NCBI GenBank assembly: GCA_963765495.1
Contig: CAVXWP010000016.1
Span: 32,001-96,000, forward strand
Source: Blastocatellia bacterium
GTDB lineage: Bacteria; Acidobacteriota; Blastocatellia; UBA7656
Length of the DNA: 64,000 nucleotides
Reading direction: 5' to 3'
Of the stretch, positions 1-64,000 are shown piece after piece. Below the pieces are notes generated by a model. That model was not told the DNA's origin and did not search any database. It was given only the letters and a program-made list of their open reading frames with translations. Both the position numbers and the translations under genes were made by a program. Position 1 is the stretch's first letter. The number at the start of each line of letters is the position of its first letter.

Positions 1-1073
1 ACCAGAACCGTACCTGGGAAACGAAAAGCGACGAACAGGGACATTTTCGCTTTCCATATCTGCCGATTGGCAGCTACGAACTCAGGATCGAGTTAGCGGG
101 CTTTAGTCTAATGCGAAAGGATCTCGTGCTCTCGGTCGGTCAAGCGCTCGACGTGCCCCTACGGCTGTCGGTAGCCAGTGTCGATGAACAGGTAAACGTC
201 ACGACTGACGTTCCGATAATCGAAACACTTCGGTCACAGGTGGCGGGAACCGTAACGCCGCAAGAGATTACTTCGTTGCCGCTGAATGGTCGCAACTACC
301 TCGATCTCGCGCTGCTTGTTCCCACCGTATCACGCACCAACACTGGAAGCAACCAGCGATTTGCGGAAACCTCTGCCGTACCGGGCACGGGTCTTTCCAT
401 CGCAGGCCAGCGCAACCTCAACAACGGCTTTATCGTTGATGGACTGTCAACAAACGACGACGCTGCTGATCTGGCCGGCACGTTTTACAGTCAGGAGGTG
501 ATCCGAGAGTTTCAGGTGATTACGTCCGGCGGCATAGCCGAATATGGCCGCGCTTCCTCCGGGGTCGTCAACATCATCACACAGTCGGGAACCAGGGACT
601 GGCGTGGACGCCACTACAGTTTTCTGCGCAATCAGCGCTTCGACGCCAGAAATCCGCTTGCTCCGCGCAAAGATGCGCTTACGCAATCACAATATGGAGC
701 GAGCGTAGGCGGCGCGCTCGTCGGCAACCATACCTTTCTGTTTGCCAATTTCGAGCAGACCCGGCGCAATGACTCACTCGTCATAACCATACCGGCTGCC
801 AGCGTCGCAGCCATAAACACCAGGTTGAACCAGGTAAACTTTTCCGGTCCTCGGATTGAAACCGGCCTCGTCCCGTCCGGCTTTGACGTGACCAACTTTT
901 TTGCGCGGGTGGATCACCGGATCAACTCTGCGAATCAGTTTGCGGCGCGTTACAGCCTCTATAACGTTTCGGCGATCAATTCACGCGCCGTGATGCCATC
1001 CGCCCCCAACTCAAGCTTCCCTCGTGCGATCCTGCGTGCAAAAGGGTGCGAAATCATCAGGGGAGTAAACTAG
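1..1073 (+). pseudogene. TonB-dependent receptor (carboxypeptidase-regulatory N-domain + plug), 5' end outside window, 3'-truncated
   Basis: Frame is open from position 3 (QNRTWETKSDEQGHFRFPYLPIGSYELRIE). Plug motifs LPLNGRNYLDLALL and EFQVITSGGIAEYGRASSGVVNIITQSG are present. Similarity ends near 990 (YNVSAINSRAV) with a stop at 1073, so most of the barrel is missing. Confidence 0.8.
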
Positions 1074-1104
1074 AACTGTCTGATGTGAAACGACTCTGGA
1101 GAAG

Positions 1105-1902
1105 CTAGTGTCGGCGCAGCGTCTCTTCTTCGGCCAATTCGCGAAGTCTCTGCATATCAAGAACAGAGATCTCTTTGCGGTTGATATTGATGATGCCTTC
1201 ATCACGGAGCCGGCCCAGAGCATTGCTCACCGTCTCACGATAGACACCGATCATATCAGCGATATCCTGGTGCGTCACTTCTTTGATTGTTTGCGTATCA
1301 TTCTGGGAGAGGCTGAGCAATAACGTAGCGACTCGGGCTGGTATTCCCTTAAAGACGCTATCGCTGAGCTTAGCCTGTGCATTGTGCATACGCTGGCCGA
1401 TTTCTTCGAGCATGCGAAAAGCAACCTGCGGCCTCATCAGCATTAGTCGTTCAATATCTGCCCGTCCCATTACACATATCGTGCAGTCCTCCGCCGCTTC
1501 AGCAAACAGGGTGTACATATTCTGACCAATGAGCGCCATCTCCCCGAAAAAGGTCATTGGCTCGATCACCTGGATGACCAGTTTACGCCCTTCCGCCGAG
1601 AGGCGATACAGATGGACCGAGCCCTTCTTGAGCATGAAAAGTATCTCGCCCGTTTCGCCCGGCATGTAAATAATTTGACCTTTGATTGCCGTCTTCATGA
1701 CGGTCGAGTCAATGATCATCTGCATCTCATTTTTCGAAAGGTCGCGAAAAATACGAAAGGCTAAAAGGTACCCCACTTTAGTCGGCTCGTCAGCCAAGGC
1801 CGCAGTAATGACGTCTGAAGTTGCGGCCGCCGTTGTCTGCTCCATCCCTGATCTTCGACCGCCGAGCAATCGTGAAAAGGTTGATAAAATACTTTGTGCC
1901 AT
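1105..1902 (-). CDS. Crp/Fnr family transcriptional regulator
   Basis: cNMP-binding fold (KKGSVHLYRLSAEGRKLVI...FFGEMAL) and C-terminal HTH (THQDIADMIGVYRETVSNALGRL). AGGAG precedes the ATG at 1902. Confidence 0.9.
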   Translation of the reverse strand: MAQSILSTFSRLLGGRRSGMEQTTAAATSDVITAALADEPTKVGYLLAFRIFRDLSKNEMQMIIDSTVMKTAIKGQIIYMPGETGEILFMLKKGSVHLYRLSAEGRKLVIQVIEPMTFFGEMALIGQNMYTLFAEAAEDCTICVMGRADIERLMLMRPQVAFRMLEEIGQRMHNAQAKLSDSVFKGIPARVATLLLSLSQNDTQTIKEVTHQDIADMIGVYRETVSNALGRLRDEGIININRKEISVLDMQRLRELAEEETLRRH

Positions 1903-2092
1903 TTCTGGATACTCCTTACTTTTGATATGGAACCCGAAGCCAATAAAAGCCGTAGTGTTGGCCACAACCCAGCTTGAATGCTTGTCAAAAGTATATACCA
2001 ACAATGGTGAAAACTTATTGCCAAATTGGAAATAAGGGAGTCAGATCGTGATAGAGTATTTACAGTTGGAAATGGTGTTTATATATACCTAC

Positions 2093-3099
2093 ACCTAATG
2101 TGCGACTCTTTCGTCGCTCAAATTGCGAGGAGGCCATCCAAATCAAGCGACGGTCTCCCCTTTTGTAGATTAAGAAAGACGCCGACCGTATGTGCCAGCA
2201 CCTTTCGGATGATCCGGCTTTGATAATGCCATATGTCTTTGGCTCGGGTCCGCGCAATACCAAATAATTCGGTCAAATGCGACCCCACGGTTTCTATAAC
2301 TTTGCGCCATCGTTTGCAGGCACGCACTACTGCCTCTGGCCACTGCTCTTTCATATTTGCACGCACCGCTGCCACAACCGTTACGCCATATCGCTGTTTC
2401 AACAAGGCTTGTCGGTAGGGATCTATGAAGCCTTTGTCAGCAGGCACTAACCCTCGAAAGCCTTCAACCAGGGCTTCTGTATGATTGACATCATGCGGAC
2501 GGGCTGAAAGCAACGGGTAATGCGTAATCATCCCCGACAAACTGACGCGCAAGCCCAGTTTGAAGCCGTAGTAAGAGAGTTGCTTTGCGGCACAATAGCC
2601 GTAATCGGCCTGGAATTTGAAGCATTTATCGCGCTGGGCGCGTGTGTAAGTACAAACCGGCAAGGGCAAAGTATCAATTGGTTGAATAGAGGTTTGCGAT
2701 TGCTCAGAGACTTCGACGAGACGTTTTTGAATTGCAGCTTTGACCTGCCAGAGGTCAGCCGCTTGACGAACAAAGCGGGTGCGATCAGTGAGGTTAGGAA
2801 AGAAATGCTGGAAATGCTTATGGAAATAAGCGAAGAGGTCACGATCAATGTGAAGTTTGAAGAATTCGCCGCAGATTTCCATAGTGATAACTTCTTGGTC
2901 AGTAAGAGCCGGTTGAAAGCCGCCGCGACGCAGCCCGGAGAGAGGGGCGACCGCAGCATAGTGCTCGACAACCAGGCAGTAAACGGTGATGATAAAGGTA
3001 TCTCGATCCATCGGGTAAGTCTCCTGTGAAGGTGTTAGTCACATCCATTCTACAGGATGACTTGCTTGATGGATCACTCAAATGAGTCGCACATTAGGT
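2093..3099 (-). mobile_element. IS982-family insertion sequence (1007 bp)
   Basis: Perfect 16-bp terminal inverted repeats ACCTAATGTGCGACTC (2093-2108) / GAGTCGCACATTAGGT (3084-3099) enclose a single transposase ORF. No target duplication is visible. Confidence 0.9.
2118..3011 (-). CDS. IS982-family DDE transposase
   Basis: Motifs IDTLPLPVC, YYGFKL, ADKGF and RWRKVIETVGSHL; 297 aa; lies between the inverted repeats. Confidence 0.9.
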   Translation of the reverse strand: MDRDTFIITVYCLVVEHYAAVAPLSGLRRGGFQPALTDQEVITMEICGEFFKLHIDRDLFAYFHKHFQHFFPNLTDRTRFVRQAADLWQVKAAIQKRLVEVSEQSQTSIQPIDTLPLPVCTYTRAQRDKCFKFQADYGYCAAKQLSYYGFKLGLRVSLSGMITHYPLLSARPHDVNHTEALVEGFRGLVPADKGFIDPYRQALLKQRYGVTVVAAVRANMKEQWPEAVVRACKRWRKVIETVGSHLTELFGIARTRAKDIWHYQSRIIRKVLAHTVGVFLNLQKGRPSLDLDGLLAI

Positions 3100-3200
3100 T
3101 CTTATACTGTTATTTGCGCTTCAATAATCACACCCGAAGCGCCTACTTCAGGGCCGTTTATTTCTCAGATTGACCTATTGAGATATTAGGAAACCACTGA

Positions 3201-3455
3201 TTGCTTTATCAAATGGCCCTGGAATACATAAATCCACAAGGAACTTTATATCATTCTGGAACCCAAGCTTATTTCGTTGCGCCTAATAAATTGTCCATGC
3301 CAGGAGAAGTTATTGAAGCAAACTGCACAAAAGAAGATTCGCGTCTCGCAGCACTTGCCGAAGATGCGGCGACTCGCTGGCAGTTCACCCCTACTTATGT
3401 AAACGGTGAACGAGTCGTAGTTGAAAGCCAGCTAACATTTCATTTTTCACGGTAG
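3201..3455 (+). pseudogene. TonB C-terminal domain fragment
   Basis: C-terminus LAALAEDAATRWQFTPTYVNGERVVVESQLTFHF resembles a TonB C-domain. No convincing start or N-terminus; adjacent to the IS. Confidence 0.5.
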
Positions 3456-3517
3456 CTTAATTTTGCATATTTGAATCTGGCCAAAAGTGAGCAAGCTACA
3501 ATAGCCTTTTCCCAGAA

Positions 3518-3673
3518 TTATTCCGGTGAAGCCATAGTCATTGAGCCAGCAGTAATGCTCCGCAGGGCTGCCAATGTCTCGATTACCTCGCGCCCTTCAA
3601 TCTCGATGACCTCAAGCAGTTGCTCAGGCGTCGGTGTATCCTCGCCGCTCCTGGCGTTTGGATTTACGGCCTT
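3518..3673 (-). pseudogene. Remnant of a type I restriction-modification methyltransferase (HsdM) C-terminus
   Basis: Manual translation gives KAVNPNARSGEDTPTPEQLLEVIEIEGREVIETLAALRSIT..., resembling the tail of N-6 DNA methylases. An in-frame stop lies immediately upstream. Confidence 0.5.
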
Positions 3674-3864
3674 CTACAAAGGTATTTCAGGCGATTCAGA
3701 GAGGCGCTGATCGTTCAGAGTCTTGAAAATCTTCTTTTCCATGACCATCTGCTTGAGCCGTAAATGCTCATGAGTGAACCCGTTCTCATGTGTCCAAAAG
3801 AGAATTGAATTGATGCCTCGAGTGGTGATGTTGCAAGTGACAGGGGCGATCCGGGCAATAATCC

Positions 3865-3893
3865 TTGAAATAGCTACGTTACATATCTATACT
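3865..3893 (+). promoter_or_regulatory. Putative sigma70 promoter of the GT2/M28 pair
   Basis: TTGAAA-17 bp-TATACT about 70 bp upstream of the ATG at 3964. Confidence 0.55.
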
Positions 3894-3963
3894 TTCGGCT
3901 TAATTGGTCGCTGACCTCGACGGAGATTTTTGCATCTAAAGCCCCGATTGGGTGAAAGGTATT

Positions 3964-5877
3964 ATGAAAAGGTTATTTAAATCCGCTCTGCTTGCGGCGT
4001 TCATTTCTATAATGCTTAGCTCTGCGGCTCACGCAGAAAGGGTTGCCACGCTTAAAGGATCTATCAGAGATGTGCGCGGTTACAATCTTCCGTGGCTCTT
4101 CATCAAGGCGAAGGAGCGAGCAAGCGGTCAGGAGGTTGAAACCAAATCTGACCGGGAGGGCGCTTTCACGTTCGATAATCTCAAGCCCGGACGATATACG
4201 CTCACGACCTCGACCCCCGGAATTGAGCGGGTGGTAACAGTAGTCGAAGTCAAAGCGGGCGAACAGGCCGAGGTATCGATGCTCGCGCGCCCCTTGATGC
4301 TGACCGGAAATTCCGCCGTAGACAAATATATTCTGTCGTCGACAGATCAGGGAGGGCGCTACCCGGCAGGTAATATCAGCTATCTGAATATAAACGACGC
4401 AATTGATACCTATTTCATGTGGGCCTATTTCGGGATACTGGGATTGTTGTCGGTCTACGGCATATATCGCTATCGAATGGTCTATCTATTCCTGCGCTAT
4501 CGAAAGCACTCGCCTGTGCCTGAGAGCCGTTTCCCGGAGAATCGGCTGCCCCGCGTAACGGTTCAATTGCCGCTGTTCAATGAAATGTATGTAGCCGAGA
4601 GGCTTATTGAGGCTATAGTCAAGCTTGATTACCCGCGCGAATTGCTCGAGATTCAGGTGCTTGACGATTCGACCGATGATACGCGCGAGATTGTGGCGCG
4701 AACGGTCAAGAAGTATTTCGAGCAAGGGTTTGACATAACTCACCATCACCGCACGGACCGCACCGGCTTCAAAGCCGGCGCGCTCGAAGCCGGCTTGAAA
4801 AAATCTTCGGGTGAGTTTGTTCTGATCTTCGATGCCGATTTCGTCCCGCGCCCGGATTGCATCCGTCGAATGATAGATTACTTCACAAACGAGCGCGTGG
4901 GGCTTGTGCAGATGCGCTGGAGCCATATCAATGCCAATTACTCTCTGCTCACAAAGGTGCAGGCCATTATGCTCGACGGCCATTTCATTATAGAGCAGAC
5001 GGCGCGCAATCGCTGCGGGGGCTTCTTTAATTTCAACGGCACGGCCGGGATGTGGCGGCGCGAAGCCATAGAATGGTCGGGCGGGTGGCAGCACGATACG
5101 CTGGCCGAAGACACCGATCTCTCATACCGCGCGCAATTGATGGGCTGGCGTTTCGTCTATCTTGTAGACGAAGACGTGCCTGCCGAATTGCCGGTCGAGA
5201 TAAATGCCTTCAAGTCTCAACAGCGCAGATGGGCAAAGGGGCTTGTTCAGGTAGGAATAAAGATGCTTGGTCGCATGCGGCGGGACCCTCGCCTCCCGTT
5301 CGACGTAAAGATGGAACAGTTCTTCCGATTGACGGGAAATCTCGCCGCGCCGCTTGTGATCGTGCTCGCGCTGATAAATTTCCCCGTGCTGATAGTTCGC
5401 TACAACCAGGGATTGTTCCACCTCTTCGCGCTCGATGTGCCGATACTGACTTTCACTACGCTTTCGGTCGTAGCCTTTTACGTAGTACCGCAGTGGTATC
5501 TTTATCCAAAGACGTGGCGAAGCTCGCTCAAATATATGCCCTTTGTCATGAGCATGGGAATAGCGCTTACGCTCTCGAACACGCGAGCCGTACTCGAAGC
5601 ACTCGTAGGCGTAAAGACTCCTTTTGTCCGCACGCCCAAGTACAGCATCGAAGACAACAGCGATCAAACATGGGTGAAAAAGAGATACGTTCCGCGAAGA
5701 CTCGCAGTGCCGTTGATCGAGACATTGTTTGCCGCATACTTTATCTTTACAATCTGGTATGCCGTAAGCAGTCGCATATTCGGCACTATTCCGTTTCTGT
5801 TGATCTACCTGTTTGGTTACGCCTATGCCTCAGTGCTGACGGTTATGCAGGGCCGAGTCAAGCTGCGCCGCAAATAG
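3964..5877 (+). CDS. GT2 processive glycosyltransferase (cellulose synthase-like) with N-terminal signal peptide and carboxypeptidase-regulatory-like domain
   Basis: VTVQLPLFNE, QVLDDSTD, GFKAGAL, FDADF, LAEDTDLS and QQRRW (D,D,D,QxxRW); C-terminal TM helices. N-terminus MKRLFKSALLAAFISIMLSSAAHA. Alternative start at 3952. Confidence 0.9.
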   Translation: MKRLFKSALLAAFISIMLSSAAHAERVATLKGSIRDVRGYNLPWLFIKAKERASGQEVETKSDREGAFTFDNLKPGRYTLTTSTPGIERVVTVVEVKAGEQAEVSMLARPLMLTGNSAVDKYILSSTDQGGRYPAGNISYLNINDAIDTYFMWAYFGILGLLSVYGIYRYRMVYLFLRYRKHSPVPESRFPENRLPRVTVQLPLFNEMYVAERLIEAIVKLDYPRELLEIQVLDDSTDDTREIVARTVKKYFEQGFDITHHHRTDRTGFKAGALEAGLKKSSGEFVLIFDADFVPRPDCIRRMIDYFTNERVGLVQMRWSHINANYSLLTKVQAIMLDGHFIIEQTARNRCGGFFNFNGTAGMWRREAIEWSGGWQHDTLAEDTDLSYRAQLMGWRFVYLVDEDVPAELPVEINAFKSQQRRWAKGLVQVGIKMLGRMRRDPRLPFDVKMEQFFRLTGNLAAPLVIVLALINFPVLIVRYNQGLFHLFALDVPILTFTTLSVVAFYVVPQWYLYPKTWRSSLKYMPFVMSMGIALTLSNTRAVLEALVGVKTPFVRTPKYSIEDNSDQTWVKKRYVPRRLAVPLIETLFAAYFIFTIWYAVSSRIFGTIPFLLIYLFGYAYASVLTVMQGRVKLRRK

Positions 5878-5888
5878 AAAGCAATCCC

Positions 5889-8057
5889 ATGAAAAGAACA
5901 GCCCCTCTTTTTGCTCTGCTGATTTTTCTATGTCAGACGATACCGGGGGCGGTCCGAATGGACGGCCCCTCCTCGCTTTATAACAAAACCGCTCTGCTCC
6001 CGGACAAAACGATAACGGCGCTTTCGGCTGAGATCAGCGGTCTGATAGCCAAAGACACCATCACGGAGCTTGCGCGTCAGCATCGCGTGCAGGCGTCTTC
6101 CGGGTTTTCGGAGGCAGCCCGCTATATCGCGTCGAAGGCGAAAGAGTACGGGCTTGAACAGGTAGAGATCGAGCACTTTCCGGCAGACGGCGAGAAGACC
6201 TACTACACTTTGAAATCGACGCCCGGCTGGGAAGTTGAACACGGCAGGCTCTGGGAAGTCGAGCCCGCTAAATCGAAAATCGCAGATTACGAAGAGATGC
6301 GCGTGGCGCTGGCGGATTATTCGCAGTCGGCTGATGTGACGGCCGAACTCGTGGATGTGGGCACGGGCACGTCTGAGAAGGATTACGAAGGCAAAGACGT
6401 AGAAGGCAGGATCGTGCTCGCGGGTGGAAACGTAGCGACGGTTCACAAGATGGCATGTGGCGAGCGCGGCGCACTGGGCATCGTCAGCTATCAGCAGAAT
6501 CAGGTGACTGGCTGGTCAGGCGATTATGTGGATAACGTGCGATGGGGGCATCTGTCTCCGTATGAGCCAAAGAATCGTTTCGCCTTTATGATCTCGCTCC
6601 GTCGCGCTCGCGAGCTTGAGGACCGGCTTCGACGCGGCGAGCAGATCAGGCTGCACGCCGATGTGAAAGCCGGTATGCGCCCGAGCAATTACGATGTGGT
6701 GAGCGCGATCATACCGGGCACCGACCTGGCCGCCGAAGAGATAGTCTTTTCCTGCCATCTGTGTCATCAAAAACCGGGCGCGAATGACAACGCCTCGGGC
6801 GCGGCAGCCATACTCGAAGCGGGGCGCGCGCTTGTATCTTTAATACGGCGCGGCGAAATCGAGCGCCCCCGCCGCACGATCAGGTTTATCTGGCCGCCTG
6901 AAATAAACGGGACCCTGGCCTACTTTGCGGAGCACCCGGAAACGGTTCGCCGCATGAAAGCCGTCATCCATTGCGATATGGTAGGCGGCAACTACTCGAT
7001 CACAAGATCGGTCCTGCACGTCACGCACACGCCCGCGTCGCTTCCGAGCGCGGTCAATGCCGTGGGCGATATCTTCGCAGAGTATGCGATAGCCGGGAGC
7101 ATGAAAGCGGCTTCGGGAGCCGGTTTCGAGGATGCGCTCGTTTCACCCGAAGGCAGCAAGGACAGCCTTGTTGCAGACATCACCCCTTTCGAGATGGGAT
7201 CGGATCACGACGTTTATGAAGAGGGGTCGTTTCGCATACCGGCCATCTATTTGCGAGACTGGCCCGACGTTTTTATCCACACAAACAACGACACGCCCGC
7301 AAACATAGACCCGACCAAGATGAAACGGTCTACGTTTATCGCCGCCGCTTCGGGTTATTTTCTCGCGCGGGCAAACCCCGATGAAGGAGCGCGGCTCGCC
7401 GATGTTGTATTCTCGCGGGCGCTTGCTCGCGTAGCGCGCGAACGCGACAGGGCAAAGGTTCTGGAATCTACAGGGACAGAAGGCGCTTACGAGGCTCGCA
7501 ATCTTATATCGTGGTCGCTTGACAGCGATGCCGATGTGCTCTCTTCGGTGCTTGCGCTTGCGCCCGGCGATAAGGAACTCGAGGCGAAGGTTGATAATCT
7601 GGTAGACCAGTTGAGCGGCACGTGGCTGTTTCTGACGGGCCAGTTTGAAGAGAGACGCAAGGGCAATCGAGTCACTTTTACGTTCGAGCCGAAAGAACCT
7701 GTCAGAAGAGATCAAAAGAGACCGCGCACGCCGAAAGAGGCTTCGCGCCCGCGCACGGTGACGGCTGATTACAACCGCGTGCCTGCGCGTAAAGTCACCG
7801 GCCCGATGAATGTTTATTACTACGATTACGTGGCCGAACGCGCAAGCCTTGCCGACAGACGCCCCGTTGAACAACTCGGAGCTCGCCCCCGAGGCGATGT
7901 GATTACTTACGAGATACTCAACCTTGTCGACGGCAAGCGCACCATCCGCGACATCCGCGATTTTATAGCCGCCGCCTACGAACCCGTTCCCATCGAAGAA
8001 GTCTCTGATTATCTGGGACTGCTTGAAAAGATCGGCGTCATCGAGATGGGGCAATAA
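5889..8057 (+). CDS. Secreted M28-family metallopeptidase (DUF4910-like) with PA domain and C-terminal winged helix
   Basis: Signal peptide from ATG 5889; HLCH..PGANDNASG, WPPEING, HCDMVG, GSDH, FIHTNNDT. The upstream part of the 1001-aa ORF overlaps the GT2 gene and is spurious. Confidence 0.85.
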   Translation: MKRTAPLFALLIFLCQTIPGAVRMDGPSSLYNKTALLPDKTITALSAEISGLIAKDTITELARQHRVQASSGFSEAARYIASKAKEYGLEQVEIEHFPADGEKTYYTLKSTPGWEVEHGRLWEVEPAKSKIADYEEMRVALADYSQSADVTAELVDVGTGTSEKDYEGKDVEGRIVLAGGNVATVHKMACGERGALGIVSYQQNQVTGWSGDYVDNVRWGHLSPYEPKNRFAFMISLRRARELEDRLRRGEQIRLHADVKAGMRPSNYDVVSAIIPGTDLAAEEIVFSCHLCHQKPGANDNASGAAAILEAGRALVSLIRRGEIERPRRTIRFIWPPEINGTLAYFAEHPETVRRMKAVIHCDMVGGNYSITRSVLHVTHTPASLPSAVNAVGDIFAEYAIAGSMKAASGAGFEDALVSPEGSKDSLVADITPFEMGSDHDVYEEGSFRIPAIYLRDWPDVFIHTNNDTPANIDPTKMKRSTFIAAASGYFLARANPDEGARLADVVFSRALARVARERDRAKVLESTGTEGAYEARNLISWSLDSDADVLSSVLALAPGDKELEAKVDNLVDQLSGTWLFLTGQFEERRKGNRVTFTFEPKEPVRRDQKRPRTPKEASRPRTVTADYNRVPARKVTGPMNVYYYDYVAERASLADRRPVEQLGARPRGDVITYEILNLVDGKRTIRDIRDFIAAAYEPVPIEEVSDYLGLLEKIGVIEMGQ

Positions 8058-8062
8058 CTGAA

Positions 8063-8142
8063 TCGTGATGCGTGACTTTCAGGAAGGCTGCTGTTAAAGA
8101 TAAATTGCAAATCCGGTAAATCACGCATCACGCATCACGATT
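8063..8142. repeat. Inverted TGCGTGA/TCACGCA heptamer arrays, likely a bidirectional terminator-like hairpin
   Basis: tcgtgatgcgtga ... tcacgcatcacgcatcacga between convergent genes. Confidence 0.7.
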
Positions 8143-9502
8143 CACTTTCAATGATGCCTCGTTCGATCAGGTACTGAAGCGCCTGAATGATCCTCAAATC
8201 CGTAGCTGGATTTTTGCTCGCTCTCTTGAATTCGGAAACGACTTCGTGCGCCGGACGTGGCGCGACGCACAGATCGCACAAAAGCTTTAAATCCGACACA
8301 GGCAAATGCATCGAGAGCTTTTCTATTCGAGCGTCTGTCTCGGCAGATTGGAAATGTATCGCCTGCCTGGGGTCGAGAGTGATGCGCGAGTGACGGCGCT
8401 GCCAGAAGGGCGAAGCCTCCCACCTTCGTTCCCTGCCGTAATAATCCATCCTCGTAGCCAGATAATTTTCAAACTCCCCGGCAATGATCTCTTCGTATTT
8501 CTCAAGCCCCGCCCGCTCGCCTTTGAAATAATCACAGACGGCAAAAGAGGCAAGTATCCCCGAACGCAACGCCTTGAATATTCCCTGCGAAGAGAGAGGA
8601 TCGACAGTCGTCGCGGCATCGCCTGCGGCAAGCCATCCGCCGCCCGTCAGGCAATCGAGCCGGTGAGAATAAGCCGGATAGATGCGAGGCCGATATTCCG
8701 GTCTGCCGTGAACCGCGCGGGCTCTTGTGTGAGGGGAATTGTTCAGACATTCGAGCCAGCAAGACGCGGATTTCAAACCGTGTTTCCTGACTATATCGAC
8801 ATCGGTCATGCAGGCAAAGACCATCCTGTTTTCGGGAAGCAGGGCCGAATACCACCAGCCCTCTTCCCACGCTTCCACAAGCGTGTAGGTGTCTGTCGCC
8901 GAAGCGCCCGCGTCCATACGGAAGAAGACGAATACGCCGAGCAACTGATCGAAGAGCACCCGCCTCGCCCCCTGCCTTGTGGCGAACGCAACACGCCTGC
9001 CCGTAGCGTCTATTACGAAAGAGGCTTCCAGATTTATTCTCTGTTTGTCTGCGGTTTCAGCCGTGATTTGCCACAGCCCCCCATTGGTCTTATGCGAGCC
9101 CGTGACCAGAGCGCCGGTATACACCTTGGCTCCTCGGCTTTCGGCCTGGCGCGCAAGCATGGAATCGAACCGGGCGCGGTCCAGATGCCAGCCTCGTCCG
9201 TAGGGGTGGTAGATAAATTCGTTGTCTAGCAGTTCGTCGCTTCCCCACACCGAGCGCGTGCCGTAGGCCGCAATGTGCCTTTCATTCAAAAACTCATCCC
9301 AGATTCCCAGTTGTTCGAGGAGGGCCTGAGCGACGGGCGTAAGCGTTTCCCCTATGCGGAGGCGGTCGTAGTTTGAGGCTTCAATTATGGCGACTGATAA
9401 ACCCGGCGATTGCTTTCTCAAAGAGAGCGCCGCAGCCGTCCCGGCCGGACCTCCCCCGAGAATCACTACATCGTAACGCACTGCTCTTTCTTTATCGCTC
9501 AA
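8135..9502 (-). CDS. lodB: LodB/GoxB-like FAD-dependent oxidoreductase (CTQ maturation flavoprotein) with C-terminal extension
   Basis: GGGPAG Rossmann motif, IGETL, GWHLDRARFD, DATGR, GWWYSA, GDAATTVDPLSSQGI; downstream of a lodA-like gene. Confidence 0.85.
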   Translation of the reverse strand: MSDKERAVRYDVVILGGGPAGTAAALSLRKQSPGLSVAIIEASNYDRLRIGETLTPVAQALLEQLGIWDEFLNERHIAAYGTRSVWGSDELLDNEFIYHPYGRGWHLDRARFDSMLARQAESRGAKVYTGALVTGSHKTNGGLWQITAETADKQRINLEASFVIDATGRRVAFATRQGARRVLFDQLLGVFVFFRMDAGASATDTYTLVEAWEEGWWYSALLPENRMVFACMTDVDIVRKHGLKSASCWLECLNNSPHTRARAVHGRPEYRPRIYPAYSHRLDCLTGGGWLAAGDAATTVDPLSSQGIFKALRSGILASFAVCDYFKGERAGLEKYEEIIAGEFENYLATRMDYYGRERRWEASPFWQRRHSRITLDPRQAIHFQSAETDARIEKLSMHLPVSDLKLLCDLCVAPRPAHEVVSEFKRASKNPATDLRIIQALQYLIERGIIESES

Positions 9503-9520
9503 TTGATCTTTTGATTGCCG

Positions 9521-9955
9521 CTATTGGGCGCTGCCCTGTCTGACGGCTATCCACGAAGCGACCACCCCGGCAGGCGAGACTCCGCCGCTGCCGCTCGAAT
9601 GCGGAATCGCGCGAACTATCGAGCCGACCATCGCCGGTATCTGGTTCACCCCGTTGGGCCACGGAAGCACTACATAGCCTACGTAGTCGTATATCCACTC
9701 TTCGCCGCCGACCAGCCCCTTACCCTGAAAACGTACGGTGAACGGGTCGCCGTAATTGATCGAGCCGTTGAGGTCGAGTTGCCATCCCGTACCGTAAATC
9801 AAGCCCTTGAACCGATTCATCGGCGCGGCATCAACCCTTATGTTGCCCAGTCCGAATTCGAGATCGTTGAAAGATGTCGAAGGGTCCGGGTCGTTCAGGA
9901 AACTGCGATAGGTCCACGTCCCGACCAGTATTCCATTATTTGGTTCGCTGCTCAT
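9521..9955 (-). CDS. Hypothetical beta-rich protein in the lodA/lodB cluster
   Basis: 144 aa with AAGGAG RBS, co-oriented between lodA-like and lodB-like genes; GTWTYRS motif near the N-terminus. Confidence 0.8.
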   Translation of the reverse strand: MSSEPNNGILVGTWTYRSFLNDPDPSTSFNDLEFGLGNIRVDAAPMNRFKGLIYGTGWQLDLNGSINYGDPFTVRFQGKGLVGGEEWIYDYVGYVVLPWPNGVNQIPAMVGSIVRAIPHSSGSGGVSPAGVVASWIAVRQGSAQ

Positions 9956-9990
9956 CTTCTCTCCTTCGCGTTAAAGCGAACTGTTTTTAA

Positions 9991-10080
9991 TGCGTGATCC
10001 ATGATGCGTGATGCGTGAGACTTGAAGTTTTCTGTTAAAAGGAATCCCTCCTTCAGGTCACGGATCACGCATCACGAATC
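9991..10080. repeat. Inverted TGCGTGA/TCACGCA heptamer arrays
   Basis: tgcgtgatccatgatgcgtgatgcgtga ... tcacggatcacgcatcacga. Confidence 0.7.
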
Positions 10081-10111
10081 ATTGCCGATCTATCGCCATT
10101 GCCGACAATAT

Positions 10112-12232
10112 TCAAATATTCTCATCATTGCGCTCCACCTGAATAAAAGGCGGATAGCCGTTTTCGGCCGTGGCCTCGGGGTTGTCGCGTATAAAGCCGA
10201 GTTCTTTCCAGGCCGTGACCATCTTTTGATCCCCGGCGTGAGTCTGCGGGATTCCCTGCGACCACGAAACCTGACTGTATGACAGAGGCGCGCCGGGGGG
10301 TGTGGGAATCTGCTGATTGACCTCCATAGGCCGGTGCGCGGGCCACCAGAAGGTGGTTTGAAACACCTGCTGCACGGGATCGCCCGTCGTGTCGGGGTAA
10401 AGCTCGTTCCAGTCTTCGTAGGTGATATTTACGCTCTGGGTCGAGCACTCGTTGAAGTCGGATTGCCACGGCACGCCGCTGTATTTAGTGATGTCTCCCG
10501 GCTCAAGTCCCGTCGCCAGATCGCCGGTCAGGCTCAACGGGTTGGGCGTGGACGATTTCAACGTAGTCAATGAAAAATTGGGACTCTGTTTTATGCGATA
10601 GGCTTCGGAGTAAAGCGCCGGGTTTCGCATTATCCAGCAGGCTTCGCCTCCCGGACAAAAGGCCCCGCCAAGCAGGTTGCTCAAGACTCCCCGATCAAGG
10701 TCCGCGCCCGTCTTTGAGGACTCTTCGGGGTCGGTTGTCGGGATGTCTTCTTTCTTCTCGTTTATGAATTTACCTTCGGCCCACTGTTTCAGGATGAAGA
10801 GTTGCGTGTCGGTGAGTCGCAAAAATTTTGAAGGAACCGTATTTGAAAGCGGGTTGTCGCCGCATAGAAAGGGCATGCCTACGGGTTTGTAATTCGGGTT
10901 TTTCGGATCAGACGTAAAGTCCCAGAGGTTCTCCTGTCCGGGCTTGCGCAGAACGGCGTAAAGCTTTGCGCGCCACAGCAAACGCCTGCCTCTCTCTTCC
11001 GGGTTTTCTCCTTCAAAGGGCGGTATGGAAAGAAGCTCGGGGTCGAAATTGCCATGGAGCCCCGGCGTGGTGTCGTGCGGGTCGCCGCCCGTGAAGTAAT
11101 CGAAATCCATGACCCATTTATAGTTGTCGGGCCGGGTCAGGATCGGCCACACGTCGCGCCAGAAATACGGATAATAATCAGGATTCCACTCGGCCTGCGC
11201 CCGCCATAACGCGAGCGCGTCTGCATTCTCAGGGTCGGGCGGCGGCTGGCTCCCGTCAAAAGGAGGCACGCCGTACATGTAGGTGTTGTAGCCGAATTCT
11301 CTGACCGATAGATCATAAACAAGATCGTCCATCGTCACTATATCGACTATCTGAGGCGCGTAGCGCGGATAGCCTACGATGACCCAGGCCGGAACGTCCA
11401 CGTTTAAGTAGAGAGTCGGGGGCGTGGCCGGGTCGGGCGGGCGTCCATCTTCGCTGATGACTTTGTATTTGACGCGGGCCATCACGGGGCCGTCCGATAT
11501 GTCGTCGAACCACCCGTCGTTGTTGGCATATTGCTTGATGACCGGTTCTCCGAATCCCGTCTTGTAAGAACCGGAATTCCCATAGCCCCCGAGCACAAGC
11601 AGACGGTTATGGTGGTCCTGCTCGGTGACGAGCAATTCGCCCAGCGTGTCGATTGATAGCGGCGTAAGAGGCGGCGGGAATGATTGCGTGTAGCCGGGAT
11701 TTGACCCGCGCGCAAATTGAGCCGTGCGCTGTTTCTTGTTTGTATAGCTTACGGTTTGCGGGCCGGGGTCAATTATCAACTGTTGTCTTTCGTCGTTGCC
11801 TTCGACATCCGCATTGCGCAGAGGGTGATCGGGCGCGTAGCCGTGTTCGCCGTCGAGTTGCTTGAACTCGTACCAGCTTGATTTCTTGTTGGCCAGATAG
11901 ACGGTCCACTCAATGTCAACGACTTCGCCGACCATCTCCTGCCCCGTCTTCGGGCTTACGGTCGTGATCTTTTCGCCTATCTCGATCTCCTTCCCGCTGC
12001 CGTCGTCGTCATAGGCGTAAACGCGAAAGCGAGCGGCCTGTCTCATCACGCGCTGCTGGGAATCTTTGAAGCTCGACACGGGTTGTTCTTTCCCGTCGGG
12101 AGAGAGTACGGGGTTGCCCGCCTGATCGCAGGCGATCGGGAGATGGCCCGCTCGCTCCGGTGCTATATAAAAATCGGTAGTGCTGTTTCCAACGCGGGCG
12201 ATTCCAATCGCGGGATGAATCTTAAATCTCAT
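10112..12232 (-). CDS. lodA: LodA/GoxA-family CTQ-dependent amino acid oxidase
   Basis: FKIHPAIGIARVGNS, RQAARFRVY, WTVYLANKK, NNDGWFDDISDGPV, GGAFCPGGE, EPGDITKYSGVPWQSDFNEC, FWWPAHRP. Confidence 0.92.
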   Translation of the reverse strand: MRFKIHPAIGIARVGNSTTDFYIAPERAGHLPIACDQAGNPVLSPDGKEQPVSSFKDSQQRVMRQAARFRVYAYDDDGSGKEIEIGEKITTVSPKTGQEMVGEVVDIEWTVYLANKKSSWYEFKQLDGEHGYAPDHPLRNADVEGNDERQQLIIDPGPQTVSYTNKKQRTAQFARGSNPGYTQSFPPPLTPLSIDTLGELLVTEQDHHNRLLVLGGYGNSGSYKTGFGEPVIKQYANNDGWFDDISDGPVMARVKYKVISEDGRPPDPATPPTLYLNVDVPAWVIVGYPRYAPQIVDIVTMDDLVYDLSVREFGYNTYMYGVPPFDGSQPPPDPENADALALWRAQAEWNPDYYPYFWRDVWPILTRPDNYKWVMDFDYFTGGDPHDTTPGLHGNFDPELLSIPPFEGENPEERGRRLLWRAKLYAVLRKPGQENLWDFTSDPKNPNYKPVGMPFLCGDNPLSNTVPSKFLRLTDTQLFILKQWAEGKFINEKKEDIPTTDPEESSKTGADLDRGVLSNLLGGAFCPGGEACWIMRNPALYSEAYRIKQSPNFSLTTLKSSTPNPLSLTGDLATGLEPGDITKYSGVPWQSDFNECSTQSVNITYEDWNELYPDTTGDPVQQVFQTTFWWPAHRPMEVNQQIPTPPGAPLSYSQVSWSQGIPQTHAGDQKMVTAWKELGFIRDNPEATAENGYPPFIQVERNDENI

Positions 12233-12283
12233 TGCGTATCTCCTAAGTCAAACAATCCGTCAGTCCTTAAAAGGTGCGGGATA

Positions 12284-12342
12284 GCCACAGAGACACAAAG
12301 GCACAAAGAATAAAAATCTCTGTGTCTCTGCGCCTCTGTGGC
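12284..12342. repeat. REP-like palindrome, GCCACAGAG(A/G)CACAGAG family
   Basis: gccacagagacacaaaggcacaaag ... ctctgtgtctctgcgcctctgtggc; sister copies at 31474-31876 and 63826-63890. Confidence 0.75.
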
Positions 12343-12372
12343 CAAAATCTTCCTCAATCTGAAACTCATACG

Positions 12373-14478
12373 TCAGTCTTTGAAATTCAGCGAGACGCCG
12401 TCCAGCCACAGCGCATTCGGTTTCGGAGTGCCGTCTATGTCCATTACTACCAGATTGATCTGAAAATCGGTCTCGCCTTTTTTACTCAACCTCTCGATAG
12501 CCTCGGTCGCGTCAACACGGAAGTTGCCGGGGGTTTTGTGATGGCGCGATCTTAAATCAAACTTTCTGCGAGTCGGGGGCGGAACATCGCAGTGACCGGG
12601 ACCGCCTATGCACGCCTCGCCCGAAAAGGTCGCTATCTGCGCCACGAAATGATCGTTGCCGCGTGTGGGCGTATCTACGTTGGCATCGGGCTGATTGAGA
12701 AAGACGCGGATGAAAGCGCCGCCGCCCACCGAATACTGGACCTTGTGCAACCTTATGTCGGCGCATTTGTGGTTTGCCAGAACCGCCGGGTGAACTCCCG
12801 CCTTTGCCGATTTGAAGCGCGTGATCGGTATGGAACTGTCTGTCTCGAACAGATGAGAATTTTTCATGTATTCGTAACCGAGCGTTGCCGTGCTGTAGCT
12901 CTGCTTGACATCGAGCGTCCACGGCGCGAGGATATCGGTCGGGTCATCGGGGCTGCCGCCCGGATGCAGCGACTGCCATTCGGCCCACAGCCGATCTACG
13001 TTGCTGTGATGCCCCCAGAAGATCGGGTCTTTTGCCGTAGTCCCCGCAGACACCATATCTCCGTATTGCGGCTCGTTTGGATTCCCGCTCGCGTATTGAG
13101 GATTCGCGCCGCCCGAAAAGTTGTGGATAAGGTTATGGATGTTTTCGACCGCGCCAAAGAAATGATTTGTGGCCGGGCCGCTGCCAAAGGTGTAGAAGTT
13201 TTTTAACTGCAAAACGCGCTGAACGTCCTGCTCGGTAGGATAAGCCTCAAAGATCAGTGATTCGTTCCCGCCCGGCCATCGCCGTCTGTGCCAGAGCGGG
13301 TTGGCCGCCTGTAGCGCGGTCATGATCTCTTCGGTGGCCGGATCGTTATAATCTATCTTGGCCGCAGCCAGTAACCTGTTGCCCGAATTGTATGTCGTAT
13401 CCTTGATGTTTTTGAGCTTCATCCACGTGTCGGGCGAAATCTTCTCTTTCAACGCATCGAGCACATCCTGATTCACAAAACAACGATACGCCTTTGGAAT
13501 CACGCCGTTGTCGAGCGGCTTTGCCGACTTTTGATCCTGGATCGATTTCAGCACGTCCTGCCTGTACATAGGCCAGTCCCAGTAGGGGAGCGTCACCGTG
13601 GGGTCGATGTCTTGCAACTGCTGCTCGAAATAATAGAGGTAGACTCTGTGCCACGTGAGAAACTGTTCCCAGCCGTGCTGGCAGTTATTTGCGTGGATGT
13701 CGGCCCAGTATTCAAAGCTCCTGTCGTCATAGCGAAAGAACTTGTCATAGCAGTGCATGACCCTGACCGCGCGCCGGAACCGCGTAAGCTCATCTTCGGT
13801 CAGGCACTCGATGTTTTTGCGGAATTTTACTTTCCCGGATTCAGCGCGATACTCGTTGACCGAGCGCGTCGAAAGCGGGTGCTCTTCGTGCCCCTGCGCT
13901 CGCGCAATCTTTACTGGTTGCGTCACTTCAATCGTAGCCTTATGCTCATCGGTTGCGGGGCAGCCGTCATCAATCCAGTTCTGAATAAATAGAATATCCG
14001 AACTTGAAACCGCCTTTCCTCCCCACGGCAGCCGGGGGAATTGCGTGCCGTCGAAAGGAAATTGCCCTTTAAGCCCCTTTATCAACCCGGAGGCCGCGCC
14101 GCGTCCCGGCGAAGGCAAGACTTCGGGCGTGCCGCTCGCCTGCGGGCCGCAACAGGAATCCATTTGAACAGGGAGGCTTGAGGGTGGCGACGAAGGTTGT
14201 GGGGCGCTTTCAGATGCGGATTCGCAGCACGAGCCATGAGACGAAGCGGCAGGCAGCATATTCTGTTCGCAGAAATCCTGCGAGCCTTCCTCAGCTATCA
14301 TGCGAACGCCGTAAATGGTGACTTCCAGAAATTCTTCGAGCGGCAATTCCCAGAATCTCTCATACCCCTGATAACTGGGGCAGGCATCCCCGGCCGCCTC
14401 GTTTAGAATCTCTTTGACTCGCTCATAGCGCGTTTGCTTCTGTGGTCCTTCTTGCGTGTCTTGATTCTTATTGCCCAT
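12373..14478 (-). CDS. Tyrosinase (type-3 copper protein) with Cys-rich N-terminal and C-terminal accessory domains
   Basis: CuA HANNCQHG..FLTWHR, PYWDW, CuB HNLIHN...DPIFWGHHSNVDRLW. GAGGAGG RBS precedes ATG 14478 (701 aa). Confidence 0.92.
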   Translation of the reverse strand: MGNKNQDTQEGPQKQTRYERVKEILNEAAGDACPSYQGYERFWELPLEEFLEVTIYGVRMIAEEGSQDFCEQNMLPAASSHGSCCESASESAPQPSSPPSSLPVQMDSCCGPQASGTPEVLPSPGRGAASGLIKGLKGQFPFDGTQFPRLPWGGKAVSSSDILFIQNWIDDGCPATDEHKATIEVTQPVKIARAQGHEEHPLSTRSVNEYRAESGKVKFRKNIECLTEDELTRFRRAVRVMHCYDKFFRYDDRSFEYWADIHANNCQHGWEQFLTWHRVYLYYFEQQLQDIDPTVTLPYWDWPMYRQDVLKSIQDQKSAKPLDNGVIPKAYRCFVNQDVLDALKEKISPDTWMKLKNIKDTTYNSGNRLLAAAKIDYNDPATEEIMTALQAANPLWHRRRWPGGNESLIFEAYPTEQDVQRVLQLKNFYTFGSGPATNHFFGAVENIHNLIHNFSGGANPQYASGNPNEPQYGDMVSAGTTAKDPIFWGHHSNVDRLWAEWQSLHPGGSPDDPTDILAPWTLDVKQSYSTATLGYEYMKNSHLFETDSSIPITRFKSAKAGVHPAVLANHKCADIRLHKVQYSVGGGAFIRVFLNQPDANVDTPTRGNDHFVAQIATFSGEACIGGPGHCDVPPPTRRKFDLRSRHHKTPGNFRVDATEAIERLSKKGETDFQINLVVMDIDGTPKPNALWLDGVSLNFKD

Positions 14479-14532
14479 AAGCCTACATCCTCCTCTCTGA
14501 AGACGCTCCAAGAGTGGATTTGTGAAAGGTCT

Positions 14533-14750
14533 TGCGTGATTCGTAATGCGTGATGCGTGATCAGAAAAATCTTTGCGTACTTTGCGACTTGGCGTCTTTG
14601 CGAGAAATAGATCAACGCTAAGGCGCAAAGCCGCTAAGTACGCAAAGGGCTTTCATAAGGCAATCAGTAGTTCCCTAAAATCTCGCGAGTCTATTTAAGA
14701 ACTGAATGCCACTGCCTGCCTTCGGGTCACGAATCACGCATCACGAATCA
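14533..14750. repeat. Nested palindromic repeat: TGCGTGA/TCACGCA arms enclosing a CTTTGCGTA-family palindrome (14571-14647)
   Basis: Read directly; lies in the divergent tyrosinase/VWA intergenic region. Confidence 0.7.
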
Positions 14751-14767
14751 GCCAATGATCGCTCTAA

Positions 14768-14776
14768 TGCTATAAT
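14768..14776 (+). promoter_or_regulatory. Extended -10 promoter element
   Basis: TGCTATAAT 25 bp upstream of ATG 14802. Confidence 0.5.
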
Positions 14777-14801
14777 CAGTTTTCGACCTCTGGATTCTTA
14801 T

Positions 14802-16661
14802 ATGAGATTATTGGCGGCAAGCGCGCTGTGGTGGCTCTTGCTCGGCGCGGTCATAATCTTTTTCTACCTGCTCAAGCTCAAGCGCAGGCGGCAGGTTGTG
14901 TCGAGTGTACTGCTGTGGCAGCGGGCGCTTGAAGAGCTTGAAGCCAACGCGCCGTTTAGAAAACTGCGCCGCAATCTGCTACTGATTCTTCAACTGCTCA
15001 TACTGGCCGCGTTAGTCTTTGCGCTCGCGCGCCCTCTGGTTACGACAAGCGCGCTGGCTTCTGGAAACACCATAATCGTCATTGACGCGACCGCCAGCAT
15101 GAGCGCCCGCGATGAAGACGGGCGCTCGCGTCTGGAACGCGCTCAAGAGATTGCACGCGATATGATAACGGGGCTTGGCGGAAATGACCGCGCAGCCGTG
15201 ATCGAATCCGCCTCAACCGTACGGGTGCGAAGCCCGCTCACCGCAGACCGCGCCGCGCTTCGAACAGCCATCGACGAAGTCCGGCAAACCGATACGGCGG
15301 GCACGCTCGCCGTAGCAATACTTCTCGCCGAACAGATCGCAAAGACCGAGCGCGATGCCGGGATTGTAGTGATCGGCGACGGAGGCGGGGCCCCACTTGC
15401 TTCGGAACCACCTGTTCATACGGAATCGCCTCTTGCCGCCCCGCCTCAAACCGCGAGCCCGTCTCTCAGGTTTATCCGCGTAGGCCGCCGCGCCGATAAC
15501 GTAGGAATCGTCACCCTGAACTCTCGCCCGATTCAATCGGGCACAGGCCGAGAGATGTTTGCTTCGATTGCAAACTTCAGCGACCGCGAGCAACACCTGG
15601 AAGCTCAACTGAGGATCGAGGGAAATCTGGTTGACGCCCGCACACTGACCATAGACGCAGCCGAACGCAGTGGATTGATTTTCGATGCGCTTCCCGAGAC
15701 GGGCGGGCTTGCGGAACTGAGACTTGTCATAAACGACGACCTTGCCGCAGATAACCTTGCTTATACTTTCCTGCCCGACGCCCGCCCCCTGCGCGTAGGC
15801 GTGACGAGCGATAATCCTTTCTTGCTTCGGGCTCTGGCTGTAAACCCTGACTTCGATGTTCATCGTATCAATCCGGGCGCATCCATCGCCGATTACGATT
15901 GCATAGTGAGCGAAGGCCCAATCGAAGCCGGACTGATCGAAAGCAATCGCCCTGTGCTTGCGATCAACCCTTCCGACATCCCGGGGTTGTGGCAGTCGGC
16001 TGGCGAGCGCGAGCATCCTGACATCACCGGCGTAGACCGTTCCCACCCGCTCAACAGCTATTTGAACTACGGCGACCTCCATATAGAAAGCGCAACGCGA
16101 CGCGAGGTGGCCCCGTGGCTGCGGCCCGTTGTGAGCGGCGCGGGTGAAGGATTGATATGGGCAGGCGAAAACGGGCAACGCCGCTTTGTGCTGATCGGAT
16201 TCGATCTGGCAAAAAGCGACCTGCCGCTCAAGGTAGAATTCCCCATACTGCTTGCCAACAGCGTAGCATGGCTTACCGGGCGCGATCAGTCGTCAGATGA
16301 GCGAACCGTGCGCGCAGGTCAGCCGATGATTATCCCGGCGGCCGAGAGCGCCGCGATCATAACTACGCCTTCGGGTGATGAGAAAGAGATAGAGGCGCGC
16401 GACGGCTCAATCGTTTTTGCAGAGACCCGGCAAACGGGCATCTATAAAGTAAAAGACAGGCCACCGTTTGCGGTCAATCTGCTGAGCGAATCGGAATCCG
16501 ATACGACGCCGCGCGATTCGATCCGTACTCGCCGAGGAGAGACAAGCGGGCAGGCCGAAACCTTTAGCGCGGAGCGGGAAATCTGGCGATGGGTCGCCCT
16601 TGCCGCCCTATTTATATTGGCCCTTGAATGGTGGGTCTATCACAGGAGGATAACCGTCTAG
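14802..16661 (+). CDS. BatA-type N-terminal double-TM + VWA domain membrane protein
   Basis: IIFFYLLKLKRRRQVVSSVLLW, LALARP-like motif (FALARP), MIDAS-like DATASMS, IGDG, C-terminal TM LALEWW. Confidence 0.85.
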   Translation: MRLLAASALWWLLLGAVIIFFYLLKLKRRRQVVSSVLLWQRALEELEANAPFRKLRRNLLLILQLLILAALVFALARPLVTTSALASGNTIIVIDATASMSARDEDGRSRLERAQEIARDMITGLGGNDRAAVIESASTVRVRSPLTADRAALRTAIDEVRQTDTAGTLAVAILLAEQIAKTERDAGIVVIGDGGGAPLASEPPVHTESPLAAPPQTASPSLRFIRVGRRADNVGIVTLNSRPIQSGTGREMFASIANFSDREQHLEAQLRIEGNLVDARTLTIDAAERSGLIFDALPETGGLAELRLVINDDLAADNLAYTFLPDARPLRVGVTSDNPFLLRALAVNPDFDVHRINPGASIADYDCIVSEGPIEAGLIESNRPVLAINPSDIPGLWQSAGEREHPDITGVDRSHPLNSYLNYGDLHIESATRREVAPWLRPVVSGAGEGLIWAGENGQRRFVLIGFDLAKSDLPLKVEFPILLANSVAWLTGRDQSSDERTVRAGQPMIIPAAESAAIITTPSGDEKEIEARDGSIVFAETRQTGIYKVKDRPPFAVNLLSESESDTTPRDSIRTRRGETSGQAETFSAEREIWRWVALAALFILALEWWVYHRRITV

Positions 16662-16729
16662 GAGTCGAGGGCAAGGGGTCGGTTAGACCTCGCATCACCC
16701 AGCCCCCGGCCTCCGGCCCCCGGCCCCCA

Positions 16730-19663
16730 ATGAAGATTGAATTCACAAACCCTGTCGCGCTCGTTCTGCTGGGGCTTATCCCGGTGGCGCTCTACTTTGC
16801 GCGTCACAGCCTGGCCAACCTCGCGCGGGCGCGGGCGCGAGCAAGCCTGCTCGCTCGCGTTGTCCTGTTGTTGATGATTGTGCTTGCGCTTGCGGGAATA
16901 AGAGTCAGGACCGCCTCGCGCGATCTGGCTCTGATATTTGTCGTAGACGTTTCGGCAAGCGTGGCTCTGGATGCAGCGGGCACACAGGGCGATCAATCAA
17001 TCATTTTCGATTTCATAAACGGCGAGATAGCGCGCGCCGCGCCGCGAGATTACATTGGGGTGATAGCCTTTGGGCGCGAGGCTTCGGTTGAGCTTGCGCC
17101 CACGCGAAAAGAATCGCTCGGCGCTTGGCGAATTAAAGAAATAAATTCCGATCCGCCACGCGACTACACCGACATCGCGGGCGCGCTCCGGCTCGCCGCC
17201 GCGCTCGTGCCCGAAACCGCCGTCGGCAGGATCGTTCTCGTCTCTGACGGAAATGAAAATCTTGAGAGCGCCGCCGAACAGGCGCAGTTGCTTAGAAGCG
17301 CTGGCATAGAGGTTTACACCCGCGCAATCGGAACCGTGAATGATCCCGAACGCACGAGGGGAGAGATAGCCGTCCGCGACCTCGTAGCGCCTGAGATGGC
17401 AGCCGAGGGCGAAGCCTTCGATTTGAAAGTCATCGTTGACAGCACTCGCGATACGGACGCGGTGCTTCGCATTTTTCGCAACGACTCGCTCGTGGCCGAG
17501 CGAAGCGTTCATCTGGCGGCTGCGGGCGAAAACCTTTTTCTCTTGCCGCAGAGAAACGACGAGCGGGGCTTTTACACCTATCGCGCAGAGATAGAGGCGC
17601 TTCAATCGGACGGGTTCAAACAGAACAATTCTCGCGAGGCGTTTTCGATGGTCGAAGGCCGCCCGAAAACGCTCTACCTTTACGGAGACGCGCAGCCGTC
17701 GGCAGCCGTCGCTCGCGTGCTTGCCGACGGCAACTTCGCCGCCGATATTCGCCCGGGTTCGGCTGCCCCGACGACGCTCGCAGGATTTCAAAACTACGAC
17801 CTGGTGATATTCGATAACGTACCGGCATCCGATTTCACAACCGACCAGATGAAGATGGTTCAATCCTATGTAAAGGACCTGGGCGGCGGTTTTATCATGA
17901 TAGGCGGGGATCAAAGCTTCGGCCCCGGCGGCTATTACGAGACTCCCATCGAAGAGACCCTGCCCGTATCGCTCGACGTTCGGCAGAAGAAACATTTTCC
18001 GAGCCTGGCTATGGCGCTCGTCATTGATCGTTCAGGCTCGATGGCAGGCCCCAAGCTGCAACTGGCCGTGGAAGCCGCTTCCGCGACAGTCGACTTCCTT
18101 TCAGAACGCGACTCGGTCGGCGTGATTGCCTTTGACGATCAGCCTCAACCGGTCGTTGAACTCACTCACGTAGAAGACAAAAAAGCGATCATAAAAAAGA
18201 TCACAGAGATTCAGGTGGGCGGCGGGACGAATATGTATCCGGGTCTGCAAACGGCTTACGAGTGGCTGGTGTCAAGCGATGCGCAGATAAAGCACATCCT
18301 GGTTCTTTCCGACGGACAGAGCGAGCGAGGCGATTTCGCCGGAATCGCTCGCGCCGTGAGCGAAGCGGGTATGACGCTTTCTACCGTCGCCATCGGAGAC
18401 GACGCCGATATTCGATTGATGAAGCTTCTGGCAGATGTCGGACAGGGGCGCTTTTACGCTACCGACAGGGCAGATAATCTGCCGCGCATCTTTACCCGCG
18501 AAGCTTTTCTTGCGTCGCGTTCCACGATCATCGAAGAGCCGTTTACGCCGCGTCTGGTAAGGCCGACGCAGGCGACCGAGGGGCTCGATTGGAACACCGC
18601 GCCGCAACTGAACGGATACGTTGGAACAGCCGAGCGCGATTCCGCCACCTCGCCCGCGATCACTTCGCTGGTGTCGGATAAAGACGACCCGGTTTATGCG
18701 GTGTGGCAATACGGGCTGGGCAGGGCGGCGGCTTTTACTTCGGATGCGAAGGGGCGCTGGGCCGCAGGCTGGATGAACTGGCCCGGCTTCGGGCAGTTCT
18801 GGGCACAGGCGTTGCGCGATACGCTCAGACGCGAAGGCGCTACTGATTTGACCCCGCGAGTCGAGATCAATCAGGGCCGGGGACACGTCACGGTCGAAGC
18901 CCTCTCACCGGATGGAAGTTTTAAGAACAACCTGCGGCTTGGCGCTCACATAGTCGCGCCCGATTTTTCCTCAAGCGATATAAAGCTCGAACAGACGGCG
19001 GCGGGCCTTTACGAAGGCGAGTTCGCGGCTACCGCGCGCGGAGCTTATCTTGTGAGCGTGGTCGAAGAGAACGGCCGTCCCGCGCCCGTCACCGGGTCGG
19101 TCAATTCCTATTCGCCCGAATTCAGCATTACATCCTCGGACGTGAGTCTGCTTGCGCGAGTCAGCGAGGCGACAGGCGGAAGCGTCATTTCAGCAGATGC
19201 GAGCGGGTTGAATCTGTTTGAGCGCCACGCGGAAAAGACCCGGCCTCACGAAATCTGGGAGTCTCTGATACTCGCGGCTTTGTTGCTGCTTCCCGTAGAC
19301 ATAGGAATTCGCCGCCTCAACATTACACGCGAGCAAATCCTGAACGCGCGTTACCGTATCGAGTCAAAGTTTCGCAGGGCAACCCCCGAACCGCTTGAAG
19401 CCGAAGCCGGGGCTTCGCTCGCACAGTTGAAGGATGCGCGAGCGCGGGTGCGGCTTGGCAACTCGGATACGGGCCAGCCTGATGTAAAACTGACTCCTGT
19501 CGAGAAATCAGCGAGCCCGGCATTGATTTCTGTTAATAGGGTGAGCCGGGATGTATTGCAAGGGGATGTGGCGCAGGAAAATAAACCGCCGACAGATACG
19601 GCCGAAGCGCAACCGCTTGCCTCTCGATTGCTCGATGCAAAGCGAAAGAAGCGCGATCTCTGA
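16730..19663 (+). CDS. Two-VWA-domain membrane protein with class I glutamine amidotransferase-like segments
   Basis: DVSASV and DRSGSM MIDAS motifs, VSDGNEN, LSDGQS, GGGFIMIGGDQSFGPGGY..TPIEETLPV, WQYGLGRAAAFTSD. Confidence 0.85.
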   Translation: MKIEFTNPVALVLLGLIPVALYFARHSLANLARARARASLLARVVLLLMIVLALAGIRVRTASRDLALIFVVDVSASVALDAAGTQGDQSIIFDFINGEIARAAPRDYIGVIAFGREASVELAPTRKESLGAWRIKEINSDPPRDYTDIAGALRLAAALVPETAVGRIVLVSDGNENLESAAEQAQLLRSAGIEVYTRAIGTVNDPERTRGEIAVRDLVAPEMAAEGEAFDLKVIVDSTRDTDAVLRIFRNDSLVAERSVHLAAAGENLFLLPQRNDERGFYTYRAEIEALQSDGFKQNNSREAFSMVEGRPKTLYLYGDAQPSAAVARVLADGNFAADIRPGSAAPTTLAGFQNYDLVIFDNVPASDFTTDQMKMVQSYVKDLGGGFIMIGGDQSFGPGGYYETPIEETLPVSLDVRQKKHFPSLAMALVIDRSGSMAGPKLQLAVEAASATVDFLSERDSVGVIAFDDQPQPVVELTHVEDKKAIIKKITEIQVGGGTNMYPGLQTAYEWLVSSDAQIKHILVLSDGQSERGDFAGIARAVSEAGMTLSTVAIGDDADIRLMKLLADVGQGRFYATDRADNLPRIFTREAFLASRSTIIEEPFTPRLVRPTQATEGLDWNTAPQLNGYVGTAERDSATSPAITSLVSDKDDPVYAVWQYGLGRAAAFTSDAKGRWAAGWMNWPGFGQFWAQALRDTLRREGATDLTPRVEINQGRGHVTVEALSPDGSFKNNLRLGAHIVAPDFSSSDIKLEQTAAGLYEGEFAATARGAYLVSVVEENGRPAPVTGSVNSYSPEFSITSSDVSLLARVSEATGGSVISADASGLNLFERHAEKTRPHEIWESLILAALLLLPVDIGIRRLNITREQILNARYRIESKFRRATPEPLEAEAGASLAQLKDARARVRLGNSDTGQPDVKLTPVEKSASPALISVNRVSRDVLQGDVAQENKPPTDTAEAQPLASRLLDAKRKKRDL

Positions 19664-19665
19664 TG

Positions 19666-19790
19666 GCTCCTAAATCACTCCGCAAGAGATTGGTACAAAT
19701 GAGTGTGAATGGAATGCATCCCGGCCTATTTCTGATTACCATACTTTGGAGTTTCGTTTGTACCAATTTTTTGCATTCCGATTTAGGGGT
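19666..19790. repeat. Imperfect ~36-bp inverted repeat element (MITE-like remnant or terminator) between convergent genes
   Basis: ctcctaaatc...gcaagagattggtacaaatga pairs with tcgtttgtaccaattttttgc...gatttagggg (27/36 matches by hand). Confidence 0.6.
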
Positions 19791-19842
19791 TCACAACGAT
19801 ACAAGGGTCGGCGAATCCTTTGAGCATCCCGATCCTCTGGAC

Positions 19843-21834
19843 TCATCCAAACTCGCGCTGGTAGCCCTCCCAGAGTGTCTTCACCTCTGCCATGAATTGA
19901 ATAAACGCCCGGTCCTTGCGGATAGTGTCAAGGAAGGGATCCCGCGCAAACAGCGGGTAGCAGGGGAAGCCTTCCTTGACCGTCACCCGCAGCCACTTCA
20001 CGGCCTCTTTGCTTTTGTCCCCCAGCGCGTAGACGCGGGCCAGATTGTAAGTGCCGTGATGATATCCACGGTTTCTCTGGATCTTCTCCAGAATCGAAGG
20101 GATTGCCGCTTCCGCCTCCCGGTGCTTCCCCTCCAAAGCCAGTAACAATACTCGATATTCAAACTGCCGGATCGAGCCAGGGTCCTTTTTATACTCCTGC
20201 TCGACCAGCGGCGCGGCCTCATTCACCTCTCTCTTTTCAAGAAAATATCTGAGATCGGGACCGCGATTGAACAATCTTTTGCTCGCTTCTAAACCTTCAT
20301 CGGGTCTGGCCGATAGAAAGAACTCTTCGACATAAGTGCTCTTGATCTGGTCATTATTTGGATCTATCTTGAGGGCGATCTCGAACTGTTCATCCGCTTT
20401 TTTTTCAAGACCGATGTGGGAATAGAGGTCCATCAGTTCCAGGTGGCCCGCATTCGAATCAAGCTGTTGTGTCAAACGCGCTTCACGCATCGCTGTTTCA
20501 ACCTGCCATCCTGAGTACTGGCTAAACTCGATAAAATAACGCGCCGTGTGCACTTCAGCCAGTTGCGGGTCGAGTCTTTCCGCGATGTCAAGCTCCTGTC
20601 TGGCCCGTTCGATCAGGGCAGGATTATCTTCCAGAAACACGGCTGTTCGAACATAGGCATTTCCAAGCTGCGCGTGAGCCAGCGCATATCCCGGGTCCAG
20701 ATCAATCGCTTTCTTGAACAGATCAATCGCCAGGACGGACTCTGGTTGGGTTTTAATATTGGGACTGATATTACCGAAATGATACATGGCCTTTGTGTAA
20801 CAGGTATAGGCTTCCGACTTCGAGGTGTAGCGTTTTGCGAGTTGGGCCTGTTCGGTCGGGCTTAGCTCGATTCGCAGGTGTTCAGCCACTTGCTGTGAAA
20901 TCGAATCTTGAAGCGCGAATATGCTTGCGCATTCATTTTCGCATTTGTCCGCCCATATAAGCGATCCGTCGCTCACTCTCCATAAACGCCCGGTGACTCG
21001 AACCTGTTTAGCCCCGTCCCATTGAATGCTCCCTTCGAGGATCGCATCCACTCCCAGTTCGCGCCCGGCGGCAATCGGGTCCTGATCGAGCGTGTTGTAC
21101 TTGCGCACCGCACCTATCGGTCGCACCGTAATCTCTCTTATACCGGCTAACTTGGTTATCAGCGTGTCAGCCATGCCCATCTCAAGCGACTCATCCCGGG
21201 TGTCTGCCACAAGCGGCTTGAACGGCAGAACGGCTATTGATCTAATCGGTGTCCCAGCCCCGACCTGCTTTGTCTTTCCGGTCAAGGAATATAAAAGCGC
21301 AGCTACTGCAACCAGCAAGACCAAAGAAACCAACAGGATTGCAATCGGTCTAAGCCTGCTCGGCTGAACTCCTGCGCCGCTTGCGCTGAGTAAGTGCCTT
21401 CGGAGAGATTGTTCGGCTTCGCCCTGTCCGTCTGTCAGTTCCTCTTCTTCGGTGATGATTCGTGACCGGGTATGCTTTTCTAATATCAGAGCGGCACCGT
21501 CATTATGCAGTTGTCTCACGGATGCGACGAATCGGTAGCCGTGCTTTGGGATGGTCTCTATGTATTGCTGCCCGCCGGAGTCTTCGCTCAGCGTACGCCT
21601 CAGCTTGAATATGTTTTGCGCGATTGTGGATTCCTCGACTACCGTATCCGGCCAGACCCTTCGCATCAAGTCATCTTTCTCGACCATGTGACCGGAGTTC
21701 TCAACGAGCATTAACAATGTATCGAAGGCTTTGTTTGTGAGCGGCAAAGACACGCCGTCGCGCAACAACATACGCTCGGCCGTATCAAGCCGGAAGGGGC
21801 CGAATTCGTATAAGTTGTTGGCTTGCTGGCTCAT
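19843..21834 (-). CDS. OmpR/CadC-type winged-helix + TM + TolB-N-like + TPR transcriptional regulator
   Basis: YEFGPFRLD..., KDDLMRRVWPDTVVEE, YIETIPKHGYRF; TM helix; SIAVLPFKPL; TPR repeats (KAIDLDPGYALAHA). Confidence 0.9.
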   Translation of the reverse strand: MSQQANNLYEFGPFRLDTAERMLLRDGVSLPLTNKAFDTLLMLVENSGHMVEKDDLMRRVWPDTVVEESTIAQNIFKLRRTLSEDSGGQQYIETIPKHGYRFVASVRQLHNDGAALILEKHTRSRIITEEEELTDGQGEAEQSLRRHLLSASGAGVQPSRLRPIAILLVSLVLLVAVAALLYSLTGKTKQVGAGTPIRSIAVLPFKPLVADTRDESLEMGMADTLITKLAGIREITVRPIGAVRKYNTLDQDPIAAGRELGVDAILEGSIQWDGAKQVRVTGRLWRVSDGSLIWADKCENECASIFALQDSISQQVAEHLRIELSPTEQAQLAKRYTSKSEAYTCYTKAMYHFGNISPNIKTQPESVLAIDLFKKAIDLDPGYALAHAQLGNAYVRTAVFLEDNPALIERARQELDIAERLDPQLAEVHTARYFIEFSQYSGWQVETAMREARLTQQLDSNAGHLELMDLYSHIGLEKKADEQFEIALKIDPNNDQIKSTYVEEFFLSARPDEGLEASKRLFNRGPDLRYFLEKREVNEAAPLVEQEYKKDPGSIRQFEYRVLLLALEGKHREAEAAIPSILEKIQRNRGYHHGTYNLARVYALGDKSKEAVKWLRVTVKEGFPCYPLFARDPFLDTIRKDRAFIQFMAEVKTLWEGYQREFG

Positions 21835-22065
21835 AACTTCAGTAAAGAAGTTTTAAAAAAAATGTAAAAGCGCTTTCAAGACTTCCAAACCGCTTTTGGG
21901 CTATTGTCTGCTGCCAGGTGAGGCGGAAAAGCACAGGTGGTTCAAAAGCCCTGACGCCGCGCTCATTCTATCACAACAGCGGTCGGCAGTCAGTGGTCAC
22001 GTGCCGGATGGCATTAGCGCGCAAAGCGCCGACGCCTGACCTTCGCCGCCGCCCTCGGAGGAGAT

Positions 22066-22326
22066 GTGAGAAGAGAGATCACTATAGAGACCGACGAAAT
22101 CTGGCTGATCAGGCGTCCCGGTGGATCGGTCATTGCCTGGTGCGAGGAATGCGGACGACAGGTCGGCATGATAAGCCCCGAAGAGGCGGTCGTCCTTGCC
22201 GGTTCAAGCGTGCGCTCAATCTATCGATGGGTAGAGGCGGGGCTGATTCATTACACAGAGATTCCCGGCGGATTCTTGCTGGTCTGCGCCAATTCGATAG
22301 CGGGCCTTCGGGCAAAGTCAGGCTGA
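22066..22326 (+). CDS. Small CxxC + helix-turn-helix protein
   Basis: GGAGGA RBS, GTG start; WCEECG, then SPEEAVVLAGSSVRSIYRWVEAGLIH (excisionase/MerR-like HTH), LVCANS. Confidence 0.75.
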   Translation: MRREITIETDEIWLIRRPGGSVIAWCEECGRQVGMISPEEAVVLAGSSVRSIYRWVEAGLIHYTEIPGGFLLVCANSIAGLRAKSG

Positions 22327-22362
22327 TCTGCCTGCCCTTTATTCATAGAGTGAGGTGAGAAG

Positions 22363-25300
22363 ATGAAGAAATCCAGGATTTTACTAACTCCGTTATTGGA
22401 GCCGAAGAAGGGGCGACGGGCGGCGCGCTCGGGCAAAATCTTCCCGCGCTTTGTGCTCGTTGTGATCGTGGTCGCTATCGGTGTCTTTCTCTCAAGCCAG
22501 ACATCATCGGCGCACATTGGCAGTCTCATCCCAAACCAGTGGACGGCGGGCGGTCCCGCTTTCACTCTCAGAATACTGGGCACGGATTTCGATGAATCGG
22601 ATACGGGCCACCTATTCTTTAACGGCGCGCGTATTGCCGCCAGGCTCATCAGCAGCGAGGAGCTACAGGCAACGATCCCTGCAAATCTGGTCGCAAGCCC
22701 CGGCATGGCCGTTGTGCAGCTTGAAGATTTCAATGCCGTGAGTTTCATGATCAACCCTCCCCCGACTATCATCACCGATTCCCCCCTGCCAATTGGCGTG
22801 GTCGGCCTTCCTTACTCGCAGACGCTTGCGAGCGCAGGAGGGAGCGCGCCCTTAACGTGGTCGGTCTCGACACTTCCTCAGGGGTTGAATCTGGATGCGA
22901 GCACGGGCGTTCTCAGCGGCACGCCGGAGGCCGATGGAACCTTTGCATCAATTACCGTGCGAGTGACCGATGCTGTCGGTGTGATGGCGAGCAAAATTTT
23001 TTCTCTGACCATAGGGCCCGTCGGATCATGTTTATATACCATCTCACCGAAGACCGAGATAATCCCGAGCACGGGCGGCACCGGCCTGATTTCAATCACA
23101 GCTCCGCCAAACTGCACGTGGAGCGCAGAGGTTGATACTGTCAGCAAATATTTCATCAGTCTTACCTCCGCTGCCAGCGGCTCGGGCAACGGGACCTTGA
23201 GCTACTCCGTTTCACCAATAGCGAATGGCTCGCGATCTGGAAGTATCGAGATTCGTCGCGGACCTTCTATTATAGACCCGATTGAGGGGGTAGTTACGGT
23301 GAAACAGGAAGGCTCTGTCTGCCCCACTTCGGCTTACAGCATTTCGCCAGCGGGAGCGGCGTATGAATCTGGAGATGGCACGGGCAGTTTTGAAGTCACC
23401 GCGCCTGACGACTGCAAATGGACGGCAAGCACGAACGCGCCATGGATAACGATTGATTCGTTAAGTTTGGAGCCAGAGATGGGAAACGGGGAGGTTTTGT
23501 ACTCGGTCAGCAAGAATAATGGATTTTGGCGCGGTGCGAGTATCAGCGTCGCCGGGCAGGCTTTCGCAGTCTATCAGGACTCAGAGAGTTGTCCGATAAA
23601 ATTCTTCTGTCTCATCTTTCCAGCCGTCTGTGGGGTGCATGCAAACGACGCCCTGACGGTTTCGCGCCGTTTTCGTGATGATGTGCTGTCTCGCTCACCG
23701 CGTGGCCGACATTACACCCGGTTATATTACGAATTCTCATCCGAAGCCGTGCAGATGATGATGCTTCATCCGATGCTGATTCTGCGCTCGCGCGAAATGT
23801 TCGCGCGCTATATGCCGGTCGTTGAAGCGATGGTAAAAGGCGAACAGCCGACGCTCAGCGAAGGCGACCTCACCGAGATTGATGATTTTCTGAATGCCCT
23901 GGCCGCCGACGGTAGCCCGCTCTTGCACGACGCCGTCAAGACGCTGCGCGAAGACCTGCGCGACCCGAGCGTGCAGGCCGAGTTCGGCATCACCGTGACG
24001 GCCGGGCCGCGCCGCGAGTCGCCCGCGCAAAGCCGGTTGCCGCAACTCAAGCAAGTCGGCCCCCTGCTCCCGCCACTGGGCTTGTTCATCGTCTTCGCCG
24101 TCCGTCGCAGGCTGCATCGCTCGCTTGTTGCAACACGCCCCGCCACACGCCCTGCCGCGTCCCTCTTCAAGCGCCCCTTCGGCCTCGCGATGGCGCTTTT
24201 ACTCGTAGGCTCGGGGTCGGCAATCAGCGGCCAGTCGTCAGCCACCAGCCCTACGCCTCCGTTCGGTCAGGATCAATCCACACCGACAACGACCGTTGCC
24301 GGAAAAAGAGCGGCGAATCACAAAGCCTTTGAATCCGAGAGCCGTGAATCTCACAAACCACAACCGCTCGCCATCAACCCCGCGTTGAACTTTTCGACTT
24401 ATTTCGGCGGCGGCGGCACGGATGAAGGAAACAGCATCGCCGTGGATGGCGGGGGCAACATTTACGTAACCGGCTTCACCGATTCACTCAACTTTCCCGT
24501 TGCCGCCGCCGCGCAGCCCGGTTTCGGCGGCGGTCAACAGGATGCTTTCGTCGTCAAGCTGAACCCGACAGGCACGAGGGTCATCTACGCGACGTATCTC
24601 GGCGGCGGCGGCCAGGATAACGGCACGGCCATTGCCGTGGACGGCGACGGCAATGCTTATGTCACCGGTTACACCGATTCGAGCGATTTCCCGGTGCGCA
24701 ACGCTCTGCAACCGACCAGAGCCGGTGCCTTCAACGCCTATGTAGTCAAGCTAAACCCCACAGGTTCAATCGTGTATTCAACGCTGCTCGGCGGCAGTCT
24801 CGGCGATTACGGCAGCAGCATAGCAGTTGATAAAGCCGGCAGCGTTTATGTAGCGGGCATCGCCACGTCGCCCGATTTCCCACTCCGCAACGCCGCGCAG
24901 TCGGCCTTCGGCGGTCTGGCCGACGTGTTCGTCACAAAGCTGAACGCGGCGGGCACGCGGCTCGTCTACTCCACCTATCTTGGCGGCGCGGGCACGGATG
25001 CGGCCACAAGCATCGCGGTTGACGCGGCGGGTAGCGTTTACCTCACGGGGCTGACGACCTCTCCAAACTTCCCAACAGCGAATGCGCCGCAGGCGACACA
25101 CGGCGGCGGGTTATTCGACGCCTTTGTGACGAAGCTGAACGCGGCGGGCGCGCAGGTCGTCTATTCCACATACCTTGGCGGCAGCGGTGTTGATCGCGCG
25201 TTTCGCATCGCCGTCAATGGTGCGGGCAACGCTTACGTGACCGGCGATACCGACTCGACCGATTTCCCAGCCATCGGTGCGGCGCAAGCTGTGACGGGCG

Positions 25301-25980
25301 GCAGCGCTGATGTCTTCGTGTCGAAGCTAAACGCAACAGGGACAGCCCTCGATTATTCGACCTATCTCGGTGGCAGCGAGATTGATGGCGGAACAGGGAT
25401 CGCGGTTGACACGGCGGGCAACGCCACCGTCACGGGATTCACGGCATCGGTCAATTTCCCGCTCGCATCAGCAGCGCAACCCTTCTTCAGCGGCGGTTAT
25501 GACGGCTTCGTGGCGCGGCTCAACGCGACAGGGGCGACGCTGGAATACGCGGCATACCTCGGCGGCAGTGGCATGGATTCCGCCTTCGCCGTGGCGATAG
25601 ACGCTACGGGGAAGGCTTATGTGATGGGTGTGACGGGTTCGCTTGACTTCCCAATCAGTTTACCTTTGCAAATGGAGTTCGGCGGGGGGATTTCCGATAT
25701 ATTCGTTGCAAAGCTCAAATCACCCGATCCCGCGATCACCGGAGCCGAGATATCAGGCAAGAATCTGCTCGTGTCCGGCAGCGGTTTCGATAAAAACGCG
25801 AAGATTCTCATTGACGGCCAGGAGCAAAAAACCAAAAACGACAAGACGAATCCATCGGGCACCCTGATTGGGAAAAAGGCCGGCAAGAAGATCGCACCCG
25901 GCCAGAGCGTAACCTTACAGGTCAGAAACCCGGACGGCTCGCTCTCAAATCAAATTCCCTTTACACGACCTGTCGGTTAA
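22363..25980 (+). CDS. Large surface protein: IPT/Ig, putative Ig, 2x BACON-like, helical domain, internal hydrophobic segments, SBBP beta-propeller repeats, C-terminal Ig-like domain
   Basis: N-terminal hydrophobic segment; LPQGLNLDASTGVLSGTP; CTWSA/CKWTASTNAPWITI; seven YSTYLGG..D....IAVD..GNAYVTG.T.S.DFP repeats. Confidence 0.85.
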   Translation: MKKSRILLTPLLEPKKGRRAARSGKIFPRFVLVVIVVAIGVFLSSQTSSAHIGSLIPNQWTAGGPAFTLRILGTDFDESDTGHLFFNGARIAARLISSEELQATIPANLVASPGMAVVQLEDFNAVSFMINPPPTIITDSPLPIGVVGLPYSQTLASAGGSAPLTWSVSTLPQGLNLDASTGVLSGTPEADGTFASITVRVTDAVGVMASKIFSLTIGPVGSCLYTISPKTEIIPSTGGTGLISITAPPNCTWSAEVDTVSKYFISLTSAASGSGNGTLSYSVSPIANGSRSGSIEIRRGPSIIDPIEGVVTVKQEGSVCPTSAYSISPAGAAYESGDGTGSFEVTAPDDCKWTASTNAPWITIDSLSLEPEMGNGEVLYSVSKNNGFWRGASISVAGQAFAVYQDSESCPIKFFCLIFPAVCGVHANDALTVSRRFRDDVLSRSPRGRHYTRLYYEFSSEAVQMMMLHPMLILRSREMFARYMPVVEAMVKGEQPTLSEGDLTEIDDFLNALAADGSPLLHDAVKTLREDLRDPSVQAEFGITVTAGPRRESPAQSRLPQLKQVGPLLPPLGLFIVFAVRRRLHRSLVATRPATRPAASLFKRPFGLAMALLLVGSGSAISGQSSATSPTPPFGQDQSTPTTTVAGKRAANHKAFESESRESHKPQPLAINPALNFSTYFGGGGTDEGNSIAVDGGGNIYVTGFTDSLNFPVAAAAQPGFGGGQQDAFVVKLNPTGTRVIYATYLGGGGQDNGTAIAVDGDGNAYVTGYTDSSDFPVRNALQPTRAGAFNAYVVKLNPTGSIVYSTLLGGSLGDYGSSIAVDKAGSVYVAGIATSPDFPLRNAAQSAFGGLADVFVTKLNAAGTRLVYSTYLGGAGTDAATSIAVDAAGSVYLTGLTTSPNFPTANAPQATHGGGLFDAFVTKLNAAGAQVVYSTYLGGSGVDRAFRIAVNGAGNAYVTGDTDSTDFPAIGAAQAVTGGSADVFVSKLNATGTALDYSTYLGGSEIDGGTGIAVDTAGNATVTGFTASVNFPLASAAQPFFSGGYDGFVARLNATGATLEYAAYLGGSGMDSAFAVAIDATGKAYVMGVTGSLDFPISLPLQMEFGGGISDIFVAKLKSPDPAITGAEISGKNLLVSGSGFDKNAKILIDGQEQKTKNDKTNPSGTLIGKKAGKKIAPGQSVTLQVRNPDGSLSNQIPFTRPVG

Positions 25981-25993
25981 TTCTCAGGAAACT

Positions 25994-26072
25994 CTTTGCG
26001 TACTTTGCGACCTGACGTCTTGGCGAGCAATAGGTTCTCGCCCATATGTAAAGTACGCAAAGAAACGCAAAG
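25994..26072. repeat. CTTTGCGTA-family palindrome
   Basis: ctttgcgtactttgcg ... aagtacgcaaagaaacgcaaag, downstream of the stop; same family as 14571-14647. Confidence 0.65.
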
Positions 26073-26226
26073 ATTCTTATCAAGAATGGAGCGGTTTCCA
26101 AGGCTCCTGGCAGACCAGTTTCCACCCCTCTTCTAACAAACTTGACTTGAACCCTCAAAAGCAATACCCTCGCTCGTGGCAAGCAACTCTCATCGACTGT
26201 AAACCGTTTTCACAGGAGTACCCTTC

Positions 26227-27321
26227 ATGAGCACACGCATCTACACGCTACCCGTAGAACAGACGCAATGGAATGTGGAAAGCCCCGGAGCCGTGACCGT
26301 CTTCAACTGGGAGTATGACAGCGGGCGCGACCGTCTGCTGGCTCTTTACGAAAAGGGCAAAAACAATCAATGGAACGCAAGCGCGAGAATCGACTGGTCG
26401 CAGGATGTAAACCTGTCGAACCCGCTCGGGTTCCCTGATTACTACGTCACGATTTACGGCTCGGAGATGTGGAACAATCTGGATGAAGAGGGCCGTGGCC
26501 GCGTGCGTCTTCATCTGGACGCATGGCGATTTTCGCAATTCCTCCACGGCGAGCAGGGCGCGTTGATCTGCGCCTCAAAGATCGTACAGACCGTACCCGA
26601 CATCGACTCGAAATTTTATGCTGCCACTCAGGTTGTGGACGAAGCTCGCCACGTGGAGGTCTATTCACGATACCTGCGCGAAAAACTCGGCCTCGCTTAT
26701 CCGATAAATCAGTATCTGAAGATACTGCTCGACCAGGCAATCACAGACTCGCGCTGGGATTTCACCTATCTGGCGATGCAGGTGATAATCGAAGGGCTGG
26801 CGCTCGCGGCATTCGGCACGATACGCGATCTTGCCACCGAGCCGCTCGGGCAGGCCATAAACGCTTATGTCATGCAGGATGAGGCTCGCCACGTTGCGTT
26901 TGGTCGGCTCGCCCTGCGCGATTACTATCCGCAACTGAGCGAGGCTGAACGCGACGAGCGCGAGCAGTTCGCCGTCGAAGCCTGCTACCTGATGCGCGAT
27001 AGATTCATGGGCGAAGAGATATGGCAAAACCTCGACCTCGACGTAAAGGCATGCGTCGAATTCGTGAGCCACTCGTCCTTCATGGCGCAGTATCAGAAGC
27101 GGCTCTTCTCGCGTATAGTTCCCACGCTCAAGGACATCGGACTGTGGGGCACGCGCATTCAAAAAGCATTCTCTGATATGGGCGTTATCGAATTCGCCGA
27201 AGTAAACGTAGAGGAACTGAGCAAGGCGGATGAAGAGGTGGCCGCCGAATTTGACCGGCTGCGCGCCGCCCGCGATGCTCACGTGAATGAAGTCATAGCA
27301 AGCGCCGCAGGTGATGCTTGA
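26227..27321 (+). CDS. Ferritin-like diiron-carboxylate protein
   Basis: FLHGEQGAL...DEARH and IIEGLAL...QDEARH (two E...ExxH sets); AGGAG RBS. Confidence 0.85.
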   Translation: MSTRIYTLPVEQTQWNVESPGAVTVFNWEYDSGRDRLLALYEKGKNNQWNASARIDWSQDVNLSNPLGFPDYYVTIYGSEMWNNLDEEGRGRVRLHLDAWRFSQFLHGEQGALICASKIVQTVPDIDSKFYAATQVVDEARHVEVYSRYLREKLGLAYPINQYLKILLDQAITDSRWDFTYLAMQVIIEGLALAAFGTIRDLATEPLGQAINAYVMQDEARHVAFGRLALRDYYPQLSEAERDEREQFAVEACYLMRDRFMGEEIWQNLDLDVKACVEFVSHSSFMAQYQKRLFSRIVPTLKDIGLWGTRIQKAFSDMGVIEFAEVNVEELSKADEEVAAEFDRLRAARDAHVNEVIASAAGDA

Positions 27322-27355
27322 AGTGTAATTTGAGACCTGAGATTTGAAAGTTCGA

Positions 27356-28519
27356 ATGAAAAAAGTCCTCATCGTCCTCGCCGTCATACTCGTGCTCGGC
27401 CTCGGCATATTCTTTTTCGTAGTCCCTGCCCAGGTGGAAAAGAGCATGAACGCCACTCTCAACGCGCCGCCTTACGAGGCATCGGAGCGCGCAAAAGAGT
27501 TGCACAAACGATTGCTTATTGCAGACCTCCACGCCGACACCCTGCTCTGGAATCGAGACTTATTGGAACGCGGCACACGCGGGCACGTCGACATCCCGAG
27601 GCTCATCGAAGGAAATGTGGCGCTTCAGGCTTTCACCATCGTAACCAAGACCCCGCGAGGGATGAACATAGAAAACAATGACGACTCTACGGACAACGTA
27701 ACGCTTCTGGCCATTGCCGAGCGATGGCCCATTGCCGCCTGGAGCTCTCTGAAAGAGAGGGCGCTTTATCAGGCCCGTCGCCTGCGAGACGCCGCCAATC
27801 GTTCGGGTGGGAAATTTACTTTGATAGAATCGGCCGGTGATTTAACGGCTTACCTTGAACGGCGTAAACAGAACCCGGCAATCACGGCCGGTTTTTTAGG
27901 CGTCGAAGGCGCGCACGCGCTCGACGGCGATCTCGCCAATATAGATGTGCTCTACGACGCGGGCATAAGGATGATGGCTCCGACTCATTTCTTTGACAAC
28001 GACATAGGCGGGTCTGCGCACGGCGTAAATAAGGGCGGGCTGACCGATAAGGGCCGCGAAATGATAAAGAGGATGGAAGCCAAACACATGATCGTAGACG
28101 TAGCCCATGCCTCTCCCAGGACCATTGACGATGTTTTAGCCATAGCGACGCGACCGGTGCTTGTGTCACACACAGGCGTCAAAGGCACGTGCGACAACAC
28201 GCGCAATCTGAGCGATGCGCACATAAAAGCCATCGCCGCCACGGGCGGAGTGATCGGCATCGGATACTGGGACACCGCCGTATGCGGGCAGGATGCAAAA
28301 GCCATTGCTCGCGCAATCCGCTACGCCACAAACATCGCGGGCGTCGAGCACGTAGGTCTCGGCTCCGATTTCGATGGGGCCATCCCCGCGCCTTTTGACA
28401 CGACCGGGATTGTGCAGATCACCGATGCGTTGCTTGAAGAAGGATTTTCCGAAAGCGAGATCGAGATGATTATGGGCGGCAACGTCCTGCGCGTGTTAAA
28501 AGAGAACCTGCCTCAATGA
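27356..28519 (+). CDS. Membrane dipeptidase (M19, renal dipeptidase family), N-terminally anchored
   Basis: DLHAD, GVEGAH, DVAHAS, VSHTG, GLGSDFDG. Confidence 0.92.
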   Translation: MKKVLIVLAVILVLGLGIFFFVVPAQVEKSMNATLNAPPYEASERAKELHKRLLIADLHADTLLWNRDLLERGTRGHVDIPRLIEGNVALQAFTIVTKTPRGMNIENNDDSTDNVTLLAIAERWPIAAWSSLKERALYQARRLRDAANRSGGKFTLIESAGDLTAYLERRKQNPAITAGFLGVEGAHALDGDLANIDVLYDAGIRMMAPTHFFDNDIGGSAHGVNKGGLTDKGREMIKRMEAKHMIVDVAHASPRTIDDVLAIATRPVLVSHTGVKGTCDNTRNLSDAHIKAIAATGGVIGIGYWDTAVCGQDAKAIARAIRYATNIAGVEHVGLGSDFDGAIPAPFDTTGIVQITDALLEEGFSESEIEMIMGGNVLRVLKENLPQ

Positions 28520-28538
28520 TTCGATAGCACAAAGAAAA

Positions 28539-28588
28539 TTTAGACAGGATAAACAGGATTCTCTTTTATCCTGTTTATCCTGTCTAAA
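28539..28588. terminator. Perfect 21-bp stem hairpin between convergent genes (GACAGGATA-type repeat)
   Basis: tttagacaggataaacaggat-8 nt-atcctgtttatcctgtctaaa. Confidence 0.75.
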
Positions 28589-28603
28589 CAGTAATGCCGC
28601 TAC

Positions 28604-31342
28604 TCAGCGCGAGGCCGAAGGTTGTACCGGCCCGCCCTTGACCACGCGCAAGCCTATGTAGGCCGGAGCCGGTTCGCGTGTTCTGATCTTGGCATCGGCA
28701 GGCGCATCGGCACTTCCCCCCATCGCCTTGCCCCGCCCGTCTTTTGCCGTTACCCATTCGGCTACGTTGCCGCCGAGGTCAAAGGCCAGCTTATCTTCTC
28801 CCGCGCCTTTGAAGCTGCCGACTTCCTTAAGCAACGGGGCGCTGCCCGAAAGCGTAGAGACTTTCTTTTGCAATCGCTCCGCATCGTCGGGATTGATGGT
28901 GTAGCCCGCCCAGTAATCGAGCGTATTTTCAGGCCCGGCAGCCTTGCCGTATAGCATATCGCTCTCGGCTTCCGACGGGAGCCGGTACTCCTCACCCGTC
29001 ATCTTGCTGAGCCACGCCGCGTAGGCTTTGGCCTGCTCGAAAGTTATATTGTTGGCCGGGTAATTTTCCCGTCCCGGCTCGACCCTGTAATTCTTGTCGA
29101 ACTCGCCGTATTGCGCCTGCGTCACTTCGAATCGACTTATCTCGACCGCGCCGTGCTTTATCGTTTCGGGGATCAGGTGGCCTTTCTCCATCACGCCGTA
29201 ACGCCGCCCGTCCACCCGCGCGCTTCCGAGCAAGGCCGCAAGCGGCGAGTCTTCCTTCAACGCTTCGTCCTCTTCCTTGTAGGTCTTGAAAAGATACTTA
29301 TCAAACCACGCGAGTTCCTCTTCCATCTTGCGCCGCTGGTGCGCAAGCTTCTTTGGGCTGTGTTTTTCGCCGGGAAAGAGGATGAATCGCACATCGGTCT
29401 TGCCCAGTTGCTGGAGCGCGCGATAATGCAGCCACCCCTGTTGAGTCGGAACGTTTGTGTCTTCCGTTCCAAAGAATATGATCGTGGGCGTGGTCACACG
29501 GTCCAGCTTATAAAAGGGCGATTTCTTCATGTAAAGCTCAGGGTCTTCGAGAGGCGATTTGCCGAAATAGTAATTGTCAAACGACGCGCCGAAATGCGCG
29601 TTGCCCCAGTCGCTTGTCCACTCGACATCGCCCGCGCCCGCCGATGCTACCTTGTAACGGTTTGTAGAAACCGTAAGCGCGATTGTCAGGATCGAGCCGT
29701 TGGACCATCCCATAACGCCCAGTTTATCTGCGTCAACCTCTCCTCGCGCAATCAAATAGTCCACGCCCTTTTCGATGTCGGGGACTTCCAGATCGTAATA
29801 CTTGCCTCCGCTGATTGATTCGACAAACTTCAAGCCATAATTTGAACTGCCGTGATAATTTGGCCTGAGCACGAACGCGCCCCGCTCGGCCATCAGGTTT
29901 GGCTCATAGGCCCAGGACTCGTCCCACTCATCGAAGTCAGCGCCAGCAGGCCCGCCGTGAATCATCACTACGAGCGGGTATTTGCGGCCCGGCACATAGC
30001 CGTGCGGGTAATAGAGTATCCCCTCTACATCTTCATCAAGCGAGCCTTTCCACTTTATCACTTCCGAACGGGCTATCGTTTTCTGCTTGAAGCCCTCGTT
30101 CAAATTAGTCAATTGAGCAGGCGTATTGATCTGCTTGCCGTCGAGACGCGAGCGGTACCACTGACCCGGGGTGCTTGCGGTCGAATAAGAATAAAGAAGG
30201 GTCTTGTTGTCTTTGCCGAGTTCTACGCCAAAGAGGTTTTGACTGTGCGTGCCGGTGATCCAGTCGCGCTGCCACGAGTTGCCGTTTCGCGTATAGCGAG
30301 CCGCTCGATTTCGCGCGCCGTTTGCAACGAGCGCGATAAAGCCGTTCTCGGTTACGGCGTAATCGCCCGCAAGTCCGTTCTCCCAATCCAGGTCCACTTT
30401 CACCGGAGCGCCCGCCGCCAGATCAAAGTAGTACATCTGCGTGATGGTAGCGTTGACGTATTCGGGATGATTTGTGAACTCGCTTTCCGCGTAAAACCCT
30501 TTGCCGTCGCGTGTCCATTTGACATTGCTTATGTTGAATTTCGGATCGTCAAATATCTGCTTGCGACTGCCCGCCTTGAAATCATAGAGGAAGACCACGG
30601 GCTTGACCTTTTGATCGAAAATATATCGCAAGCTTCGGTCGTGAATCGTCACGGCGCGGCTGCCGTCGGGTGAAAGCTCGAATGCCTGTATGCGGTCTGA
30701 GTTGTCGGTGAGCCGCATTATCTTTTTCGACTTCAAAGCTATCTGAAACAACCGGACGGGCGGCGCGTGCTGCTCGTCTTCGACAAGCACGGAGGTGTCT
30801 TTCTTCTCTTTTATCTCTTTCTCGTAGAGTGATAAATCTTCCTGAGCCGCGAAGATGATCGTGTCCGTATCGGCCCAGTGAAAATTTGCAATCCCACGTG
30901 CAGATTCCGTGAGCGGCCACGGTTCGCCGCCAAACGGGTTGATCAGCCATATCTGCGGCTTTGGACCGTCTTCGTCATCGTCGGAGGGTTTATCCTTCGA
31001 TTTAGGGTTGGGTTTGGTCGAGATAAAAGCTATGGTCTGCCCGTCGGGCGACCACTGCGGATTGAAGCTGCTGTCGCCGCCGCGAGTGAGCTGCACCTCT
31101 TTCTGCTCGGTCAGGCTCGACAGCATTATGTTAGAGACGCGCTGGTTCTTATCCTTATCGCCTGCATTCTTGACCCAGACGGCCCATCTGCCGTCGGGCG
31201 AAATCTGAAATCCGCCCGCCTGCTCGCTCATTATCACATCGTCTACGGACCACTTTGGCGAAGCGGGCGCGGGGGGTTGCGAAAAGATCACCTGTGCGGA
31301 CAGGGCTAGAATGAAGAGAAATGCGACCAGAGCTTTTTTCAT
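28604..31342 (-). CDS. Secreted S9 prolyl oligopeptidase-family peptidase with C-terminal FGE-sulfatase (SUMF1-like) domain
   Basis: Signal peptide, PD40-type repeats, IHGGP, GWSNG, GTEDTNV, PGEKH; then FEVTQAQY, YRLPSEAE, DLGGNVAEW, IGLRVV. Confidence 0.88.
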   Translation of the reverse strand: MKKALVAFLFILALSAQVIFSQPPAPASPKWSVDDVIMSEQAGGFQISPDGRWAVWVKNAGDKDKNQRVSNIMLSSLTEQKEVQLTRGGDSSFNPQWSPDGQTIAFISTKPNPKSKDKPSDDDEDGPKPQIWLINPFGGEPWPLTESARGIANFHWADTDTIIFAAQEDLSLYEKEIKEKKDTSVLVEDEQHAPPVRLFQIALKSKKIMRLTDNSDRIQAFELSPDGSRAVTIHDRSLRYIFDQKVKPVVFLYDFKAGSRKQIFDDPKFNISNVKWTRDGKGFYAESEFTNHPEYVNATITQMYYFDLAAGAPVKVDLDWENGLAGDYAVTENGFIALVANGARNRAARYTRNGNSWQRDWITGTHSQNLFGVELGKDNKTLLYSYSTASTPGQWYRSRLDGKQINTPAQLTNLNEGFKQKTIARSEVIKWKGSLDEDVEGILYYPHGYVPGRKYPLVVMIHGGPAGADFDEWDESWAYEPNLMAERGAFVLRPNYHGSSNYGLKFVESISGGKYYDLEVPDIEKGVDYLIARGEVDADKLGVMGWSNGSILTIALTVSTNRYKVASAGAGDVEWTSDWGNAHFGASFDNYYFGKSPLEDPELYMKKSPFYKLDRVTTPTIIFFGTEDTNVPTQQGWLHYRALQQLGKTDVRFILFPGEKHSPKKLAHQRRKMEEELAWFDKYLFKTYKEEDEALKEDSPLAALLGSARVDGRRYGVMEKGHLIPETIKHGAVEISRFEVTQAQYGEFDKNYRVEPGRENYPANNITFEQAKAYAAWLSKMTGEEYRLPSEAESDMLYGKAAGPENTLDYWAGYTINPDDAERLQKKVSTLSGSAPLLKEVGSFKGAGEDKLAFDLGGNVAEWVTAKDGRGKAMGGSADAPADAKIRTREPAPAYIGLRVVKGGPVQPSASR

Positions 31343-31510
31343 TGAATGCTTCTCCTGGGATGAATTGATTGAGGATCAATTTTAGCGAGACGAGGCCATA
31401 TTTGAAAGCGGGATTCACAGGCTGAAGATAAAAAAACTTTCTGAAAGTATCTTTTCAAAATCGGAGAAGATTTGCCACAGAGGCACCGCAGACACAGAGA
31501 TTTGTAATAA

Positions 31511-31847
31511 CTGATGTTACGCAGTTCAAGATTAGGATTTGAGATTGACAAATCCTTAGCCGCCTTCAGGCGGCTTCCCCGAAGGGCAATTAGCCCAGTC
31601 GTTTTACGGCTGGTTTTGTGGGCTGCCGATTCTATTGAGCCCGTTTCAACGGGCTTATTTGTCAGGCTTTAGCCAAAAGGATGGCTAAAGCCTGAGAGAG
31701 AAGGACGCTAAAGCGCCCTTTAGATGAATCGCTAAAGGCACAACCGGCGCTAAAAGCGTCGGTCTAATTGCCCTTCGGGAAAGCCCGATAAATCGGGCTG
31801 AAACACTCGTCAAGTAAAAATCGAGGTTCTTCGTCGCGTAACATCAG
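31511..31847. mobile_element. Non-autonomous MITE-like element (337 bp) inserted in a REP-like palindrome
   Basis: 12-bp TIRs CTGATGTTACGC / GCGTAACATCAG flanked by TAATAA on both sides; nested internal hairpins; no ORF of 60 aa or more. Confidence 0.8.
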
Positions 31848-31914
31848 TAATAATCTTTTCTCTGTGTCTCTGTGGCTACTGAGGAATCACGAGCGAGACT
31901 AAAACGAGATCGGG

Positions 31915-32418
31915 CTACTGCGAGCGGTAATTCGTAAACTGCATATCTATGCCAAAATCTTTCTCTTTCAACGCGGTTATCACCTGCTGGAGCGTGTCGC
32001 GGTCTTTGCCGGATACGCGCACGAAATCCCCGTTTATCGCGGCCTGCACTTTCAATTTCTGGTCCTTGATGTACTTCACTATCTCTCGGGCCTTCTCGAT
32101 AGGAATCCCCTGCTGAAGAGTCACGGTCTGGCGCACCGAATCTTTCGCGGCGGGCTCGATCTTGCCGTAAGAGAGCGCCTTCAGGGAAACGTTCCTGCGA
32201 ATGAGTTTCTGTTGCAACACGTCGTTGAGCGATTTAAGGGTGAATTCGCTTGCGGTCGCGAGCACCATCTTATGTTCCTTCTCGTCGAGTTGAATGTCGG
32301 AGTTTGTGCCCTTGAAATCGAATCTTTGTTTAATCTCTTTGAGCGCCTGATTGACCGCGTTTTTCACCTCGGCCATGTCTACCTTGGAAACTATATCGAA
32401 TGTGTTTTGCTGTGCCAT
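31915..32418 (-). CDS. yajQ: YajQ family nucleotide/cyclic-di-GMP-binding protein
   Basis: FDIVSKVD..EVKNAV, RFDFKG, KVQAAI, RVSGKDRDTLQ, QFTNYR. Confidence 0.95.
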   Translation of the reverse strand: MAQQNTFDIVSKVDMAEVKNAVNQALKEIKQRFDFKGTNSDIQLDEKEHKMVLATASEFTLKSLNDVLQQKLIRRNVSLKALSYGKIEPAAKDSVRQTVTLQQGIPIEKAREIVKYIKDQKLKVQAAINGDFVRVSGKDRDTLQQVITALKEKDFGIDMQFTNYRSQ

Positions 32419-32498
32419 GATCTGGCCTCCCCCTCGAACTTTAAAGAACTGGTATAACGAAAGCCCGCCGAGATAGCAAGTGCATCGGATGCGGTCTC

Positions 32499-32585
32499 TG
32501 ATCCGTGATCCGTGATTTATGAGGTAAGCACTTTCCTGTTAACAGCCATCTACCCGACAGTCACGCATCACGCATCACGCATCAG
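32499..32585. repeat. Inverted TGCGTGA/TCACGCA heptamer arrays
   Basis: tgatccgtgatccgtga ... tcacgcatcacgcatcacgcatca. Confidence 0.7.
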
Positions 32586-32600
32586 AGACCGTATCGCTTA

Positions 32601-35600
32601 TCACTTATCGCCTTCGGCCTTTTCCTTCACGATGACGGCCGGGATGTTGTGATCCTCTACCAGTTTGTTGAATGCCGGAAGATCGGTGCGCTTGATCTGA
32701 TCCAGCTTTTGCAGTTGAACATTGATCTGGCCTACCAGATCTTCATATACCGCAAAGGATTGATCCGTAGGTGCCGCGTCGGCGCTCGCAACGACTGACG
32801 CGAGCGCGGCCAGTTTGTTGTTGAGCTTTATAGGATAATTCAACGGGTCCTGACTGCTGCGGTTCTTTGTCTGGTAAAGTTCTTCTTCGATGGCTTTCAT
32901 CTTTTCATTTAGAGCTTTCCCCGCCTCGACAACCGGCTTTTTATCGGGCTCATCTTTGATCCGTTTGGTGATGTCGTCAATCTGGCTGCGCGTGTCGCGT
33001 ATCTGAAGTATCGCGTTGTGCGCCTCGGTCAGCTTGTCGCGTATCTTGATCAACAGATCGAACTGTTTAGCAAAATCTGCCGGAGTCGTCTCGATGCGCG
33101 GGTCTTTCTTTATCTCGAATCCTTGCGTAAGCGTCTTCCCGTCAGCCGTGAGCCGGACCTGATAACTGCCGGGCACGGCTACGGGGCCTCTGGTCTGCCC
33201 TCCCCATAAAATCATCCCCGGAAATCGTGTGGCATCCGCGTATCGCATGTCCCACACAAAGCGATTCAATCCCGCTTCCGCCGGAGCCGATTGTCTGCGA
33301 CCGCCGCGCGGGCCTTCGTCACCTGATGAAGCGCTTGATTCCGCTTCTTCGGGTTTGCCCGTAAACTTCTTGATCGATTTGCCCGCAGAATCAAGCACCT
33401 CAAGCGTTATCTCGCCTGCCGGTTTGTTTTTCAAATAATAGTAGATCACAGCGCCCGACGGCGGATTTTGACCCAGAGCCGCATCGGGCGGAAGGTTTCC
33501 GCCAAACCCCGGCGTGCGATAAGCATCTTCGGGTTTGAACAGATACACGTCTGCGCGGGCCGCGTCTGCCATCTGGTGCAGCACGGTCAAATCGTCCAGC
33601 ACCCAGAAACTGCGGCCCTGAGTCGCGGCCACCAGATCACGCTCGCGCTTGTGAACGGCAAGGTCTGTTATAGGCACTATCGGCAGGTTGAGCTGAAGCG
33701 ATTGCCAGTCTTCTCCATCATCAAAGGAAACATATAAACCGGTCTCCGTGCCCGCGTAAAGCAAGCCCTTGCGGTTCGGGTCTTCGCGTATCACGCGGGT
33801 GAATGCGTTGTCGGGAATGCCTTTGACGATCTTTTTCCACGTCTTCCCGTAGTCGCTCGTCTTGTAAAGGTAGGGCCGGAGGTCATCGGATTTATACATC
33901 GTCGCCGCGACATAGGCAGTTCCGGCCTCAAACGGGGACGCCTCAATCGAGTTGATCTGTATCCACTCAGGCAGGTTTTTCGGAGTGACATTATCCCATT
34001 TCTTACCGCCGTCTCGTGTGACATAGACAAGCCCGTCATCAGACCCCGTCCAGATGAGCCCCTGCTCGACGGGAGACTCGATCACGGTGAAGATCGTGCC
34101 GTAATACTCGATGCTCGTGTTGTCTTTTGTGATCGGCCCGCCCGATGACCCCAGCCTTGACTTATCATTGCGCGTAAGGTCGGGGCTGATCGCTTCCCAG
34201 CTTTGCCCTTCGTTTGTGGTCTTGAACAGGATGTTGCCGCCCGTGTAAAGCGTGTTTGGGTCGTGCGGCGAAAAGACTATGGGGAAGTTCCATTGAAAAC
34301 GGTATTTCAAGTCGGCTGCGGCCTCGCCCATAGGGTTGTCCGGCCAGACAGAGACCGTACGCTGCTGGCCCGTTCGATGATCGTAGCGGGAAATGTACCC
34401 GCCGTAACAACCCGCATAGACTATCTGAGAATCTTTCGGGTTCGGCGCGATCCAGCCCGATTCGCACCCGCCTACGTCGTACCAGTGCGTACGGTCTATG
34501 CCGAAATCACCTGTCCGGCTCGGAATCCGCACGGTCGAATTATCCTGTTGCGCGCCATAGATGTTGTACGGGAAATCATTGTCGAGCGCGACGCGATAAA
34601 ACTGAGCCGTAGGCTGATCCTGCTCGGTCCACGACTTGCCGCCGTTTACCGACACAGCCGCGCCTCCATCATCGCTCATAATCATGCGCTGGGGGTCGGC
34701 GGGCGAAATCCACAAATCGTGGCAGTCGCCGTGCTGTACGTCTATCGAAGTGTATGTGTGGCCCCCGTCGTTTGACCTGTACATCCCTGTGTTCAGAACA
34801 TAGACGCTGTCAGCGTTTTGCGGATCGGCATAGATGCGCGTGTAATACCACGCGCGCTGTCTGAGGTTTCGATCTTCGTTTACCTTCTCCCATTCTTTCC
34901 CGCCGTTGTCGGAGCGGAAAACGCCTCCATCCTCGGCTTCGATGATCGCCCAGACGCGCTCGGGTTTTACGGGCGAAACCGTGATGCCGCTGATGCCTGT
35001 GATCCCCTTTGGCAATCCCTTGTTGTGAGTGAACTCGTTCCAGGTATCGCCCCCGTCCGTCGATTTGTAGAGGCTGCTGTCGGGGCCGCCGCTCTCTAAA
35101 CTGTAGGGCGTGCGGAAGACCTGCCAGATGCCCGCGTAGATAATATTTGGATTCGTCGGGTCGAGTATCAGGTCGCAGGCTCCTGCCTTCGGGCTCTTAT
35201 AAAGAACCTTCTTCCACGTCTTGCCGCCGTCGGTGGAGCGAAAAACGCCCCGCTCTTCATTGGGGCCGAACACGTGTCCCTGCGCCGCGACATAGACTAT
35301 ATCGGGATTGCGCGGATTGACGCGCACGCGGCTGATCTGGCGCGTCTCCTCAAGCCCCATGTGCTTCCAGGACTTGCCCGCGTCGGTTGATTTGTATACG
35401 CCGTCGCCGTGCGACACATTGCCGCGTATGGGCGATTCGCCCATGCCGACGTAGACGACATTCGGGTCGGATTCACAAATGCCTATCGCGCCGACCGATC
35501 CCGTTTTGAAATATTCATCCGATATTGGAAGCCAGTTCGTGCCGCCGTCCGTAGTCTTCCACACACTGCCGCCTGTCGCGCCAAAGTAATAGACAAACGG

Positions 35601-35798
35601 CTGGCTGGTGACGCCTGCGACCGCCGTCGAACGACCGCCCCGAAAGGGGCCTATCTGACGCCACTTCAGGTTCTTCATTACGGTTGAATAATCGCTGCTC
35701 TGCTGCGCGTGAGTCGCCGTTTGCAGAAGACAGACAAGCAAACCAATCACTATAAGCCACGTGAGGCTGTGGCAACGCCAAAGTCTGTTTGATTTCAT
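32601..35798 (-). CDS. Secreted VPS10/BNR (Asp-box) repeat beta-propeller protein, glycosyl hydrolase-like
   Basis: Signal peptide, [11 protein letters not shown], many S.DGGKTW Asp-boxes, helical C-terminus. Confidence 0.88.
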
Positions 35799-36137
35799 GA
35801 GTGCTCCTTAGCGATTGCGCCCCGGCAGAGTCCGGCGCGCTTCATAACAGGAATAATTTCATTGAATCCGACTTGTGCCGAAGGGGTATATTACACGCAG
35901 GAAGGCTTGCTGTCGAAGAGACGAGACTCGTCGCCGGGTAAATCCGAGATGAGAAAAAGGGGCTGCGGCTATAGCCGCAACCCCCGTTAATCGCTGTCGA
36001 ACGGTGATCAATTTCGGCAAGGCCGAAACCCCTGATTCACACAGGGTCAATTGATTTTCGGGAAACTCTCTGCGTACTTCGCGGCTTTGCGAAAACGCGG
36101 TTCTTACCACCGGCAAAAACATTTAGCCTTTCGCCTG

Positions 36138-38666
36138 CTACTTGAAATTTATGCTTAGCTTCCCGCTGTAGGTGCGCGGGCGTCCGATGGTCGTTCCTGA
36201 AAACACGCTCTCGAATGTGATCAGGTGAAACTTGTCGGTGAAGTTCTGAACATTGAACTGAGCCGATAGCCCGACGTGCTCGCTCACGGGCAGGTCAGTG
36301 CCTACGGAAAAATCGAGCACCGTGTGCGGAAGTATAAAGCCGCGTTCCAGATTCACCTGTTCCAGAACCTCTTCGGGGAACTCCTCTTCAAAGTCGCCCT
36401 CTGCCATATCGGGCTCAAGCTCTACGGAAAAACCGCTGTCGTGACGCCCGCCAAAGGCCACCCAGAAATGTCCCGGCAGCCGGTCGTAAAGCGCCTGAAA
36501 AACCACGGTGTTGCGCTGGTCTTCTTCGATATTGACACGTTGACCGCTGCGCTCGCGAAGGTCTATGGCTTCGCCTAAGAAGAGCCCCCCGGTTATCGGC
36601 GCAAAGCCGTATATGTGCAGGTTCGTGTAGCTGACAAAACCCGAGAACCCGTGCACGCGCGCAAGATCGAGCCTCGTCTCCACACCCTTTGATCGGCTGC
36701 GGCTGAGATTTGCCGGAAAGATGATACCGGTCTCGAGAAAGTTTGTTATCTCGGGCGGGTTCTTCAAACGGCGGTAAAAGAAATCGGCGTCGAATCTCAT
36801 ATAGCGCGAAATCTTCTGTTGAAACCCGAGATCAACCTGCCACTCGCGGCTGGGCCGCACGGGCTCGCCTCGCTCGTCGCCCATGTCTTCTTCGTCGCCT
36901 TCGTCCTCGTTTGCGCGCACGCGGCTGTTGAGCCTGAAGCTGTTGAGTCTGAAGCTGTTGAGTCTGAAGCTGTTGAGTCTGAAGCTGTTGAGTCTGAGGC
37001 TGTCTGCGCCTTCTTCTTCGTCGCCGGGGCTGAATATGCGGGCATCTTCCGAAGAGGAGAGCAGAAGGTTTTCAAGCGCCGGGGTCTCAAGAAAGCGGTT
37101 GTAGGAAGCGCGCAAGACCGTTCCGGTATTTTCGATGTAGTAGGCAACCCCGAGGCGCGGGCTCAGATAATTCTTCTCGACCAGAAAATGATAGCTGTCA
37201 AACCTGACGCCCAGATCGAACGTCAGATGGCGCGTAGCCTTTATGTGATCCTGTACATAGGCCGAGCCTTCCCACCCTGTATGGTGATCGTTGAAAAAGA
37301 ACGGGTTGCCAAGCGAAAAATCCTGAACGTCTTCGGGCAGGTCAGGCTCTTTTTCTACGAGTTCTTCCAGATCGGTTATCGCAAAGGTGAAAGATTCCGT
37401 CACGGGAAAACGCGTGTATTGCCCGCCCGTCTTGATCGTATGAGCGCCCGCTTGATAGGTGAGCGAGCCAAGCACGCCGTAATTCGAATGATGCCGCGAC
37501 TGTTCCGCAAAGACCGGACCCGCTTCCAGATTGCTGCGAAGCTTGGCCGCATTGTATCGCTGAAAAGCTGCTATGTCGCCCACGAGATTATCGGAAAAGA
37601 TATGCTGCCACGAAAGCGCCTGCATATGATCATAGGTGCGGCGGCGCTGGTCCTGGCCTTCTTCTTCTTGATCCTCAAAATTCGGCACGTCGAAACGCTG
37701 CCTGTCGAAAAACAGATTGAGGCGAATGAGGTCGTTCGGATTTGGCGCGTAATCGAGTTTGGCGAATGTCTTTACGGCCGTTCCGTGATTATGAAAGTTT
37801 TCAGGCTCGGGCGGGTCGAGGAATCGGTCCGTAGTCGAACCCGCACCGCTCAGGAAATATCCGAACTTGTGCGTGTGGCCTCCGACATCGAAAGAGGTTT
37901 CAAAGCTGTCGAAACTCCCGCCCGAAACCGTCACGCTGCCCTGAGTCGGGGTCTCAAGCCCGCTTCGCGTGGTGACGGCAATCACACCGGCCAGTTTGTC
38001 GCCGTATTCGGCCGGGATGTCTGCTGTGGTCACTTCCACCGAACGAAAATTGCGCGGGTCGGGCGAGCTTGCAAACGTAGACGCGATTGTGTCGGTCACC
38101 GGAATGCCGTCTATAGAATACTGCACCTGATATTCGATGCCGCGCGCGTGCAATCGTCCGTTTGCGTCGAGCGTCCATCCCGGAGCCGTAGAGATTAGCT
38201 CTTCCGTGCTGCGGCTTGGTTGAGCGGTTGGGAAATGAAGTACCTGATTGCGATCTATGACCACGCTTGGCGCGGTCTTTTCCGGCTCCACAAGCTCACG
38301 GTCTGCGGCAATATCGACCTCCTGCCGAACCGGCGCAACTCCAAGCTTAATGTTGATCTGTTGTACGAGGTTCGATCTTACGCTCACTTCCTCGTCCGCA
38401 GGCTCAAAACCCGAGCCCTCAACCCTGAGCGTATAGCGATTGAAGGGAACATCTACAAGTTGATAACTACCCTGACCATCGGTCACAGCCTGTTGAAGGT
38501 AACCTGTGATCGAGTTTGTCAAATTTACTTTTGCGCCTGCCACTACAGCGCCGGTCTGATCCGTGACCACACCTCGAATGATGCCTACGTTGGATTGAGC
38601 CAGACCCGTGACGGTCAAAGCGAGCAAAATCAAGATGAGCGAGCAAAATCCACTGGTATTTTTCAT
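36138..38666 (-). CDS. TonB-dependent receptor
   Basis: Signal peptide, carboxypeptidase-regulatory N-domain (GVVTDQTGAVVAGAKV), plug (IPAEYGDKLAGVI), barrel ending GRPRTYSGKLSINFK. Confidence 0.9.
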   Translation of the reverse strand: MKNTSGFCSLILILLALTVTGLAQSNVGIIRGVVTDQTGAVVAGAKVNLTNSITGYLQQAVTDGQGSYQLVDVPFNRYTLRVEGSGFEPADEEVSVRSNLVQQINIKLGVAPVRQEVDIAADRELVEPEKTAPSVVIDRNQVLHFPTAQPSRSTEELISTAPGWTLDANGRLHARGIEYQVQYSIDGIPVTDTIASTFASSPDPRNFRSVEVTTADIPAEYGDKLAGVIAVTTRSGLETPTQGSVTVSGGSFDSFETSFDVGGHTHKFGYFLSGAGSTTDRFLDPPEPENFHNHGTAVKTFAKLDYAPNPNDLIRLNLFFDRQRFDVPNFEDQEEEGQDQRRRTYDHMQALSWQHIFSDNLVGDIAAFQRYNAAKLRSNLEAGPVFAEQSRHHSNYGVLGSLTYQAGAHTIKTGGQYTRFPVTESFTFAITDLEELVEKEPDLPEDVQDFSLGNPFFFNDHHTGWEGSAYVQDHIKATRHLTFDLGVRFDSYHFLVEKNYLSPRLGVAYYIENTGTVLRASYNRFLETPALENLLLSSSEDARIFSPGDEEEGADSLRLNSFRLNSFRLNSFRLNSFRLNSRVRANEDEGDEEDMGDERGEPVRPSREWQVDLGFQQKISRYMRFDADFFYRRLKNPPEITNFLETGIIFPANLSRSRSKGVETRLDLARVHGFSGFVSYTNLHIYGFAPITGGLFLGEAIDLRERSGQRVNIEEDQRNTVVFQALYDRLPGHFWVAFGGRHDSGFSVELEPDMAEGDFEEEFPEEVLEQVNLERGFILPHTVLDFSVGTDLPVSEHVGLSAQFNVQNFTDKFHLITFESVFSGTTIGRPRTYSGKLSINFK
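36924..37003. repeat. In-frame 15-bp tandem repeat x5 (RLNSF) inside the TonB-dependent receptor
   Basis: gctgttgagtctgaa units read directly. Confidence 0.9.
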
Positions 38667-38707
38667 ATGATCCTCCTTTGTTTTTATGCCTTATACCCGC
38701 TCAGGTA

Positions 38708-38866
38708 TTATCGCGGGGCGGGATCACCCGTGCGGTCCCGCCCCGGCTTATCATCGCTTTCACTCTCAACGGCAAAGGCCGTCGAAGGTAAAGGCACTAA
38801 AAGGAGCATGCCAATGAAATGGCAATATATGCTCCTCCTCACCTTCTTATAAATGTGATGTCTCAA
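38708..38866 (-). pseudogene. 52-aa ORF that is mostly a signal peptide (remnant or small secreted peptide)
   Basis: TTG start; MRHHIYKKVRRSIYCHFIGMLLLVPLPSTAFA-VESESDDKPG...; runs into a GC-rich hairpin at about 38715-38746. Confidence 0.35.
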
Positions 38867-39065
38867 TATATCGCTCTATCCTCCTGTTGAATGATGATCC
38901 GTCATAGCAAACGGAAGGGTTAGAGTTGATCGATTCCCCGGGGCCGGGATCAAAGCAGGTGAAGTGGATTGTTTATGTGCCGCATTGAAACCCGGTCGGC
39001 TATATTGTAAAGTTCCATGCCAATGACGCTTTATAAAAATACTGTCCGGGCGATCTTATGAGCAT

Positions 39066-39108
39066 TCCTGATTGAATCAGGAGGATCAATCCGTGCATTA
39101 AAATGCAC
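39066..39108. promoter_or_regulatory. Two perfect palindromes, candidate transcription-factor operators
   Basis: TCCTGATTGAATCAGGA (39066-39082) and GTGCATTAAAATGCAC (39093-39108) upstream of the receptor unit. Confidence 0.4.
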
Positions 39109-39195
39109 AACAATCAGGACGGCCTTAGCCAGTCACCCGGACAGTTCACCCGGTTCCCCAACCGGATGTTAAAAAAACTCTTAATAGACTTTCGC

Positions 39196-40104
39196 TCAAC
39201 GGTCTATCGCTCCTCTGAGAGCTTCTCTCTCACTGGTTTCGTAAACGGGTTTGGCATCTGAGAGACACTCCGCCCGGCGACCCGTGCCGTGATAAACCAC
39301 AAGCGGGCATTTGAGGTATGGATGACTCGTGACGGCGACCTCAATAGAAAAAGTTTCGTATATAGCCCCGCTCGTGAGCACACAGGCGGGCGGGCCGGAA
39401 TAAGTGATCGCGCCGTCTTTCATCATCACGATCCTGTCGGCGTATTGCGCCGCGAGATTCAAATCATGAAGTATGACCATCACACCTACGCCCTCGCCTG
39501 CCAGCCGTCGCGCGATTTCAAGCGAGCCGTGCTGATGCGCTAAATCGAGGCTCGATGTAGGCTCGTCCATCAGCAGATAGCGCGCCTTAATTTCGGCCTT
39601 ACCGGCGACCTCATTTGCGGGCGATTCCCATATCTGCGCAAGCACGCGAGCGAGTTGCACGCGCTGTCGCTCGCCGCCCGAAAGAGTCGGATAGAGCCTT
39701 TGTTCGAGGTGTCGGGCCTCCACGAGTTCGAGCGCCTCGCGCGCTATCTCGTAATCGCGTTCGCTCTCCGTGCCTTTGACATGCGGCGTGCGACCCATCA
39801 GCACCACTTCAAAGACCGTAAACGGGAAGCTCAGAGTCGAATCCTGCGGCAGCACCGCTCTCACCCGAGCGCGTTCGATGACGGGCCAGTCTTCGATAGG
39901 CCGCCCGCTCATGAAGACTTCTCCGCGCGCGGGTTTCAAATCGCCCGACAGCGCACGCCGCAGCGTGGATTTGCCCGCTCCGTTCGGCCCGACGATTGCG
40001 ACGACTTCGCCCACGTTGAGCTTTACCGACACGCCTTCGAGCAGCGATTTTGCGCCGACAGTAACCTGAAGATTGCGAGCTTCGATCAATGTATGACCCT
40101 CCAC
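39196..40104 (-). CDS. hmuV: HmuV-like iron-chelate ABC transporter ATPase
   Basis: GPNGAGKS, LSGGERQRVQLARVLAQ, LMDEPTSSLDLAHQ, ILHDLNLAAQYAD. Confidence 0.85.
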   Translation of the reverse strand: MEGHTLIEARNLQVTVGAKSLLEGVSVKLNVGEVVAIVGPNGAGKSTLRRALSGDLKPARGEVFMSGRPIEDWPVIERARVRAVLPQDSTLSFPFTVFEVVLMGRTPHVKGTESERDYEIAREALELVEARHLEQRLYPTLSGGERQRVQLARVLAQIWESPANEVAGKAEIKARYLLMDEPTSSLDLAHQHGSLEIARRLAGEGVGVMVILHDLNLAAQYADRIVMMKDGAITYSGPPACVLTSGAIYETFSIEVAVTSHPYLKCPLVVYHGTGRRAECLSDAKPVYETSEREALRGAIDR

Positions 40105-41180
40105 TTGCGGTCGCGCAGCAGAAGCCAGAGGAAAAAGGGCGCGCCGGTCAGGGCGGTCAAAACGCCTATCGGCAACTCGGCAGGGGCAACCACGGTGCGG
40201 GCGATCAGATCGGCCGCAAGCAGCAGGCTTGCCCCCAGCAAAGCCGCGCCCGGAAGTAATCTTCTGTGATCAGGCCCCATCATCAATCTGAGCAGGTGCG
40301 GCACAACGAGACCTACAAAGGCGATTATTCCTGTAAAAGCGACCGACGCCCCGACAGCCATCGCAACAAGAATCACGGTCAGCCGCTTTACGTTTTCGAT
40401 GCTGATGCCGAGATGCAAGGCTTCGGCCTCGCCAAGCAGCAGCGCGTTCAACCCGCGAGCGAGTCGGGGGAAGATCACAAGCGGCGCAAAGATAAAAGGC
40501 GCGGCCACGCCTACCGACAGCCACGTTGCGCCGCCAAGGCTGCCTAGTTTCCAGAAGGTTATGCTGCGAATCTGTGTATCGGTGGCGAAAAAAGTGAGCA
40601 GCCCCGAAAACGCCTGCCCCAGCGCGTTTATCGCTATCCCGGCAAGCAGCAGCGTAGCAACTACGGTCTGTCCCGCGATGGTCGCCAGGCGATAAATTAT
40701 CATCGTGGTCACCAACCCTCCGACGAATGCGCCGATGGGCAACACAAAAAGACCGACCATAAGCGGCAGACTGAGCGACACTGCGTCTCCGACTATGATC
40801 ACCAGGGTTGCGGCAAGCGCCGCGCCGCTTGATATTCCTATCAGGCTAGGGTCGGCCAGGGGGTTGCGAAACAGTCCCTGCATGGCCGCGCCCGACATTC
40901 CAAGCGCCGCCCCCACAAGTCCTCCAAGCAACACGCGCGGCAATCTGATGGCCACAAGCGTAGCTTCCTGCTGCTCGGTGAAACCCCATGGCAAATCTAG
41001 CCCGATTCTATGGCTGATTATCGAAAGAGACTGAGCAAGCGATATTTCCACCGCGCCTTTGTCGATTGACAGAAATACGATAAAGACCAGCAACATCGTG
41101 AGGCCGACAATCGCATAGCTTCCACGCTGATTGTTGCGCCTCGCAATCAGACCCGGAAATATCCGCGCGATGGTGGACAT
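40086..41180 (-). CDS. hmuU: FecCD/HmuU-family ABC permease
   Basis: IRLPRVLLG, QGLFRNPLADP, IAFVGLVVPHLLR, ELPIGVLTALTGAPFF; start overlaps the upstream stop (TGATG). Confidence 0.85.
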   Translation of the reverse strand: MSTIARIFPGLIARRNNQRGSYAIVGLTMLLVFIVFLSIDKGAVEISLAQSLSIISHRIGLDLPWGFTEQQEATLVAIRLPRVLLGGLVGAALGMSGAAMQGLFRNPLADPSLIGISSGAALAATLVIIVGDAVSLSLPLMVGLFVLPIGAFVGGLVTTMIIYRLATIAGQTVVATLLLAGIAINALGQAFSGLLTFFATDTQIRSITFWKLGSLGGATWLSVGVAAPFIFAPLVIFPRLARGLNALLLGEAEALHLGISIENVKRLTVILVAMAVGASVAFTGIIAFVGLVVPHLLRLMMGPDHRRLLPGAALLGASLLLAADLIARTVVAPAELPIGVLTALTGAPFFLWLLLRDRKWRVIH

Positions 41181-42175
41181 CACTTCTTTCCCCCATCGGC
41201 AGCCTGAGACTTGTTGCCGTTTTCGTTTGCCGTAGCGGTCTTGACCTCCGGGGCTTGAGCGTGGAGCTTTCCGGTCAGGTCCAGCACAGCCCGTCCCACA
41301 CCCGGCCCGAAGCCTTGAAAATACATGTCGCTCACCGGGACGATGCGGCGATTCTTACCGGCAGGCGTAAGCGCGACCCCCGGGAATTTCAATACGCCTT
41401 CAACGCCGCCGCTTCTTTCAAAGCTGCGCTCGGTCATCAAGAGGATGTCGGGTTGAGCCGCTACCACCGCTTCATCGGTCATCTGACGGAAGCCCTGAAA
41501 TTCGGTGATGGGATTGACGCCGCCCGCAAGCCGGATCATCTCGTCAATAGTCGTGCCCTTCCCCGACATGGTTGCGCTTGGCGCATTCGGCCCGCGACCG
41601 GCAAAGACCACTTTTGGTTTCATCTGAACGTTTGCAAGCATTCGCGCGACCTCTTGCATGTCGCGGTCAATCGCCCCGGTCAACTCTTCGCCACGCGGTT
41701 CGAGGTTGAGCGCCTTCGCGATAGTGCGAATCTTTTGCTTTACCGCGTCAACCGAATAATTGGCCGTGATCGCAAGCACCGTGACGCCCGAGGATTTCAG
41801 TTGATCGATGACCGGAGCCGGACCGGCGTCATCGGTCATAACAAGCAGGGTAGGGTTGAGCGACAAAATGCCTTCTGCCGAAAGCGTATTCCTCGGCCCC
41901 ACTTTTGGCAGTTGCCGCGCTTCGGTTATGTATTCGCTGCTCGAATTGTCTACGCCGACGACTTTGTCGCCCACGCCCAGAGCATAAATCGTCTCGGTTA
42001 CGGCGGTGCCAACAGAGACTATCCGAGAGCTATCGTTGATGGTGATCGTGTTGCCCGCAGCATCGGTAACGCTTGCCTTTGCCGTTTCGCCCGAAGAGGA
42101 TTTTTGACAGGCGGAAAACCACAACGCGCAGGTCGCGATGATCAGAAGCGCAAATAAAGAATAGATTTTAGTCAT
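41180..42175 (-). CDS. HmuT-like ABC substrate-binding lipoprotein
   Basis: Lipobox-like FSAC; RIVS...VTETIYALG, VVGVD, LSAEGILSLNP, TPAGKNRRIV. Confidence 0.85.
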   Translation of the reverse strand: MTKIYSLFALLIIATCALWFSACQKSSSGETAKASVTDAAGNTITINDSSRIVSVGTAVTETIYALGVGDKVVGVDNSSSEYITEARQLPKVGPRNTLSAEGILSLNPTLLVMTDDAGPAPVIDQLKSSGVTVLAITANYSVDAVKQKIRTIAKALNLEPRGEELTGAIDRDMQEVARMLANVQMKPKVVFAGRGPNAPSATMSGKGTTIDEMIRLAGGVNPITEFQGFRQMTDEAVVAAQPDILLMTERSFERSGGVEGVLKFPGVALTPAGKNRRIVPVSDMYFQGFGPGVGRAVLDLTGKLHAQAPEVKTATANENGNKSQAADGGKK

Positions 42176-42227
42176 ATGCCTGTTAGGCGGTACAAATGAA
42201 ATCGAATGAAGAGCACATAGAAATAGA

Positions 42228-42318
42228 CCACGGATCCCAGGGATCAGGCGGATAAACACGGATTTGACCATATTTGATCCGATCCGCGAATATCGGCTTG
42301 ATCCGCGTCATCCGTGGC
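42228..42318. repeat. CCACGGAT...ATCCGTGG imperfect palindrome (REP-like)
   Basis: ccacggatcccagggatcaggcggataaacacggat ... atccgcgaatatcggcttgatccgcgtcatccgtgg. Confidence 0.6.
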
Positions 42319-42381
42319 CTATTTCTTATCACCCTATTTTGGAATTGCCTGTAGATTCATCTGTGCCAAACACAATACGGA

Positions 42382-43110
42382 TCAATGATGGACCTGCTCG
42401 ATTCCGAGAACCGGATGGACCTCGTACCACTGATGGTTTTCCTGACCGTCGTAGCGGCTCACGCCGTAAACTCTCACGCGAGAGCCGACGGCAGGCGGCT
42501 CAATGCGAATCGGGCTTATGATCTCGCAAACGACGAAAGGGCCTGTCTCTTCCAGGTTTTCGACCAGCTTGAATGTAAGATCGCCGTCATCGCGGTCGAA
42601 TCTGACTTCGCTGACATAACCTTCGGCGACCACGTGAGGTTGAGTGTTGCGCTCCATATCGGCGATGTTGACGGCGTGGAACTCGTCCAGATCAACTATG
42701 CCTGTAACATTTACCGCTTCCGTCCTCTCGCCCTCGAGAATATGGCGGCTCGTTACGAAAAGCGCCCCCAAAAGCAGAAGCACCATCACAAGCAAACCGG
42801 CCACGAATTCGGGTTTGACAAACAATCCGCGCCAGCGAACACGCGCAGGCTCAACCGGGGCGGAGCCGCCAACAACGTGCGACGGGCCTGTTTCTATAGC
42901 GGCCTCGATTGCATCCCAGGGATCGCGCTCAAGCTCGATGCGCGGCATCCCTCGCGCAAAGCGATGCCCATCACGCAGTCGCGCAAGTCGGCTGCGGCAC
43001 CACTGGCAATCGAGCAGATGTGCCTCCATGCGATTGATGGTGCCGGGATCAACCTCATGATCCAGATAACGTGAGAAATTGCGTTGTATATCAACACGCC
43101 AGCATCTCAT
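42382..43110 (-). CDS. Zinc-finger (zf-HC2) anti-sigma factor with TM helix and OB-fold-like C-domain
   Basis: HLLDCQWC, one TM helix, C-terminus ...VRVYG...WYEVHPV; GAAGGAG RBS; follows the ECF sigma gene. Confidence 0.85.
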   Translation of the reverse strand: MRCWRVDIQRNFSRYLDHEVDPGTINRMEAHLLDCQWCRSRLARLRDGHRFARGMPRIELERDPWDAIEAAIETGPSHVVGGSAPVEPARVRWRGLFVKPEFVAGLLVMVLLLLGALFVTSRHILEGERTEAVNVTGIVDLDEFHAVNIADMERNTQPHVVAEGYVSEVRFDRDDGDLTFKLVENLEETGPFVVCEIISPIRIEPPAVGSRVRVYGVSRYDGQENHQWYEVHPVLGIEQVHH

Positions 43111-43132
43111 CGGTGCTACTCCTTCGCGCGCT

Positions 43133-43714
43133 TCACAATATGCGTTTGAGAGGCCGAAGCCGCGCTTCCAGTCTGGCAAGCGCTCGATTCAACCTCGAAG
43201 CCACTGTGCCCGGCGCGCAATCTAAGACAGTGGCTATTTCCTCGTAAGAGAGTTCCTCTAAATACTTGAGCGCGACAACAGCGCGCATCTTTGGCGGCAA
43301 CTCCATAATGGCCTGCCGCACGATTTCCTGACGCTGATTGAGCGCGTGGCGTTCGTCTGGTCTGAGCGCCTCATCGAATTCATCGCCGCTTCCTAAAATC
43401 GCCTCAAGCGGCACATATTGACCGCCTCGCCGCCGCTTCTGGTCCAGGCATTCGTTGAGCGTGATGCGATATATCCACGTCGCAAGACTCGATTCGAATC
43501 GAAAACCCGGAAGCGCCCGATATACCTTTATGAAGATCACCTGTATCACATCTTCGGCAGCAAGCTGATCGCCAAGCGAGTAAAACACCAGATTATAGAC
43601 CCGATCCCGGAAGCGCTCGTACAGCCCCTTAAACGCAGCGCGATCCCCCCCCTGCGCCCGCAGCACAAGCTCTCGCTCTGTAGGATTTGAAGTCGTTTCT
43701 TTGGAATCTGGCAT
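43133..43714 (-). CDS. ECF RNA polymerase sigma factor
   Basis: GDRAAFKGLYE, AEDVIQVIFIK, TWIYRITLN, LSYEEIATVLDCAPGTVASRLNRA. The longer ORF start runs through repeats. Confidence 0.92.
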   Translation of the reverse strand: MPDSKETTSNPTERELVLRAQGGDRAAFKGLYERFRDRVYNLVFYSLGDQLAAEDVIQVIFIKVYRALPGFRFESSLATWIYRITLNECLDQKRRRGGQYVPLEAILGSGDEFDEALRPDERHALNQRQEIVRQAIMELPPKMRAVVALKYLEELSYEEIATVLDCAPGTVASRLNRALARLEARLRPLKRIL

Positions 43715-43787
43715 TTTAATCAAGATATACGCTTCATTATATATTAGACGCATGCTGAAAAGTTTTCTTCCAAAAGAAGGGGAGAAA

Positions 43788-43938
43788 AGTAGGCAGTAGG
43801 CAGTAAGCAGTAGGCAGTAGGCAGTTGATACTGAACCGACGACTACTGCTAAAGAGAGCACGGGGTGTGCATATGAATAGATGGTACCCAACTCCGTTAC
43901 TGCCTACTGCTACTGCCTACTGCTTACTGCTTACTGCC
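43788..43938. repeat. Inverted AGGCAGT/ACTGCCT heptamer arrays
   Basis: agtaggcagtaggcagtaagcagtaggcagtaggcag ... tactgcctactgctactgcctactgcttactgcttactgc; half copy near 63135-63155. Confidence 0.75.
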
Positions 43939-46101
43939 CAGGTGTCTGTCAAAGAAATCCGTCGCCGCGCGGTAGGCTTCAACCCAGGTTTGATGGCGCA
44001 GGAAATCGTGGATTTCGTCGGGAAAGATCAATTGTTCGAATTCGACATCGCGTTTGCGAAGCTCTCTTATAAGGTCCACAGTCTGAGAGAACGCAACATT
44101 GCGATCATCGTCTCCGTGGATGAACAGCACAGGCGATTTCCATCTCTCTGCTGCGGAAATCGGGGAAGAATCGCGTGCCAGTTTTATTAGCTCTCTCGTA
44201 GCCCACGGGGCGCGGCTTACGCGAGCCGACCAGTCGTGGACACCGTGTATGTCTACTCCTGCCGCGAAAAGATCGGAATCTCTCGCAAGCCCCATAGCGG
44301 TCAAAAACCCTCCATAAGAGCCGCCCCATAAACCTATCCGCGCAGCGTCAATATCACTGCGGTTGCGCAGGTACTTACCCGCCGCCACTACATCCTGATA
44401 CTCGGAGGCCCCGCGCGGGCCGCGATGTTTTGCTTCGCGAAACCTGCGGCCGTAGCCTATGCCGCAACGGTAATTGACCGACAGCACCATATAACCCCGG
44501 CTCGCCAGATATTGATTCAGCGCGTAGGCGTTGTGGTAGTAAAACAGATAATGCCAGCCAAGCAACATCTGGCGCTGCGGGCCTCCGTGCATAAAAACTA
44601 TCGCGGGCAATTTGCCCGATGCGCCTCCGGGTTTGAACAACTGGCCGTGAACCTCTACCCCATCAGCCGCTTTGAATATCACCTGCTCAGGCTCTACAAG
44701 CTGGCTCGAAGGAAACCCGACCCCTTTAGCCTGTACCGCTTTAGCCTCTACCGCAAGCGGTCTCATATTCGATCCGTCAATTGATGCTATGAAGGGCTGT
44801 AGAGGGTCACGGGCCGTCGAGCGCAGGAAAGCCATCTGTCTGCCGCCGTCTATAAGAACGGGATACATCTCTATGCCGTTGCCGCGCGTGAGGGCTTCGG
44901 GCGATGTGCCGGTCAGGCTGATGCGCCAGAGGTGGCGGCGGTCTATGTCTCGGGCGTTGGCGCTGACGATCAGGAAAGAGCGGTCAGGAGACCACGCGAC
45001 GTTTTCAACTTCGTAATCGCCCGGCGTGAGAGAGATCGCTTCGCCGCCTTCGGCAGAAATGGAATACAGATGCGCCCACCCGTCGCTTTCCGAGCCGAAT
45101 ACGAGCCGATCATTTGACGCCCATTCGAGGACGTTGCGATCAAACACGCCCGAATAAGAATCTGTCTCTTCGCTGCCGGATCTCCATATCTCTTTTTCGC
45201 TCCCGCTACGCGCGTCTACGACCCGGATGGACCACGGTCGCAGCCGTTCCGCGTCTGCGGTGATCGTTTCATCTACGTTGAACAACTTGATGAAGGCAAT
45301 TCGCTTCCCGTCGGGAGACCATCGCGGTTCTATGTCCCGGTCCACACTCGGCCGAAGAAATTTGAGCCGGGAATATTGAGGTTCATAGACGGCGATAAAG
45401 CTGTGATCCCCGCGCACGGAGACGAATGCAAGACTGCTTTTGTCGGGTGACCATACGGGTGATTCGACCTGTCCGCGAATCTCAAACATTTTCTTTGCGC
45501 GGCCTCCGAGCAGGGGCGTTTCCCAGAGGTGGCCTTCACGGCTAAAGATGACACGGTCGCTTGAAGGCGAAAACATCGGGGCCAGCCCTTCGCCTATCTT
45601 GACGGGGCGGGCAGTCCTCGTGCTGACCGCCCAGACTTCCTGTCTCTGACCAAGCGGGTCGCTCGTGGGATTGGGGTATTCTCCGTCGCCGTTTGGCTCA
45701 CCGCCCCGCACGTAAGCTATCCAGTTCCCGTCGGGCGAAAATACGGGCGCGGTGATCTCCTGCCCGTCGTCTTTGTTGTAGCGGGTCAGTTGCCGCCCCC
45801 TGAACCCGGGGGCTTCGGCTATCCAGATGTTGCGACGGCCTTCCGCATAAATTATCCACGCGATCTTATCACCTCGCGGCGAAGCGATAAGATCGGTTGG
45901 GAAAGAGGCGCTCATAACCTGCTCAAGCGTGAAATCATTTGCGCGGGTATCTGCGCGAGTATTTGCACGAGTATTTGCACGAGTATTTGCACGAGTATTT
46001 GCACGAGTATTTGCACGAGTATTTGCGCTCGTGTAAAAAGGCGCTATCAGAAGAAGTGATAAGCAAAGGAGGGCAGAGATAAAGGGGCGATACATGGTCA
46101 T
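43924..46101 (-). CDS. Secreted S9 (dipeptidyl peptidase IV-like) peptidase
   Basis: GGAG RBS before ATG 46101, signal peptide, PD40 repeats, MHGGP, GGSYGG, HGDDDRNV, PDEIH. Confidence 0.9.
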   Translation of the reverse strand: MTMYRPFISALLCLSLLLIAPFYTSANTRANTRANTRANTRANTRANTRADTRANDFTLEQVMSASFPTDLIASPRGDKIAWIIYAEGRRNIWIAEAPGFRGRQLTRYNKDDGQEITAPVFSPDGNWIAYVRGGEPNGDGEYPNPTSDPLGQRQEVWAVSTRTARPVKIGEGLAPMFSPSSDRVIFSREGHLWETPLLGGRAKKMFEIRGQVESPVWSPDKSSLAFVSVRGDHSFIAVYEPQYSRLKFLRPSVDRDIEPRWSPDGKRIAFIKLFNVDETITADAERLRPWSIRVVDARSGSEKEIWRSGSEETDSYSGVFDRNVLEWASNDRLVFGSESDGWAHLYSISAEGGEAISLTPGDYEVENVAWSPDRSFLIVSANARDIDRRHLWRISLTGTSPEALTRGNGIEMYPVLIDGGRQMAFLRSTARDPLQPFIASIDGSNMRPLAVEAKAVQAKGVGFPSSQLVEPEQVIFKAADGVEVHGQLFKPGGASGKLPAIVFMHGGPQRQMLLGWHYLFYYHNAYALNQYLASRGYMVLSVNYRCGIGYGRRFREAKHRGPRGASEYQDVVAAGKYLRNRSDIDAARIGLWGGSYGGFLTAMGLARDSDLFAAGVDIHGVHDWSARVSRAPWATRELIKLARDSSPISAAERWKSPVLFIHGDDDRNVAFSQTVDLIRELRKRDVEFEQLIFPDEIHDFLRHQTWVEAYRAATDFFDRHLGSKQ
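45937..46026. repeat. In-frame 12-bp tandem repeat x7 (ANTR) just after the signal peptide
   Basis: atttgcacgagt units read directly. Confidence 0.9.
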
Positions 46102-46142
46102 GATTTCTCCTGATCGAGATGAGGATATTGTCTGGCCCGGGA

Positions 46143-47300
46143 CTAGCTCTGGGTCGAGAATTTCTTGAGCAATCCGCGCGCGATCACCAGACGTTGAAGC
46201 TCGTTTGTGCCGCCGCCGATGATAAGCAAAGGCGCGTCGCGGTAGTATCTTTCTACGGGAAAGTCTTTTGCGTAACCGTTGCCGCCCAGTATTCGCATCG
46301 CTTCGAGCGAACACTGCTGAGCCGTTTCCGTGGCAAAGAGTTTCGCCATACCGGCTTCGATGTCGCAACGCTCGCCCCTGTCTTTCTTTTCCGCCGCCGA
46401 ATAGATCAGCAACCGCGAGGCTTCTATGCTTGTAGCCATGTCAGCCAGTTTTAATTGAATCGCCTGATGCTCACAGATGGGTTTGCCAAAGGTTTTGCGC
46501 TGCTGTGAATATTTGATTGCTTCTTCGAATGCCGCCCGCGCCACTCCAAGCCCTCGCGCCGCCACGTTTATGCGCTCGGATTCAAGCCCGGTCATCACCT
46601 GCTTGAACCCTTCACCGCTGCGTCCGCCCAAAAGATTTTCCGCAGGCACACGGAAGTCTTCAAACAATAGCTCGCATGTTTCGACGCTCTTGTACCCGAG
46701 CTTATCAATATCGCGGCTTACAATAAGCCCCGGCTCCCCCTTTTCGATGATGAACGCGCTCATCCCCCGGTGCGCGGGCTGCGCGTCTTTATCGGTCTTT
46801 GCAAGCAGAAGAAAGGTATCCGCGTAGCGACCGTTTGTGACCCACATCTTCGAGCCGTTTATACGGTAGTGATCGCCGTCTCTTGCGGCTGTGGTTCGAA
46901 TCGCCTGGAGGTCTGTGCCCGCGTCAGGCTCAGACAAACAGATGCCGCCTCGCCTCGCGCCGCGCGCCAGATCAGGCAGGAATCTTTGCTTCTGCTCTTC
47001 GGTTCCAAATCTTACGATCACATCGCACAGAACCGAATGCGTGCCTACGACACCGGCGAGCCCCATCCACACTCGCGCGATCTCTTCAAAGACCATCGCA
47101 TAGATCGTATAGCTCAGATCCTGTCCGCCGTAGAGTTCGGGCACGTTTGCGCCAAACAGTCCGATCTCTTTCATCCTTTCGACGAGCGCGGTTGGATACC
47201 GATTTTTATGCTCTAATTCCGATGCGACGGGGGCGACTTCTCTTTCGAGAAACTGCCTGACGGTTTGAAGGATGAGTTGCTCTTCTTCGCTAAGTTTCAT
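46143..47300 (-). CDS. Acyl-CoA dehydrogenase
   Basis: LSEPDAGTD, INGSKMWVTNG, YSQQRKTFGKPI, GGNGY, IGGGTNELQR. Confidence 0.93.
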   Translation of the reverse strand: MKLSEEEQLILQTVRQFLEREVAPVASELEHKNRYPTALVERMKEIGLFGANVPELYGGQDLSYTIYAMVFEEIARVWMGLAGVVGTHSVLCDVIVRFGTEEQKQRFLPDLARGARRGGICLSEPDAGTDLQAIRTTAARDGDHYRINGSKMWVTNGRYADTFLLLAKTDKDAQPAHRGMSAFIIEKGEPGLIVSRDIDKLGYKSVETCELLFEDFRVPAENLLGGRSGEGFKQVMTGLESERINVAARGLGVARAAFEEAIKYSQQRKTFGKPICEHQAIQLKLADMATSIEASRLLIYSAAEKKDRGERCDIEAGMAKLFATETAQQCSLEAMRILGGNGYAKDFPVERYYRDAPLLIIGGGTNELQRLVIARGLLKKFSTQS

Positions 47301-47321
47301 ACGAATCTCAGATTTGAGATT

Positions 47322-48476
47322 TTAGCCGTGGCCCAGTGCTATGATCGAGCAGGTAAAGGATCCGGGGTTGCCGCCCAGATTGTGCGCAAGCCCCAGGCTC
47401 ATATCTTTTATCTGCCGCTCGCCTGCCCGGTCGAGCAACTGGTTATAAATTTCGTAAAGCATGCGAAGCCCGCTTGCCCCGATAGGGTGGCCAAATGATT
47501 TCAAGCCTCCGTCGGTGTTGACCGGCAAATCGCCCCCGAGGGTAAACGCGCCCGAATCGATATCTGCTTTCGCTTTGCCCGGCTCACAAAAGCCAAGGTC
47601 TTCATAGATGATGAGTTCGGTTATCGAGAAGCAATCGTGGACTTCGGCCATGCTGATTTCGCGGCGCGGGTCACGGATGCCGAGTTGATCATAGACCTGA
47701 CGGGCCGCCGCTTTTGTTTCGGGAAAGCTCGTGAAATCGAAGTCCGGGTCCATGCGCCCGGTTCCCGGACCCACCGCTAACCCCATCGCCTTGATCGTGA
47801 CATAATCTTTATTGAATCGAGGAGCAAGCTCGGTTCGAGTGATGATGGCCGCCGCTGCCCCGTCCGTGGTCGGACAGCAATCAAGCAAACCGAGCGGCGA
47901 GGCTATCATCGGAGCCTTTATCGCCTGCTCAAGTGAAATCTCCTTTTGAAAGTGGGCCTTCCGGTTTCGCGCGCCGTTGTAGTGGTTCTTCACCGATATT
48001 TTCGCAAGCTCTTCTTTACCTATGCCGTATCTGTGAAAATAGCGATTGGCGGCGAGCGCGAAGGCTCCGGGCGCGGTGTTGCCCGCGCCGATTACGGTCG
48101 AAGCAGCGCCGGGCAATCCCGAATACCCCGTGTCTTTGAGCTTTTCAAACCCCGCGACAAGCACCACGTCATAAGCGCCCGAAGCCACGGCAAAAGCGGC
48201 GTTTCGCAAAGCGTCCTGACCCGTGGCGCACATATTTTCCACGCGGGTCACGGGGATATATTGAAGCTTTAGCGGACGCGAGAGCGCCTGCCCGCTCATC
48301 CCCGATGTCAGAGTCCCTACCCACGCGGCTTCTATCTGAGCAGGCTCTACACCTGCATCCTCAAAGGCTTCAAAGCAGGCTTCGACTATCAGGTCTTCGG
48401 CGCTTTTGGTCCAGTGCTCGCCAAATTTCGTGCAGCCCATGCCGATGATCGCCACCCGGTCGCTGAGATTCTTCAT
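47322..48476 (-). CDS. Thiolase-family protein (SCP2/archaeal-type acetyl-CoA acetyltransferase)
   Basis: VENMCATG, DCCPTTDGAAA, EVHDCF, NTDGGLKSFGHPIGASG, HNLGG. Confidence 0.9.
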   Translation of the reverse strand: MKNLSDRVAIIGMGCTKFGEHWTKSAEDLIVEACFEAFEDAGVEPAQIEAAWVGTLTSGMSGQALSRPLKLQYIPVTRVENMCATGQDALRNAAFAVASGAYDVVLVAGFEKLKDTGYSGLPGAASTVIGAGNTAPGAFALAANRYFHRYGIGKEELAKISVKNHYNGARNRKAHFQKEISLEQAIKAPMIASPLGLLDCCPTTDGAAAAIITRTELAPRFNKDYVTIKAMGLAVGPGTGRMDPDFDFTSFPETKAAARQVYDQLGIRDPRREISMAEVHDCFSITELIIYEDLGFCEPGKAKADIDSGAFTLGGDLPVNTDGGLKSFGHPIGASGLRMLYEIYNQLLDRAGERQIKDMSLGLAHNLGGNPGSFTCSIIALGHG

Positions 48477-48517
48477 AATGAGTTCTCCTGTAATATTTCA
48501 ATGGTGAGGCGGGCGAG

Positions 48518-48694
48518 CTAACTGTTCGCGCCGAGCTTTTGCATAAGGCTTTCAATCAATTCTTCATCGTGTTTGAGCTTTTTCTTCATCTCGTGGCCTT
48601 CCGTCTTGTATATCTCTTCCCTCAGTGTGAAGTAATACTCTTCGACTATCTGCACAAGAAGTTCTCGCTCTTCATCCGTGACATTGATTTCCAT
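48518..48694 (-). CDS. Small 58-aa helical hypothetical protein (below ORF-track cutoff)
   Basis: AAGGAG RBS; MEINVTDEERELLVQIVEEYYFTLREEIYKTEGHEMKKKLKHDEELIESLMQKLGANS; fills the gap upstream of the thiolase. Confidence 0.7.
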   Translation of the reverse strand: MEINVTDEERELLVQIVEEYYFTLREEIYKTEGHEMKKKLKHDEELIESLMQKLGANS

Positions 48695-48808
48695 CAATCA
48701 ATCTCCTTGCATTAAGCGCAATTATTGCTTTATGAAAATAGACCCATAGTTCCTGTCGCCCTCCCGGGCCGGACAATCCGGCGCGCAAAGGCGACCCCTT
48801 GAGGAGGC

Positions 48809-49396
48809 TTATCGGCTGGCAACAAGGTTTGAATAGACTACCCACTTGCCGTCAACGAAGCCGCCCACAAGCGTGTAAGTATCTACGCCTGAATCGGTCT
48901 TCACCCGCCAGTTGCGAAAGAGCTTGTCGGGAGGTTTGCTGTCGAGTTCCAGCTTGCTTTCGGGCAGACCGTAAACCATCTTCGCAAAGTTTGCGGCATC
49001 GGTTCCGCTGACCTCGCTTCGCAAAACGCTCGGCAGCAGCGTACTCAGTCTCGACTGAGCTTCGGTGCGGGCCGCGGCCTGTTTCTGTTCCTGAGCGGTT
49101 TTGGCGGCCAGTTGTTGCCTGCATTGATCGAGGTCCGACTTGAGAGAGCCGTTTTCTTCGGCCAGTTGTTTCTTGTCGGTCTCGCTTGAGGCATACAACG
49201 CGTAGCTGGTTGACAGCAAAATGATGGCTCCGGCCATAGCCGCGCCGGTCACCATGAGCAGAAGCACCAGAAACCGCCGCTTTGCAGCCTGGTCCTGCAT
49301 GATCTGCTCTCTGATCATATCTACATCGCCCTGCGTGTAGCTGACGCTCCATCCGCCGGCGCTGTGTGAGGATTTGTCCGTCGGTGCCATAGTCAT
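48809..49396 (-). CDS. Hypothetical single-TM coiled-coil protein
   Basis: GAGG RBS, one hydrophobic segment, then a heptad-like Q/E/K-rich stretch. Confidence 0.75.
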   Translation of the reverse strand: MTMAPTDKSSHSAGGWSVSYTQGDVDMIREQIMQDQAAKRRFLVLLLMVTGAAMAGAIILLSTSYALYASSETDKKQLAEENGSLKSDLDQCRQQLAAKTAQEQKQAAARTEAQSRLSTLLPSVLRSEVSGTDAANFAKMVYGLPESKLELDSKPPDKLFRNWRVKTDSGVDTYTLVGGFVDGKWVVYSNLVASR

Positions 49397-49523
49397 TCCT
49401 CTGTAAGGTTGACGTTGACCTGATTCTTATGGTGCAAAGATACGCCCGCGCCTTCATATTACACCAATGACGGGGCTGTTGTGTAAAGGCGACGGAGGTG
49501 TTTCCAGGAACCGGAAGATGGCT

Positions 49524-49757
49524 TCACTTAAACTGGCCGAATCGCTTGAGGAGCTGGTATACATCGAGCGCGGTCCCGAAGAGACCGACAAACAGTCCTA
49601 CGAGAAACCACACGGGCCACGTGCCATAGTTTTTATCAATGTAGTAGCCGATGACCGCAGGGACCCCGATCATCCACGGAATCGCCAGCGCAAGACCAAT
49701 ACTGCTTACGGCCTGCCGCCAGCTTATCCCGTCGCCGTTGTCATCATCCGACGCCAT
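49524..49757 (-). CDS. AtpZ/AtpI-family (ATPase gene 1-like) small membrane protein
   Basis: Two TM helices with IGYYIDKNYGTWP.FLVGLFVG; starts 3 bp after the nuoN stop. Confidence 0.8.
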   Translation of the reverse strand: MASDDDNGDGISWRQAVSSIGLALAIPWMIGVPAVIGYYIDKNYGTWPVWFLVGLFVGLFGTALDVYQLLKRFGQFK

Positions 49758-49760
49758 AGC

Positions 49761-51452
49761 TCATCGTCCCCGAGGCGGCGGTGCAGGACCCATGCCCGGG
49801 CTCGGCCCCACAGGCGCTACAGGAGGTTGTGCCTCGGGCTGATTATAGGTGTAAGTCTTCAACCCTTGAGAGGTCGCAGCCTTCTGGGTCAACGCGATGA
49901 GCGGCTGCGGATATATGCCTATCAGCATGACGAGCAGCACGACCACGGCGAGCGCCGTCTGTAGAGACGGCGAAACCCTTACGGGCTGCGGTTCGCTCTC
50001 GGCCTCTATGTACATCGCTTTGATAAAGCGAATGTAATAATAGAGCGACACGGCGCTCATAAGCACGGCAAGCACGGCAAGCCTCGCAAGCCAGGGATTG
50101 CCCGTCTCGATCAATCCCATAAAGAGCCACAACTTGCCTATGAATCCGGCCGTCGGCGGTATGCCGCCAAGCGACAACAAAAAGATAGTCATCATCACCG
50201 TGAGCCACGGCGCTTTTCGCATCAACCCGTTGAAGTCTTCCAGCCGGTCGCCCGCTATTCCTCGCCTTCTGAGCGCGATTATGCAGCCGAACACGCCCAG
50301 GTTCATTATCGTGTAAATGAACAGGTAGATCACAAACCCGGTGTATCCCGTCTGGTTGCCCGCTACGAGTCCGAGCAACGTGTATCCGGCGTGCGAGATA
50401 GACGAGTAAGCCAGCAATCGCTTTGTGTTGGTTTGAGTGAGCGCGCCCAGATTTCCCCACACCATCGTGATCGCGGCGATAACTCCGAACAACACGGCCC
50501 AGCCCGGCAACCCCGGTATGTTGTTTGTAGGATCGCCCGCAATCGTGCCGCGCAAATCCGGCAGGCCGACAAGAAACATGCGCCCGAACATGGCAAAACT
50601 CGCGGCTTTGACCCCCACTGACATGAAGGCGGTTACCGGTGTGGGCGCTCCTTCATAGGCGTCGGGTGCCCACATATGAAAAGGCACGGCCGCGACTTTG
50701 AAAAACATACCCGTCGCCATCAGGATCATTGACATCAGCAGCATGTAGCGCATGTCAACTATCGTCTGAGTGTTTGAGCCGGAGTTCTGAATGACATCCA
50801 CCTTCGCAATAAGCGGGAGCGAGGCGGCGATCTGTTGCAGATTCGTGCTCCCCGTCAGCCCGTAAATAAGCGAGATGCCGTAAAGCAGCACGCCCGATGA
50901 AAAGGCTCCCAGCAGAAAGTATTTCATCGAGGCTTCGTTTGATCTTTGATCGCGCTTCAAATAACCGACCAGGATATAAACCGATATGGCCATCAATTCG
51001 AGCGAGATAAAGAGCGTCAGCAAATCTATCCCGGAAGCCATAAACATCATGCCGATTACGGAAAACAGAATCAGCGCGTAGTATTCGCCTCGCTGCTCGC
51101 CTTCTACGTCGAGATACTTTATCGACAGCAGTATCGAAAGCGCCGCCCCGATCAGAAAAATCAGCTTGAAGACAACCGCATAGTTGTCGAGGATTATCAT
51201 TTCAAAGAAGCCCGTCTGCGCGCCCTCCGTGCTTACGGTCCTGAAGTAGAGAAAGCCAAGCGAAAGGAGCGAGAATCCCACCCCGGCAAGGCTCGCCCAG
51301 GCCACGAAACGCTTTCGGTCTCGCGGAAGTAAAACGTCGAGCACGAGCGCCGCGCAGGCAAAAACAGTCAGAATGACTTCCGGCATTATCAGCGCGGATG
51401 CCTGATGGGCGATCTCTTTGAAATCAACTGCTGCTTGAAGTAGTGCTAGCAT
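49761..51452 (-). CDS. nuoN: NADH-quinone oxidoreductase subunit N
   Basis: MPEVIL, GEYYALILF, EASMKYFLLGA, FKVAAVPFHMWAPDAYEGAP, KRLLAYSSISHAG. Confidence 0.95.
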   Translation of the reverse strand: MLALLQAAVDFKEIAHQASALIMPEVILTVFACAALVLDVLLPRDRKRFVAWASLAGVGFSLLSLGFLYFRTVSTEGAQTGFFEMIILDNYAVVFKLIFLIGAALSILLSIKYLDVEGEQRGEYYALILFSVIGMMFMASGIDLLTLFISLELMAISVYILVGYLKRDQRSNEASMKYFLLGAFSSGVLLYGISLIYGLTGSTNLQQIAASLPLIAKVDVIQNSGSNTQTIVDMRYMLLMSMILMATGMFFKVAAVPFHMWAPDAYEGAPTPVTAFMSVGVKAASFAMFGRMFLVGLPDLRGTIAGDPTNNIPGLPGWAVLFGVIAAITMVWGNLGALTQTNTKRLLAYSSISHAGYTLLGLVAGNQTGYTGFVIYLFIYTIMNLGVFGCIIALRRRGIAGDRLEDFNGLMRKAPWLTVMMTIFLLSLGGIPPTAGFIGKLWLFMGLIETGNPWLARLAVLAVLMSAVSLYYYIRFIKAMYIEAESEPQPVRVSPSLQTALAVVVLLVMLIGIYPQPLIALTQKAATSQGLKTYTYNQPEAQPPVAPVGPSPGMGPAPPPRGR

Positions 51453-51480
51453 ATCTAATCTCTTTAAGTTTTGAGGCGTG

Positions 51481-51546
51481 AATTTTGAGTTTTGAATTTT
51501 CGCCTGCTGATCCCAACTCAAAACTCAAAACTTAAAACTCAAAACT
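51481..51546. repeat. Inverted GAGTTTT/AAAACTC heptamer arrays
   Basis: Between nuoM and nuoN; same family at 55828-55908. Confidence 0.75.
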
Positions 51547-51549
51547 ATC

Positions 51550-53373
51550 TCATCTGGTCTGGTCAGTCTGCTCGACGGATGGAGCGGGCTCGGATGTGCC
51601 CGGTTCCGTTTTGGTTTCAGCAAGCCTTGGTCTCTGGGCGGTCGGGGCGGTCTTAAAATAATCCGGCTGGACGAGCGCCACCACAGCTTCGGTCTGCGGG
51701 TTTATGTAAGAGAGCAAGGGCTTTGGATAAACGCCTATCCAGAAGATCAAAAGGATAAGCGGCGCAAACTGCCAGGCCTCGCGAGTATTCAAATCAGGCA
51801 ACGTCTGGTTAGCCGGATTCGTCACCTCTCCAAAGAAGACCCGCTGATAAAGCCATAGCATATAGGCCGCGCCCAGTATGATCCCGATGGTTCCAAGCGC
51901 GCCCCAAAGCGGGCGGGCTTCGAATGCGCCCCTGAGCGTCAGGAATTCGCCTATGAAATTATTCATCAACGGCAACCCGAGCGACGACAGTGTCACTATC
52001 AAAAATATGGTCGAAAATGTCGGCATCACATGAGCCAGCCCGCCGAACTGGGCTATCTCGTAAGTGTGCCGCCGCTCGTAAAGAATCCCCGCGAGCATAA
52101 AGAGCGCGCCCGTCGAGATGCCGTGATTGATCATCTGCATAACCGCGCCGTTGATCCCGTTCGGGTTGAGCGCGAAGAGTCCGAGCATGACAAATCCGAG
52201 GTGCGAGACCGATGAGTATGCGATCAGCTTCTTGACATCCTTTTGCGCCATCGCCACAAGCGCCCCATAGATGATGCCTATGATGGCGAGCGCGATCATT
52301 ACGCCTCGCACTCGCGGGTCGTTTGCGGCATCGGGAAACATCGGCAGCGAAAATCGCACAAACCCGTATGTGCCCATCTTCAGCAGTACGCCTGCCAGTA
52401 TGACCGACCCGGCAGTCGGCGCGTCATAGTGCGCATCCGGCAGCCACGTGTGGAACGGAAACATCGGAACCTTTATCGCAAACGAAAGCGAAAAACCTGC
52501 AAAAAGCCATATCACGAGACCAAGCCCAAATACCGATTTGATATGCGGCCCCATTGCCGTCAGCGCCACGATATTGAACGAACTGCGAACATACCCGGAA
52601 GGGAGCGGCGTCTTACCGTCGGCCCGATTCATAGCGTCTTCAGCCAGAGCGAGCATTTTACTGTTTACCTGCCCGACTCGCTCGGGGTCGGTCAGGCTGC
52701 TCGAAGCGTACTGCCGTGCGGTCGCTTCGACTTCGACCCGTTTGGTTTGAACTATTTCGGGGAAGATAAAGTAGAGCTTCAAAACGGCAAGCAACATGAC
52801 GACCGATCCTACAAGGGTATAGAGGAAGAACTTGATTGCCGAATAGAGCCGGTTCTTGCCGCCCCATATGCCTATCAGAAAATACATTGGGACGAGCATC
52901 ACTTCCCAGAAGACGAAGAATAAAAACAGATCGGCGGCTACGAACGCGCCTATCATGCCGCTTTGAAGCAGCAGCAGCATGATGTAGTACTCTTTTTCAC
53001 GCCCCTTCTCTCGAATATAAGACCACGAGCAGATGACGGCCAGCACTCCGAGCAGCGTCGTCAGAATCACAAGCACGAGCGAGAGACCGTCTACGCCAAG
53101 TTGATAACGCGCGCCGATGAGCGGTATCCATTCGTGATCCTCTATGAATTGCAGACCGCCGAGCGCCCGGTCGTAACCGTGATTGTTCCCACCCAGCCCC
53201 GTAAGCAGCGGCACCGAAATCAAAAAACATAAGACGATCCAGAGATTTGCGAACCATCGGATTCGGTCATTTCTCACGCTGTTGAAAAACAGCAGGATGA
53301 TCGCTCCAACAGCAGGCAACCACGTCACCCACGAGAGGATGCCTATCTTGAAAAACTCTATCTCACCAGGCAT
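51550..53373 (-). CDS. nuoM: NADH-quinone oxidoreductase subunit M
   Basis: LGVDGLS, FWEVMLVPMYFLIGIWG, IKVPMFPFHTWLPDAH, LLKMGTYG, YSSVSHLG. Confidence 0.95.
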   Translation of the reverse strand: MPGEIEFFKIGILSWVTWLPAVGAIILLFFNSVRNDRIRWFANLWIVLCFLISVPLLTGLGGNNHGYDRALGGLQFIEDHEWIPLIGARYQLGVDGLSLVLVILTTLLGVLAVICSWSYIREKGREKEYYIMLLLLQSGMIGAFVAADLFLFFVFWEVMLVPMYFLIGIWGGKNRLYSAIKFFLYTLVGSVVMLLAVLKLYFIFPEIVQTKRVEVEATARQYASSSLTDPERVGQVNSKMLALAEDAMNRADGKTPLPSGYVRSSFNIVALTAMGPHIKSVFGLGLVIWLFAGFSLSFAIKVPMFPFHTWLPDAHYDAPTAGSVILAGVLLKMGTYGFVRFSLPMFPDAANDPRVRGVMIALAIIGIIYGALVAMAQKDVKKLIAYSSVSHLGFVMLGLFALNPNGINGAVMQMINHGISTGALFMLAGILYERRHTYEIAQFGGLAHVMPTFSTIFLIVTLSSLGLPLMNNFIGEFLTLRGAFEARPLWGALGTIGIILGAAYMLWLYQRVFFGEVTNPANQTLPDLNTREAWQFAPLILLIFWIGVYPKPLLSYINPQTEAVVALVQPDYFKTAPTAQRPRLAETKTEPGTSEPAPSVEQTDQTR

Positions 53374-53424
53374 AGCAGAGTGCTCCTATCTGAAATCTCA
53401 GATTCGAGATTTGGAAGTTGAAAT

Positions 53425-55824
53425 CTAATTACCGCCGAAACCTTTTATCGTAAACTGCACAGACGAAAAGACGTAGAACAGAAGAATGATGAACAGCCCG
53501 AAGGCAAACAGCAGCGCGTAATTTTGCCAGAACCCCGTCTGAAGCGAGCGCAGGATGAACGAACCTGCCTTCGTTATCCATCCCGTAGCATTTACCGCGC
53601 CATCAATGATCCACTTATCAAAGAATCCGCTCACGCGCGCCCAGAATTTCGTCAGCCAGCCCGAGCCGTTTACCCCACCGTCAACCACCTTTGCGTCAAC
53701 CTGCCACAGCGCGTTGTTTACGGCCTTGCCCGCCTCAACGCCTTTAACATCAAGCAGATAATCCCAGTACCATTTGTTAAAGCTCAAACGGTAGAGCGGG
53801 CGCAAGCGCGCAGCCCAGGCGTCGGGCAACTCCGGGCGTTTGACATAAAAGAGCCGGCCAAGATAAATGCCTCCCGCAGCGATGGCAAGCGATAGCACAA
53901 TCAGCACGTACTCCATCGGATCAACGGGCTCGTGCGCGCCTTCGTTGTGCGCGACGCTCGTCTCTTGAGGAGGAGCCGCCACACCGTGCAGCACTTCGGC
54001 GGCAGCCGCGCGCTCCGCTCCTTCGTGAACATTCACTATCACGGGATCGAGCCAGCGCTCGAACAGATTGATATTGGCCTTGCCGCCCGTGAAGGCGTGC
54101 GATATTCCTATCAGACCTCCTACCACGGAAAAGACCGCAAGCACTATGAGCGGCACGGTCATGCTCGAAGGCGATTCGCGCGGCTCGAAATGAGCGTGCG
54201 AGATGCCGTGAGCATCGAGGCTGTCTGTAGCGTCGTGCGCGCCTACGTGCTCTCCCGGCTCGTGATGAGGCCGATCACCCGCAGAGACGCGCAAGGCATC
54301 GTGCGGGGCCTCGCCCTTGTCGTGCGCCGAGGCGTGAGCCTCGTCGGCTTCGCCCCCGGCGTGGATCTTGCGAAAACGCTCTTCGCCCCAGAAGGTCATC
54401 GCTATGAGCCGCGTCATGTAAAACGCCGTGAGCCCGGCGGTGATAAAACCAACCAGCCACAGGATTTTCCCGCCGCCGAAGACACTCGTCGAAAAGGTCT
54501 TCCACAAAATCTCGTCCTTGGACCAGAAGCCCGCAAACGGGATGATGCCGCAGATCGCAAGCCAGCCCGCGAGCATGGTCTTGTAGGTCGTAGGCATATA
54601 CTTTGCCAGTCCACCCATTCGCGGCATCTCCTGTTCGTGGTGCATGCCGTGAATGACCGAGCCTGAACCAAGAAACAGCAGCGCCTTAAAGAAAGCGTGT
54701 GTGAGGACGTGAAAGATCGCGGCTACAAACGCGCCCACGCCCGCGCCCAGAAACATGTAGCCGAGTTGCGAGACGGTCGAGTAGGCCAGCACCTTCTTGA
54801 TGTCGGTCTGCGTGATTCCTATGGTTGCGGCGATGAAAGCGGTCAGGCATCCGATGAGCGCGACTATCATCATCATCGTCACCGACCGTTGAAAGATGAA
54901 ATTGGTTCGCGTCACCATAAACACGCCCGCCGTGACCATCGTTGCCGCGTGTATCAGCGCGGAAACCGGGGTGGGTCCGGCCATCGCGTCCGGCAGCCAG
55001 ATGTATAGCGGTATCTGCGCGCTCTTGCCCGTAGCGCCTATAAAAAGCCCGAGCGCCAGCCACGACATCAACCCGAACTGCCACAGGTTTTCGACTCCGT
55101 AGGCGGAAGAAGCCCGGGCAACCTCAGAAAACTGCAATGTGCCGAAGGTGGCGAATACGCCCATAATCGCCAGCGCGAAACCGAAATCGCCGATGCGGTT
55201 GACGATAAAAGCCTTCTTCGAAGCGTCTCCGGCCTCCCGCCGGTCGAAGTAATATCCGATCAGCAAATAAGAGCACAGACCAACGCCCTCCCACCCTATA
55301 AACATGATAAGGAAATTCGACCCCATCACGAGCAGCAACATCATGAACATGAAAAGGTTCAGGTAAGAGAAGAAGCGGTAATAGCCCTTGTCGCCGTGCA
55401 TGTAGCCCGTAGCGAATACGTGTATCCAGAAGCCGACAAACGTGACGATAAACATCATCACAAGCGAAAGCTGGTCTATCTGATAGCTCCACTCGATGTT
55501 GAAACTGGCAAGCGTGCCCGCGTGCTCGCCCTGAGTTTCATGCGCCAGCCCGCCCGGAAGCCACGTAAACGAATGAGGGAATCCTGCGTGCTCGCCCGTC
55601 GCCGGGTCGGTGCTTGTGACATAGGGCTTGTCTTCGTGCGCGGGCGCATAATCTGTGGCGTACTGGTAAAACGCTCCCAGCGTGAGCAGCATCGAGAGCA
55701 GTATCACGCCGCAGGCGATAATTGACACAGCGCGCTCGCTGAGCTTCAGCTTGCGTCCGAGCAGAAAGTTGATCAGAAAACCGAGGAGCGGAAAGATTGG
55801 GATGAGCCAGACGAGTTTTAACAT
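53425..55824 (-). CDS. nuoL: NADH-quinone oxidoreductase subunit L
   Basis: GWEGVGLCSYLLIG, GKSAQIPLYIWLPDAMAGPTPVSALIHAATMV, HAFFKALLFL, LQTG. Confidence 0.95.
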   Translation of the reverse strand: MLKLVWLIPIFPLLGFLINFLLGRKLKLSERAVSIIACGVILLSMLLTLGAFYQYATDYAPAHEDKPYVTSTDPATGEHAGFPHSFTWLPGGLAHETQGEHAGTLASFNIEWSYQIDQLSLVMMFIVTFVGFWIHVFATGYMHGDKGYYRFFSYLNLFMFMMLLLVMGSNFLIMFIGWEGVGLCSYLLIGYYFDRREAGDASKKAFIVNRIGDFGFALAIMGVFATFGTLQFSEVARASSAYGVENLWQFGLMSWLALGLFIGATGKSAQIPLYIWLPDAMAGPTPVSALIHAATMVTAGVFMVTRTNFIFQRSVTMMMIVALIGCLTAFIAATIGITQTDIKKVLAYSTVSQLGYMFLGAGVGAFVAAIFHVLTHAFFKALLFLGSGSVIHGMHHEQEMPRMGGLAKYMPTTYKTMLAGWLAICGIIPFAGFWSKDEILWKTFSTSVFGGGKILWLVGFITAGLTAFYMTRLIAMTFWGEERFRKIHAGGEADEAHASAHDKGEAPHDALRVSAGDRPHHEPGEHVGAHDATDSLDAHGISHAHFEPRESPSSMTVPLIVLAVFSVVGGLIGISHAFTGGKANINLFERWLDPVIVNVHEGAERAAAAEVLHGVAAPPQETSVAHNEGAHEPVDPMEYVLIVLSLAIAAGGIYLGRLFYVKRPELPDAWAARLRPLYRLSFNKWYWDYLLDVKGVEAGKAVNNALWQVDAKVVDGGVNGSGWLTKFWARVSGFFDKWIIDGAVNATGWITKAGSFILRSLQTGFWQNYALLFAFGLFIILLFYVFSSVQFTIKGFGGN

Positions 55825-55827
55825 AGT

Positions 55828-55908
55828 AGTTTTGAGTTTTGAGTTTTGAGTTTTGAATTCCGAGCAGAGTCTGTATAACTCAAAACTCAGAACTCAGAAC
55901 TCAAAACT
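55828..55908. repeat. Inverted GAGTTTT/AAAACTC heptamer arrays
   Basis: Between nuoK and nuoL. Confidence 0.75.
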
Positions 55909-55914
55909 GCAAGA

Positions 55915-56343
55915 TTACCATTTAAGCAAATCAATTTCGTCAATCGCTACGGTTTCGCGGTTGCGGAACAGCGATATGACGATGCCCAATCCGACGGCGG
56001 CTTCGGCTGCCGCCACAACTATGATGAATATCGTAAAGACGGGGCCGGTCAGCGTATTCACAGCCAGTCCTTTGGTCGCCAGCGTCGTTTGATTTATCTG
56101 CAAATAGCGCGAAAACGCTATCAGATTCAGATTGACCGCGTTCAGTATCAACTCGATAGACATGAAGATGATTATGATATTGCGGCGCGACAATACGCCT
56201 GCCACTCCCACCACAAACAGCAGGAAACTGAGCATCAGGAAGTTGACAAGCGTAGGCTCGAATCTCTGAAGGATAGACGATCCCTGAGCCTGCATCAGGA
56301 GCGGGGCGGCATAGGCGAGCGTGCCTATGGCAAAACTGATCAC
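55915..56343 (-). CDS. nuoK: NADH-quinone oxidoreductase subunit K (N-terminally extended)
   Basis: [34 protein letters not shown] at 56343 follows GGAGG; alternative ATG at 56295. Confidence 0.92.
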
Positions 56344-56358
56344 AGCATCCCTCCATTC

Positions 56359-56488
56359 TGAGGGATGAGGGATGAGGGATGAGGGATGAAAAGGACTGTA
56401 GGGGAACACTCCGGTAAATGGTCAAACCAATTAATCGAATTTGCCCTTAAACTCTTTTTCATCCCTCATCCCTCATCCCTCATCCCTC
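56359..56488. repeat. Inverted AGGGATG/CATCCCT heptamer arrays
   Basis: (gagggat)x4 ... (catccct)x4 between nuoJ and nuoK. Confidence 0.8.
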
Positions 56489-56498
56489 CTGAAATCCC

Positions 56499-57086
56499 TT
56501 ATTCATAAAGCTTTTCCTGTTTGGTCCCGCGCGCAAGCAAAACCGCTCCCACTATTGCCACAAGCAACAGCAAAGAGGCGATCTCGAAGGGCAGCGCGGC
56601 CTGTTTGTAAAGCGATTCACCGACGTTTTGCGTGTCTTTCGATATCGTGCCCGCACCTGCTTCTGATCTCACGCCCGACTGATCTAAGCCCTGTCTCGCC
56701 TCGGCGGTGGTCGGACGAAAAGCAGGTTGCGCCGGATTCATCGCGAAGTAAAACGAGAAGGCGAGCAAAAAAGCTACTATTACGGCCCACCACATCTGCC
56801 CGGTGTAAAGACGCACGCGGGCCTCTTCTTCGGCGCGCGTCTGCACAAGCATGATGACGAACAGAAACAAGACCATTACGCCGCCGACATAGACAAGTAT
56901 CTGGACACCGGCTACGAATTCAGCGCGCAGCAGTATGAACAACAGCGCTACGTTGACCAGAGTAGCGATCAAAAAAAGCGCCGAGTGAACCGCGAGTCGC
57001 GCCGTCACCACAAAGACGCTCATTATCAGCGTCATAAAGGCCAGCACGTAAAAAAGCACCGCTTCCCAACCGTGTAATTGCATCAC
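56499..57086 (-). CDS. nuoJ: NADH-quinone oxidoreductase subunit J
   Basis: HSALFL, AEFVAGVQILVYVGGVMVLFLFVIML, PFEIASLLLLVAIVGA. Confidence 0.95.
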   Translation of the reverse strand: MMQLHGWEAVLFYVLAFMTLIMSVFVVTARLAVHSALFLIATLVNVALLFILLRAEFVAGVQILVYVGGVMVLFLFVIMLVQTRAEEEARVRLYTGQMWWAVIVAFLLAFSFYFAMNPAQPAFRPTTAEARQGLDQSGVRSEAGAGTISKDTQNVGESLYKQAALPFEIASLLLLVAIVGAVLLARGTKQEKLYE

Positions 57087-57151
57087 TTTCCTCGGGGGTC
57101 AGGGGCCAGTGGGAGCGCAAGAGCGTTGCATCCGGCCCCCGACCCCTATTC

Positions 57152-57697
57152 TCATTTTGTGTATCGGACGTAATTGATGCCTTTCTCAAGCATCTCTCTG
57201 TCCCACCGGAACCCTGATCTGTGATATACCGCCAACTCAAAACTCTGCGTCAACTCCAGGCAATCCGTCGGACACGCCTCCGAACATAAATTGCAAAACA
57301 TGCACCTCGACGTATCAAAGGTAAAAGTCGTCAGCACCTTCTTTTTGTTTACCTTCTCTTTGTCCCTAACCTCGCGACGGATAGAGCCTACCTCTATGCA
57401 GTCTACCGGGCAGGCCAGCGCGCACAGGTCGCAGGCTATGCAGAGCGTGCCGCCGGTTTCGGGGTCGAGGTTTAAGCGGGGAGCGCCGCGAAAGCGTTCA
57501 GAGACGCGGGCAGGTTCGAGCGGGTACTGCTCGGTATAGATGGCCTGATTTGGATTGCCGCCGTCGCGAGCTTCGTAGAGGGCGCGGGCGTTGTATTTGA
57601 AAGTGACCGCAAGTCCCTTGAACAGGTCCAGTAACAGAAGCCGACGGATTATCTCGCCAAGCGAGCGTTTCTTTACAGGAGTTGTCGCTAATGCCAT
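57152..57697 (-). CDS. nuoI: NADH-quinone oxidoreductase subunit I
   Basis: TEQYP...RFRG, CIACDLCALACP and CMFCNLCSEACP (two 4Fe-4S motifs). Confidence 0.95.
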   Translation of the reverse strand: MALATTPVKKRSLGEIIRRLLLLDLFKGLAVTFKYNARALYEARDGGNPNQAIYTEQYPLEPARVSERFRGAPRLNLDPETGGTLCIACDLCALACPVDCIEVGSIRREVRDKEKVNKKKVLTTFTFDTSRCMFCNLCSEACPTDCLELTQSFELAVYHRSGFRWDREMLEKGINYVRYTK

Positions 57698-57772
57698 AAA
57701 TTCCCTATCGGAATCAGAAAACCCGAAGAACCGGTCGCCGATTTACCGGCTCCGCCCACAGGTCTCCTATCC

Positions 57773-59092
57773 CTATTCTGCCGCTTCGGCCATCTTGTCG
57801 AGCCGCTCGCGGCGCAGTCTTAGCTGAAGCTGGCGCTGCTCGTGCAGGTTGAAATCCCGCGACCGCCGATTGATCGTCACAAGCACTAACCAGATCAGCG
57901 GAATAGTTATAAGAAAGCCCGTTATGATGAAATACCAGATGCCCGCCCCCGTAGGCACGAGCCGCCCCTTCACATCTTTCATGAAGCCGAGCAACCCGCC
58001 GCTCGATTGCGGCAGCGCCAGCACATACAGGATGCCCGTGAGCACGATATTAGCGAGCCCCGCAGGTATCAGCCATTTCCATCCGATCTCCATCAACTGG
58101 TCATAGCGGTAGCGCGGCCACGTCCATCTGATCCACATATAAGCGTAGATCAAAGCCATGACCTTCGCCATGAAGACCGCCACGCTGACAAAGACAAACG
58201 CGGTTCGATTCTGAATCAGATTAAGACCGGGAAACGACCAGCCGCCTAAAAACAGCGTCACGGCGACTGCCGATGTCACTATCATCGCCGAATACTCGGC
58301 CATAAAAAATAACGCCCATCGGAAACCCGAATACTCCGTGTGATACCCGGCTACGAGTTCGGATTCAGCTTCGGGCAGATCGAAGGGAGCGCGGTTGGTT
58401 TCGCCCAGCGCGCTTATGACGTAAACCAGAAAGCCTACGGGCTGAAAGGCCACATACCACATGCCGTCCGCCTGTTGCGCTTCGACTATGCCCGACATCG
58501 AAAGCGTGCGCGCAAACATCAGAGCGCCGATTATCGAAAGACCCATGCCGACTTCGTAGCTCACCATCTGAGCCGATGACCTGAGCGCGCCAAGCAGCGA
58601 ATACTTCGAATTCGAAGACCATCCCGCAAGCACGAGCCCAAGGACGCTTACCGACGACACGGCCAGAATAAACAGCAACCCGATATTGACGTTTGCTATC
58701 GTAGCCCAGGACGCGCCCCACGGGATGACCGATAAAACGACAAGCGCCGCTACAACCGAGATTATAGGCGCGATCAAAAAGACCGCGCGGTCGGCCTTGA
58801 TCGGGACGATATCTTCCTTCAGCAGCAGCTTGAGCCCGTCGGCGGCCGGCTGGAGCAATCCCCATGGGCCTACGCGCATCGGACCGAGCCGCGCCTGCAT
58901 GAAGGCCGACACCTTGCGCTCGACATAAACCAGATAAGCCACAAGCGTCAGGATCACAAACAGCACTATGATTATCTGTATGAGCGGCCACACGACATAT
59001 TCTGCCCAGAAAACATTTGGCAGCCTTTCATTCGTGAGGCTTCTCACCCAGTCGGGAGCAAGCGCTAAAAACGTTGTTAGAATGCCTGGCAT
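57773..59092 (-). CDS. nuoH: NADH-quinone oxidoreductase subunit H (C-terminally extended)
   Basis: ERKVSAFMQARLGP, ADGLKLLLKED, ETNRAPFDLPEAESELVAGYHTEYS, PRYRYDQLM. Confidence 0.95.
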   Translation of the reverse strand: MPGILTTFLALAPDWVRSLTNERLPNVFWAEYVVWPLIQIIIVLFVILTLVAYLVYVERKVSAFMQARLGPMRVGPWGLLQPAADGLKLLLKEDIVPIKADRAVFLIAPIISVVAALVVLSVIPWGASWATIANVNIGLLFILAVSSVSVLGLVLAGWSSNSKYSLLGALRSSAQMVSYEVGMGLSIIGALMFARTLSMSGIVEAQQADGMWYVAFQPVGFLVYVISALGETNRAPFDLPEAESELVAGYHTEYSGFRWALFFMAEYSAMIVTSAVAVTLFLGGWSFPGLNLIQNRTAFVFVSVAVFMAKVMALIYAYMWIRWTWPRYRYDQLMEIGWKWLIPAGLANIVLTGILYVLALPQSSGGLLGFMKDVKGRLVPTGAGIWYFIITGFLITIPLIWLVLVTINRRSRDFNLHEQRQLQLRLRRERLDKMAEAAE

Positions 59093-59100
59093 ATTTGACC

Positions 59101-59222
59101 TGATGCGTGATGCGTAATTCGTGATGCGTAATTCGTGACGCGTGATTCGTGATTTTCAGGCGATTGACTTTTTATCGCCCGAACCGTCTTTTGCACGGCT
59201 CACGCATCACGCGTCACGCATC
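59101..59222. repeat. Inverted TGCGTGA/TCACGCA heptamer arrays
   Basis: Between nuoD and nuoH, where nuoEFG normally sit. Confidence 0.75.
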
Positions 59223-59227
59223 GTTAT

Positions 59228-60361
59228 TTACCTGTCAACTTCGCCCAGCACGATGTCTATCGTGCCGATGATGGCAACTACGTCGGCAACCAGATGGCCT
59301 ATCGCCATGCGCTTTAGAGATTGCAGATTTATGTATGACGGCGGGCGAATACGCATGCGATAAGGCTTGCCTGTGCCGTCGCTCACCAGATAGACGCCCA
59401 GTTCGCCCTTTGGCGCTTCTATAGGATAATAGACCTCGCCCACGGGCGGCTTTATCACCTTCGACACCTTGGCCATGACTGGGCCTTCCGGCAGCCCGTC
59501 AAGCGCCTGCTCGATAATCCTGACCGATTGCCGCATCTCTTCCATACGCACAAGGTAACGGTCATATGTATCGCCGTTTTCGCCTAGCGGTATATCGAAA
59601 TCGAACTCCGAATAAGCCGAATAAGGCTGCGCCTTGCGCACGTCGTAATTGACGCCCGAGCCGCGCAGAACGGGACCGGTCATGCTGAGGTTTATAGCCT
59701 CCTCGCCCGACAGCACCCCGATGCCTACGGTGCGGCTGAGCCAGATGCGATTCGTGTTGAGCAGGGTTTCGTATTCGTCTATGCGGCCCGGAAGTATCTT
59801 CAGGAAATCGCGCACCCTTGTCTCAAATTCAGGATAAGCATCCCACCAGAGGCCGCCTATGCGAAACGCGTGCGCCGTGAGCCGCGCCCCTATGAAGTCC
59901 TCGAATATCTTCAATATCTCTTCGCGCTCGCGGAAGCAGTAGAGCAAAACCGTCACCGCGCCTATGTCTATCGCGTGAGTGCCAAGCCATAGAAGGTGGG
60001 AAGCGATGCGCTGAAGCTCTGTGAGAATGACGCGCAGGTATTCGGCGCGGCGCGGCACTTCTACCTGCAAGAGTTTCTCCACGCCTCCAACATAACAGAG
60101 ATCACCCGACACGGCGGCTACATAATCAAGCCGGTCCCAGTAGGGCGTTATCATAGCGTATGTGTCGTGCTCGGCGATCTTTTCCACGCCCCTGTGCAGG
60201 TAGCCTATGTCGCAATCGAGGTCTGTGACCGTCTCGCCGTCAAGCTTCAGCAACACGCGCAGCACTCCGTGAGTGCTCGGGTGCTGCGGCCCCATGTTAA
60301 GCACCATCTCTTCGGTATCGAAGAGCGTTTCCTGATTTCTTACTGCATCTTGCTCTTGCAT
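59228..60361 (-). CDS. nuoD: NADH-quinone oxidoreductase subunit D
   Basis: [44 protein letters not shown]; no NiFe-binding CxxC. Confidence 0.96.
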
Positions 60362-60369
60362 ATCTTTAT

Positions 60370-60426
60370 GGGGGTCGGGGGTCGGGGGCCAGGGGCCGGT
60401 TTTTTCGGCCTTGACTCCTACCCCTG
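60370..60426. repeat. Inverted GGGG(T/C)C(G/A)-type heptamer arrays
   Basis: ggggtcgggggtcgggggccaggggccgg ... ggccttgactccctacccct; same family at 57093-57148 and 16660-16728. Confidence 0.6.
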
Positions 60427-60437
60427 ATTGTTAGCCC

Positions 60438-61559
60438 TTACCGTCTTTCAGCATACTTCACATCTATCAGGCTCGTGTCGTAATCGACCTCTCGATAGTC
60501 GAGATGTTTATCGGTCCATTCGTTGTCGCGATACTCTATCGGGTAATCTTTGCGAAGCGGATAACCGGGCCAGTCGGGCGGCATAAGTATACGGCGCAGG
60601 TCCGGGTGGCCTTCAAATCGTATGCCGAACATATCAAAGACCTCGCGTTCCATCCAGTCTGCGCCCGCCCAGATCGAAACGACGCTCGGAGCGGCCTCGC
60701 CTTCGGCGATAGCCGTCTTGACGCGCAGCCTCCGGTTTTTCGGCACGGAATAAAGGTTCACGACTATATCGAACTCCTGTCCGGCGCGCTCCGGCCAGTG
60801 AATCGCCGTCAAATCCGAACACATGTCAAAAAGCGATTCGCTGTCGTCGTGCAGGAAGCGGCAAAGTTCGAGGTAAGACGAGTTTTTGACAACCACGATC
60901 TGCTGAGAGTGAGTGGCCACGGTTTCGGTTATCGCGTCTTTGAACTTCTGCTTTAATCGGTCGATGAGCGGATCGTCTGTGATCTCTACGGTGACGACCG
61001 GCCCCTTTTTCGGCGGCGGCCTTGGCGGCGCGTGACCGGCTGCCCCGGCGGCTTTTGGAGGCGCGGGCCTCCCGGCAGCGGGCGCGCGTGGCGGCGGCGC
61101 GGGCTTTGCAGCAGCGGCCTCTTTTGGTGCTGCCTCTTTTGATGGAGCCTCTGCCGTTGGAGCCTCTTTTTGAGGAGTCTCTTTTTGAGGAGTCTCTTTT
61201 TGAGGAGTCTCGGGCTTGCCCTCTTCGGAAGCGCCTTCGATTGTGGGCGTAAGCGAAGGTTTTTCCACACCGGGCAACGCCTGTTCGACCTTGGCTTCGG
61301 TTCTGGGTTTCTCTCCGAGTGGGAGCGTGGGCTTGATCTTTGCCTCAAGCTCTTCGGCCGGGTGCTCGCTTCCGGCAATGGCAGGAAGCGGAAGAGTCTG
61401 TTCGGGAACTGGTGCGCCTACCTCTTCTTTGGCATCCTTGCCCGCCGCTTCGGGAGGTTTTGGCAGAGACGCCATCTCTCTCGTCTTTTCGGCTTGTTCC
61501 TCTTCGCGCCCTTTGTCACTCGGCTGATTTTCCGATGTATCCTTGGATTCGTCTGACAT
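60438..61559 (-). CDS. nuoC: NADH-quinone oxidoreductase subunit C with long low-complexity N-terminal extension
   Basis: [31 protein letters not shown]; first ~190 aa are E/P/A/K-rich. Confidence 0.93.
61167..61211. repeat. In-frame 15-bp tandem repeat x3 (ETPQK) in nuoC
   Basis: tttttgaggagtctc x3 with degenerate neighbours. Confidence 0.85.
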
Positions 61560-61667
61560 TTTAATGTAACCCGAAACACGGCGCGCAGGCATCTAGCGTG
61601 CGCGCTGTAACTATTAGAGCTTCGTATGTGACTTCTCTAAGAAAAGATTTTGCTGCCAGCCGGAATG

Positions 61668-61697
61668 CTTTTAGCACAGGGGTCAAAGCGTTGTCAA
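61668..61697 (-). promoter_or_regulatory. Putative sigma70 promoter of the nuoC-N cluster
   Basis: Minus strand TTGACA-18 bp-TAAAAG with a TG extension. Confidence 0.35.
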
Positions 61698-61750
61698 TCT
61701 GAGCGTTAGAAGGTGTGGCAAATCAATGCGAGTAAAGGCAATTACACGGC

Positions 61751-63070
61751 TCAGGCGCTTACAGGAATCTTGCTCGCCTCTTTGCCGCGTTTTTCGTCTA
61801 CGAACGCAAGCAAGATCATGCCCACGACAAAAAACGCGCCTATAGACAAAATAGCCGGGCGCTGGTTGCCGGTCAGGTTCGAAACGGTTCCGAATATGAT
61901 CGGGCCGAGGAAGGCCAGCGCCTTGCCCGCTATTCCCAGAAAACCGAAAAACTCGGCTGAGTTCTCTTTTGGCGTAAACAGCGCAAGCAGGCTGCGCGTG
62001 ACCGACTGGCACGAGCCTATGCCTAAACCGGCAAGCGCCGCCACAACATAAAAGCTTGTCTTTGAATAAGAGAAGTATGCCAGCACAACGGCGGCAATCC
62101 ATATTGTGAGCGAAATAAATATAGTCCGTTTCTGCCCTATGCGGTCGGCAATAAATCCGAACGAGAAAGCGCCCGCAGCCGCGACCACGTTCATGGCTAT
62201 AAACATAACGGTGATCTCGGTAGTCGTAAATCCTATGGTCTCGCTCGCATAAAGCGCGGCGAAATATATCACCGTCACGATGCCGTCATTGTATACAAGA
62301 AAAGCTATGAGGAGTTTAAAGAGTTCACTGTAGCGGCGAATATGACCAAATGTTTGCTTGATCTGGCGAAACCCTACGGTGAGGTAACTCTGGCCCGGCG
62401 GCAGCGTTTGAGCCACGCTGCGGTCGCGGAGAAATAAGAATGTCGGGATGACGGCTACGGAGTAATAGACGGCCACGACAACCGGGATAAGCCGGGCGAG
62501 CGATAGTTGTTCAGAGGTCGGATTTTCAACTATGTTTCCCACCAGAGGCAGACACAATGCTGTGGCTACAAGACCGCTCGCGTACCCCATGCCCCATTTC
62601 AAACCGGAGATTCGACCCGCGTTTGATTCATTCGAGATGCCCGGCAGAAAGCTGTCAATGAATACGCCGCCGCCTGCAAATCCTATGTTGGCGATTATGT
62701 AGAGCGCAAGCCCGAGCGCCACCATTCCCGGCCCTACGAAATAAAGGGTCGCCGTAAAAAAGACTATCGTCAGTGCGCAAAAGCCCAGAAACTTTTTGCG
62801 ACTGCCCGAGAAATCGGCTATCGCTCCGAGTATCGGCGCAAGCAACGCCACTACGACTTCCGAAACGGAGGCCGCAAGCCCCCAGAGGAAATCGGCGTTG
62901 AATCCCCAGGGTCGGGATTCCCCTACGACGATCTTGCTGAAGTAAGGCGCATAGAGCGCGGTTACGATGACGGTAGTAAAAGCCGAATCCGCCACGTCAT
63001 ACATGCACCATCCGAGGATTTCTTTTTTGGTGACGGGCGGTGCGCCGGCCAGTTCAGTGCTTGTTGCCAT
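61751..63070 (-). CDS. MFS transporter (UMF1/Atg22-like)
   Basis: GWCMYDVADSAF, LAPILGAIAD, YNDGIVT, QSVTRS, AEFFGF; about 12 TM helices. Confidence 0.9.
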   Translation of the reverse strand: MATSTELAGAPPVTKKEILGWCMYDVADSAFTTVIVTALYAPYFSKIVVGESRPWGFNADFLWGLAASVSEVVVALLAPILGAIADFSGSRKKFLGFCALTIVFFTATLYFVGPGMVALGLALYIIANIGFAGGGVFIDSFLPGISNESNAGRISGLKWGMGYASGLVATALCLPLVGNIVENPTSEQLSLARLIPVVVAVYYSVAVIPTFLFLRDRSVAQTLPPGQSYLTVGFRQIKQTFGHIRRYSELFKLLIAFLVYNDGIVTVIYFAALYASETIGFTTTEITVMFIAMNVVAAAGAFSFGFIADRIGQKRTIFISLTIWIAAVVLAYFSYSKTSFYVVAALAGLGIGSCQSVTRSLLALFTPKENSAEFFGFLGIAGKALAFLGPIIFGTVSNLTGNQRPAILSIGAFFVVGMILLAFVDEKRGKEASKIPVSA

Positions 63071-63158
63071 TCAGGAATCCGCGCTGCGATTATAGGAATT
63101 TAAACAAAAATCGGCCCTGCAATCCTGCTGGTTGCTGCTTACTGCTTACTGCCTGCCG

Positions 63159-63746
63159 CTACTTCGAGGGCGCGTAATAAGGGTTTTGACCCGACTGATG
63201 ATCGGTCGTATCGAGCACTTCGCGCACCTGCGGCACGTGCTCGCGGATCAACCGCTCGACTCCCATCTTCAGGGTGACATCGGCTGCGCCGCAGCCCTGA
63301 CATCCGCCGCCCATTCTTATGTAGACGTTGTCATCCTGCACGTCAAGCAACTCTACGAATCCGCCGTGAGACGCCACTCCGGGGTTGATCTGTTCATCTA
63401 GCACCTGCTGGACCCTCTGCCTTACCGCTTCTGAGGGCAGGCGGTCGCCTTCGGTAATTTCGGGCGGCGGGTTGAGGTGATAGCGAATCGCAGTTCCAAT
63501 ACGCTTCCCGATCTGTCGCCAGTCCTGACCGCCCTGCTGAGTGACCGACACCTGATTGTTGTCGACCTCTACTTTGGCGATGCCGGGAATCTTGAAAATC
63601 CTGTCGGCCAGATCGTTCTCTTTGGCATCATTCGGGTTGTCGAAAGCCGCCGAACCCTCATAGACGGGCCGGTCAACCGTAAAGTGGCAGACCTTTATGT
63701 CTTGCTGGTCTACGCTGGCTCTGATTTGAATATTGTCTGCGCTCAT
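63159..63746 (-). CDS. NifU/Nfu-family Fe-S cluster carrier
   Basis: N-terminal Nfu_N-like domain; INPGVASHGG, GGGCQGC, TDHQSGQNPYY. Confidence 0.9.
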   Translation of the reverse strand: MSADNIQIRASVDQQDIKVCHFTVDRPVYEGSAAFDNPNDAKENDLADRIFKIPGIAKVEVDNNQVSVTQQGGQDWRQIGKRIGTAIRYHLNPPPEITEGDRLPSEAVRQRVQQVLDEQINPGVASHGGFVELLDVQDDNVYIRMGGGCQGCGAADVTLKMGVERLIREHVPQVREVLDTTDHQSGQNPYYAPSK

Positions 63747-63825
63747 TGTTGAAATCCTCCCTCGCTTATTCTACAGGGATGCAGGCGAAAGGCAAAAGCA
63801 AAAAGAGATTAGGTAAGAGTTCAGC

Positions 63826-63890
63826 ATTAGCCACGGAGGCACAGAGGCACAGAGAAAAGATTATAAAAACTCTGTGTCTCTGTGGCTAAT
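63826..63890. repeat. REP-like palindrome, GCCACAGAG family (uninterrupted copy)
   Basis: attagccacggaggcacagaggcacagag-aaaagattataaaaa-ctctgtgtctctgtggctaat. Confidence 0.75.
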
Positions 63891-63955
63891 CTTCTCTCTT
63901 TCTGTACGGATTCGAGATTTGCACTTCAAGCCTCGATCAAATCCCCGCTCTCTTT

Positions 63956-64000
63956 TCAAGGGGACCAAACTGGTCCCGCGTGGGCTCCGCTCAGCAGAAC
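63956..64000 (-). CDS. Possible 3' end of a gene entering from beyond the window
   Basis: VLLSGAHAGPVWSP-stop; WSP ending resembles PD40/TolB repeats, but only 14 codons are visible. Confidence 0.25.
   Translation of the reverse strand, partial: VLLSGAHAGPVWSP

Follow-up and report, generated by a model that had tools for sequence, protein, structure and literature searches.

In the 2M type of complex I, the amphipathic helix of NuoL is longer by about 26 residues and the gene cluster carries a second nuoM (PMC9040806, PMC6606698, PMC7117926). In solved structures this lateral helix touches NuoM and NuoN and ends in a transmembrane anchor helix at NuoN (PMC3046159). A mismatch between helix length and nuoM count is already on record. 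The two canonical-type clusters of Ca. Manganitrophaceae, Complex_I_1 and Complex_I_2, have the L-M-N order and one nuoM together with a NuoL helix insertion, and whether the insertion accommodates an extra subunit or marks a transition was left open (Yu et al. 2022, PMC9040806). Peatland Acidobacteria have several nuo clusters, one of them with nuoEFG, and scattered nuoA, nuoB and nuoI (bioRxiv 10.1101/197269; PMC6018796); among seven peatland Acidobacteria MAGs, two (SbA4 and SbA6) carry a stand-alone, expressed, full-length nuoM and one carries a tandem pair (PMC6018796). Our search found no literature on a Blastocatellia complex I with a long helix and a single nuoM, nor any on a NuoM that serves twice in one complex, and passages of PMC4453560, PMC12361115 and PMC8357420 say nothing on either; Chadwick et al. 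2018 (doi 10.1038/s41396-018-0210-1), which may include Acidobacteria or cases with a single nuoM, and Fig. S2 of PMC9040806 may cover part of the subject.

We analysed a stretch of 64,000 nucleotides from a Blastocatellia bacterium (the window), which carries a nuo cluster in the order nuoC-D-H-I-J-K-L-M-N, with nuoC as the first gene. Its features are as follows.

60438..61592, minus strand: nuoC, with a long low-complexity N-terminus
59228..60361, minus strand: nuoD
57773..59092, minus strand: nuoH
57152..57697, minus strand: nuoI
56499..57086, minus strand: nuoJ
55915..56409, minus strand: nuoK, ORF as listed; the true start is probably later
53425..55824, minus strand: nuoL, 799 aa, distal antiporter-like subunit (NCBIfam TIGR01974, 672 bits)
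53533..53775, minus strand: extended lateral amphipathic helix HL of NuoL, residues 684-764 (AlphaFold2, hydropathy, hydrophobic moments)
53620..53697, minus strand: repeat 1 of the helix, D710-F735, with motif residues D710, D715, V718 and N719
53542..53619, minus strand: repeat 2 of the helix, D736-L761, with motif residues D736, D741, V744 and N745
53437..53529, minus strand: TM16, the last transmembrane helix of NuoL (predicted helix 766-796; hydrophobic 771-789)
51550..53373, minus strand: nuoM, 607 aa, the sole copy in the window
52528..52764, minus strand: hydrophilic helical insertion of NuoM between TM6 and TM7, about residues 204-282, about 75 residues
49761..51521, minus strand: nuoN, key residues present; translation probably begins downstream of the TTG given as start

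NuoH, J, K, L, M and N of the membrane arm are all encoded, with conserved central charged residues. NuoL has E179, R210, D213, K267, K380 and K436 (mapped on E. coli NuoL), NuoM has all nine mapped key residues (E157, K181, K301, H308, H315, K332, H391, H417 and E476), and across L, M and N the central charged residues mapped from E. coli are retained except for one variable position in L. The window's NuoM subgroup shows a two-residue change directly after H315. The predicted NuoL fold is ordinary and matches NuoL/NdhF/ND5. In subunit identity, fold, key charged residues and L-M-N order the locus resembles canonical complex I (E. coli, Thermus, Paracoccus, M. smegmatis), but it differs in a split cluster, in large insertions in NuoL and NuoM, and in a lateral helix that exceeds the measured short-helix NuoL by 23-29 residues and has its motif doubled. 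The NuoL insertion, between TM13 and TM14 (about residues 483-550; window 54175-54378), is His-rich and poorly ordered. The locus is not of the Green complex I or Complex_I_3 type, in which two MrpD-like subunits replace NuoL, as the window has a single full NuoL.

Only 51 bp separate nuoL from nuoM and 28 bp separate nuoM from nuoN, so that a second nuoM would not fit into these gaps. No further antiporter-like gene was found when the 64-kb window was searched in six frames. The first-pass annotation was therefore right that only one nuoM is present.

Other repeats and genes of the window were recorded as well. Tandem repeats of 7 bp, often in inverted pairs, lie between genes of the nuo cluster and in its vicinity (51515-51546, 55828-55908, 56359-56488, 59101-59153 and 43788-43938), and because of them some ORF starts are inflated; 15-bp repeats occur in the N-terminal extension of nuoC (61117-61211), and an S9-type peptidase gene has a 12-bp unit repeated 7.5 times in its N-terminal region (45937-46026). 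LodA-like and LodB-like genes stand beside a tyrosinase-domain gene (8135-14628), possibly a quinoprotein amino-acid oxidase cluster, and an IS982-family transposase lies at 2118-3011. A promoter and terminator scan gave nothing that clearly exceeded shuffled sequence.

The lateral helix of NuoL contains a repeat with a period of 26 residues. The leading Asp codons of its two copies, at 53697 (D710) and 53619 (D736), are 78 bp apart, and comparison of NuoL with itself gave a score of 60 at offset 26 (the next offset was 21), which was reached by 0 of 2000 shuffles (maximum 47). The first-pass annotation had described an exact 26-residue duplication; the repeat and its 78-bp offset are real, but in pairwise comparison the copies are identical at 9 of 26 residues and 40 of 78 bases, indicating that the duplication is old and degenerate rather than exact. 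For NuoL of Thermus and of M. smegmatis, one and the same stretch of helix can be aligned with each of the two repeats, at a weak 2-5 bits that make the match no more than illustrative.

We measured the helix as the spacing between D688 and G764, which is 76 residues in the window NuoL, 51-53 in five short-helix relatives, 52 in Sphingomonas and 47 in E. coli (the row for L043 was disregarded, as a wrong ORF had been taken). The net gain is thus 23 to 25 residues over the short-helix relatives and Sphingomonas, and 29 over E. coli. In L074, a Thermodesulfobacteriota locus with two nuoM genes in tandem, the NuoL helix is also 76 residues long and has the same register as that of the window. Alignment with E. 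coli and with 2M-type NuoL, which the first-pass annotation had proposed as a check, thereby confirmed the added length, and by its period, its gain and its agreement with L074 the helix carries the extension of about 26 residues known from 2M complex I. AlphaFold2, run with a 67-sequence alignment, predicted an unbroken helix at 685-739, a break at 740-743 and a helix at 744-762, with low confidence (block pLDDT 47-67). The hydrophobicity of the region is below transmembrane grade, and its hydrophobic moments are 0.29-0.47 from residue 697 onward.

Each repeat bears the motif D-x4-D-x2-V-N. Over 120 of 120 close homologues, conservation at the eight motif positions is 98-100%; of 149 cluster representatives, the 128 with a long helix show 89-100% at these positions, and six of the eight are invariant in the 67-sequence alignment. 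We take the conserved Asp of the motif to be a contact with NuoM; our literature search turned up no passage on it. Among the best 120 matches to the NuoL C-terminus, in which the named proteins are from Blastocatellia or Acidobacteriota, the helix spacing equals that of the window in 116, is one residue longer in two and one shorter in one, and one match was unanchored.

The lengths of the NuoL helix fall into groups about 25 residues apart. Among 150 representatives the length was 51-52 in four, 75-78 in 129, 87 in two and 102 in one, with 14 unanchored; none fell between 53 and 74, in a set enriched for long helices by the query. The representative of length 102 (P0197) is a fragment of NuoL whose three helix repeats would be long enough for two additional modules. 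The two of length 87 (P0239 and P0246) have two repeats and an 11-residue glycine-rich loop within the first motif, which shows that the helix is able to carry a loop.

Helix length was then set against nuoM count in relatives. A NuoM genome scan by exact 8-residue matches gave 569 confirmed stretches, and the best 80 of these yielded 78 loci, to which the counts of loci in this text refer. The Blastocatellia clade, set by NuoM identity and tree, comprises 65 of the 78. All 58 clade loci that show the nuoL end, nuoM and nuoN combine a long helix with one nuoM (best 80 of 569 stretches); six of the other seven have no nuoL in view and one ends before nuoN. The remaining 13 loci are foreign, with nuoM of 45-53% identity. 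Six of them have a long helix, four with one nuoM, one as a lone nuoL-nuoM pair and one, L074, with two nuoM; a further six have a short helix and one nuoM, and one is without nuoL. A tandem nuoM is therefore found in one of the 64 informative long-helix loci (best 80 of 569), a sample biased to close relatives. N-terminal fragments of a frameshifted nuoL in L033 and L061 were set aside, and two overlapping M ORFs in L058 were counted as one frameshifted gene. Both NuoM proteins of L074 carry the nine key residues identically, so an M1 type cannot be distinguished from an M2 type by these residues. In a quick NuoL tree (33 rows, 18 of the 78 loci), short and long helices interleave outside Blastocatellia, with deep branches unresolved, suggesting that the extra unit may arise easily and be tolerated.

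Several loci were unusual in other respects. A stand-alone nuoL-nuoM pair with a long helix (L042, 7932-11527) is followed directly by ATP synthase F0 genes, with no nuoN or nuoK nearby, and a Nitrospirota locus (L048, 2830-6750) has nuoJ-K-M-N without nuoL. Four loci titled 'uncultured Clostridia' (L003, L012, L018 and L024) fall in the Blastocatellia clade, with NuoM about 80% identical to that of the window, and are probably mislabelled. No Acidobacteriota appeared in the plasmid collection among the matches listed (40 of 510).

The locus thus shares with 2M complex I a NuoL helix longer by about one unit, with the length and register of a 2M locus, but its cluster is without a second nuoM, here and in all 58 informative relatives (best 80 of 569). 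What the first-pass annotation called a 2M signature is accordingly a 2M-type helix length that is not diagnostic of tandem nuoM. By gene content the locus is not a 2M complex, though it may work like one, and it matches the published mismatch. It differs from Ca. Manganitrophaceae, which belong to another phylum and whose genomes also hold a two-nuoM cluster (PMC9040806). The Blastocatellia are a new lineage with a real, class-wide form of a mismatch that had been published without an explanation; new are its breadth (58 of 58 loci, best 80 of 569), the finding that both motifs are invariant, the rise of helix length in steps and the existence of a three-repeat form.

On balance, comparison of these sequences inclines us to a Blastocatellia membrane arm of four antiporter-like modules, L-M-M-N. 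A length of 26 helix residues is 39 Å, about the width of one antiporter subunit. The NuoL helix would thus bear two units of about 25 residues, each about 39 Å long and approximately one subunit wide, and each repeat would dock one NuoM, so that the helix, like a ruler, would set the distance from NuoL to the TM16 anchor at NuoN. The simplest way to account for a long helix whose far anchor is fixed and whose two docking motifs are intact would be a pair of NuoM-type subunits placed between L and N. We infer from this docking, and from the stoichiometry that would follow, that such a complex would translocate five protons per two electrons instead of four; nuoA, nuoB and the electron-input module would come from other loci. 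The 2M-type length and register (76 residues, as in L074) and the strong conservation of both repeats fit the fourth antiporter slot suggested by the first-pass annotation, although the flanks offered no candidate protein to fill it.

Since the cluster has one nuoM, the second slot would take either another copy of the same NuoM or a NuoM whose gene lies elsewhere. We tentatively prefer the former. The L-M and M-N contacts would be homologous, and since the copies of a duplicated nuoM are identical at birth, an M-M contact would once have been workable. It is possible too, if somewhat doubtful, that the second subunit is a separate paralogue of NuoM, encoded by a stand-alone gene or in another nuo cluster. 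Such supply in trans would not be exceptional, as nuoA and nuoB must already come in trans, and there are precedents in the stand-alone genes of SbA4 and SbA6 and in a non-operonal nuoM of Nitrospira moscoviensis (PMC6606698). However, no stand-alone nuoM of the Blastocatellia clade was present among the 78 loci (best 80 of 569), although the 13 foreign nuoM loci were picked up; this speaks for the same NuoM used twice, but is a weak negative because the scan required exact 8-residue matches and kept the best 80, and a query with Thermoanaerobaculia NuoM returned no second Blastocatellia NuoM, all of its best 120 matches being close homologues.

The most serious rival to L-M-M-N is an ordinary 1:1:1 L-M-N arm that moves four protons, which we regard as quite plausible, if short of an even chance. 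The extra unit would then be left over from a 2M ancestor, or would have been gained and tolerated; it would bulge out or bind lipid or a partner complex. The gene counts speak for it and against L-M-M-N: exactly one L, M and N are found in the 58 informative Blastocatellia-clade loci, none of which has two nuoM, and two nuoM occur in one of the 64 informative long-helix loci (best 80 of 569). The predicted helix break at 740-743 points the same way, in a model of low confidence, and so does the interleaving of short and long helices outside Blastocatellia. In SbA1, a 96%-complete Acidobacteria MAG considered here for its gene count, whatever its helix length, two clusters have one nuoM each and there is no spare (PMC6018796), and an 'evolutionary transition' is among the readings that Yu et al. 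gave for the same mismatch (PMC9040806). Yet a relic should decay, whereas the motifs are kept class-wide and the spacing is identical in 116 of the best 120 matches; moreover, helix lengths come as whole units.

The first-pass annotation also took the lack of an N-module to suggest a high-stoichiometry complex or one that runs reverse electron transport. We found nuoE, nuoF and nuoG to be absent from the window (six-frame search) and from all 65 Blastocatellia-clade loci (best 80 of 569), and a complex I without the NADH module, passing electrons in reverse to ferredoxin, has been proposed for the 2M complex I of Nitrospira (PMC9040806, PMC6606698). However, nuoA and nuoB are absent from those very loci, a point that the first-pass annotation did not make. 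Complex I requires both genes, so the cluster must be split, and the absence of the N-module from it says little. The lack of nuoA, B, E, F and G sets the window cluster apart from Complex_I_1 and Complex_I_2 of the Manganitrophaceae. Split nuoACDHJKLMN clusters of other Acidobacteriota likewise have no nuoEFG and have scattered partners (bioRxiv 10.1101/197269; PMC6018796), although they keep nuoA and miss nuoI (bioRxiv 10.1101/197269); nuo genes are commonly scattered in this phylum. Those clusters are linked to atpZ-I-B-E (PMC6018796), as they are in many relatives of the window locus (L001, L047-L070), where the nuo cluster adjoins or nears atpZ, atpI, atpB and atpE; the link is absent in the window. 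Further against reverse transport, the 2M locus L074 bears a nuoG-like gene upstream, the annotated genes of the window indicate no autotrophic pathway, and described Blastocatellia are mostly heterotrophs. Reverse electron transport is thus improbable here, and the missing N-module lends it no support.

The NuoM insertion is predicted with confidence to fold as three helices, and its best 19-mer hydropathy is 0.74. By its likely topology it would be a lineage-specific periplasmic element rather than extra transmembrane helices; it is longest in the window's subgroup, shorter in Pyrinomonadaceae and nearly absent elsewhere. A 195-aa protein with one transmembrane helix and no Pfam or NCBIfam match is encoded 364 bp after nuoN (window 48809-49396). 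That this protein, another membrane protein or the enlarged NuoM itself fills the extra length, as the first-pass annotation had also proposed, is very improbable, because the insertion is hydrophilic and absent or tiny in the long-helix loci L037, L042, L043, L050 and L074, homologues of the 195-aa protein occur in six of the 78 loci (best 80 of 569), no extra antiporter gene was found in the 10-kb flanks of the 78 loci, and those conserved neighbours that have an annotation encode ATP synthase F0 subunits, enzymes or regulators (of 29, 7 were without a Pfam match).

If the arm is ordinary, the helix insertion cannot serve as proof of a 2M complex. With four pumps in the arm, complex I of a large bacterial class would yield more protons than its genes lead one to expect, and the marker to use would be the length of the helix, not the number of nuoM genes. 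A four-pump arm would also provide a natural test of one proton per antiporter module, a debated point in the mechanism of complex I; as cultured Blastocatellia exist, the question is testable. More speculatively, the NuoL helix may be a modular ruler that sets the number of NuoM subunits, so that one nuoM gene would give two copies across Blastocatellia and several other lineages and three with the three-repeat NuoL, and clusters with tandem nuoM would be a later fixation of the homo-duplicated state. If so, a five-proton complex I would be widespread among a major group of soil bacteria, and counting genes would not reveal it.
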